A stretch of DNA of 59,802 nt, the filler included, from Basidiobolus ranarum (lineage: Eukaryota): the NCBI GenBank assembly GCA_040143965.1. It is 8 parts of 8 records of this genome, joined end to end, with 100 filler letters (N's around TTAATTAATTAA, not from the genome) between each part and the next. Parts side by side here need not be neighbours in the genome. Positions count along the whole stretch, not along the records: positions 44,967 to 52,336 come from JASJQH010001130.1; 7 more parts are not named here. One strand, written 5' to 3'. The translations under genes and the position numbers were made by a program. The notes beneath the pieces are model-generated. The model saw only the letters and a program-made list of their open reading frames with translations, had not been told where the DNA came from and did no database searches. Of the stretch, positions 1 to 59,802 are shown piece by piece (within the stretch, counting starts at the first letter, position 1; each line of letters begins with the position of its first letter).

Positions 1-1703
1 TATATCTGAAATTTGCTGATATAATCCAAATATATATGATAAATCACATTTTCAGTCATTGGTCTGGAGAATATGAATCTTCACTCTTTGATACCACATT
101 AGTTGCCTTTCTGTTGATAGAAAAAACTGGTTTACCTTATATTGGTGCTCAGAAGCACAGTGGCTATATGAAATAGGTATCTATTACTTGCCATTTGATG
201 TTAGACATGTAATATTAGTTTGAATATCAATCAACTATGCAGATTGAAATGCTGTAAGTAAAATGCCATAATAAATCAAAATTCATTTTGGCCTTTTGAT
301 AATGAAAAAGTTACAAGTATGTACAATTAGATTGAATTTTCTTTCATTAAACATGATATGGAGTTAGATTTATGGTATATAATGTTGAATATGAATGGAT
401 AAAAGCGAATGATATTATTACCTTGGAAATGACAGGAATTAATACTTGTGACAACACCATCATAAATTTTGAAAAGATACTCTGTGGAAGTGGAATAAGT
501 ACTGTTGTAGATATAACGATCAGTTATCAATTAAAGATTGAGTGGCATAGTAGTGTAACCCATTATTCCATCAATTTTATATACAATGGTGCAATTTTAA
601 AGACCAGAATTGTGCTTATGATATGGGGAAAAATAGTAGCCACTATTTACGAATTTCGATAGGAAACTAGTAAGAACTAGTATGACATGTTTCAACTCCA
701 TAAACTACATTATAATGATAAATGAGATGTGACTAGAGCCTAAGAAACATAAACTTACATTAATATTCATCATTTTCTATATCGATTTATCGTTAAAATG
801 AATCTGCATTTAGAAGCAAGTCTACATCACTAGTTTAAATCAATCAAGGTATATATATATTAATCGCTCAAGGTATATAAATGTATCGTCGGTTTCATCT
901 TAATAAAACTTCCCCAATCCAATGAGCAGTGTACAAATTCCCAACGAGAGACTAGTGAGAAAACTAGCAGAATATATAGAAATCAATTAGCACGAGCACG
1001 AGCACCAGCACGGGATTTATCCAGAAATTTCCGCTTTTACTAGAAAGTCTTGTTACGTTGAACAAACTATATGGTTGGACGAATTCTAGGAAATTGGCGA
1101 GTAAGGAGATTCGAAATTAGTACAGCAGCCAAAGCGATTGTCAGCGGTACTTTTGAATCAATAATATTTATGATAATTCCAGGGTCAGTGGAAGGGATTG
1201 GCTAATCGGTTTACATAATCAGCAGTGTAACTCACGTTTAAACATTCTAACATACAAATCATAATGAGTGGCTACGTTTAGAGCAATTGTTGGTATTGTT
1301 ATTGTTAATTTCTTGGATAAACAATCATATGCTTATCACATAGCGCTACGAGAAGGTTTGCTCTACCAAGCCGGATGATGCATGAAAAGCTAGTTCAATG
1401 TCAGACAAAGTTACTTTAAATGAAACCAAGTATTTTCATCCCCATTGACAAACAAGCTAGTATATATATATGCATCGTCAAAGTAACCAGGAAGCCATTA
1501 CTATTGGAACGTAGTTATTCGTGCAACCATCTGGTGACCATTTGTAACCATAATGGTGGTTGTTATTCCATATAATGGGCATAATTAATGCATATGCGGT
1601 GTTTGCTTAGAGTATGGTACTACTAGCGGTACCACAGTGCGGTACTACATCTTCGCACTTCCTAGCTAAATAATGTGATTGTTCAACCCGCATCCAACTT
1701 CAC

Positions 1704-1710
1704 TATATAA
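1704..1710 (+). promoter_or_regulatory. TATA-like box of the Kre9-like gene
   Basis: TATATAA about 70 nt upstream of the ATG at 1780. Confidence 0.45.
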
Positions 1711-1779
1711 TCCATGCCACTCCTTTCTACAACGACAATCACTACCACTTCATTCTAGTACTACTAGCATCTAATCAAC

Positions 1780-2521
1780 ATGTTCACCAAGTCTATTGTC
1801 AGTGTTGCTTTGTTAGCTGCTTCAGTTGTTGCCGACTATTCAATTACCCAACCTGTTGATGGTACTGTCTGGAAGAGTGGTTCCAAGGTCATCATTACTT
1901 GGTAAGCATCTTGGATTAATTCTCATCTAACATTCAATATCTAACTCCCAGAATTATTATAGGACTGCCGATAGTCAACCACCCGCTGCCCCCGCCAAGT
2001 TCGATCTTACCTTGATGTCAGGAGATGAAAAAGCTCTTCAGGTCACTGCCAACATTGCCAGTGGAGTTGACACTGCTGCTGGAAAATATGAATGGACTGT
2101 TCCTGCTGGTATTGAAAAGGGTACCACTTACGCTGTTCGTGCTGGTAACGGCGGTGAAGTGAAGTACAGTCACTTCTTCAGTGTTGCCGCTGGAAATGCT
2201 GCCTCGTCTGCAGCCTCCGTATCTGCTGCTCCTTCTAGCTCTGCCAAGCCCTCCGGCTCCTCCACTGGATCTCTCAGCGCTACTGGTTCTGTCGCCCCTA
2301 AGCCTTCCGTACCTGTCTCATCTAACTCCACTGCCAGTGCCACACCTTCCTCCGCCAGTAAGGCTTCTTCCTCTGCTAGTAAGGTAGCTACTACCGCCAA
2401 CACCAGTGCTCCTCCCGTACCAACCCAGAGCAAGGCCGCTACCGGTGGTTCAGCCCAACTTTCTGGATCCATTGTCCTTGCTGCTATCCCAGCAGCTTTG
2501 ATGGCACTTTTCCGTCAATAA
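1780..2521 (+). CDS. Secreted Ser/Thr/Ala-rich, probably GPI-anchored cell-wall protein with a Kre9/Knh1-like N-terminal Ig-like domain; exons 1780-1901 and 1963-2521; 226 aa
   Basis: ATG at 1780 gives MFTKSIVSVALLAASVVADYSITQPVDGTVWKSGSKVIITW (signal peptide plus a Kre9-type ITxP...W...V.ITW pattern). A GTAAGC...CTAAC...TAG intron at 1902-1962 joins in frame to ORF 2012..2521. An S/A/P/T-rich stalk precedes a hydrophobic C-terminal tail (IVLAAIPAALMALF). Confidence 0.85.
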
Positions 2522-3483
2522 ATATAATTGATTCACAATTTTAGAGTTGACGCGAGCATCATCCATCAATATCCGCACCGTAGCCGTATCCGTATCTGTA
2601 TCCAATTTACTACAATAATTTCTTAATCCACTGATTTATCATTACAGAGTGTTTGTTTTTGGTCATAGTAGTCTCGTTAATTCCCAACATTCTGTTCACA
2701 ATTGATAATAAACTATACTTGAATCGAATCCTTATGAAGTAAATACTTGAAGCGAATGCTTGTCAACTTATGCTTACTAGATGTAATTCTGACTGGATCG
2801 TAGCTAGCTCCGATAGGCTGAGTTAGAGAATGACCAGCGGTGATTGCAATGCGGATGATTTGTATGGTTTTGGTAATTCCAGTACTGCTTCTCACGAACC
2901 AGCAGCAGACCCACAGAATAAGCGTAGGTAACGGTAAAAAAAATTCAATGCGTACAAATAATTCAGTTTGGACCAATGGGATGCTGTGATGGTAGTTGTA
3001 ACGGTGAATGATGCAAATCTACACGATTAAGCCAATTCGGAGTGGATTGGGTAGATGCTAATGCTCCCCTGGATGATCGAATGTATCACATTACTTGAAT
3101 ATTTGCAAGAGTGGCCCATTTCCACTGCACCATCTATACTGCTTCATCTATACTGCACTGCTGACAGAATCCCTTGAATAGCTGTCATTTCTGAATAATT
3201 TACTTGCCAGTGGATTGGAAACTCAGGAGAGCAACCTCAAAGCTTATCGGAAAGGACCACTTGGCCCGTTTGATCATCGCACCACTTACATCTCCTGAGC
3301 ATGGCCGATCTGATGGTGACAGAATTGAGGAATTCTTCTTGTATATATACAATGTTTCTTTCTCTTGCCATCCAGCTACACGACAACTATTCTCTTAATT
3401 ACTTGCTTTTATCTCATATTTCCTTCAACCTTCCAATCCGTTGTATCTCTTCTCTTCACACTTTTATCAGCTAGAGAGCGGAA

Positions 3484-4767
3484 ATGGACGGAATCCAACT
3501 GGGCTTGGTAATATTCCTGATCATATGGATTCTCTTTCTTTTAACCTCACTGGTCATCCTGATTCACCAACGGGAGAGTCCAGCTATCAAGCATCGAGGA
3601 TTGGTTTTACTCTGTTTAAGCGTGGTGACAAATGGAGTGCTCACGAGTGGGTACATCTTGCGTGAAGTTGACCCGGGAATTTACCCGTGCTTTTTAGTAC
3701 TATGGGTGACATCGATCGGGATACCATTATGGTTTCTAGTGATGGGAGCACGTTTCTTGAGGCTGGCCTTTCTTTACCGATACAATCAAGCGAAACTACT
3801 CTACGCTATGAACACACTGTTTAAAGAGGTTGAAGGGAATAAAGAAACCAAGGATATCGCCAAAGTACCATTTTATCGTGGCTTTGGAATTACCGAGGAT
3901 TGGTATATAAGAAATCGTGAATTGATGTCGTGTACTACGTTATTAAGATATGTAGGATATTGCGTTGTATTTCATATTTCTTTAACTATCATGATCCAAA
4001 TCGGTACCGATCAAGCCACTACCTCTGGTTCAGTGGGTTGCGGGTTTACTTGGGAGCTTATTCCCAGAGTGGGATTCCACGCTTTCTATGTATTCATCAT
4101 GCTGCCAGGGCTAGCGTTCTTGGTATGGGGCATCGAAGATTCGTACTGGATCAAGAGGGAACTAACGGTGGTAATGTTTATAGAAGCAATTGCATTTATC
4201 GTAAGAACCTTGGCATTGTTCACACCTAACCTACAGAACATCCAACTATTCTTCCCGGAGACGATCTGGACATTGGGTGCGTTGGTACTTGTTCACTTTA
4301 ATACGGTGGTAATACCTATAGTGAATTCCTATTTAAACGCTGGACATACCTTGGGACTGAATAAAAGTTCCTTCCTGCAGGTTCTAGAGAATCCTGAGAT
4401 GTTTGAAAAGTTCAAAAATTTCGCGGTGAAAGATTTTAGTGTAGAGAATATCTTATTCTATGAACATTATCAAAAATTATCCGAGATCGCCTATTCTCAT
4501 GAAGATATGGGTGCTGTACAAGAGAATGGTGAGCCAGATCCCGTCACTCAAGAGATTGATAGAATGTATAAACTTTTCTTCCAACCTGGTGCTAGATATG
4601 AGTTAAATGTGACCGGTGCCACTCTGAGAGAGATCAAAGTGGAATTGGAACGTGGTCCCCCCTACTTTACAAAGATTTTCGAGAAAGCCCAGGTGGAGAT
4701 CATGACCGTCATGTATCAACATTCCTACCCTAGATTCCTCAGAAACGGTGAAACCACACAGGGATGA
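3484..4767 (+). CDS. Seven-transmembrane protein fused to a C-terminal RGS domain (GprK/AtRGS1-like architecture), 427 aa, intronless
   Basis: Seven hydrophobic segments in roughly aa 4-280, then RGS motifs FLQVLEN...FKNFAVKDFSVENILFY, FFQPGARYELNV and IFEKAQVEI...MYQHSYPRFL. Confidence 0.9.
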   Translation: MDGIQLGLVIFLIIWILFLLTSLVILIHQRESPAIKHRGLVLLCLSVVTNGVLTSGYILREVDPGIYPCFLVLWVTSIGIPLWFLVMGARFLRLAFLYRYNQAKLLYAMNTLFKEVEGNKETKDIAKVPFYRGFGITEDWYIRNRELMSCTTLLRYVGYCVVFHISLTIMIQIGTDQATTSGSVGCGFTWELIPRVGFHAFYVFIMLPGLAFLVWGIEDSYWIKRELTVVMFIEAIAFIVRTLALFTPNLQNIQLFFPETIWTLGALVLVHFNTVVIPIVNSYLNAGHTLGLNKSSFLQVLENPEMFEKFKNFAVKDFSVENILFYEHYQKLSEIAYSHEDMGAVQENGEPDPVTQEIDRMYKLFFQPGARYELNVTGATLREIKVELERGPPYFTKIFEKAQVEIMTVMYQHSYPRFLRNGETTQG

Positions 4768-6639
4768 GGTGGAGGGTGAGGGTGAGAAAGATTGCCTGTG
4801 GTGTGAAAGGGTGAGAGTTTTCGTGAAGTTCCAAGTTTGATACTTTCACTCGATTTACTTCGGGACTGCCTCCCTTTTACTGCATTCTCCTATTCTACAG
4901 TCAGGAAATTAGTCACTTCCCCTCTTTATTAATCCATCCCAACCTATCATCTGTTTTGTAAACATTTCATTTCTGTGCATGAGGGGGTTTCAGTTCGAAC
5001 ATGAGAGGGGTGAACCTTAACTTTACTTGCATACGTCATTACTTCTTTTCTATTCAAATCCCCCCTTTCTCCCTTAGGATTCATCTTGCTAGAATTAATA
5101 TTGTATTTATCGAAATATAGCCGATGTTTAGCATTCAATAGGGCTTCTTCTATAACCCAATGAAAATGTTTGTACTTAATTACAAATTAGGCGGGTAACT
5201 GATAAAGTGACATGTTCATATCCCCATCCTGAATTGGTTAGAAATAGGTTTAGTGAAGTACTAAAAACTAGATCCAGTGACGAGTTCTTAATTCCAACTC
5301 TTGTATAAATCATGTTACGGAATAGTATTTGGATTTAGACCCAGGTCAAATATTCCTGAAGTTTTAGTGTTTAGTGTCGATATAGATTTTCAAGTTTTAT
5401 CCCGTTTTTATGTGTCAGTCTAATGGTGGATCATATCATATATTGGCTATATTTGAAAATTCCACCACATATTGACGCGATAAGAAAAATCATACCCAAA
5501 CAGTAATTTTAAATTAATCATTTATTATTATTTAGTAGGATTCACTTTTGGTATGGGCTCTTATTAATAGACTTTGTTATCAGAGATTTCCTGTAGTATT
5601 GTATTAATTGCTTTATTCTTATCAGAACATGCTAACATAGCAGATAAGTAACTTTATTGTTTCAGATATTTAGGTGTTGTATTTAAGGATGTATTGGAAA
5701 AGTGAGGAAATTACAATGTAGTAATAAAGACATGCAGAGTTTTCTATTTCAAATTTAGTAGCTATAAGTACCATCCTTTCTAATTTTGGATTTATATATA
5801 ACAACAACAGTTAACTGAGATGTTGAATTACAAATTATGCTCCATCAAAAATAAAGTTATCTTATGTGAAATATATTTCATGTAAACAAAGCTCACTAAG
5901 TTGCTGAATGAAGATTAATTATCCAGCACATTCCCTTATTATAATCTTATCTTGTACATATACATCAATACCCACACTGACTCTTTGCTTTTGGAAAGTT
6001 AGAGTTTTGAGTGCTTTTATCAATATATCTGCAAGCATGCTTTGGCTCTTTCTAGCTTTGTTTGCTAATAATGCTACTACATACAAGATTTCTGATAGCA
6101 TCCATAGTATTAGCCCACTTGCCATTTCAACATAAAAATTAATTAATACTTGTTAACAGATTTTCTTGTTTCAAAATCTCCAGTTGTTTTGCTATATTTG
6201 GCTGATGCTTTCTATTGAGTTCCTCCCAGATATTGGCATGATCAACCCTGGAATCAATATAGAGTCAAGTCATATTTCTCAGAAGCAACTTTTTGCATAT
6301 GCTCACAGTGTTTTTTCCTCCAGAATTCAAATCAATATGCATGCCTTTATTTATATATTTTAGGCTTTATATTCCAGTCATATTGAGAATCAAAAAAATA
6401 CAAGAATCTTGTTGTGTTTAGTCTCTACATATGCACATACATAACTGATCAGATATAACTCAACAACATCAATATACTTTACCAGCAAACTAATGATGGA
6501 AAAATTGCTAAACTTCAGAATTTTTTTTGGTTAATATACTCTGGAGCCTCCTTAACCCATGGCACTACATCCTTCACTGAATTTGCTGATCCATTGTTAA
6601 TCAGATCAGCATACAGTAATACTCACAATTTCACATGGA

Positions 6640-7174
6640 GCATCAGAGTGTCACCCATATATACAATGATATTAGCTTTAAAAAAGTATTCACCCATCAG
6701 AACCACATTAGATAACCATTCAAATTCTGCAATTTAAGGCTCCAAGAAGCTATCTATAAGCACTGGTGATGTAGGTCCAGATATGATGGATAGTACCAAA
6801 GTATTATGACTCTTATCCCATTCAGAAGGAGGAAGATTCAAGTTAATTAAAATTGTTGGTCAGCAAGCCTTGTGATCAGTATATTTGATTAGTGAGAAAC
6901 CATCCAGACCCTATACAAATACATGCTCATAAGTGTTCTCAGTACTGGAATAACCAAGGTCAACATCTGGCAGCATGTCCGCAATGCTGTCTGGTCTTTC
7001 CAGTTTGACCAAAGTTGCATTTCTGCCTACATTATTCTGGTCATATACCTGTGATAACTCCACAATATCTTGACTTTTAGCAGTGTCACCAAAATTCTGA
7101 GGCAATGCACAGACAGTGGCCTCAGTGGGCAAAACTAAAGTTGATTTTGTGCACTTATTACTGTTGACATTCAC
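6640..7174 (-). mobile_element. Degenerate CACTA/CMC-EnSpm (Transposase_21-like) transposase fragment
   Basis: Reading through the stop at 6911 gives GLDGFSLIK...*PTILINLNLPPSEWDKSHNTLVLSIISGPTSPVLIDSFLEP*IAEFEWL...FKANIIVYMGD. This matches the DGF...WP...N.NLPP...IPGP..P...DSFL.PL..E...GD pattern of this family and contains several stops. The relic may extend across about 5900-7400. Confidence 0.75.
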
Positions 7175-7408
7175 CAGGCTTTGTGCAACTGGTGGCTTCC
7201 AAAAGTGACTGTACTTCTGATTATTTTTTCTACCAAGCCTCTCCTTTCATAGCACAAGAATATGTGACAATAACAGCAGGGCTTCTTTAAGTGTATGTGT
7301 TGCAGCATGAGAAGGATATTGTGGGAAAAGAACACCTCCAATATAAGGGTGGTATTTGAGGCATAACTCATCAATGTCATCAGCTGATTCTGTGATGGTG
7401 TCACAGAT

Positions 7409-7508
7409 NNNNNNNNNNNNNNNNNNNNNNNNNNNNNNNNNNNNNNNNNNNNTTAATTAATTAANNNNNNNNNNNNNNNNNNNNNNNNNNNNNNNNNNNN
7501 NNNNNNNN
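7409..7508. other. Artificial contig-joining spacer (N44-TTAATTAATTAA-N44)
   Basis: Identical 100-nt spacer with stop codons in all six frames; it occurs 7 times in the window. Confidence 0.98.
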
Positions 7509-8695
7509 TAAGTAAATAATACATTTATTGAGGGGGTTTCCAAGTGTTTAAGTTTGAGGGAGGATTCTGTTGGGTCTTGATAATTTTCTCGTTTAACTCT
7601 CTTGGTAATAACGACTTCCATTGAAGTGGAAGGTTGAGAACGTTTGTTGGGGGGAATATCGTTCACTTTGCGCTTTGTTAACGTTAATACGTTCAAGATT
7701 TCAGACGCTGAGTCTTCGTCAAACTCAGTCTCATTTAATGCAGCATATATTGTTACTGCAGTAACCAAATTTAACATTTTCGTATTGACTATAATTTTTT
7801 AAAGCTTTAGTTTTACCTGGTTTTAGCGTGGGATACTTTGAAAATAGAGCTGGATAGAACTCTTTTAGTACTTCGGGATCATAAAAGCCATCCAACATAC
7901 TAGTCGTAGTGACCAACACTGAAGACTTTAGGCAAAATAGGGGTGGATAAAAAGTCACAATAAATAATGAAGTAAATCAAATCTCGCTTGTTGGTTGTGA
8001 CTATTTTCGGGGTAAGCATATAAATAACTATGAGGACCAATCAAACAGATGACAAGTCATAATACCTGCTGCTAACCCAGAGTGATACATATCACTATAG
8101 ATTATCGTCTAGTAGGTAGTAAAGTGCTTAAGTGATTTATCTTAATTTATGGCAAACTTCTATTATTCAGGTTGCTCTTCCAGTTTTTAGTTGTACAACT
8201 GTCGCAGTCAGTGATACGTCATAGAATCCATAATTATGCTCGCATGAACTGCGAGGTAGTAAATAAGCAGCATAAACACTCACAAGAATCTTATTTGAGA
8301 TATTGGATTTATGCTAATTATAATTAATATCAGTCAAGGCCAGTAGGATTCAACTCATACGAATCTTGCTTTCTAACATTTTGTATAAAGCTAAGAACAG
8401 TGTAAGGACATCATAGACGACGCATTAGGTATCATCAAAGCCATCGGTTCTAGGCTGAAATTATAAATATCAAGAGTTCTCCAAAGTACTTCAAAGATAA
8501 CAGTAAATATTTAACTATATTAAAGTAGTATACTAAGTACAGACTGATCTGATGGTTTTATTGCCTTGGGTAGACAAAAAAACCTGTCATTGGATTCTAC
8601 TCTGGTAAATAGAATAGCAAATCGAAAGTGTGGAAATATTTCAAGGAAAAGGTAGTAGAGAGAGAATAGCGAATGATAGTATAGCTGAGAGGCAT

Positions 8696-9478
<783 letters not shown>

Positions 9479-10215
9479 AGTTGATAATTTGTCGATGTTC
9501 CTTTGCGACGGAGGGTAGAGATATCTCTTGACTGTTTTTTTCGGAAGGGAAAAGGCAGAGGAAAAGGAGGGTAGAGGTAGATTAATCCAGAAGAAATACT
9601 TTCTTTTCAAAGCCAAATGGAACAATATCGACAATGATTGTTAGGGGATAATCCAGGGATGAAAGGGAGGGAGTGGGTGACTTCCGTAAATAAAGTGTTG
9701 GAATCCTATTTATTAAGGGGTATATGGACCAAGATTGTAGTTATCGAATGGCCATATGTTTCTCAATAGATATAAGCATCTGTTAAATACGATTATCGTA
9801 CGTTGTCTATTCATCATGAAGGAGTACAAACTCCAAATTGTTCATTGGTTTGCTATAATTCAAGACAAAGAAGAGAACTACCACGATATGAATTACTTCA
9901 TGATAATTTTACTTTCTACAAGTATGAACTCGACAATTTTTAAACTTTGTTAGGAGAGATTACTTCCAGTTTGGTCGTTACACTATGCAATCAATAAGTA
10001 TTCCTGCATTTTTAAAAATCAATTATAACACAAATCTCATGCTTGCTTAATAAGCTACAGAAATTTGAAAACAGGTTGGTAAAGAAATGTTTCTAGTACT
10101 TTTAATAACGTGGATCATCTCTTTTGAGGGTGAAGGAAATACCAATGATAGAGATAGTTTCCAAATGGCCGAGTACGATTTAACTTCGAAAGAGTTTACA
10201 TTGATTTTGGGCTTT

Positions 10216-10906
10216 CTAAACATTGCCAAATATAAGTCGAATCTCACGAGTAGCGCTTTCTTGTGAGTCACTTCCATGTACTGCGTTCTCGGAGCCATCT
10301 TTTCCAAACTGAGCACGGATGCTATTAATTTACACAGAGTTAGTTTAGTTTTTCATTGTGAATAGAATTGTAGTAACTAGAAGTTTCTATGATTTTACCT
10401 GGTAGAGGCGATTTCACGAGCCTTCTCAGAATTGGTGGGCCCCATTAGAGCCCTCCAAGACTTGATAGCCTCGGGTTTTTGAAGGATCATTGCATAGAAT
10501 GGGGAACTATATGAATAAAAGATGAAATGAATATCTTCGATTAGCGCTGCTGGCAAGATAATATGCCCTAATTTTGTAGTTACCTGCTCATCCAAGTAGT
10601 CAGATCTTCGAAGAAAGGCCTACCCTTATGCTCTTCATAAAACTCACTCATTAACTCTTTGTTACCTATTACTTCCTTCTCCATCACGATTGAAAACCCT
10701 TCGGACAGGATTCTTTCACGTATAGCTGGTAAATAGCCAGCCTTGTAAGCATCTGGTTTGACTAAAGCAAGTGTATTTTGAGTAGGCTGGGGAAACAATG
10801 TATGGCTGAAAGTTTGATATATTGAAGGCAGAGAGACCCAATCGAAAAACACGTTCGCTACAAGAGCCACAGTAAGCACAAGGATGGAAGTAACGTAGAA
10901 ACGCAT
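10216..10906 (-). CDS. Nucleoside diphosphate kinase (group II-like) with an N-terminal signal peptide/anchor; exons 10906-10584, 10506-10399, 10321-10216; 178 aa
   Basis: TLALVKPDA, FYEEHKGRPFF, WRALMGPTNS and SIRAQFGKDGSENAVHGSDS (catalytic His motif intact). Two GT-AG introns are in frame. The N-terminus MRFYVTSILVLTVALVANVFF is hydrophobic. Confidence 0.9.
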
Positions 10907-11393
10907 TTTACAAGTACTTTACTAGTACAACATAAAAAAGTTATCTATAGATATATGCAAAACGTAATGTTGAGTCAATGTGATTTGATACCAGAAACTT
11001 GATTTCGTTTCCATGAATGATTGGGCAGATGCCACGTCGATTCACAAGTTAAATCCTAATCAAGTAGATCCTTCAAAGTATATTTCAATGGGTCGAGGCC
11101 AATTCCCCTTTTCGTTTACATTATTAATGCGATTTGAACAAAAAGGAACACTGGTTAGCAAAATGCGGTGATATGATTAAAAAGCGAACAAGAATTCAAA
11201 TACACATTGATCATTTATTATGTTGAATACGGGAAAGGTTTTGTTGGATGTTTCGATAATTACAACAACTGCAAGCTGTCAAGTCGCAAAGAGCTCGGAT
11301 TATTTAGAATGTGCATGTAGGGGATGAGTGTGTTGAAGATTTGGTATTGTTTGTTATACGAATAATGACCTCATAAGAGGAGAGGGTGATCAT

Positions 11394-13475
11394 TTAGTTC
11401 CCAGCAACCTTGGCAATTAAAACCTCAACAATGCCAGGATCAGCAACGGTGCTTAAATCTCCAAGAGTATCTGCTTCACCTGCAACAATCTTTCTGAGAA
11501 TACGTCTCATAATCTTTCCACTTCTAGTCTTGGGAAGGTCAGGTACAATATAGATTTTCTTTGGAGTGGCGAAAGGACCAATGTGCTTACGAATAGCAGC
11601 TACTAATTCTTTGATCATACCAGCTTCTTCTTTGTCTGCGTAATCTGGCTTAAGAGTGATGTAGCAACAAATAGCTTGACCTGTCAGCTCATCATTCATA
11701 GCAACACCGGCTGCTTCGGCCACTGATTCATGAGCAATGAGAGCAGATTCGATTTCAGCTGTACTAAGACGATGACCAGATACGTTAATAACATCATCAA
11801 CACGCCCACGGATCCATATGTAGCCGTCTTTATCACGGGTAGCACCATCACCAGTAAAGTAGTAGCCCTGATAAGCACGAGTGTAGGTGTTTAAGTAACG
11901 CTGATGATCGTTGTAAATGGTACGTGCCATAGAAGGCCAGGGGTTTCTTACAGCAAGAACTCCTGTGACATCAAGACCATCGAGCTCTTTACCGGTATGG
12001 GGATCAAGAATGGCAACATCAATACCAAAGAATGGCAAAGTGGCACTGCCAGGCTTGGTGGCGATAGCTCCAGGTAATGGAGTGACAATAATGGATCCAG
12101 TTTCGGTTTGCCAGTATGTATCAACAATGGCGCATTCGCCTTTTCCAACCACAGTGTTGTACCAATTCCAAGCTTCAGGATTAATGGGCTCACCAACACT
12201 TCCAATCACACGTAATGAGGAAAGGTCATACCCATCTACAAAGTGATCACCAAGTCTCCTTAAAGCTCTGATGGCAGTAGGTGCGGTGTAAAATTGGGTA
12301 AGCTTGTGTTTGGAGACCAAGTCCCAATAACGACTTCCATCGGGATAAGTGGGAATAGATTCAAAGAGAACAGTGGTTACTCCGTTGGAAAGAGGGCCAT
12401 ACACAATATAGGAATGGCCAGTGATCCATCCAACATCGGCCATACAACCAAATACATCACCTTCATGAAGATCGAAGATATATTTGGCTGTAGCAGTAGT
12501 TCCTAGTAAGTATCCACCAGTAGTATGGAGGACGCCCTTTGGCTTACCAGTAGAGCCGGAGGTGTAAAGTAAGAACAAAGGATCTTCAGGGTGCATGGGA
12601 GTTGGTACGCAGTAAGGGCGAGCTTTTTGTAACTCTTCATGCCACCAACCTTCGCGAGAAGAATCAAGTCTAACTTCGGGGTTTCCAGTTCTTTGAACAA
12701 CAAGAACCTTTTGAATGGTAGGGCAGGTTTTCAAAGCTTCATCTGCAATCTTTTTAGTATGAATAGCCTTTCCGCCACGTTTGCCTTCATCACATGTAAT
12801 CAAAAGTTTGCAAGAGGCATCCTGGATACGTTCAGCTAGTGATTCAGCAGAAAATCCAGCAAACACAACATTATGAACAAGACCTATTCTTGCGCAGGCC
12901 AACATGGAAATTACGGCCTCTGGTACCATTGGTAGGTAAATGGCGACTGTATCACCCTTTTTCAAGCCATAAGTCTGGAATAAATTAGAGAGACGAGATA
13001 CTTCACGCAACAAATGCTGGTATGTGATCTTGAGTGTCTCAGCTCCAGGTTCATCTTGCTCATAGATGATGGCAACTCTGTTGGGGTCTTTCAACGCATG
13101 ACGATCAACACAATTGTAGCAGGCATTGATTTCACCATCGTGGAACCAGGAAACATCACCCTCGTGGAAGGAACCTGAGCGAACAGCTTCGAAAGGTTTT
13201 GACCAGTGAAGCAACTCTTTGGCCAGCTTATCGAAGTAAGCGTCTGGATCTTCAATACTTTCTTTGTATAGAGCTTTGTATTGCTCAAGAGAGCTAATAT
13301 GAGGAGTAGGATATTTGGAGGCGGGCAGTCTCTTGGGGACAGGATGAATGGGGTCGGGGTCAGAAAACCCCTCCGGAAGAGACTTCGATTGGTGATCTGA
13401 AGCTTCATTGTATTGTTTGTGCTTATCGTCTTGAAGATCGAATTTAGGATGAACAGCTTGCTCGACAATGACCAT
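11394..13475 (-). CDS. ACS: Acetyl-CoA synthetase (AMP-forming), 693 aa, intronless
   Basis: [65 protein letters not shown] and [11 protein letters not shown]. Confidence 0.97.
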
Positions 13476-14916
13476 TATTAATAGATTGTAGGAAGGAAAG
13501 CGAAAAGAAAAGTGATGTACTCGTTAATATGAGCTAAAGAGTAGCAGATTGATCAGATGGAGAGGCCTAAGTAGCTAGCATCCAATGCATCATCCTTATA
13601 TAGTGTATAATGACTACCAAAATGGGAGGGGTCACGAACATGAATTGCAATGGCCAATTAATGGGCGACATACGATTCCTAGTAATATGAGTAGCCTCCC
13701 CACTCTACGATAGTTTAGTATAGGATCATGCAATATCTGAATACTACAAGGCAGGAGGTGGAAAGGAATGATATGAAATCCACCAATGCGTGCAGGCCAT
13801 AATCTGCAAATCCTACTCCTAGTCTAAGTCCATCTGAAATAATGCTTGGAAGTGGATCACACTACTACTTTCTGATGCCTGGTAGGAGACATAAGGCAGC
13901 TTGCGGCCAAAGCCTAGATTCATAGAGTTTAAGGCCGTAATCTCACGTTTCCGAGACATAATGCACCCTCGCCAACGAAACAGAATGTTGATCCAAAACG
14001 ATTTGACACACTGGCCTATTATCAGAGTGAGCAGAGATGATCCGAATTAAGAGCAACCACCCACTAATGGTATCTGCATTGGAATACTTGTGGGTTAGGT
14101 GGCCATGTTAGCTGGGTTGGTTATTTCAGCATTTGCCGTCACACAAATGGCTGCATGATCATATGGAATTGCGATGATTTCGGATTTATCAGTGGAAAGT
14201 TTGGCATGCGCGATAATCCGAGTCACTTGTGGATGCCTTGGATATAAGTGCCATCGCTGGTCGTCGATATCTTCTCACTTTATTGCCGAACATCTCGCTT
14301 TAGGAGATGAGGTGGAACCATTGCTGGAATTCCATGATGCTATGAATGTCAGCGTACTGTCTTGTGAACAGGTCGAGCTAAGTCCAAACTTGATGACCAA
14401 GATCACATTAAGCGCTTTTAGAAAAGCTAGTATTTCGAGACGAATGGTAGCGGCTTTGTACTCCAATGTTTATCCGAGTTGTGACTGCATAGCTTTGCAA
14501 CGAAATGTACCAAAATGGCATCTAGAGATTCAAACTTTAAATTGGCATATGATCCTTACGCGTCCAGCGATTTGAGTCAAAAGCCTCATCTCAGATGATT
14601 ATTCACACACGTGTGTTTTAGTTTCCCCAATTGCCAATTATGCCTTCGATGTGGTTAAGGGGAAGCTACTAGCTGACATTATAAGGACACGAGCTCCACT
14701 CAGACCAATAGCATGCTGTGTCCATATCTGTTACACAGTAAATCCAATTGAGTAAATGGGTACCCATGTAAACCAGTTCCCACGGTAAAAACATGATATG
14801 TTATTTCCGTACGCTCTTAAACTTGTTGTTTCTGCTCGTTTAATTTGGTTTTAACCGATATTGTCATGTGGGGATGCGTGTAGATTCTTCGCTATCGTAT
14901 ATGTTTAGATTACTGC

Positions 14917-15016
14917 NNNNNNNNNNNNNNNNNNNNNNNNNNNNNNNNNNNNNNNNNNNNTTAATTAATTAANNNNNNNNNNNNNNNNNNNNNNNNNNNN
15001 NNNNNNNNNNNNNNNN
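14917..15016. other. Artificial contig-joining spacer
   Basis: N44-TTAATTAATTAA-N44. Confidence 0.98.
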
Positions 15017-15694
15017 AAAAGCGATCCCTTTGGGCACGGTCCGGACCAGAGGGGCCCCCCCCCAAAGGGGGGGGGGGGGGGGCCCCCCCGGGGGGGCCCC
15101 CAAAAAAACGGGGGGTTAGAAACCCCCCCAACACCACCCCCCCCCCCCCGCGGCCCGCCTATTCATCCTCATCCTCCTCTTCATTCAAAGGTAAGGCCCA
15201 ATTGATTCAGTCAACAACTGAATGTTCGTTCTTTCATCCTTGTAAACCAACGAATATTGCTTTGTCTTGATTGAATTAATTAACAAACTCATACACCCAT
15301 TGAAACCTGTCTGAAAGCTAACCATATTATCATTCATCTTTTACTGATATCGTTTTTGAGCCGATCTGAACGCCGAAGTATAAATAGATTCTTCGTTGGA
15401 TATATTTGGTAATAAAGATCGGAAGGTTCTATTCGCCATATTTGGCCATCAATAGTTGTTTACGTTTATCAACTCGTACTCTCACACCGTTCAACCATAG
15501 CTTCTATAAGAAAAAGAACAAATGAAATTTTTATTGGATCCCGGTAAAGAATATACGAGTGAGTATCCAATCAAAGTGAGTGAATTAGGACTAAGTATAA
15601 TGAGAAAATAATTGTCTATAGAATGGAACGTGGACATTCGAAATGAATTCGAAAATTTTACAAGACGTGAAATGGACCCATATGCTCATTCTAA

Positions 15695-18600
15695 TCATTT
15701 CGACCCACGTGAGCCTAGGCTACTTTCACTCTCCGGTTCGCTATGCCCTGTGGAGAGGTTCGCAGATGATAATCGGACTAGTTGACTGGGTGAGTGATAA
15801 CCTAGCTTTTCAATGGACGTGTTGGAGGAACCGTAACTTGTGATCTCGGTCAATGCATTGTTGGTTTTAAGTCGCTTTTCTCGTTCAAACTCGGACCATC
15901 TCTTCATGGTAATTTGAGAGCCATCAAATTCACCCATCTTCTTCGAGTGATCTCCACCGCCTCCTACCTCACCTTCTACCAGTCTCGTCTGACCCCAACT
16001 GAAATCATCAAAATGCCAGAATGCGTAAGCGGGAAGAACAAGATTCCAAACAGGTAGAGCGATAAGATAAATAACCATCCACCCGATGTAAACCATCTTT
16101 CTGGTAGTCAATGCGATCAAAATGGCCGGTGAGCCCAAAATCAAGCCCAATAAAACCAGAGGCATGACTGGAGGTGGGTGAATGATAAAGGAAATGATAA
16201 TCAAATAGACTGTGAAACAAATAGATGCTGGGAGTACAATAGTACTGATAAGGTCCATGAGGATCATAAATTGCATGGAGAAACAAAATGTACCACAAAG
16301 ATCGCGAACCATAACCAACTCTAAAAGATTATGAACGGTGGAGTTGATCCAGCGACGACGTTGTGAAAGTAACACTTTGAATGTGTCCGGAGCAACAGTT
16401 TTGCACACTGCCTGTGGCACAAAGGTCATCTTACGCTTAGGGAACGTCTTTAACATCAGGGTACTCAAGTAACGATCCTCTCCCAAGAGAAGGAGATTCT
16501 TCATGTGCAAAGTTTCTACTACATTTTCTGAGTAGTGCTCGACGATTTCCGGACAGACAAGAATGGGAACCCAGAAGTTAGTATTAGCCTTGGGTGCTTT
16601 GATACGGTACATGGAGAAGCAACCGGGAAGACAAGTAACACCACTAAATACAGCTTCAAAAGCTTTACTCATGTGATGGGAAATGTAGTATTCAAAAACC
16701 TGGATCATAGTAACCCAACTGTCTTTCTTATTGGCGATCTTCGTTTCACCACAAAGTCCCATAATCTGCGGATCTCGTACCATACAAGAAGCCATACGTG
16801 TCACAGAGTCCGAATATACCCTAGTATCGGCATCAACCATTAAAATAATCTCAAACCTATCGGGACTGACTCCAGTGGTGGACCAGATGGCGTTGAACAA
16901 TTCATATTCCAACTCTGTCATACGATCATCGAACATCACATGTTGAAGGAACGACATCAGAATGATCTGACTGTCACGCTTACCACGGTTACCGGGTTTG
17001 GCGGTTTTGGCCTCCTCAGGGGTGCCGCACTTGGAAATCAAAATCATGGGTACTCGTTGTTGCTGTTCAACTGGGACCAAATTATCGTCGTACTTGTAGT
17101 AGCCTGCGTACACTTTAGACATGTTATGTCTCTTGGAACCATCGGCAATCGCCACGTAAGAGTAGGGTTGAACATTCTCAGGGGCGATCACAAAATCCTT
17201 CATCATAGATAAGCAGATATCGGGGGTAGACATGTCGTTACCACTTCCAACAATGAGACCATCAGCAATGACTAAGATAAGCTTGTGAGATTGTGGATAG
17301 TCAGTAGTGGCTAAAGAATCCAGAGTGGTGCGAATACCATCTGCACCTTCTGAATAACAGGTGACCAGCAATATAGCGTAGGCCAAGTTAAAGTCGAAAG
17401 GCTGGAATGATGGCGGGGGTGGAGTAGGTGGAATGTGAACATTTGATGATATGGTAGATGAGGTGTTAGAGAATCTACGTAAGGCATCTGGATTAGGAGA
17501 CGTGGTTCTTTGGAAAGAGTTCGGTGGAAGTAGTGATTTAGAGGAGACTCTACCACCACTGTTATAGGGATTGTTAAGGTTAGAAGAACTTCTCTTAAAG
17601 TAATCCATACTGTGATTAGACGAGTAGCGACTTGTGGTTGGCAAAAATCCACTAGATTTAGGAGGAGCATATGTATGTGGAGTACCAATAACCGTACTAT
17701 TGGGATTCTCACTCCAGTGCTCAATAGCCTCCATACGCTTAGTACGCTCTTCGTAAGTTTCCTGACGGAAAGAACCCAGACGCCAACTTAGTACCCATCC
17801 AAAGTAAACCGCAAAGCCAAACTTCGTCAACACTACACCAAGAATAACAACCAAAGCAACCTTAAGAATAATTTTGGAAATGATACATCCAATAGTAGTA
17901 GTGTCGAGAGCGCCAACACGAAAGATATCCATAGCACATTTGCCTTCGTTACGGTAAAAGTTGTTCAAAAGGTAGGTAACATCAGTTCCCCGAAATGTAG
18001 AATTATCCATACTCAGCTGCTTGAATATCGAAGGTGGGGTGATAGCAGGGAGAAGTGAACGAACCAATCCAAAATCTAGCACTTGTCCGTTGTAAACAAC
18101 TAGATTCTTAGATTGAACATCCTTCCAATTGTAATAAACATCGCCATATCGTGGAAGACTCTTATAGTCTGCATAACTCTTACAGTTACTCGTGTTAAGG
18201 GCTTCTGGAGCGGGAGCCATATTGAGGTAATGGGGAACACAAGGAAAATAATATTCGCTAGTCTGAAGGTTAAACACTTCATTGCAATGTCGATTTATAT
18301 CCTGGTATAGGAAAGAAAGATCCTTTCCTCCAACTGCAGCAAACAGCGGATTGTTGTCAATCTTTATGACCATTCCGTTTATTACCACGTCCTTGTTCCC
18401 TACAGATTCTATGTGAATAGGTTTGATATGATTTGATCGACAGAGGATCTCTTCGAAGCCGATGATCAGGAAACCGACCGCACAGCATAAAACAGCGACT
18501 ATAGTACATAACGTCATCTTTTCTCTCCATGCCTGCCTAACTCCATCAGAATCCATTCCTAAATTCAAGAGTCAGTGATGGTTCAAACTATAAAATAGCT

Positions 18601-19174
18601 ACTTGACAACTGTACCACAACATTTCAAGACAGGAGAAGGTGCATAGCATGTAACCAATCTGGAAAAAATCACCCAACAGCTAGGGCATTTCTTTTTAGG
18701 TTTGACGAGAGGCGCGGGTTTCGTTGCGTTTCTATGAAGGCTTACTGCGCGCCCTAGAATCTCCTCTCGACTCATAGGGCTTGATACATTGGTTGGAGTA
18801 CGACGAGGATGTTTTGGCTTTGGGCGACGTTCAGGCCGAACCAAAGATTTTTGACGACGAGGCTCATTACTTCTCATCCCATGCTCCACCTGGAGCCCTT
18901 AAAAACAAACATGTCAGTACTTTAGCTCCTAAAGATCATCAGCCATTTATTTTATATAGGTACCTGATACGTTTCGACTAATATTTTTTAATTCGACACC
19001 CTCGTGTGTCCTTCTTGGAGGACCTTCTCTGATTCCGTGAAGTTGGGGTCGGGGTTGTTTTGATCTATAATACCCTGCCAGATAAAGTACATAAGAAAGG
19101 GAGGGATACAATGGCTTGAATTGATGTTAAAAGCTACCTTCTGAAGGTTTTTTAGGGTCGTGATTCGAAGCCAT
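15695..19174 (-). CDS. Chitin synthase, division 2 / class IV (Chs3-like); predicted exons 19174-19138, 19074-18964, 18897-18616, 18558-15695
   Basis: RRQKSLVRPER, QAWREK, a cytochrome-b5-like region, TCYSEG, GNRGKRDSQ, MVDADT, CLPGCF, LGEDRYL, SQRRRW and WHFDDFSWG. Three short GT-AG introns give a continuous frame. The catalytic exon is secure; the 5' exons are my prediction. Confidence 0.93.
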
Positions 19175-19856
19175 GTTGGACGCTAGAGATGTGACTATAC
19201 TCAAGCACTAGTATTATCAAAGACCTGGTAAACTCAACCTTGATGTAGCACAGATTTAAAACAGTTGGGGAACAAAGGGAATGAAGGGAAGAAGAGAGCA
19301 GAAATTAGGATTTATCTCACAAAAAGCACCAGTGGAAATTCTATTTAGTACTCTTCTACAGATCTATTTAATCCGATAGAACGTAATAATAGTTTAGTGG
19401 GAGTGTAGTTTTCTTAACTGAGCCTTTCCTAATTAAGTATCCCTAACCCTATTCCACAATTGAGTAACGTCTTTTCAATATTCTCAAAACCTTCCCAAAA
19501 CCAGGTCCATAACAAATTATCGATCTCTTGTTCTAGACACGACCCACATGGACTGGCGTGATTACAATAACAAATAAAATTCTTATTAGTATATTTCTGT
19601 GATCCAATACTGTTCCTGAATTCATTTCATGATCTCGGTGGTTCGGCCATTTCGGCCTAGGAGGATTTTCGTTATTAAGCCGATCAACCGAGTGATTTTT
19701 GCCAAAAGATCATATCATTGTTATGTTATATATCGTTTAAATAGTAATGGCTATGAAAAATTCCGAATTGAGTTTTTTGGACTATTTTGAATGCATAATA
19801 GTTAATTTATATTCCCGATGTTTCTCCATAATGTTTCTAATTGCTTCCATACATTG

Positions 19857-19939
19857 ATTATCATGAACGACATTATCATGAACGACATTATCATGAACGA
19901 CATTATCATGAACGTCATTATCATGAACGTCATTATCAT
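19857..19939. repeat. Minisatellite, 15-bp unit ATTATCATGAACG(A/T)C, about 5.5 copies
   Basis: Direct reading: three ...GAC units, then two ...GTC units, then a partial unit. Confidence 0.95.
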
Positions 19940-20244
19940 TAATGACAGTGATCGCTACATACTTGGTCTGAAATGCAGTAGAGTGATGATCATTCAAATC
20001 AAGAATTGGAAACCAGCAAAAGATATGCTCTAAGCAGAATCTCCCGCGAAATGTTCAACATCAGTATTTGGCCTAGCAGCATATATCTATTTTATTTAGA
20101 GTTGGATTATATAAGTTATGCACAGTTCATTACTGAGTAGAAAATCAAAACATCCTTTTTAGTGTTAACTATTTGAAAAGAACCAGAGTAGACTTTAACA
20201 AATTTACCACCAATCGTAGATACAAGCTCTTTCTAATTCTTGGC

Positions 20245-20361
20245 GAAATATATACTGTCTCACTAGCTATATTCACCAACTACATTGGAAATATATACTG
20301 TCTCATTAGCTATAGTCACCAACTACATTGGAAATATATACTGCCTCACTAGCTATATTCA
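20245..20361. repeat. 43-bp tandem repeat, about 2.7 copies, at the 3' end of the P450 pseudogene
   Basis: GAAATATATACTGTCTCACTAGCTATATTCACCAACTACATTG units start at 20245, 20288 and 20331. Confidence 0.9.
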
Positions 20362-21526
20362 ACATGACCTGACGCAACTCAATCATAGCAAATTCTTGAC
20401 CTATGCAGCTCCTCGAGGACTTGCTGAACCCATAGGTGCGTGATGACAACTTCGGATCTTCCACAAATCTCATTGGGTAGTATTCCTTGTGCTCTTGATC
20501 ATCCATAATTCTCTGGTTGAGTGAGTACAATGGCACCAGCACCTCAACGTTCCCGGGGAAAACAACTCCCTCGATCGTGCATTGCTCCGTAGTGTAGCGG
20601 CGGATTGTAGTTGTTCCTGGTGGGAATAAGAATAGGGCTTCGTGAATCACCGCGTTAAGGAATTTGGCTTATCGTAGAACACCACTTGGCAGCACTTCGA
20701 AATCATCCTTGGTGAATTCCATAGAATCAGCGTACAGTTCATCCATCTCGGATTGAAGTGTGGCCAACTCAGCTGGATGTTCGGCAAGTTGTTTGAATAT
20801 GATTGATAATATTGACGCTGTGGTTTCCATCCCTGCTAGCATAAATAGCCGCATAGTTTTGACAATATTATCTTTCTGTTCCTTGCCTAACTTTCCTCCT
20901 TTACGTTCAGCTTCAACCGCCATTTGCATGAAATCGTGTGGTGGGTCAGACATTGCATAGGTGGTTGTACTGTTTGTTGTGAAGAATCGAGAAATGGAAT
21001 GTGTCTTTGAGACGAAAACTGGTTAAGAATTGTAAGATCGTGACCATGACATCCAGTGGAAAAGGTCGACAAGAGGATGTACTTTTTTAGATGGATCTAA
21101 CAGGGGAGCAACGAGTTTTGTACCAAATGCCGTGCCACCCATGATATTCAATGCATTCTCCCAGCAAAGACGAGTCATGTCAAATGTCTCCCCCGACTCA
21201 GTAGCTTTCACCATACGCTTACACCATGCGACAGTGCATTCAGTAAAGAGATGCTCAGAGAGAGAAAGTGATTTGGTGGTGAACACTGTCGTAACCTGAC
21301 GACGCATTTCACTATGAACTTGAGGATCACGAGTTGTTAAAAGGTTAGTGATTGACAGGAAGTAGAGGCCTTCGTAATACGGCGAATTGGGTAATGTGTG
21401 CAAGGCAAGGTCAGCCATAGTGGTGGTCCGAATGGCAATCGTATTGCACCCAACACGGATAACGGGTGACTTGAGGTCCTGAAATTCTTCTTCAATAGTC
21501 AAATGGCGTAAATGTTGTGAAAGCAA
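20306..21526 (-). pseudogene. Cytochrome P450 pseudogene
   Basis: Three ORFs in one frame are separated by TAA stops at 21023 and 20669. The I-helix reads AGMETT, ExxR has decayed to EALF, PERF to PMRF, and the heme motif reads FSKSSRSCIG (G to S). No N-terminal anchor or ATG start is seen. Confidence 0.88.
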
Positions 21527-21714
21527 CGGACGGTGTGGAAATAGCCAAGTATATGCATATCAGGTGGTGTAGACTTTATTCAGCTAATACTCTAATCTAA
21601 ATAAAGTGACAATCGAGACATCAATCTTTTAAGATATTATGACAAAACTCGATCATATTCATACTTAACTTGATGACCAATGTAATCAAGTTCTGAGAAT
21701 GTAAATATAGTGTT

Positions 21715-22038
21715 TGTTAAAGTATTTAGGAGCCTGTTGGAAGTGGTTTGGAGAATTAGAAAAATTGGTGGTTTTCACTCATTGAGGTGACATTTATAGT
21801 TTTGTCAAGATGTAAACAAACTAACATGTAGAATGTGTTAAGGAAGGTCCCAGGAACATGTGTGCAAAGTTTGGGGGTTCTTTGAATAATCTATATATCT
21901 GGGAACTTCTAAGTTGGTAAAAATATTTTAAGTAAATTCCTATTGAGAATAATGGGTAATATCTTAGTGAAATATATGATAACTAAGTACTAAGCTATAT
22001 AAGACTATATAGATGTTTAGGCAATGCTAATTTCAACA
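21715..22038 (-). mobile_element. Solo LTR of a Ty1/copia family with a 5-bp target-site duplication
   Basis: Reverse-complement homolog of the LTR at 22942-23280, with TG...CA ends. GTGTT flanks both sides (21710-21714 and 22039-22043). Confidence 0.88.
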
Positions 22039-22412
22039 GTGTTAAAGGGCAAACATGGTATGCTGAAAGGAAGATATTCAGTATTTACCAAATGGACAAA
22101 AGGACAAAAACCTGGAATAATGGGAATCAAGAAAGGTGTCTTGGAAGCAAGGTGTTGCTTCCAAAGGTCTAGCTGAAGGTCTATAGCAAAAATTTAGACT
22201 GTTTTGTTTCATGCAGTTGTAAAGCTAATTCAGAAATAAGAGGGTCATCTTGCATCAGTTTCCAGCATGATAGCAGATTTAAAGATGGTATGGCTAGCAA
22301 CTTAGGGGGGGAGACAGTCACCAAAAGGTGAAATCTTTATTTCAAACAAAACAAAGAAGCCATAACTACTTTTGTAGTTTCTTAACTAATGTATGGAGAT
22401 CAGGAGTATTTG

Positions 22413-22512
22413 NNNNNNNNNNNNNNNNNNNNNNNNNNNNNNNNNNNNNNNNNNNNTTAATTAATTAANNNNNNNNNNNNNNNNNNNNNNNNNNNNNNNN
22501 NNNNNNNNNNNN
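22413..22512. other. Artificial contig-joining spacer
   Basis: N44-TTAATTAATTAA-N44. Confidence 0.98.
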
Positions 22513-23280
22513 AACAAGATACTTATTTCTTTACTGTAATGCAGCTATTACTTGGAATTCAAAGAAACAACCCACTGTAGCACTTTCAACAACACAAGCA
22601 GAATACATGGCTGCCTATGAAGTAATAAAAGAAGCAATATAGTTAAGAAAACTTGTAACATATTTAGGTTATTCTCAATATTTACCAATGACAATATTTC
22701 AAGATAATCAAAGTTGTATTAAATTAGCAAAAAATCCCATGTTTCACAATAGAAGCAAACATATACACACTAAGCTTCACTTCATTAGAGAGACTATAGA
22801 GAATAAGTTTATTGACATAACTTATTGTTCTACAGAAGACATGATTGCTGATATAGTAACCAAACCATTAGCTAGATGGAAATTTGAGAAATTTTGACCT
22901 TTGTTAGGATTAGTTCATATAACTATTTAGTTGAGGGAGAGTGTTGATATTAGCATTGCCTAAACACCTATATAGTGATATATAGCTTAGTACTTAGTTA
23001 TCTTATATTTCACTAGGATATTATCCATTATTCTCAATTGGAATTTACTTAGAATATTAACACCAACTTAGAAGTTCTCACATACATAGATTTTTCAAAG
23101 AAGCCCCAAACTTTGTACACATGTTCATGGGACCTTCCTTGACACATTCTACACGTTAGTTTGTTTACATCTAGACAAAACTGTAAATGTCAACTTTCTA
23201 CCCAATAAATCACTAAGTGAAAACTACAAATTCCTCTAATTCTCCAAACCACCTCCAACAGGCTCCCAAATACTTTAACA
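22513..23280 (+). mobile_element. 3' end of a Ty1/copia retrotransposon: decayed RNase H, polypurine tract and 3' LTR (22942-23280)
   Basis: KKQPTVALSTTQAEYMA...IFQDNQSCIKLAKNPMFHNRSKHIHTKLHFIRE...TEDMIADIVTKPL with stops. The PPT GAGGGAGAG lies immediately before TGTTG...TTAACA. Confidence 0.92.
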
Positions 23281-24522
23281 ATTATTTACTTCTGATCATG
23301 ACTTCCCAGACTCTTGGACTAGAGGTATCTTGCATGTTATGATTTAGATAGCAATGGTTAGTCCTGAAGCTTCACACTAAAATAGACTTTCCTGCACGGC
23401 GACCTAAGATTATGTACCAGGCAGATTCACTGGATTATTAATTACCGGGATTTGATTTTGTATTGTAGCGTATCCTTTGAATATGTCTTAACGGTATTGA
23501 GAAATGCCAGGTTTTTAAACTTACTAAGCATCTCTTTCATTTGTTTGTAAAGTAGTAATAGACTTTATGGTTAAATCACTTATTCTCCAATATATACATA
23601 GATCATGCGTAACTAATACATGCATTCTGATTATCCTATGTAGCTACAAAAGGTGATTAGTCTACAGTTTTTACTTGAATTTTAATGTTTTCTACACTCG
23701 CCAGGAATATGCTGGTATAGTATAATAAGGAAAACAGGAACCTAAGCTGTATAGGTGATTGCTAATATACAAACTAGAATTTATGCCAATATTTCGATTG
23801 AATGATTTAGAGAACTAGGAAAATTAGCTTTTATACAAATATATAAGGCGCACCACATGGCCTAATCATGCTGAAGCAATCATTGGATGGCAAGATGGAA
23901 TAGTCAGATCAACTAATTGGAATTTTACCTATTGCGATCTGAGCGAGGAGAACATCAGGATCGGTATATATATATATATAAGAGCTTATTATAAGTAGAT
24001 GTGCATGATTCACTCCACACCATGAAGTGAACGAAGTAACCAACAATAAGATTAGAGAGCCACTGATATAATCTTAGAGCCACATAATATAATCAAAGAC
24101 AAATATGCAGTAACTACATTGCTTTCTTTGTTGATGTTAATGTGAGGAACAATTTGATGTTAACCCGGAAACAATTAGATGTTATCCTGGAAACAATCAA
24201 ATACGATGCGCCCAAAGTTATGTTTATATTAACACCAACTTCTTTTTTGGTCAGCTGAACAACCGTTGTAACCGAATTTACCCTACCTGTTTCAGTAGAT
24301 GGATTCCCATTTTAGTGCCTTTATATTGCTAAGTAGTCGTGAGTTCCAGTTCTTTCCGTGGCACTTTTGCCTTGACTTGTTCGCTTCATAAGTTTTGGAG
24401 TTTTCTCTCCAACTATATTGATACCCACATATACCCCCCATTACATTGTTAGCTTCTTGAGCACTTCCTTTCTCAAGGCCATTGAACCTCATTTTCCCTC
24501 CTCAGTCACGTTTAAGCACATC

Positions 24523-27500
24523 ATGGGTGGCGAAGAGGATGGAAATAGCCTTGGTTCTTTATTAGGGCTTTTCAAGAGTCCTACTGGTAGAAATAATATT
24601 TCGAATATACCCAACTCCAACAATTTTTTGAGCACTCCACAATCACCAGTATCCACCACATTAACCTCGAAAATGTACACTTTACCCTTATCAACTTAAT
24701 ACCACCTCCTTATCACTAACTTATTGGATTTTTTTATAAAAGTTTGGATGAGTTAAGATACCGAAATATCTCCCCTACTGAACTGGAAAAACTTCCTAGA
24801 AGAAGGTATTTGTTATTTGCTTCTTTCTCACTTTCCTCTCTTCCAAAGCTATGTTACTCTCTTATTTTCTTTCTCGTTCTTTTGAAACTTCATATTAAAC
24901 TCTATGTTTGTATTTTAGAACCATTCATTTCGGAAAACTTCCTACTTCTATTCAAAAACCACTGGAAACCACGGTAAATATTGAGAAAAAATTGGATTCT
25001 TGAAACACTTTCTGACACTCAATATTAAATAGATACCAGAAGAGAGTACCGTCACCGAATTAGCCCATGAAACGGAAGAATTGAAAAGTTTACAAGAACA
25101 ACTGAAACAACAACAAGAAGAATTTGAACTTCGAGAAAGGAACTATAGAGAAGAAATTAAAAATTTACGAGAGCATCGAGATAGAAATTGGAAATCATTA
25201 GAAAGCACCACGAATTCTCTTGCTTCACTATCAAATACTACCAACGAAACTACACAATCAAATATTTCCACTTCACCTTCACCTTCACCCTCACCCTCTC
25301 TACTTCCCACCAATTCCTTAAATTCGCAATCTATCTCTACTTCATACTTGATGGAAATGGAAGATTTAAAAAGAGAAAAAGAATCACTTCAACAACATTT
25401 AAATATCGCTACTAATCAATTGAAATCTTATGAAAATTCATTAAAAAATCTCTTCCATCAACACACCGAAACCCAAAATCGTTTGGAGTCTCTTGAAGTG
25501 GAGAAAAAAGACTTGGAAATTCGTGGAGTGGAGAATGAAATCGCTTATTTGGATCTGGAAGAGGAAAGAGATGAATTAATCACTAAATGTGATCAATTAA
25601 ATCAATTACTTCGTTCTCAAGTAAGTTCTTTGGAAAGTCTATTGGATATCTCTCATATCATTCACCCTTTCTTTAAAAGATGTCGAAGGAAGTGGCGATT
25701 GGAACCATGTCCAAAATGGTCGATTCTTTAAGACTACAGTATACGGACCTTCAACAAGAATCTGAGCAATTACAAGCAAATGTGACCGCTCAGGAGGAGA
25801 AGAAATCGTCCTTGTCTAAAGAACTATCAGTGTTGCTCATGGATGTCAAGTCGTTGGAGACTGAAATTGGTGCTAGTAAAGAAGAACATGCTAAAAAGAC
25901 GGAGGAAAAAGAAAGTCTTGCTGCCCAGATGCTAAATAAGATAGCCAAAGAGGAGGAACTAAAGAGAGAGATGGATCTTTTGGAGGCCAATCATGAAACC
26001 CTGGAACAGCAGTATGTCAACTTGCAGAAATCTATTGAAGAACTCAACGAAGTATTGTCTCGTGAATCGGAACGGATTGATACCCTTCAGGAGGACCGAA
26101 GATCTTTAGCCGAAGAAATAGATGTGTTAATCGAAGTGAATGAAGAACTTCGTAGTAAAGCGGAGTTCTGGAGAAATTCAGTGAAGGAAGTTGAGTCGGA
26201 ATTCCCTTCTAGCTTGTCAGTTAATTCCAAACATTCCAATCGAAATTCAAATGGCAATACGTTTGTTCGAATTCAAAAAATTTACGAACAAAGGCTAACC
26301 GACCAAGAACATCGTTTCAATAGACTCTGGGATGATATCGTGATCAATAATGAGCATCTACAAAATGAGAATCAGAACCTTCAATTTCAACTTGGCGATT
26401 TGGGAAATGACCGTGATTCATGGGCAAATTACGCCAATGAACTTGAGAGTCGAGTTGAAGCCTCGCCAAGAGAATCGGAACAAACTGCGGAATCCAATAC
26501 CCTGAACATTGATCATAATGTCAAGGCTGAAAAGGAAAAGGCCGATTCATGGCCTCATTTAGACTCCGTGACGGCTGACTTCCAGCGTAAAATCGATGGC
26601 TTAGAAAGAGACCGGCAAGAATTGATAGATTACGCACGGAAACTCGAATACGAAGTTGATAATTTAACACAAGAACTCCAGCATAAGGATAGTTCAAGTA
26701 GAAGACATAGTCAGAGCCTTGCTCCACTCACACCAAGTGAGTCGGTAAACCAAGAATCTCTTCTTCCATACACTCCTTTCCAGAACGGCACATTTCCTGA
26801 AAATGGCAGTAAAAGCAAAAATACCATCGATAATACATTCCCTTCGACGACTAATTTCGAAACTGAAGGATTTGCCTCACTTTTTGCGGATATCGATCAG
26901 ATGCGAGACGAAATGATGAAACTTTCTCAACTTAATACTCGTTTACAGGAGGACTGTCATACATTCAAAACAGATAGAGATAGATTGGCCACAGAGATTC
27001 ATCGACTTGTGGACGAAAATAGTGCGTTGGTAGACGAGCGCAAGGATATCCTTGCCGCTGCTCGCAGAGAACCCAAGATCGCCAAAAGGATGTTCGGGGG
27101 AGATCTCATCAAGGATCCCCGTTTTCTAGAGCTCATGGACAAAATCAACTCTCTTGAAATCAACCTTGACAATCAGTACCAGGTCAACGAAAAACTTAAA
27201 CGACAAGTGACTGGCGATTATTCAGCGCGCATGGAAGACAAGCATTCTACATCGGAGTCTGAACACGCTCATAGCACTGATAGTCCCAACTCCAGTTCCT
27301 CGGATAGTATTATACTAAGTAAAGAATTGGTCAACTCATTGCTGGCTCAAACATATGCGGTTAAACAAATGTTAGAAACGGATTCTCTACTCTTAACCGA
27401 GATTCAGATCACACTCTCTCCTGACTCAGCAGAATCTACGCGCGCTTCCGACGTAGTCTCTGAAGATTCAAAGAGTAGTACCAAGCCGATCGATCGAGAT

Positions 27501-28769
27501 CAAATTACTCGTCTTTTCACATCGCTAAAATCGTTGATCAAAAACCAGTCTAGTCTAATCGGGAACGTACAAGAGATTATCAACAAGCTGCACCACCCCC
27601 AGAATGCCACCGTCTCACCTACCTCAGTCAATAGTAGTCAACCCAACGAAGACCATTCAAAGTCTGAATACTGGCCTCAGTTGTGTGAACCTAAGCGAAG
27701 AGATCGCGAGTTCAATGAGGGAAGCAATACTCCAAAATATGAAAATCCAGACCTCTTCACTAAGATGCCCCCCAGACTGCACCGCCGTCAATCAGCATTC
27801 GACACTCGAAGCGAACCAGCACAAATGTACCAGCTGTCCCGGAATGAAGCTCGTAGTCTTCAGCAAGACTTCCATGAATTGGAAAGGCGCTGCCATGATC
27901 TAAAGCATGAGAAAGATTTGCTCATCCAAGAAAACGAACAATATCGACGAAAACTCCACGAGGTGCACGAAAAGAATAACAACCTACGTCAGAGAAGCCT
28001 CATGATGGAAAATTTAGAGTCGAAGATCCGAGATTTAATTCAGATTAAGGATGAAGAATACACCATGAGCACCGATAAAATATGTCAACTAGAGTATGAC
28101 CTGCAAAGCAAGATGAATAAGATCATGGCATTAACTCGAGAAAAAAACTTAATTCTCCAAGATAATAATGAACTACAGCGTAAATTGATCATGCTAAATG
28201 AGGTCAGTAAGCTAATCCTAACTCCGATAGCTGTAATCATTCATTTATCTATCTCATCATCTACTAACCAATGGACGTCGAATGTATAGGCTAAACGTCA
28301 GTGGGAAGTGGATTTCCAGTCTGAAAAAGAAATGTCCAATTCCTTTCAAAACCAGCTCCGTGCGCTTAAAGATAGTCTACGAGTAGAGCAACATGAGAAG
28401 CGCACAAAAATCAGTCAGATCCTCAGGTTGGAGACCATCGTAGCCGAGAAGACTGAGGAGTGTCAACGACTACAATCACGTGTACACTTGTTGCAGGAAA
28501 CTCTGAATTCCCCACGTAGGAACACCGATTCAAGCTCAGAACAGGTCAGTATATGATTGTTAGAGAGTAGTAAGATCCTTTGCTAATATTAAGGTTGATC
28601 CTAGTCAAATTCAATTCGTCTTCGGCACGATGTGGATCTCACTAACCAATTGGACATAGCTAAATCAAGATTGAACAGGGCTGAAAAAGAAGTCATGTTT
28701 CTGAGACAAGAACTTCGCTTTGGATCGCCTGGACTATTGAGTCCAGCTACCTCTCAATTCTCCCGCTAA
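24523..28769 (+). CDS. Large multi-exon coiled-coil protein of unknown function
   Basis: Heptad-rich E/K/Q/L ORFs (25081-25620, 25680-28202, 28290-28543, last exon ending TAA at 28769) can be linked by GT-AG introns (e.g. 25621-25678). The likely ATG is 24523 (MGGEEDGNSLGSLL). The 5' exon structure is uncertain and I recognise no family. Confidence 0.75.
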
Positions 28770-29606
28770 CTGAAGTTGTACAGAACTTGGTGTATATTTG
28801 TTACATTTGTTGATAGAAATTGGTCCGGTTCAAGTGGTCTTTCATGGTTATTTTCCATTCCGATCTTTCCCGCTCCCTAATTGTCTGAACCCTTAATTTT
28901 ACCATACTGTAACATATTAATTCTTCTATTAAAATTTCAAGGTTCTAATTTAGTATTAGTGACCCAATTTTGGACATATTAAGGAACTCAATGTCGCTAT
29001 TTTACCTCAATTTTCTATGAGTACCCAGATACTCCCCCAGATACTCCCCCAGATACCCAATCGCTTCTTGATGGATTGTCAGTCTTTCTTAGCACTCAAT
29101 TTATCTATTCTTTGATACATTAGTTATTCACGTGATTGGCAAGCCTTTATCACCATCATTCATGGACTTACAGGGACGAACATTCCCTTTCTACCATGTA
29201 AGTATATATCATTATGTACTCCATTCCGATATTTCCAACTCACATGCTTCTTCTATTTTGAGCATTTCGCAAATATATTTGATAAAGTGCCTTGTACCAC
29301 CAAAAGTGGAGTTTAGAATTGATGGAATATCTCAATATCTTGCCTCGTAAACATGTGCTACTACTACTGAGCAACTTTGTTGATGGATATAGGCTTGTGC
29401 TAAAATATATGCTACACTACTTCACAAATGATATATGGATTCGCTGACTGAGTTAAAATATGTTAACATACTATATAGAAAGATAACTAAACTGTAACTT
29501 CCTCAATATCATTAGTAAAACCACTTAGACATAAAGTTGACATCAAGTCCTAATTGGTTTCTCCCCATATCTAATAACTGACTTTAACTATATATGAAAT
29601 AATAGG

Positions 29607-29907
29607 TGTTGAAGTTAGCATTGCCTAAACACCTATATAGTCATATATAACTTAGTAGTTAGTTGTCTTATAATTCACTAAGATATTATCAATCATTCAC
29701 AATTGGAACTTACTTAGAATATTTTTACCAACTTAGTTCTCAGATATGTAGATTTTTCAAACTTGTGCTAGAAGCCCCAAACTTTGCACAAATGTTCCTG
29801 GGACTTTCTTTAACACAATCTACATGTTAGTTTGTTTACATCTAGACAAAACAATAAATGTCAACTTTGTACTCAATAAATTAATAAGTGAAGACCACCA
29901 ATTCCTC
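29607..29907 (+). mobile_element. Copia-family LTR copy, truncated by the contig end
   Basis: TGTTGAAGTTAGCATTGCCTAAACACCTATATAG... is homologous to 22942-23280. Confidence 0.85.
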
Positions 29908-30007
29908 NNNNNNNNNNNNNNNNNNNNNNNNNNNNNNNNNNNNNNNNNNNNTTAATTAATTAANNNNNNNNNNNNNNNNNNNNNNNNNNNNNNNNNNNNN
30001 NNNNNNN
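29908..30007. other. Artificial contig-joining spacer
   Basis: N44-TTAATTAATTAA-N44. Confidence 0.98.
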
Positions 30008-30504
30008 CCCAGCCGACATCTAAAGAAAATCAATCGTGGCAATTAGTGTCGCTTTACTATAAAAGAAAAAGTACATGTGCATATAATATGGACCAATCAA
30101 TAGTAATCAGATCCAGTGTAACTGACGATTAAGTTAAGCGCCTCAAACACTGCGTTAAGTTAAAATTAATACTGATGGATTGATGTAGCGAGTCATGTGG
30201 CGAGTGAATTTTCTTGGATATAGTTACACATACATATTGCCTAGTTATGTCCATATGCTTCAACTCGAAATAACTGATTCCTCCGCAGGTCAAGCTAGTA
30301 GTGTATTTATAGTCATCTACTGCATGGTAAAGTCTCTATTGCATTACTATAATCATTTTAGCATCAATTAAGTAATGCATAAATTCCTACTCACTGGTAA
30401 GCGTTGCAATAGCCACAAAGTGAGACATCAATGTAGTGGCTAGTTACATTAACTACTTCTAATATTAATATGAAATATAGCGAGCAGTGTCACCTCAAAA
30501 TCTC

Positions 30505-30760
30505 AATGGACACGGAACTCACATTTCTGGAATCATTCGAACAGCTTTGGTGTAGCAAAGAAGCTCAAGCTCATTGGTGTCATAATGCTCAATGGTAGTG
30601 GTGATGATATTATCTCGGGTGTCATCTTTGGAGTCTACTAGGTAGCTCGAAAAACCAAAATCAGTGGCAAGAATATTGACAACATGCCACTTGGTGGTGG
30701 GGCCTTGAAGAGAGCCGTGGATGGCGCAATCAAAGCTGGAGTTGTCCTCATTATAGTCGT
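30505..30760 (+). pseudogene. Subtilisin (S8, proteinase K-like) gene fragment
   Basis: NGHGTHISGII (catalytic His motif), then after a frameshift FGVAKKLKLIGV, NMPLGGG and AVDGAIKAGVV. It is disrupted, and no Ser motif is seen. Confidence 0.8.
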
Positions 30761-30977
30761 CTTTGAAGGAATATATTTTTAAGGATCATACTCATTAGAA
30801 TGGGTTTAGAATACTGTTATAAGGATATTATTATAAAGCTAAAATTAGATGATTGCAAAAAATAATTAGACAGACTGAAATTAAAATTAGACAATCATAG
30901 AAAGCCATTCAGACCAATGTCAACAGTAAAACAAGACGTCTTGGTTTTTTTGTGGACAGGATGATTTCTAAACGATC

Positions 30978-31570
30978 AGCTAGAGGTATGGCATAAAACA
31001 CTGATATTTGCTCTACATTGCCACTGGGTTTATAATGAAGACCACATTTGAGTAGAGACTTAGCGATGTCAACTCACTTTTCTAATTGGATCTGATCAAT
31101 CTCCAACTCCTTGATTCTATCTGGTGATGCTTTTGACCAGACATAATTGATTTGTTATGCGTAAGTCAATGTGTGAAGATGAGAGGGAACATTCTTGGCG
31201 TCTTCTTTAGTGGTAGGGTCTAACAGGTAAGAAAAATTCGAGAATCCTTCAGTCCAATTTAGTTCAAGCATTTTTGTCTTGATATGGAGTGAAATGTTTA
31301 CTAGCCCAACAAACGCTACTCGTTGATTCTGAGCTTCTAATCGTTAGGCTATCCCATATGTTACCACCCTAACATATGAATACCCAGTTACAGCATAGGG
31401 ACCTTCTGGTTGAGTTTTGCGACTTTCCATTGACTCAAAGTAGATTTGATTCTCATCAAATCCTCGAGCTCTCAGTGCGTACAGTGGATGTTCTTTCGCA
31501 TAATACTTGACCAGGTTTACAAAGATAAGGGCCTGGCTTACCCCATGGGCAAAGAATATTGGTACACCTG
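30978..31570 (-). pseudogene. Thioesterase domain of an A-T-TE NRPS-like enzyme (atromentin/ralfuranone/quinone synthetase type), pseudogenised
   Basis: One frame with 3 stops: PIFFAHGVSQALIFVNLVKYY..PLYALRARGFD..QPEGPYAVTGYSYV..VAFVGLVNISLHIKTKMLELNW..*VDIAKSLLKCGLHYKPSGNVEQISVFYAIPL. This follows the TE consensus of aromatic alpha-keto-acid dimerising synthetases as I recall it. Confidence 0.85.
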
Positions 31571-32070
31571 ATACTTGATTATTGTCAATAATCTGTGTAA
31601 ACATGTATCGCCAACCCGAGCTAATTCTTATTTCCGCTTGCGTTGTTAAATTGTCTAAAGGGGTCGCTTTGGGTAGTTATTTATGTTGCTATAGAGATGA
31701 TCCACAAATACAAATAACTTATCTTCAGGAATTTTAGCATCTGGAAATTCACCTGTGCTAGAATATATTTTAACATCAAAAGCTATTGTATAAAAGATAA
31801 GTATAGTTGTATTAGGAGTAAGACTAGCACTATGGACGCTACATATATATTCATTAAAATATATAATATGGATAGATATAGTAATTCATCATACTGGGGA
31901 AAGATTGTAAGCCGATAAAAATTATAGAACTACAGAATACTATCTGGGATATATTCAATACCTTTTTAGTTCAGTAGGTCAGGAACCCTGAAGACTTTAC
32001 AACTTAATGGAACCATCAGGATCTGGATCGTTCTTCCAGGGAATAAACTGAGATATCTGGATATACTTAC

Positions 32071-32460
32071 TGTTGAAATAAGCATAGTCTAAGAACCTAT
32101 ATAGTCATATACCATTTGGTTCTTCACTAGTCCTTATTTCTCTAAAACTTCACTCACTATTCTCATTTGTAACTCACTTAGAAGTACTAAGATACTAGCC
32201 ATTACTCTCAATTGGAACTTACTTAAAATATTGACCAACTTAAAAGTTCTCAGGTATATAGATTTTTCACACTTGTGCTAGAAACCCCAAACTTTGTACA
32301 CATGCTCCTGGGACCTTCCTTAACATATTACAAATGTTTATTTGCTTATATCTTGACAAAACAATTTATGTCAACTAGCAACTCAATAAATCAAAAAGTA
32401 AAATCACCACTTCTTTTAGTTCCTCGAACCGCTTCCAACAAACTCCCAAACACTTTGACC
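32071..32460 (+). mobile_element. Older solo LTR of the same copia family
   Basis: Homologous to 22942-23280. The flanks CTTAC and ATTAC resemble a 5-bp TSD with one mismatch. Confidence 0.75.
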
Positions 32461-35400
32461 ATTACCATTAGTTCTCATACCTTGGATATAATTCTGGTGG
32501 TACTGCCAGTTTTAAAAGTACTTACTAAGAGATTGGGAATAGTATAAGTTGTGGTATATATTCTTAGACATGTAATAACTCAAATTTTGTACTTTCATCT
32601 ATGAATCTTCTTATCCCAAATTGAGGATTACCTCTGACCTTCTGATTAGGAGATAGTAAGACACATGTAGCTCATGCTTTGCCTCATATAATAATATCAT
32701 AATATATGAATACAACTGAAATTTCTATTCTGATATATATGGACCTTAGTTATTGTGCTAAGCAGCATTAGAAAATTAGGAAAATATAATTGTCAGGAAC
32801 TATACATACAGTACAGTTTCCAATAACAGTCATAAAATTTAATTTATTGCTAATATTTTCTAAATAAAAAGTTGGATCTGAAATGTGTACTATTATATTG
32901 TGGTGATTCTCCATATACTCAAAGCTATGAAGAAAATTAGCATATTAATATTGGAGAAATGCCCATTGCTAACTAAATGGAAAGTTATCTGCAAACCTCT
33001 GAAGTACAATCTGGTTAAGTATGAGTACTAAATACTGATGTAAAATATGCATTAGACCTACGAGCCTTACAAGACCCAGTTTACATGGTGCGATAGTACT
33101 GGAGATGAATGTCTCCTGAAATATTGGCTTTTTATCTGATAGGTTTGTGTTGTACTAGATCAGGAACATTATCCCTATCACTTAACTAAGATATACATAT
33201 TAAACAAAATGGGCTATTACTAAACCACCTATATGTTGCATTACCTCATTTAAGGGAAATACGGAATTTGAAGTTGTTTGTATTATGTCCCAAGAGACAT
33301 GCCCTGTATGCTAGGAGAAAGTGTGTCTACCAAATTTTCAACTGATAACTAGTCTATCATATTTCTCAGGAAGAACTCAAAGGATGTTGAGTGCACTCCA
33401 CAGAGCATGTACTGACATAACTCTATTAAATGAGACAGAAGGCCTCAAGAAGTATATTTAGAGTGAAAAATATCTTATACTTGAGTGTAAAATATCTAAT
33501 ACCACTGCTACTATACAAAGGATATTTACTAATGGGTTTGAAGATATTGTACCCATCAATTAATTGTATAAACCTGATTTTGTTAAGTTAAACCAAGATA
33601 TTAAAATGAACAAATCTACAAATCTTGATATCTCATTGATTCTGATTTCTCTCGGCTTCTCACCAACAACAATATGTAGCATACAAACTCCGCCATTGCA
33701 GTTAAGGGTTTACTCCTACTACTCCCTTCTATCCTTTCTTTGGCTTCACCGGTAACCGCATAGTCCTCCCTCTTAAAGATGGTGTCAACCTTCGTGCTGA
33801 TCCAGGAACTACCTATCCCATGGTGGCCTCCTTGAAAGCTGGCTCTTATGTCGATGTTGTATGACAAAAAGCTGATCAATCTGTCAATGTCTATAACATC
33901 AGGGACAAGCCTTTCAGATGAATTTTGACTCTGGGTACGTGGTGGAGGAAAGGTTCTCCCCGGTCTAATTAGAAGACGTAAGGCGGAGCGTGATCTTTTC
34001 TGTTCCGGTATTGCATGCTGAAGAGCAATGTTGTAATTCTCAGTAATAGATAAAAAGAAGGTAAAGCTGAATGAATTAGCATAAGATTTATAATGAGTAG
34101 TCCTTTAATGATTCTTTCATCTACTTTAAATAATAAGAATACAAAAACTAAGTTGCATTTACTGGTCATTGTCGTGTTATTTGAGTGGCATTTCATATAT
34201 AAATAGCGTGCAATAGTTGGTTTTAGTCTGAAAGAGCATCCATCTGTAGAGATTAAATGCGAATTTACCAGTGCTAACATTGACGATATGCTTTTTAATG
34301 TATGATGGCTATACATCTCAATCTAAGAGAAATGAGCACATTGACTACGTGTATTTTATGATAAACAAGCCCATTACATGCATATTAAAAGACATTTGTT
34401 GAACGGCCAATATTGACGCATAACCTCAGAGTGAGAGCTCGTGTATTGTTACAACTAGACATGAATCAGGATTATCGTTTCCTTCTCCGAACAACTTATG
34501 ATAGCAAATAGATTTCTTATCTATGCTTGCTCCTTACAGAACAAAAGCTCAGATTGTTTCAAATAAAGTTAAATCCAGTACATATGTATGTGAACCAATC
34601 GAGGTTTGATCAGACCAGTAAATCATCAAGAATCAGATATTTAGTAAGCGTAGCTGCAAGTTGGGTTATACTAAATTATCCATTCCTCGATGTGTAAGCT
34701 AGTGTGAATGTGTAAGCTAGTGTGAGACACCTTGCTTCATTTGATTTGCTCGTTGTCTGTTTGGGATATGAAGTATGCGGTTACAATTGGGCATAATCTT
34801 TCTTGTACCCATATGGCAATGAAATTTAATCAACCATTAGTCACAGTAGTGATTAGTGGTAGTAGAATTGGTTGGAAGAATTGAAGGAGTTTGCAACAGA
34901 TATCTAAAGTGTGCATATGCAGGAATAGATCATCTGGAGGGAATGCTTACTGCATTGAAGGGCTTTTTTTTATTTTATTGCGGGGTTATATGACCAACTA
35001 CGGGATGAAGGTTGTGTTTTTCTGGTGTATGCAGATTTGGAAACAGCGTACGCCGGCAAGATTGCACTCAGCTATTTTGAAACGTTGGAGCAAACACATT
35101 ATCACTCCAATTTATCGAAACTGTATAAAGAACGATATGATTTATTGAGAGACCAGGGAGCACTTTCTGTATTACAATCATTGCATCTTAATGATAGTAT
35201 CACCATGGAGTTCTATCTGTTCTCAAGTCGATTCTATAGAGATAGTGCTGCTGACCTGGCAGCGATGAGTTTGGTTGGTGAATTGATAGAATCCAGCGAA
35301 ACCCCCTTTGAAATTAAGAAACCCAAGCATGCCATCCATGTGTTGAATCAACCCAACAATGGAATTCAAGGAGGGCATGTGGAGTGCTAATGAGGAGCAA

Positions 35401-36930
35401 GTAGTATGTGTTATCAGAAAAATTCCCCAAAAAAAATCGGCATGAGAAATCCGTGTTGAATCGGCCCTAATCTCACCCGGGTGCTTTTTAGGAGGAAATG
35501 GAATTCAATAAAGTGACCATAACAACACTAATATGGAAATATGGGTCTTAGGATTAGGATTACCATACTTGGCATATCAATATCACCGATTTTAATAGTC
35601 TTTCTTTCTCATCTTTCGAACCCAATTGATATGCTTCACAAGGGGTTATGACCCCTACTCTTAATTTCCATCGATAGCACAATGGCTGATTAGAATTGTG
35701 CGAGAATTCTGCAGAATAGATAAATCTAGGACACAAAAAAAGGTATGTCACCTGATCTCCTCGTGGGTAAGTAATTAGAGCCAACTAACTGGTTATTAGT
35801 AGCTTTTTACTGGCAATATGGTTGGCCAGAATTTTGGGGGGCTTATGGATATGACTTCCATGACATGAACATCACCTCAGAGAACGAACTGGGGAAAAGT
35901 AGAATGCTCATAGTTCAGATAGCAAACGTAATTGCCGATTTAAACAGCAATATGGGTCAGGTATGGTCATATTAGTTAGCGTTACTCTCGTTGATGAACT
36001 TTATTCTTCACGGTTGGTCATTTACTCATACTCAAGCACTAGAGTTAGTGTTCAAAAAGTATGCATATATCCTCCAAATGGTGAGAAAATCTCACCGCTA
36101 CATTCTGACCAGTAACATTTGAGCGGAGATAGCACTATAATTTGCTGGTAAGCAACATTACTAATATATTCATACACAAGGCTAGTCAGGGATTTTTCGA
36201 GTGAGAGCTAGGGTTGCGGTTTATTTAACGAATCAGTTTAGCGTATTAGTATACAGGAATACAAGAAATACTCGACCAATCGTTCGGAACACTGTAAAGT
36301 ATTTAGATCGGAGTAAGAGAGGCCACCCAAATTTGGTACCTCCTTCTAGATTGGCGAAAGTATTGATTATCCAAAAGTAGACGTTAAGGACTAACGGTGG
36401 CTTACGACATCCCTTGAGATTTCCTAAATATATTCAAAAATATGTGGAGATCTTGACTACTCCTGGTAATGCTGGTCATGTTACATTCATGGCGTACGAT
36501 TAAAATGGTTTCCTCGAATTTAACTTTCTAAATCCAAAATCGAAGCTCACTCTAGTCCGCCCATTTGAATGGAAAGAGATTCCGCAAGAATATTTATCTG
36601 GCAACAGATCCAACCAAAGGTGCTTAACAAATAATGGTCGACCCTCCAATAGTTCAATCACAGGATAAGTGACTGCTTGGACGAATATATCCACTTCAAT
36701 CGGGATTTGCGATATTCGGCAAATCTAGTTTATTCAGCAACTCTTCCGATATCTGAGGTTTCGTCAGAAGAGTTGCCTGGTCCTCTGGTAGAGGTTAACT
36801 AATAGTTCATTGTTTTGAAATTTCAAGTTTGACTTTCATTTTCTCGTCGAGTATAAATAATCCCATTTGCACTTCAACTAAAACTCATTCAATACTTCTC
36901 CGCCCTTTCAAAGGACAATCAACAATTATC

Positions 36931-37392
36931 ATGGTTGGCGTCAAGCTTCTTACCTCTATTTCTCTTCTAGCCACTTCTACCATGGCTTGGGTTTGGCCCA
37001 TGCCTCAGCAGATGGATGTTGGCAGTGGAATCCTTCGTCTTGATAAACGCCTCAGGATTGATTTTGAAACACCTTGTGATTCCGATGAAACTTACTATGG
37101 TAACTATGTGACTCATTGTGAAGATTACGATATCCTTCGCAACGCTGTCAGACGCTACCGTAAACTGATCTTTAACAAGGGTGAGTTTGGCAACCAATTG
37201 GACACCGTCTCAGAGCTTGTATTCCCAATTCCCGTTACCTCTGTTCCTTCTCTTCCAGCTCAGCCAAGAGGTGATTACCGTTACATTGATAGACTCTTTA
37301 TCAAAGTTAAAGGAGATAACCTCCGTCTTCAACTTGATACTGATGAGTCCTACACACTTGATGTTCCAACTGAGGGTGATGCTGTCATCGAA
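36931..37392 (+). CDS. Secreted beta-N-acetylhexosaminidase (GH20), N-terminal part, truncated at the contig end
   Basis: Signal peptide, then VWPMPQ, ILRNAVRRY and LQLDTDESYTLDV, typical of the GH20 N-terminal domain. TATAAATA at about 36853. Confidence 0.85.
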
Positions 37393-37492
37393 NNNNNNNN
37401 NNNNNNNNNNNNNNNNNNNNNNNNNNNNNNNNNNNNTTAATTAATTAANNNNNNNNNNNNNNNNNNNNNNNNNNNNNNNNNNNNNNNNNNNN
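37393..37492. other. Artificial contig-joining spacer
   Basis: N44-TTAATTAATTAA-N44. Confidence 0.98.
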
Positions 37493-39673
37493 TGAATTAT
37501 AAATCACAACACTTTCATGGCCAATCATTTCCATGAGGGGATACAGTACATTTAAAAGTTCCAGGCGGAAGTCGCGACCCAGGATTCTAGCGATACAGGC
37601 TGTACCATAAAAAATCGATTTGATGGTGAGTATCTCTTGGATCCTGGCAGAATAATGGACAGTTCCCTGAGTGATGGAAGATGTACGCGTTGACTTTGGG
37701 TCAAACAGAGAGCTATTGTCTTCGCTTGTGGTTTTGTTGGAGGGTTGGGAGTAATGAGGATTCGACTCGACGGTGTCATCATTCCAACGGGATAAGTACT
37801 CACGCAAAACAACCTTAGCAATGGATTTGGTAATCTTGACTCTATCTTTGTGCTCTAAGTCGTCGTCTCGAGGTGTATAAATTGTATTGATGGATAGATT
37901 TTGAAATTGAAGGTCAGAGTCTACATCATTATTTATATGTTCGCTCGCACCTTTCAGCAATTCATTGATGATAAACACATAGACAACTTCGTCTTTTGTA
38001 CCTTTGGATGAACGGAGATGAGATGAGAGTTTGTCCATCATTGATACAATATTTCCATAGTAGCCAAAGGTTCTAAACATCAATGACAGTTGATTCAAGG
38101 TTCTATCCTCACTGATGCTTTTGAAGTTTGGAATCCATGACCATGCATCAATTTGCGACGTGCTTTCTGGGTTATTCCTTACGTCGTAGGCACCTATCAC
38201 TCGTGTTTCAAGCAGCTGAATGTCAGAGTCGTCAAGTTCCAGCGAAAGAATTAGGGATGAGACAAAGTCATTGAAGTTGGTGGAGAGAAACTCGTCAATG
38301 TCTTGATTGATGAGTTGTAAATATACTGCACATAACGATAACGCGTTGTACTTCACGAGTTCGTCATGTCTAGTTAAAGTTCCAGGCAGTGAGTCTATGA
38401 GGTTATAAAAATTTTGCTTACAATGGGCCAAAATCAACCTGGCTAGCTCAGGATCGTGAAGTAATATCTCTAGATACTCCTTGGCTGTGGTGACAACTTC
38501 TGGATATGTATCTTTGAGTCCGAGTACTAAAGTCTCGATCAAAATCGAAAAACAAGAATTCAATAATTTATGACAGTGTGATATCGTATTGAAGCAAAGC
38601 TTCAGGCAAGCGTTTCTCACTTTCCAATCGAGATGAGAGCGAATTCGTAGTACTTTGATCAAAAGGGCTTTAGTCTGGGTAAGGGCTGCAGTTATCCAGC
38701 TAGAATTCTTCCGGAAGCTCTCTATATTCTCATCTGGCTTTGATTCCGGAGTATACTCAGTAGTATTCTCTATGGCTTCTACCTTGGAATTGAAGTAACC
38801 ATCGAGTTGATTCAGAGATGTTATCCTTGTTATATATGCTGAGTTCACATCATCATTAAGTGTACCAACAATTGCTTTTTCTAGTGCGCTCAATAGACTC
38901 GCAAGTAGTCGACTATGACCACGGTCCACGTTATCCATTACAATTGAAGATAGGCCAGTGACTATGCCAGGGAAAAACTGCGCCAGAATTTGTGTGTTTT
39001 GAAGGTCAGATATCAATTGGTTGAAGTTTCTTAGTACTGCCAGACGAAGGTCTAAGAGTTTTTCGGTTTTGATACAGTAAACAAATGTATGAACCGAACG
39101 TGCTACAATAAGTTGAATCCGTCGTTGAGAAAACTCTTGTTCGGTGCACAAAAAAAAACCAGAGAAAGCGCTGGTATTTCCTGATTGTTTACGACCACTC
39201 TTATTGAAGAAAAAAGGTGCCTGCATCTTAGCCGATTGAAGTTTTAATTCCTCTGAGATAACATTTGTGATACCCAATGTTTTGCTTTGTGTCTCATTTT
39301 TCTCACTAAGGAATTCCAGTATTATTAAGAAGATTCGTACTTGTAATTCGAGTCCCATATTTTGAAAGCAATTGTCTACCAAGTATCCAAGGCAATCTAA
39401 AACAAGTGTAATAGCTTTATCGGAATTTAAACAACCTTTGGTAAAGGTTTGGAGTAATGGGAAAGAGATGTATTGAAGCAGTGATTCATGCAGTATAGTT
39501 TGAGGGTTTTCGATCGTATTTAAACACTGAAGAAGCGCATCAAGTTTAAGTATCAAGTCATTTTGACTTGAGGGTGAAGGATCCGGTAACCATTCTAGAA
39601 GAGAAACGCAACACGGCTTTACTTGTCTAAATACATGCTGTCTTCGTTCTTCCAATTCGCTTGATACTTGCAT
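37493..39673 (-). CDS. TTI1: TEL2-interacting protein 1 (TTT complex, HEAT/ARM repeats), 3'-truncated by the contig end
   Basis: FRQVKPCCVSL, YISFPLLQ, SEELKL, LAQFFPGIVTGL, HLDWKVR and LGRDFRLELLNVLYPLMEMIG match conserved TTI1 blocks as I recall them. Confidence 0.8.
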
Positions 39674-40238
39674 GCTTGTGTAAAAGAAACGAGATATTAG
39701 GCTGCATCGAATCGATATTTGATTCTGAATGCCAGAGTAAAAATGAGGCCATTTTTCAGCCCACCAAAACTAAAATGATGCCAAAATCCTAAATATATGC
39801 AAACTCCTACGACCTATAAACTTGAGAAACACTTGCTATCGAATAACTTTCAATTACATTTAATCTTTATTGTAGCACTTCTAACTCTTGACAAGGAGTT
39901 AAATTGATGTCTATTCAGTAATTGCTAAATCAATAGTGTACTAAGACACTAGTAACGGCCCTACACAGTAGATCTAAACCTCATTAGCAAACGTTTGTAT
40001 CAGTTTTGATGCTTTATTGGCTTAATTACAATGACACGATGTCCCCAGGGTCTTGTGAGATGAAGTACAGAAATTATTATGAAATAGATACAGGATGGAA
40101 AAAGACAGCGGTAAGAGTATCCGACCATGTTGAACACTACTCCTAAGGCCAAGTTCACTAGTAAGAATAAAATAAGCTAATTTGTATTTTTTCAGTAAAC
40201 GGTATTAGCAGGCTAAATTAGGCACTTCGTGATCGGGC

Positions 40239-41623
40239 TCAATATATTTTTAGAAAGTCTGTATAAGGCCGTGGCTTTAGGTTAATTTCGTAACCCAGTG
40301 TTTCTAGGAGGCTAGTTAATTTGGGGCCAATTGGCCCAGTCAAGTAGTCACCACCCAGACGGATGTCTTGCAGGAGAGACTCCCCATACATTTGAGTAAA
40401 TCGCATCAAAAAATCGGAAGTATTTGTGTACGATTGATAGTCAAAATGAGTGATGACCGAGCCTGGAATGAAGGGCTTGAGAGATGTCTCTAAAAATATA
40501 TGGACATCTTTCTGCTGTGGTTTATGTTTGGCAAGAAATACAATCGAGTCTCTAGTTACAGCCAATCTTTTCATGCGCTCCACTAGTTTGTACACTGTTG
40601 AGTTAGATAGAGACGCAAGGAAATCGGCCTCATTGCGGTAAAATGATCCTGGCTTGGTAGCCTGGTTGAATGCCTGTGTCTGCAAGGAAAGAGGCTCCAG
40701 CGAAGGGAACTCTATTAAGTGCTGATCGAAAGCACTTTCAAAAAACCCGCTAAAGATCAGGCCTTCATTGGTTTGGTTGAAGAGAGGCATTGGAGTCAAT
40801 ATTGGAGATTGACTATTGAAGTGGTCCATCCAGTCAGTACTAATGCCAAACCCATGCATCATCTCATGAATCACCGCAAACAGAAAGTCGTTCTGGGTGG
40901 AGTTGATTGGTTTCTCGTCATCCTATTTGATTGAGAGAATCTTAAGACTTCAGCATTTAGAGTCGCAGTAGATGTTGCTTGAATATGCGAAATCAATACT
41001 AACCTCGAACCAGAAGTTTATATCGGAATTAAAGAGAGCAATGATATCATCTTTGTTGTATTCAGGATGTACCTTGAGCCCTTTCTGCTTTAATAGGGCT
41101 TGGGGGTACATTCTAGTGTTCCCATCCTTGCCCTGGTATGGCAGCATCCTGGCAGGATTTGCAGCACCTGGAGAGTTGTTAGTTTCTAGACGCTGCGAAA
41201 TAAGTTGATGAAGTTAGCCTTACCTACCACGCCGAATTCATTGCAACCTATTGTGAGCTCTTTACAGAAAGAAATAAATGAGGCGTTTACAGTCAGAGGA
41301 TGGTGAAGAGTCACCACATTGGTAATCAGTTCAAAGGCTTTGTTGAAAGAGGCCTTCACCTTATCACATTTTTGGGAGTGCGAAGTGCAATAGAAAGATA
41401 ACTCCATAGGAGCGCTCTTGGAGTTTGAAGTGGACACCGCTCTTTTCGAATTTCGAGCCACTGGAGCATCCACCAAGTCACATCCCTTAACAATCTTGAT
41501 TCCGTCATAGAGAGGGTTAAGCTGGTCGAGGCAAAACTGTCTTTCAGCATACATCTCTGTCAGTACAGTTAACGCCCCCAAGAGTAACCAACAAAAGTAG
41601 TGCGTGATGCGGAAAGGAAGCAT
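40239..41623 (-). CDS. Secreted putative zinc metalloprotease (HExxHxxG); exons 41623-41224, 41167-41004, 40922-40239; 415 aa
   Basis: Signal-like N-terminus (YFCWLLLGALTVLT), GAANPAR, YPQALLKQ, DIIALFNSD, DFLFAVIHEMMHGFG, PGSVITHFD and DFLM. Two GT-AG introns are in frame. Confidence 0.78.
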
Positions 41624-42430
41624 GCTCTCTATACGAAATGCATATCGTTCTTTGGGAGGGTGGCGAGGAGATTTCTTATAAGGGCAAAGCCTGCCCATTA
41701 ATTTTATTTCACCATGCGTCTCCAATGCAGCAGGTGTTCCTACTTTGAAACTTAATCCTCCGAATGTAAGAACACTCTCCAAGTACAATTACGGACCTTC
41801 AAACCTAACAGCATCCGATTTTCTAGGGAATTTTCTGTGATCTCAGACAGCAAAATGTACATGTTGTGGAGTGGGAGTTTGAAGTAAGAGCCATCCAATT
41901 CCTTTGTTGCTGCACAGTTGCAGGGTGAATGCTACCTTAGTTTAAGGTGAATTCGAATCTTGAAAGATCGCCAGGTATGCGGCTCCCAAATAGGTATTTC
42001 GGTGTAAGGTACTAGAAATCTGTCTACTGCGTTAGACTAATAGCTGCACATGCATGCCGAATGCATATACTAAGTAGCTTAGGAGCCTTCCATTACAATC
42101 ACGGTGCAATAGCTAATGACTATATCACTTCAAGCTGTGCTCTCAGCTCCTCCAGCATATTCATCCAAGTCTAATGGTGGGGAGCAATCCATTGAGCATA
42201 GTGGCAATTCTTGGATACTCTTATGTGCCCAGACGTGAATATGCTTGACTTTATATGAAATTCTTACTCATATATGATTCACTCGTAATATATTTTTCTA
42301 GTATTGCAACTGAAAGGCAATGTAGAAATTTCAAGCATGTAAATAAAAGACTGGCATACTGCAAGTATTTGGTTGAACATGTTAGCCTGGCCAATTCTGA
42401 CTTATCAAATAGCTACAGAATGCACTAATC

Positions 42431-44400
42431 TACTGAAATTAGTATAGTTTAAACACATATGTAGTCATTTATAGCTTAGTACTTAGTTATCCTATATATC
42501 ACTCGCTATTCTCAATTGGAGTTTACTTCAAATACTTCTACCAGCTTAGAAGTTCTCAGCTCATGTTCCTAGGACCACCCTTAACACATTCTACATGTTT
42601 GTTTGTTTACATCTTGACAAAACTATAAATGTCAACTTTTAACTCAAATCAATCAATAAGTGAAAACCACCAATTTCTCCAGTTCCCCAAACCACTTCCA
42701 ACAGGCCCCCAAAATACTTTAATAGGCTATAGGCCCAAGCTTGCACTCTCTGTAATGTCTACTTCTCAAATATCTGGAACTGATTCCTCCTCTGAAAAAT
42801 TGGATGGAATCAATTATCAAGTTTGAATACTTAAAATGAAAATGCTGTTGCAAGAACAACAACTTTAGAATACTATTGCAGGAGAAGAAAAAAACACAAA
42901 ATTTCTGAACCCAAAGTTTTACTCTAGGTTAAGAAAGAAGTAAGTGCCATCAATATACCTTTCATAATGTCAAGGACAAAGTGTTAATTCAGGGTTGTTG
43001 AGCCATAGCTGCTATGAAGGTATGGGGAGCCTTAGAAGACCCCTACCAAACAAATTCTGCTGCCCACAAGTTATTTCTAATAAGACAATTATTTAACTTG
43101 AGACTGAAGCCAGGAGAGGACTCAGAATCTCAGCTTAATAGAGACACTACTAAAGTGGATGAAATAGAATGCATTGGAGTACCTACTACTGAGCAAGATA
43201 TCATTGGGATCAAAGTATTCTGAACCATAGTTAACATTACTCTTTTGCAATATGAGTGTTTCTAAAAAAGCACCTATCATGCTGTTCCAAGCTCTTGGAG
43301 ATTGTTTTAATCCATATAGTGCTGTCATCATTTAATAAAGCTGGTTTAACATCCATTGGTTTTGTAACAAACTATTATTTAGACATGTTTGTTAAAATCA
43401 ATCCAATTAAGGTAAACTTTTCTATTGGAGAAAAAGTTTCCATAAGCTCTAATCCTGGTGCCTAGATATAGCCTTTGGCTACTAGTCTAGCCTTCTACCT
43501 TTCTTTAATGCTATCAGAGTTGTATTTAACTTTGAACACCCATCAGCAGCCAATCAATTTTCTATCATCTGGTGAGTTCATTAAAATCCATGTTTGATAA
43601 TTAATGAGTGCCTGGTATCCATCAGCCAATGAAGATCTCTGAAATTTTGTATGAGGGCCATTAAGGGCCTCTTTAATGGTCTGGGGTACATGTTATATAA
43701 AATGCATATGAAAAATATTCACCAAAGATGTCCTCAGATGATGACTTGATCCAATCATTCAAATCAAACAAAACCAAAACAATGAAAATAGTAGCATTTA
43801 TATGGACCCTTCAATTAAACTTATGGCTATTGAAGTGTCCAATACAATGTCAGAAGTTATAGTATCTTTATCTCAAACCAGGAAAGCAAATTGGATCCAT
43901 ATACATGAGTCTTTAAATTGGGCATTTGCTCAAGTAAATGATCCCCAACCTGTAAGAAAAGCCACAAATGGTCCTCACAAAAAATTCTGGAGATCTGCAA
44001 TAACTGATCAGTGCCATGCTGCAATAGTTATTCATGTTTATATTTAATGTAAACATGAATAACTACCTAATGATAGAAAATCAATTGGCTGCCAATGGGT
44101 GGTTAAAGTTAAGCTCAGATCTGATGGTAATAAAGAAAGATGTAAGGATATGCCTGTTGGCAAAGGCTATTCCCCTACATATGAAAAGGATTATACAGAA
44201 ACTTCTGCGCTTGTAACAAAGCTTAATTCAAGTTGAATGATTTTAGCAATTTTGGCTAAGTAAAAGTATAATATATTGAAATTGGCATTGTCTAAATACC
44301 TATATAGTCATATTTGGCTTGGTATTATGCTATCTTGTATTTCACTAAGGTGTCACCTGTTATTTTCACTTGGAATTTACTTGGATTTAAGTAGTGATTA
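42431..44400 (+). mobile_element. Rearranged Ty1/copia relics: 5' LTR (about 42431-42724), PBS, gag (+), inverted RT fragment (about 43222-43690, -), RT start (+) and a partial LTR (about 44275-44400)
   Basis: The LTR homolog is followed by GGCTATAGGCCC (decayed GGTTATG(A/G)GCCC-type PBS) and gag EKLDGINYQV*..MKMLL. The minus strand gives KARLVAKGY and ALYGLKQSPRAWN. Many stops. Confidence 0.85.
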
Positions 44401-44866
44401 TGAAGGAATAGTGCATTTTTTTAAACATGCATCACATGTTCCATATTTTTTAGGAATCAAACATCTGTTTATAAGGCCACCTCATCAGGACTAATATTCA
44501 ATTCTGATAAGTCAAGATGCAGCTTCACTGCTCAAAATAGAAATTATTAAGCTTTGGGAGAAAAAAATCAGAATATCTACAAACTTACCTATTGTCTAAG
44601 TAGCTTATGTATGATTATGATTTTCTCCAATCAATGAACTATTAACTTGAAGTATAAGAGATTTTGTCTACTTGGATTTGTGTCATGATTCTGATCTGGG
44701 CATACTGATCCACTACAAATAGAACTCCTCTGTTATTAGATTATGACATCATATATGCTGTGCCATCCCTTCTTGGCAATCTGGTGTCAGTTCATCCAGA
44801 TTACCTTATATGGAAATCATGTTCTTTGGAACATTCCATGAAATCTAACCAAACATGTCATCCCAC

Positions 44867-44966
44867 NNNNNNNNNNNNNNNNNNNNNNNNNNNNNNNNNN
44901 NNNNNNNNNNTTAATTAATTAANNNNNNNNNNNNNNNNNNNNNNNNNNNNNNNNNNNNNNNNNNNN
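44867..44966. other. Artificial contig-joining spacer
   Basis: N44-TTAATTAATTAA-N44. Confidence 0.98.
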
Positions 44967-45366
44967 GATGCCATTCAAGTACGCTGTGTTTATTTTCGTT
45001 ACTTCATACGAGGCTATTTGATGTGCATACTTTAAGTTAATTGGCACATATAAACTTTGTTGAAAGTATAAGTCTCGATGGTTATTGATAAGCTCTCGGT
45101 AGGTTCTTGACTTTGACGATTCTGTCTGTTTATTTGGTTTGTAATTCTGGAGAAGTGATAAGAAGACTTCTCTGTAAAAATCAACGTTGGAAAAATTTTC
45201 CCGGGCAAAGGCAGGGTCATTTTCCAATTCTTGAATAGGTGAACGTGTGCGTTACAAGGATATGGACGTTAGCCACGAGTGATTTGAGAAGCGGAACGTA
45301 CCGTGGCTTCCACCCAATACCAGTGATTGAGCTTTTGGCTGCTATAATCTTTAGAGGTGGTTCCAT
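44967..45366 (-). mobile_element. N-terminal part of a Fanzor1-like (TnpB-derived) protein, frameshifted near 45235 and cut by the contig start
   Basis: MEPPLKIIAAKSSITGIGWKPRYVPLLKSLVANVHILVTHTFT, then a frameshift, then IQELENDPAF...DFYREVFLSLL...YRELINNHRDLYFQQSLYVPINLKYAHQIASYEVTKINTAYLNGI. This resembles the WED/REC N-terminus of fungal Fanzor1 proteins as I recall them. The RuvC domain is not in the window. Confidence 0.7.
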
Positions 45367-45609
45367 AAAGAGAAGAAAAAGAGAAACAGCAAATTGACCT
45401 CTTTTTTAGTTAACAGATAGAAAATTTGTCTACAATTATTTTGTTCATTTATCTCAGTCATCTTATTACGTTTGCTTAGGTAGTTTTGGTGGACTTAGGC
45501 ACAAGAATGAATGCCAACATGAGAGTATGATGGGCATATAATTAATGATCATAAATGACGATGTTCTGTCCATATGCATATGATTAACAAACAAAAGTGC
45601 CCACTGCTC

Positions 45610-45650
45610 AATAATCTTTGGAGGTGGTTCCATAAAGAAAAGGGAGAGAA
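45610..45650 (-). repeat. Second, short copy of the Fanzor-like translation start
   Basis: ATAATCTTTGGAGGTGGTTCCATAAAGA (45610-45637) versus ATAATCTTTAGAGGTGGTTCCATAAAGA (45343-45370), followed by similar purine-rich tracts. Confidence 0.85.
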
Positions 45651-45887
45651 AAATGTATTACAACTTTTTCTTAAATACATCACTGCTATTGTCTTTTAGC
45701 AGATTATTTTTATTTAATGATGCCAACAATAATGTCTGAAAAAGAACCGGTTTGTCTCAAAAATAAGAGCAAATCATCTCGTTTTTTGTGTTGTACACGT
45801 CCCAGAAGAAAAGGTGAATCGTGTAATTTTAATTTTCAGATCATCTCAATTGGATTTCCAATCGTCTCATTTTAGAGTAAAACACTG

Positions 45888-46143
45888 TATTAAAACTAAT
45901 AAGCAAAAGAGGATGTTTTTACTATCTCGCTGACGAGTGCCTTCTGAGAATCATTACCAAATGGGATCAGCCTTGGGTCATTATCCTTCCGCTCCAGTTA
46001 TTACAGATCGCTCATAATCTGAATGAGCCTTTATAAAAGAGTGTGTCCTCGTTGGAAACCGAGATATACTTCGTCAACGCTTTTCAACAATGAGGCTGCT
46101 CACATTTATTTTGAGTTTAATACTGATATTCCAAGTAGTGGCC
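45888..46143 (+). repeat. About 256-bp direct repeat, copy A (copy B at 52080-52336)
   Basis: TATTAAAACTAATAAGCAAAAGAGG...CCAAGTAGTGGCC is present twice, with about 10 differences counted by eye. Confidence 0.95.
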
Positions 46144-46955
46144 TAGATATCAAGATACCACCTTATACCAATCAAAAATCCACTCCATACTAGTTGGAAT
46201 CTGGTGTCTATGTCTATTATTAGTCAACAGAACAGTAGCTGACGATACTCCCACTGGTTAGAACTTTCCATTCGAATCACTCGTTTCTGTGCATACCCAA
46301 GTTTAGTGAATGCTGGTGGCTTGTACTTGGTCTTGCTTGTGCAACTCTACCTACAAGTACTTGCATGGACCTGTCTATTGTAGACATCCAGAACTAATAT
46401 GGCTATACATTCATCATCGATTCTCTCACTATTGGCGCCAAATGAATATTTCCCATATCCGAACATCGAATATCTACATCTTAGGCTGCAATTGCGCTGA
46501 CCTTCCACCATGTGAATACCTGATCCACAAGGCACTACTGGAGAGATAACTCGGAAGTAACCCATGAATATATACACTTATGTTTTATTTTGCACCAAAA
46601 ACAAAATAAGCTCCCATTCAGAGCAAACAACTGAAGAGTGGAGAATAGTACAAGAAAACTAGATTCATGAGGATAGGAGTATATCGGCACTTTCAAAAGT
46701 AAAACTAGGCAAATATGAAAGTGATTGGTACCGCAATTGCCGAAAGATACCGAGATAATGGTTCTAACTTTGCTTTGTGTGATGTTAAATGTAGGATTGT
46801 GGTGGGCGTTAAGGTTAAAAGGTTGTGTGGAGTAGAAATATGAACAGTCTATGTGTTTAGTAAGCAGATAGAGTAATGCAACGACAAGTATAGCGCTTTA
46901 CAAGGAGGACTAGGAAATATTATAAATGCACCCATATTAAAGCAAACGATGTGAT

Positions 46956-48218
46956 TCATGATGTGGTGGCGGTCAATGAAATATTGCGAGAAGATGCTGG
47001 ATTCGTCTGAGATTGAGACCCGGAGCTATTGCTGTTAGTATCAGAGATATTTCGCTCCACACACCAGTGACGATGACCATCCGCCCAAGCTTTAGATTGA
47101 CATACTTTAGAGCAATATTTCGCCTTGCGGCATCTACGGCACTTGGAGAACTCTCTAGGAAATCTTTCCCACTTGCCACAAGTCATGTTTCCGCATTGTC
47201 TAATACCTCCTCGGGCTTCATCTTTTCGACAAGCATTGCGCATAATAATAGAAGCCCAACATTGAATTTCGGAACTGTGACCTCTACTGGTAAATTTCTC
47301 CACTAGACTGAAAACATTACATTCGAACTCGGTGTGTAAGCGTTGACGAAGATGGGGATACTTTGAAACGTATGCAAGTAGTTGTAAGGAAAGAAGAATA
47401 TCTTCCTCACGATATAAAACTTCCTCGGCGACACTATGAGTAGCAGAAACAACTTGTAGGCCAGGCTGACCATCGGATTCAGCTCGAGACAGAGCGGCCA
47501 TTTGATATAGTTGAGCAGTAGGAGTAGAAGGTTGAGAATCTTCGGATAATGTTTCAAAATCCATTGTTACGTTGGAAGAGCGTCCAAAAACGGGTTGTAT
47601 TCCGGAAGAACTATTGTTCAAGGAATTTTGAAGCTGCTGATTAGCAAGAGTACGACGCAAAGAAGGCAGATTTCTTTGAAATAGATGGCTTGCGTTAATA
47701 GATTCTTCATTACTTGGATCTTGGTTTAACTCGAGCGATAATGGAGTTTGACTGCTCGAACTAAGAAACGGATTTTCACTTGAAACTTGATCTACGCTTA
47801 TTTCCTGCGTTTCTTTTTCTTTCTCTAGTTTTACTTGGTCAACAGCTCTTTGGAAGCTTTTTAATATTTGAATAACAATATCGACCATTCCGGCGTCAAC
47901 AACTCTAGTACGGATAGCTTCAGTGCCACGGACACCTACATTTACTACACACTGAAAAGCCATAGACCATTTCCAGGCCTGTCGCTTATCATCCAGCTTC
48001 GTTGTTTTTAGAATACGAATTAGGCGTTCGAGACCACCATCCTTGGTTATTATTTCTCTGATACGAGGAGAGGTGCTTGTTAAATAGATTAAATGCGAAA
48101 GTGAATTGATGAGGGGAAGAATAGCAGTACAGTCCAGTGCTCTGCGATCATAAAGAGCAGATGTGATGGTGACGCATGCACGGTTCTGTGTAGGAAAGGA
48201 AAAGTTAGATTCTCTCAT
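46956..48218 (-). CDS. MUB1: MYND-type zinc finger protein samB/Mub1
   Basis: MRESNFSFP.QNRACVTITSALYDRRALDCT, LIYLTSTSPRIRE, AFQCVVNVGVRG and MRNACRKDE.RGGIRQC, with the MYND finger CGKWE...FSKCRRCRKAKYCSKVCQSKAW..GHRHWC. The likely ATG is 48218. Confidence 0.93.
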   Translation of the reverse strand: MRESNFSFPTQNRACVTITSALYDRRALDCTAILPLINSLSHLIYLTSTSPRIREIITKDGGLERLIRILKTTKLDDKRQAWKWSMAFQCVVNVGVRGTEAIRTRVVDAGMVDIVIQILKSFQRAVDQVKLEKEKETQEISVDQVSSENPFLSSSSQTPLSLELNQDPSNEESINASHLFQRNLPSLRRTLANQQLQNSLNNSSSGIQPVFGRSSNVTMDFETLSEDSQPSTPTAQLYQMAALSRAESDGQPGLQVVSATHSVAEEVLYREEDILLSLQLLAYVSKYPHLRQRLHTEFECNVFSLVEKFTSRGHSSEIQCWASIIMRNACRKDEARGGIRQCGNMTCGKWERFPREFSKCRRCRKAKYCSKVCQSKAWADGHRHWCVERNISDTNSNSSGSQSQTNPASSRNISLTATTS

Positions 48219-51200
48219 ATTAAAAAGGAACAAGGGAAAATTGAGGCTCAAGAGAAGGAAATCAAAGGTTACAAAATAAAAGAATGGCCACAAGAAATAG
48301 AATTGAGTACTTGTTGGTTATGAAGGAAAGTGGAATGGTTTTAAAAGAAAGACGAATCAAGAATATGGTAAGTAAAAGCGGTAAATCAATTGTGTTGTGG
48401 GTGTCACATCACCCCTATATATAAAGTGTACCGCAGTCGCACAATCTCAAAACTCAGAAACATTAGCGAATAACTATAGTCTAACAATGTATTGATTTAG
48501 AATTGATTAGTCAGATATATTAAGGCATATATAAAGGTGGAGTTAACTAGTTCTTTATTTGATACTTAGCACAAGGCATACATGGAATCTCCGCCAATCA
48601 GCGAGCAATAAAAGATCTCATATCTGAGTGAATTGGGGCTATGTTCTTAATCGAAAACACGGTTCTCATCAGTTGTTCGATTCCCCCATTTACACCTTAA
48701 TAACCGAAGTCACAGGAGAATTTGGCATTTCGATTATAATGCGTAATTGAGTCTTATTTGTGGAGGTTTAGGGCCATTTAGCTGCAATAATCCACGGAGT
48801 GTTTGACATATGCAATATAAACTATTCCAAACCTGTGTAGCCATAATTGGCATTTCGATAATGAGGGAATATAGTAAAATGGTATTACCAAATTGGCAGT
48901 CGAGTCATTGGAAAACGAAAAAGGAACTCCACTGAGATGAGATAACTATTTTGGAGATGAATTAACGAAGTGGACCCATTCGGTAAATAAGGAAACAGGT
49001 GCAGCTTGTTCGGAGAAAAGCACAATATACGGGATATAACGCAGCATCATTTGACCGGCTCGTTTTTAATTTAAAGTGAATATACTTTCCCACCATTTAT
49101 CACTATGTGGTGACGTTGGATTCCCATGATAGTGACTTGCCTACGGGTGTTGCAGCGCATCTTGGCTACTGTGGCAGAGGGAAGTGCCCGTGCATATTTG
49201 ACTACATACATTGCCTGAATGTTTCTTATCATTTGTATTTGTATAGCAAAGGTGTCGATCGCAGTACAAATATGGTGGAGAAATGGATAGGTCATTTCGA
49301 CTCACTGAGGTTGCAAAACTAGCTGTCCAACCTGATTGTACAGTTTATTTTACTACACTTCTAATGACCCACTGATCCAGCCAACACTGGTCGCCAGTTT
49401 TGCAGAGGCAGGTGGGACTGTTGACTTTTCACGTGGTTTGCGCCAAGCTAGTTTCTCGACATCTGCCCACAGTTTGTTTAATAGAGGGGGCTACAGCCCA
49501 TTCCAACCCTAGTTCTGGAGGAGATGAGATTCAGTACATGACTATTGCCCATGGGAAATCTTACTAACGAGACACCAACTTTGGATTCAGAAAGCCCTCC
49601 TATGGGTATTCCAATCATATGTCTCTATACTGAAGTGTAATGTTGGAAGGTACTTGCCAAGCTATATTCGTATGGATTTAGATAAATATAGGGGACTGTT
49701 TTCCCAACACCTCCGTTGCATTGTATTATGTGAAACATCACTAACATGCTTAACTCATCATAGGACTTAATCTAGGATCAACTGAAGCAAACCTTAAAAC
49801 ATATCCTGGGCTGATCTGACGAATCAGTGTAGGCAGTCTTCAAAGCTAGAATTCGCACTTTACATATAGGCGGAGAACCCCACCAGGGATGGATTCTTAG
49901 GTTCCAAAGCCATACAACAAGATAGAACCCTCATACATTCCCCCAGTTCATTGATTCATTAATGCCATATCCGTGTTAACAGTGGCGTAGGAGCAAGATC
50001 CAAGTTTGCATATTATTACTTTGACTCGGGGCTTGTATGGATCAAGATCTTCGCTTAGAAAGATTATTTCACATGTGGGAATCAGTCTAGTAACGATGCA
50101 ATCCACTCTTCATAAGCATTCTAGTGTAGGAAATCAAATGACACCATTCTTCTACCTTATCTGGCAGTATTCCCAAAAAGCAAGGATATCCAAGAATGAA
50201 CAGATGCCAGCTTCTTCACTACCATTAGCAGATTCTGATGGCCTGGGAAGATACAAATTACACTTCCCCTAGAAACATTTGTATCGAGAAGATCGCAAAA
50301 TGAGGGATTAGTACATATTATTGGTTTGGGAATCGCTGTGCAAGTATAGCACTGTTGAACACCTCAACGTTTTTAATAAACTACTTATTGGTGAGATGAA
50401 CTATTTTGGGCATTCCCAACCAATATCACGTGATTGGCGCAAGAAACCATATATGAGAATCAGGGTGTTGCGGTGTATCTCGTACATAAGCCTCAGCACC
50501 GTCAACTAATACTAAATGTGGTAACACCAAAATAGCACTATCGATGTTGCTTTCTGCCCAATAAATGTAATGATATGAGATGGTAAAGATCTATAATAAT
50601 AGTCACGAGTTGATTTCCATCACTAAATTGTACAACTGTGTAGATGGAAGGGACACAAGAATGGGAACCAAAAGTACTAGGCGAGAGGAACTCCGTACCC
50701 TTGCTAAGCTTGGCGATTTCCCCCAAGGCTATATGTATACAAGGTTATGCTTTCCGGGTATTGAGGATAGGTGATCTGCAAAACGGTAGGTATATAGAGT
50801 TCGAATATGCTTTTTCTCAGCTTGGAAGGTTAAACAAAACCTTCATTGTGCTTACTACACTACGACAGGCAACTAAATTCTCGATCTAAACGCAGCTGAC
50901 TCATCATTACTATTCAGAGTCGCAGCAGTACTGAAATTGAAAGCCAAACCACAAGGTACAGAAGGTGCCCGAAGCTGTTAATTCGCAATAGACGGTAGAG
51001 ATTCTGTATGTAGTACAATGGGACTTGTTAACATCCAGTCGATCATATGACTTTTCCATACCCATGTGTATTTGGAATCAAAAAGCTTATCCAGCCATCT
51101 TAAAAGCACGATTTTACTTGCTCACTGCCTTAACAACTCGGTAGACTCTCATTGGTGACTTGATAAAAGTATATGCCGTGCTACTAACAGAGTTACACAT

Positions 51201-52079
51201 AGTGAAGCTCCAAAAACCCGAGTTAAGCTCAGGCTTGGTATCTATATCCAACTCACTACTGTATATTCTAGACTAATACCGTAGCACATCCAATCTACCA
51301 CGTATTGGACAAATACACCAGGCAGTTGTATATATTATACATACAGTTGATGTGATATGTCCATTCTACAGCTGCGGTGATAAATGGAATGAAGTCAAAG
51401 CCATAAAGCAATCGTACAAACCATCCAAATAATCTATAAATATTATTTTCCTAGTATCCAAGCACACTCACTACACCAGATCTCCATTCATGGCATGCTG
51501 ATGGCTAGTTTTGGTTTACAGTCTTTGAGACCTGGATCGATTACAATTGGAAATCTCCGTTTTAATATGTGCAATCTTTGCTTGGTAGTGCTCTCCTTCA
51601 TGATATGTTATTCAAGGATAGAGCAGTGCACGCTGCTTCTAAGTATGCCCTTCGATCAGCAGATGTGATGTCAAGATAGATATTGTATTTGATTGTTGTG
51701 ACTCTAACAACAGCAACTTCGATGCTTGCCTTCAAACTGGAGTTTTGGAGGTGAACCATCCATAGGTGGCTTAGCTCTTTTCATCAATCATGGATCGGTT
51801 TCAGTGCTCAAGTTTTGTATACGCCATAGATGAGGCGTTCGATGGCATTGGCTTCGGCTTGCACCTATTTCTAAGAAAGCCGCATTAATATTTCAAGTTT
51901 GATGGCCAAAAATCACATACTGGTAGTCCTTGAGACAACCAGTACTTCGCAAGCTTGAATGGGTTCCAGAGTCAAGTTCTGATCGAATATCCGAATTTCA
52001 ATGATACTTACGTACATGATTATATGGCATTACGACCATACGCATTCGGCGTCTCAGGTAAAACAAGAATAACTCTGAA

Positions 52080-52336
52080 TATTAAAACTAATAAGCAAAA
52101 GAGGATGTTTTTATTATCTCGCTGACGACTGCCTTCTGAGAATCATTACCAAATGGGATCAGCCTTGGGTCATTATCCTTCCGCTCCGGTGTTATTACAG
52201 ATCACTCATAATCTGAATGGGCCTTTATAAAAGAGTGTGTCCTTGTTGGAAACTGAGATATACTTCTCAACGCTTTTCAACAATGAGGCTGCTCACATTT
52301 ATTTTGAGTTTAATACTGATAGTCCAAGTAGTGGCC
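52080..52336 (+). repeat. About 256-bp direct repeat, copy B, running into the contig end
   Basis: See copy A at 45888-46143. Confidence 0.95.
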
Positions 52337-52436
52337 NNNNNNNNNNNNNNNNNNNNNNNNNNNNNNNNNNNNNNNNNNNNTTAATTAATTAANNNNNNNN
52401 NNNNNNNNNNNNNNNNNNNNNNNNNNNNNNNNNNNN
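52337..52436. other. Artificial contig-joining spacer
   Basis: N44-TTAATTAATTAA-N44. Confidence 0.98.
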
Positions 52437-53150
52437 TACATGTCCAGGAGCTCCACAATAGAGGCATAGATTCTCTTGTTGGCATCAATATTTCTCCTCA
52501 GGGCTAAGCTTTCTGAAGCAAGTTCCATCAATTTGCATTGGGTCATCAGCTTGAGCTGTATTTTGTGTTTGATGGAAGGGAGGTCTGAAAGTAGATGATG
52601 AAGGAGAGAAGACAGGAACCATATATCTTTGTTGTTGTCTTTCAAACAATTGGTTGTCACATTTAACTGCCTGGTGGATAGCATCCATCAAGGTCACTGG
52701 GTCAGCCATAGTGAGTAAAAGATCCTTAATATTTTCTTGGAGTCCATATTGGAATTGGTTGATCAGGGCAGATTCTCCCCAATTGAGATTGCAGGCAAGA
52801 AGGCAGAATTCTGCAGCATAAGTTGATGCAGGTTTTGACCCTTGTTAAAGTGCACAGAGCTTGGTGGCTGAAGTTCTTTCTTTATCTGCATTTCAAAATG
52901 TAGCTTCAAGTTCAGTAAGAAAGACAAGGAAGTTTGAATGAAGTAGAGATTGACTTTCCTTCAAAGGAGCAAACCATGATAGAGCTGTTACTGGTGATAA
53001 TGTTTCCCCTGGGCCTACTTTTGTTTGGTCAGAGGGGTAGCAATGGGGATGTATCTGGATGATGAGTTTTATTTGGTTGATAGAAGCAAAACAGTTTTGG
53101 CAAGAGCCATCAAACTTATTTGGTAAGGAGATCCTGGGTTCAGGAGTTCG
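52437..53150 (-). mobile_element. Decayed Ty3/gypsy-type gag
   Basis: PRISLPNKFDG, QGSKPASTYAAEF..LACNLNWGESALINQF.YGL, DDPMQID and the zinc knuckle CLYCGAPGH. Confidence 0.82.
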
Positions 53151-53399
53151 ATTTTCACTATTTTCTCAAACCTCTCCAAATCAGCTCAAATTTTCAACCA
53201 TGCTTAACAGGCATGGTTGTTATTATCTAAGCATATCCAATAGTCCTATTTAATAGGAAGCTAAAAATAGCACATAATCATTTCAATAAACACTCAAATG
53301 TGTAAATCACATATCCAAATCTTGTCCAAAACACTTTTATCAATTTCACATTTGCATTCAACTAATTATTTTGTATTTCTCTTAAACCTGACTTATATC

Positions 53400-56300
53400 T
53401 TAATAACTCAAATTGTGCTTGAGCCAAAGGTTTGGTTAAGATGTTGGCAATGATTCTTGCAGCAGGGCAATAAACAAGTTCAACTATATCATTCTCTATT
53501 GCTTCTCTAACACAATGATGCCTAAAATCTATATGTTTTGTTCTAGCATGTAATGTAGGGTTTTTAGGTCAGGAAACACAACTTTGATTAACATCAAATA
53601 CAGAAATAATACACCTTTGCATGTATCCTAAGTCTGTAAATAACTTCCTTAAACACACAGCTTCTTGTGCAGTAGTAGAGGCAGCCTTATACTCTGCATT
53701 TATAGTGGAAGGTGTTATGGTTGGTTGTTTCCTAGTTATCAAAGCTATGGCTCCATTACCATAGACACTAGTGTACCCAGTTGTTGATCTTATATCATTT
53801 ATGCTTCTGCCCCAGTCTGCATCACCATAGACTTCAAAGTTTTGTGCATCAAGAGCTTATGGGTATTCCAGAACTAGAGTTAGCATACCTGGCAAATACA
53901 AAAATATTTGGTTCAGCGCACTTTTGTGTTCAGATCCTTGATTTCTAAGCTATTGGCTGGCAGTTCCAACTGACACAGCAATACCTGGACTTGTTCCAAC
54001 CACTGTATACTTTCAACTACCCACTGTGAATTAAAAAAGGAACTCCTGGCTCAGATTTGAGTCATTTTTGGCCAAGTTGGATGATATTTTGATTACTTCC
54101 ACATTGGGATCCAACGCCATTGCTAGAGGCTTGCTATTCTACATGTTGAAGTATTTTGAATCTCTAGGATGTATTTAGACTGACTCAGCATGATTTTGTG
54201 ACTGGGTGTATCTCTCTTGACTTGAAGAACAAGAAAATAAGTTAATTCACCTGCATCTGTCATATGAAAATTGGCTTCAAAAGCTGTTTTTTGTCTGATT
54301 AAGTGCTTCTAGATCAGATGATCATGTCATTCACATAAAGTGGCAAGATAAGAGTCTTATTTCTGGCTGTTTAGATGTAAATACTTTGTTCTTCTATGCA
54401 TTATTGGAATCCTAGTAATTTAAAATAGGTATCTCTCTTGTTGTACCATGCCCTGGGTATTGGCTTGAGTCCATGCAGCATTTTTGCAGTTTACACATGA
54501 TATCAGGGTATATTGGGTTAACAAATCCTATTGGTTGCTCCATAAAGTCCCCTTCTTCTAGCTTTCTGTTAAGAAAGGCTGTTTTTACATACATTTGATG
54601 TATATCAAAGTTATGGATGGCTGAGAGTGCTAGCGTTGATATAATGGAGCAAAACTTAGCTACTGGAGCTAAAGTTTGATCAAAATCAACTCCTGTAGTC
54701 TGGGAACAATCTTTTGTGAACAATCTTGCTTAGTACCCTTCTATGGTTCCATCAGCTTGGTTTCCAACATTGCGAACCCATTTGCATCCTATTGGCTTTC
54801 TTCTAGATGATAGAGTACTACAAACCTACATTCCATTGTCCTGAGGTGAAGAAAACTTAGTAGACATTGCTTTTTCCCATATCTTTGATTCTGGACACTG
54901 CAAAGCTTGATCTAGAGTTTGTAGCTTGTTGCAGAATGCTGCTTAGGCATATGCATCAGCTTTGGAAGTGTTCCACCAGTTTGCTGGATGACTTTTCATT
55001 CTGGATGATCTTTCAAGCTCTGAATCATCCTCTGAGGTAATTTGGGCAGGGAATTTTGTGGAATTGGGTTCAGATATAGTTTGAACTTTGACAGACACTT
55101 CCTGCATAGTGCTGATGGTATTCTGTGGAACAAAAACTGTGCTTTGAGGTGAAAGATTTGCTTTATCATTAAAAATCACATCACTGCACTTAGGTAACTT
55201 CTGATCTTTGGTATCAAACAGTCTGTAGGCCTTTGATCCATCATAGAAACTAAGAAATATGCAGTCTCACTTTTGGGTCCAAGAGTGCTTGTGAGCTGGA
55301 ATTAGGCAATATGCTGTGCAACCAAAGATAATGAGATGATCCACATTAGGTGTATATTCATATAGGGAGTCAAAGGGGCAGAATTTTGTAGCTATTTTGT
55401 TAGGCTTCTGCATTGGACAAAATCCAGCAAAGTCTTTCCAGCAGTATTCTACTAAATTATCACTCCTGTGTATGCTAATTTTTTGAGCTGCTTCTTTCTT
55501 TACTATTGCCTTGTAGTGCTTGTATGTAGCTAAGGCTTCAGATCTTGGTTTGAGAAAGAATATCCTTTTGGCCATCAATAATTATCAAAACATACCTTTT
55601 GCCACCTAGTGAGAGATCTTTCACAGTCCTCACATGTCAGAATGAATCAGTGCAAAATTCAGATTGGATTTAACTTTTCCAGAGCTTGAAAATGGCTGTC
55701 TGTGATGTTTTCCACTTATGCAACCTTCCCGCAGATCCAATTTGGCGTTATTTTCAAACTCTAAGCCTCAAACAAGCTGATTTTAATTTGTTTGGGTCAG
55801 TTCTTGCTGCCCAATTTGACCTGATCTTTGCTTCCATATCTGACAGCCTCCTTTAGCAGTTTTGGCCAAGTTGGCATGCTCAGAATGCCATTTGTAGAAT
55901 CCTATCTTGTATAGATTTTGAGTTGTGATACCAGTAGCTAATATTATAATGTTGTGACCTGTGATAGTGCTTCCAGCATTGCTGAACACAAATTTTAGTC
56001 CTTGAGTTTTTGCTTGGCTTATTGAGAGTAGATTCTTGGCTATATTAGGTACATAGAGTATGCCGTCTGATTTTGCAGATAGCAGAGTACATTGTCTAAT
56101 TTTGCAGATAGCATAGCTAGATCTGGTCTAAATTAAGTGCAGCTGTGCCCTACCAATTGCATCTAGTTCATAGTCATCATCTCCAAAGACTCTCCTTGTT
56201 TGGATGCTTTTTAAGCTGGAAAACCAAGCTTTCTTGCTTAATTTATGCTGGGAAGACATATGAATATTTGTGAGTCTTAGTTGATGGTTACTTTTAGGGA

Positions 56301-57180
56301 AGACACAAAAAGATAGTTCCCATCAGTGCTTACTTGATTTGCTTGTTCCAATTTTAGCTTTTTGGCAAATAATCTTTTTGTAAAATCATTGATAAAATTG
56401 CCTGCTTCTTGCAATAATTACGGATAATTGATTTCCTATTTGGGGCACTATTGTTGAAGTCTGTTATATGTTTTGCAACTACAAAGAATGCCTGATCTGC
56501 ATTATTTTGTTGAGAATTAGTTCCCCTTAATTACATATTCACAAGCCTAGCATCTACATATTCCTTAGTTGCTGGCTCCATTCTTGACTCTTAGGCAATT
56601 ATGAGGTACCCAAACTCATCTGGCAGGCCCCCAACTAGTGTCATGATCAATTTATCTTTATTTAGAGGTGCTTCAATGGATGAAAGCTGATCTGCCATAG
56701 TTCTTATCCAATTCATTTGATTAAGCATAAAATCATCAGAATTCATCTGAGTTTAGATTATTTTCACCCAAGATATAGCTTGTTAGCCATACTCTTAGTC
56801 TTATTAAGTCTATTAAATTTTTTCCAAGCAGTTTGGGAGTTTTTGGCTGAGTGTATGTGCCTCAATTGAGATTGTCTAAAATATAGACAAAGTGTAGAAA
56901 GTGTTTTCCACTGGTTCCTGTTAAAGGCAAGGATAGCTTCTGGTGGTCCCTTGTGTCTAAAATATAGACAAAGTGTAGAAAGTGTTTTCCACTGGTTCCT
57001 GTTAAAGGCAAGGATAGCTTCTGGTGGTCCCTTTGGCTCTATTGCATCTCCTGCAGCAAATCCCCACAGGTCTGTGTTTTCATGCACCATTTGGAAGTGT
57101 GTCTTCATCCTGATATAGATTTATGTATTATACACCTGACTTTTACCAATTGGTATATGTCCTATTTGTACTTTCTGTCA
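53400..57180 (-). mobile_element. Nearly complete but heavily decayed Ty1/copia gag-pol (gag, protease, integrase, RT, RNase H)
   Basis: LYVPNIAKNLLS, integrase HRSDN and FGCTAY, RT GVDFDQTLAPVAK and HQMYVKTAFLN, RNase H DADWG and TKHIDFRHH. Many stops and frameshifts. Confidence 0.92.
56873..57033. repeat. 81-bp-period tandem duplication inside copia gag (27 codons)
   Basis: TGTCTAAAATATAGACAAAG...CTGGTGGTCCCTT starts at 56873 and 56954, and the copies look identical. Confidence 0.95.
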
Positions 57181-57332
57181 ATTAAGACTATGGGATGTGC
57201 TTGGATCTTAAATAGCATGCCTACAAAGCATGGGTGACAATTTGCGGTGATTGGGATAAGTTTTGATAAGATACTGAAAATTGGTTAAAGTGATCTGATT
57301 ACCATTTATATTATTTAGATCAATAAACACAC

Positions 57333-59802
57333 ATGTGAAGGGAAGAATTGAGTCAATAGTCCTATTTAATAGTAAACTGTACAGAGGACATCCAAATCTT
57401 GTCCAAAACACTTCCAAATCCACTAAACACTTTTATCAGATTATGAGCCCCAAGCTAGCTGCTAAAGGTATGTCTAGCAGTATTATTAGCAAGGTTTTTG
57501 CATCAACAAAGAAGCTTAGTGGGGAGACTTAGATTTTTGGAAGTTGAAGATGCAAATGGTTCTAGAAGAGAAAAACCTGTGGGGATTTGTTGCAGGAGGA
57601 GAAAGAGGCCGATGGGACCACCAGAAACTATCCTTGCCTTTCACAAGACGCTAAGGAAAGCACTCTCCACAATATGTCTTCATCTCGGAGAATCTTAATT
57701 CAGGCACATGTTAGCCAAAAACATCCAAAATGCTTGGGAAACACTTGAGAGACTATATGAGACTAAAGGTTTGGCTAATAGGCTATATCTTGGGCAAAAT
57801 TACTATCAATTAAAATGAATACTGATGATTTTATTTGTAATTATATAAATTATACAGAAACTATGGCATATCAGCTCTCATCCATTGGAGCACCTCTAAA
57901 TGAAGATGACTCAGTCAGGACACTACTGTGAGCCTGCCAGACAAGTTTGGGAACCTCATAATTGTGCTGGAATCAAGATCCAAGCCATTAACAATGGAAT
58001 ATGTTGAAGCTCAACTTTTGAATGAGGAATTAAAGAGATCAAATTCTCAGCAAAATAATTCAAAACAGGCATTTTTTGGAGCTGTAAAACATCCAACAGC
58101 CTTCAATAATGGTTCCCCTAATAGGAAATCAATCATCTGCAAGTATTGCAAGAAACCAGGCCTTTTAATTGAAGATTGCAGAAAAAGGATTTTGCCAAAA
58201 AGTTACTATTGGAACATGCAAATGAAGTAAGCACTGATAGGAATGATCATTTTGTGTCTGCCCTATCAGTTACAACAAAGAAGACTCAGAAATGTGATAC
58301 ACTGGTTGAGGGGCTTTGCAGCATATGTCAAACCAGAAAGATTGGCATTCTAGCTTGAAAGCAATGCTAACAAGGAAAGTCTACTTAGATGATGACTATG
58401 CACTATATGCAGTTGGTAAGGGCACAGTTGTGCTCAATTTAGACCAAAATTCAGCTACATCATTTGCAAAATTAGATGATGTACTCTATGTACCAATTAT
58501 AGCCAAGAATCTACTCTCCACAAGCCAGGCAGCAACTCAAGGACTACAGATGTTGTTCAGCAAGACTGGATGCACTGACACAAGTTAGAATAATACCAAA
58601 TAGGCTACTTGGATCAAAACTTAATACCTATACAAGTTAGAAACCAACAAATTGCATTCTGAGCAGGCAAACTTGGCCAAAACTGGTGAAGTAAACTGTC
58701 AAACACAGCATATAAAATTGGGCCACATTGGGGAACAAAAACTGACCCAAATTAACTAAAATCAGCTTGTTTCAGGCTTGGAAATTGAAAATATCATTTA
58801 ATCAGATCTGTGTGAAGGTTGCATATATGGAAAACAGTACAGATGCCACTTTCAAGCTCTGGAGAGATCAAATCCACTCAAAATTTTGCCCTGGTTTATT
58901 TTCACCTCTGTGGGCCCATGAAAAATGCCGCACTAGGTGTGAAAAGGTACTTTATGACCTTTATTGTAGACAAAACAAGATATACTTGGGTATTTTTTCT
59001 CAAATCACAATCTGAAGCCTTAACTATGTTCAGGTATCAGAAAGCAATGATTGAGAAAGAATTAGCACAAAAAAAAGGCTAATAAGGAGTGATAATGGTG
59101 GAGAATACTGCTTTAAAGATTTTACTAGTTTTGGTTCTAACCATGGACTTAAGCAACAAGCTACAGTACCTTATACTTGACAGCTAAATGGAGTTGCAGA
59201 ATGTGCTGATAGGACCATGGTAGAGATGGGAAGATCAATGTTACGTGATCAAAAGTTAGATTACCAATATTAGGCTTAATCAGTCTCTACTTCAGTATGT
59301 ATCAAAAGCAATTACTTGCAAGGTTGCTGCATTTGAAGCCTCATACAGATCAAAACCAAGTGTGGATCATTCAAAGATCTTTGGTTGGATTGCTTATTGC
59401 CTAATTCCAGCTCAAAAACACTCTAAATTGGGGCCCAAAAGCAGAAAATGCAAATTTCTTAGTCACTGTGATAGATCTAAGGCCTACAGACTGTTTGATA
59501 CCAAATATCAGGAGTTAAATAAGGCCAGTGATGTGGTTTTTGATGAAAAAACATATTTTTCAACTCACATCACAGTTCATGATCCAGATAAAATGATCAG
59601 CACTATTCAGGAAGTGTATATCAAGATTCCAGTAGTATCTGAGCCCTATTCACATCAAAATTCCTGTCCTGAATACATCAGAGAATGATTCAGGACCCAG
59701 AAGGAGAAATAAGCCAAGGAACTGATGGAACACCTCCAATGATGATGTATATGCTTACGCAGCATTCTGTGATAAGCCACAGACAATCAACCAAGCTCTG
59801 GA
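57333..59802 (+). mobile_element. Second decayed Ty1/copia copy of the same family: LTR end (...TTTTATCA at 57438), PBS, gag, protease, integrase
   Basis: PBS-like GATTATGAGCCC at 57439-57450, then LPDKFGNLI, CKYCKKPG, VLYVPIIAKNLLS, IRSDNGGEY and KLGPKSRKC..KAYRLFD...DVVFDE. Confidence 0.92.

Follow-up and report, generated by a model that had tools for sequence, protein, structure and literature searches.

The outermost 400 nt of a 7370-base contig very likely hold the 5' end of a Fanzor1 gene that is broken by a frameshift and cut off by the end of the contig, with 133 codons distributed over two minus-strand reading frames (43 + 90). Fanzor1 proteins are eukaryotic, transposon-borne relatives of TnpB and Cas12, and their RNA-guided mechanism has been established for SpuFz1, GtFz1 and PpFz1. 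According to the structural account in Xu et al. 2024 (PMC11423790), an intact Fanzor1 is guided to TAM-adjacent DNA by an omegaRNA that is transcribed at the element's 3' end, the REC and WED domains clamping the TAM duplex and the RuvC and TNB domains forming the nuclease lobe, responsible for omegaRNA binding and DNA cleavage. A survey published in 2013 (Bao and Jurka, PMC3627910) described Fanzor1 and gives four families for Rhizopus oryzae, ten for Mucor circinelloides and three for Phycomyces, and reports of RNA-guided nuclease activity and structures include those of Saito et al. 2023 (PMC10432273) and Xu et al. 2024. As Fanzor1 has been known in Rhizopus, Mucor and Phycomyces since 2013, the copy described here would be a new, damaged member of a known family.

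Results

Structure of the locus

The window, that is, the whole stretch of 59,802 nt analysed here, is made up of eight whole contigs of 7408, 7408, 7396, 7395, 7385, 7374, 7370 and 7366 bases, arranged in descending order of size and joined by artificial spacers (N44 + TTAATTAATTAA + N44) at 7409-7508, 14917-15016, 22413-22512, 29908-30007, 37393-37492, 44867-44966 and 52337-52436, so that features are not to be read across the joints. Position 44967 is the true end of the contig 44967-52336, and since 44966/44967 is a contig joint, nothing to the left of 44967 belongs to the Fanzor1 locus. The features of this contig end are as follows.

45238..45366, minus strand: putative Fanzor1 piece 1, 43 codons, encoding the first beta-strand of WED (KIIAAKSS) and the beginning of REC helix 1 (from translation)
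45237..45237, minus strand: break point, where one base separates the two frames, with a net loss of 17 nt and of the conserved F-x-K-Y-I-F stretch
45217..45219, minus strand: TGA stop closing the first frame, six codons past the break
44967..45236, minus strand: putative Fanzor1 piece 2, 90 codons, REC-domain helices (from translation, phmmer and AlphaFold2/Foldseek)
44867..44966, no strand: artificial, non-genomic joint between two contigs (N44 + TTAATTAATTAA + N44)

The minus-strand ATG at 45366-45364 opens 43 codons, MEPPLKIIAAKSSITGIGWKPRYVPLLKSLVANVHILVTHTFT, corresponding to the start codon plus 42 further codons (MEPPLK...HTFT). Continued past the break, this first frame reads YSRIGK and then ends at the TGA, and the next frame, from 45236 to 44967 on the same strand, reads IQELENDPAF...TAYLNGI over 90 stop-free codons and is still open where the contig ends. 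Both peptides quoted in a preliminary description of this DNA agree letter for letter with our translations; the frameshift, which it had placed near 45235, was located as a frame change at base 45237, and the contig edge to which it had the second frame run proved to be real. The assembly breaks off 400 nt into the gene, which is why the remainder is missing, and the part encoding RuvC and TNB, together with any omegaRNA, would lie beyond the contig end at 44967.

Similarity to Fanzor1 in sequence and fold

A phmmer search of the PDB with the 90 residues of piece 2 (P0001) retrieved the Fanzor1 of Parasitella parasitica, present there as an MBP fusion (PpFz1, chain 9cf0_P; PDB 9CF0-9CF3; Xu et al. 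2024, PMC11423790) with an E-value of 5.4e-16 over 88 aligned residues (chain 559-646, 44% identity), the next match reaching only E 0.36, so that the Fanzor1-like identity put forward in the preliminary description is borne out by sequence homology to a characterised Fanzor1. The Rhizopus microsporus protein P0003, which spans both pieces, matched 9cf0 with E 3.8e-36. Piece 1 alone gave a weak match (E 0.12), again with 9cf0 as the best hit, at chain 512-554, collinear with and just upstream of the region matched by piece 2, and in alignment A1 its residues K11, W19, L27, V31 and H40 are nearly invariant. If PpFz1 residue numbers are taken as chain position minus 410 (our own count from supplement file 4 of Saito et al. 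2023), the fragment corresponds to PpFz1 residues of about 102-236, with piece 1 at residues 102-144, and the WED strand and the REC helices come in the same order in both proteins. The motif block given for fungal Fanzor1 proteins in the preliminary description agrees roughly with the consensus of the alignment, YRxLIxxHRxxY...YxPxxLxYAQQIAxYExxKIxTAYLNN.

The AlphaFold2 model of piece 2, built from a 65-row alignment, contains four helices and has a pLDDT of 86.8. In a Foldseek comparison of this model with the PDB, which covers the REC helices of piece 2, the six best matches were all Fanzor1 chains, and the seventh fell to a probability of 0.07. The match to PpFz1 had a TM of 0.89 and an rmsd of 1.8 A, and that to SpuFz1 from Spizellomyces punctatus (PDB 8GKH; Saito et al. 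2023, PMC10432273), the structure with which a comparison had been proposed, had a best TM of 0.69 and an rmsd of 2.7 A, with probabilities of 0.63-0.98 over four chains (0.95-0.98 for 9cey, 9cez and 8gkh; 0.63 for 9ceu). PpFz1-like sequences were part of the alignment given to AlphaFold2, so that the agreement in fold cannot be counted as entirely separate from that in sequence. The resemblance to SpuFz1 is one of REC fold, whereas at the sequence level no match to the fragment was detected at E <= 10 or 1, and the identity in the structural alignment was 14%.

Pfam searches with both pieces found no family above the cut-off (best E 0.055), and spurious fold matches are frequent for short helical peptides, as would be expected if the two ORFs were chance frames or belonged to an unrelated helical protein with a superficial likeness to Fanzor1. 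Such a reading is so improbable as to be negligible, and is refuted by the PDB match over 88 aligned residues, by a two-piece tblastn in which 10 of 13 homologues give collinear matches (see below) and by Foldseek, where only Fanzor1 chains rise above the noise; 62 genuine homologues also speak against it. Since the window shows no RuvC, no zinc finger, no omegaRNA and no transposon end, the putative nuclease identity of the fragment is taken from its homologues only.

Homologues and their nuclease domains

The sole match of a word-indexed search (38 candidates) was P0003 (R. microsporus RMATCC62417_09524, 173 aa), with P0188 (see below) the closest relative found, which is 70% identical to the window copy over the 90 residues of piece 2 and shares its M-x-P-P-L-K-I-I start. 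In tblastn, P0003 matched 45366-45235 in frame -1 (64%) and 45236-44967 in frame -2 (70%), with a joint E of 2.75e-47, and unlike the window copy it reads through the break site in one frame; as both pieces are thus covered by a single frame of P0003, they are not chance ORFs. When 13 homologues were compared with the window by tblastn, 10 matched both pieces, in frames -1 and -2, and the remaining three (P0024, P0039 and P0050) begin downstream of the break and matched frame -2 only. The same search covered the whole window, and none of the seven remaining contigs gave a Fanzor match at E <= 0.01.

An exhaustive HMMER search with piece 2 against 1.84 billion representatives yielded 63 proteins with E-values of 1e-3 or lower, of which 16 reached 1e-10 or lower. 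One of these, P0008 (2624 aa; E 4.6e-17 through 16 weak stretches), turned out to be the translation of a tandem repeat, with a high content of K, I, L and R, and was dropped. The 62 homologues left are mostly fragments, with nine reaching 550 aa and a median of 213 aa for the full set of 63. Among the long ones is P0024 (732 aa), whose alignment with PpFz1 begins in the REC domain and extends to the C-terminus (E 5.6e-197) and which also matches SpuFz1 by sequence (E 1.7e-36), so that SpuFz1 is reached through a full-length relative. P0188 (R. microsporus RHIMIDRAFT_306090, 497 aa), the nearest long relative of the window copy, to which it is 71% identical over 35 overlapping residues, matches PpFz1 with E 9.4e-114 and contains the motifs IDPGWRD (RuvC-I) and LLDECKASS (RuvC-II) and a CP..C...CHGLL finger. 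Both P0003 and P0188 are unannotated Fanzor1 gene models, recorded as hypothetical proteins.

Strict patterns applied to 11 longer relatives detected RuvC-I in nine, RuvC-II in five and RuvC-III (NRD) in two, all three motifs being present in P0024 and P0042, and found CHGLL, the second half of the TNB zinc finger, in six; a number of the models, many in all, break off at the finger. The catalytic triad of a Fanzor1 RuvC domain is D-E-D or D-E-N, and the full TNB finger reads CxxC ... CHGLL. The preliminary description had made its assignment depend on a C-terminal RuvC domain in the homologues, and RuvC is indeed carried by P0024, with all three motifs, and by P0188, with RuvC-I and RuvC-II. 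Pfam searches with 14 homologues returned only weak matches of two of them to a Cas12f1-like TNB (19.8 and 16.9 bits, below the Pfam cut-off of 26.3) and spurious matches of P0008, and four further relatives had no Pfam match. A search of the ESM Atlas with P0003 found no Fanzor cluster (best feature score 0.88, structure TM <= 0.37), a null result at the level of leads, and of 137 pattern matches from a metagenome scan with P0001 none was confirmed by tblastn.

PpFz1 is an intact protein that works with an omegaRNA of 75 nt, in contrast to the frameshift and truncation of the window copy, and it carries about 100 extra N-terminal residues (again our own count from the supplement of Saito et al. 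2023). The subfamily of the window copy does not have this long disordered N-terminal region, and the M-[EK]-P-P start is common to the window copy, to P0003 from R. microsporus and to P0006. A separate difference concerns P0188, in which roughly 100 residues of 9cf0 (chain 989-1091), the stretch that holds the cyclophilin-binding FRI insertion of PpFz1, are absent. According to Xu et al. 2024 (PMC11423790), FRI occurs in Parasitella and Rhizopus only. As P0188 is without this stretch, not all Rhizopus Fanzor1 subfamilies would appear to have FRI, unless the P0188 gene model skips an exon.

The frame break

In alignment A1, all ten homologues that span the break have seven residues, typically x-F-x-K-Y-I-F, between H-x-[FY] and [ILVF]-x-E-L, whereas the window copy has one codon (ACC) and one base at the same site, which amounts to a net shortfall of 17 nt. 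The claim that a small deletion had disabled the gene is thus supported in this form, and the loss may reflect one event or several. A net loss of this size would take six conserved residues out of the first REC helix and would also shift the frame, so that translation from the ATG would stop after 49 codons. The uninterrupted reading frame of a functional Fanzor1 is therefore absent here, given the frame change at 45237 and the stop at 45219-45217. A short intron restoring the frame was considered and rejected, as the window has fewer bases than the homologues at this site, not more, and the only GT..AG pair near the break would excise 26 nt and lead into the third frame.

The same shortfall could have arisen as an assembly or consensus error, in which case the gene would be intact in the organism and a live Fanzor1 would be cut only by the contig end. 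Both pieces are stop-free over 43 and 90 codons, the CpG of the fragment is not depleted (see below), the assembly is fragmented into contigs of about 7.4 kb, and collapsed repeat copies can yield a mosaic consensus close to contig ends. We nevertheless regard an error as unlikely: the missing stretch is a conserved motif found in ten of ten homologues, a loss of 17 nt is unlike the usual homopolymer errors of assemblies, which involve one or two bases, and most of the relatives in the databases are themselves fragments (median and length counts given above), which fits a family rich in broken copies. We infer that the break is real and that the window copy is most likely a dead relic, in which decay has been slight, since the 90 codons past the break hold no stop.

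Neighbourhood of the fragment

Two further features of the same contig bear on the fragment.

46956..48293, minus strand: host gene encoding a MYND zinc-finger protein (Mub1/samB-like; Pfam zf-MYND 31.6 bits, cut-off 22.7)
45604..45653, minus strand: partial second copy of the Fanzor1 5' end, consisting of a leader portion rich in pyrimidines (about 20 nt) followed by ATGGAACCACC..AAAGATTAT

The MYND gene, 1.6 kb from the Fanzor1 fragment, serves as the taxonomic marker of the contig. Its product matches best proteins of Basidiobolus ranarum (83%) and B. meristosporus (82% and 78%), and is 54% identical to a Rhizophagus protein and 55% identical to one of Rhizopus microsporus. The partial second copy lies 267 nt upstream of the Fanzor1 ATG and covers the leader together with the initial 23 nt of the reading frame; it was recovered by the repeat search as family D4 (43 nt at 86%) and by blastn (50 nt at 84%), and it opens an unrelated ORF of 55 codons (MEPPPKII...) that diverges after eight residues. 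It could be a remnant of the 5' end of another copy or a local duplication.

A direct repeat of at least 256 nt is present at 45888-46143 and 52080-52336 (96% identity, 6.19 kb apart, CpG observed/expected 0.82), the second copy running into the contig end and the pair flanking the MYND gene region. These repeats were rejected as LTRs of a Fanzor element, as they flank an ordinary host gene, and the similarity ends at 45888/52080, on the side that faces the Fanzor gene. The contig contains only the 5' flank of the Fanzor1 gene, and neither the 43-50 nt copy nor the 256-nt repeat defines an end of the element. At either end, then, the contig stops within or beside sequence that is repeated or belongs to a transposon, which fits, but does not prove, that the assembler broke at 44967 because the Fanzor element is present in multiple copies in the genome. 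No tRNA genes and no Rfam families were found on the contig 44967-52336.

Other contigs of the window

The other contigs encode common fungal proteins, among them a chitin synthase, an acetyl-CoA synthetase, an RGS protein, a cytochrome P450 and TTI1, and contain pieces of decayed copia-like retroelements. Individual features are as follows.

20309-21559, minus strand: three adjacent same-strand ORFs, two of which match the cytochrome P450 profile at 222-322 and 322-428
56767-57120, minus strand, last contig: gag domain of a copia-like element
59260-59685, plus strand, last contig: retroviral SH3-like domain of a copia-like element
21714-22038, 22941-23284, 29599-29907, 32177-32464, 42434-42722 and 44268-44385: copies of a dispersed repeat of about 300 nt

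The P450 gene is split by short introns or frame breaks. The last contig (52437-59802), in particular 54901-59800, contains two diverged (73-75%) copia-like copies in inverted orientation, together with a perfect 80-nt tandem duplication at 56873-57033; over its 7366 nt it has 16 CpG (observed/expected 0.06) and a TpG/CpA ratio of 1.35. The dispersed repeats form a family with 71-86% identity that is spread over four contigs; one copy sits at the very end of its contig and others lie a few hundred bases from an end, and the family is probably the cause of the fragmentation of the assembly.

CpG content and age of the copy

The Fanzor1 fragment has 15 CpG in 400 nt, an observed/expected ratio of 0.98 that is close to that of the MYND host gene (0.95), compared with 0.03 in the dispersed repeat at 21714-23284 and 0.06, together with a TpG/CpA excess of 1.25-1.35, in the copia-like region at 54901-59800. 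The retention of CpGs that the preliminary description had pointed out, in contrast to decayed retroelements, is therefore confirmed by the ratios. As the fragment is not depleted of CpG, it is plausible that the copy is recent, or else that it has been spared by whatever erodes the CpG of repeats, and the contrast with the eroded retroelements would fit a recent arrival.

Origin of the copy

A profile search gave 18 matches, 13 of them with named species (Gilbertella, one; R. microsporus, two; R. delemar, four; Spinellus, six), all of them Mucorales. Over the 90 columns of piece 2 the window copy is 70% identical to P0003, 62% to P0004 and 60% to P0186 from Gilbertella, and P0003 itself is 61% identical to P0004 and 58% to P0186 over the same columns; P0004 has stretches that are 94-100% identical to R. 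delemar proteins. In a quick maximum-likelihood tree the window copy is the sister of P0003 (SH-aLRT 92), and both lie within a clade of eight rows with a support of 96. This tree comprises 54 of the 65 rows and 90 columns, with many unresolved forks and an arbitrary root, and leaves out 11 rows with fewer than 70 residues, P0188, P0007 and P0010 among them.

The fragment therefore nests among Rhizopus and Gilbertella sequences, and is closer to them than is the conserved MYND host gene of the same contig, whose product is 83% identical to that of Basidiobolus ranarum and 55% to that of Rhizopus microsporus. P0003 and P0188 accordingly come from a fungal phylum other than the one that the host gene suggests. 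This nesting suggests a horizontal transposon transfer, and with 133 codons to go by we tentatively raise the possibility, somewhat short of an even chance, that a Rhizopus-type Fanzor1 transposon has moved recently between Mucorales and a Basidiobolus-like fungus, which belong to different phyla. Alternatively, the copy could be part of an old Fanzor1 subfamily whose Basidiobolus members are simply unannotated.

The same data could also be read as a chimeric contig, in which a foreign Fanzor1 piece from contaminating Mucorales DNA is fused to Basidiobolus-like sequence: 13 of 13 named relatives are from Mucorales, the fragment groups with the R. microsporus copy although the gene 1.6 kb away is of Basidiobolus type, and it sits at the extreme end of the contig. 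Yet in GC content the fragment (0.398) is like the contig as a whole (mean 0.395), the interval from 45367 to 46955 shows no join, and the best Mucorales protein is only 70% identical, from which it follows that no sequenced Rhizopus is the source. Chimeric joins are, moreover, uncommon in short-contig assemblies, and we consider contamination improbable. The copy points to the presence of a Rhizopus-type Fanzor1 family in a Basidiobolus-like genome.

Discussion

Genome editing has an interest in the Fanzor1 nucleases of eukaryotes, which are compact and cut DNA under the guidance of RNA, and the mapping of their natural distribution is still under way. The ancestral family, according to Xu et al. 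2024 (PMC11423790), is that of bacterial TnpB (IS200/IS605 and IS607) and Cas12, with which Fanzor1 shares the WED-REC-RuvC-TNB arrangement and guide-RNA-directed cleavage; the window fragment itself, in contrast, has no detectable similarity to TnpB. The term Basidiobolus is absent from the searchable supplements of Saito et al. 2023 and Yoon et al. 2023, in which R. microsporus occurs 23 and 277 times, respectively, although PDFs or shortened cells in these supplements may hide a listing, and none of the papers searched names both Fanzor and Basidiobolus.

Being a broken and truncated relic, the window copy says nothing new about mechanism, and its value is that of a pointer. If the transfer is true, intact and possibly active copies of Fanzor1 would be expected in this genome, whose lineage is missing from two published Fanzor catalogues with searchable species lists. 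If confirmed, the finding would be an example of a transposon that crossed between phyla of early-diverging fungi, as well as a source of further natural Fanzor1 variants.
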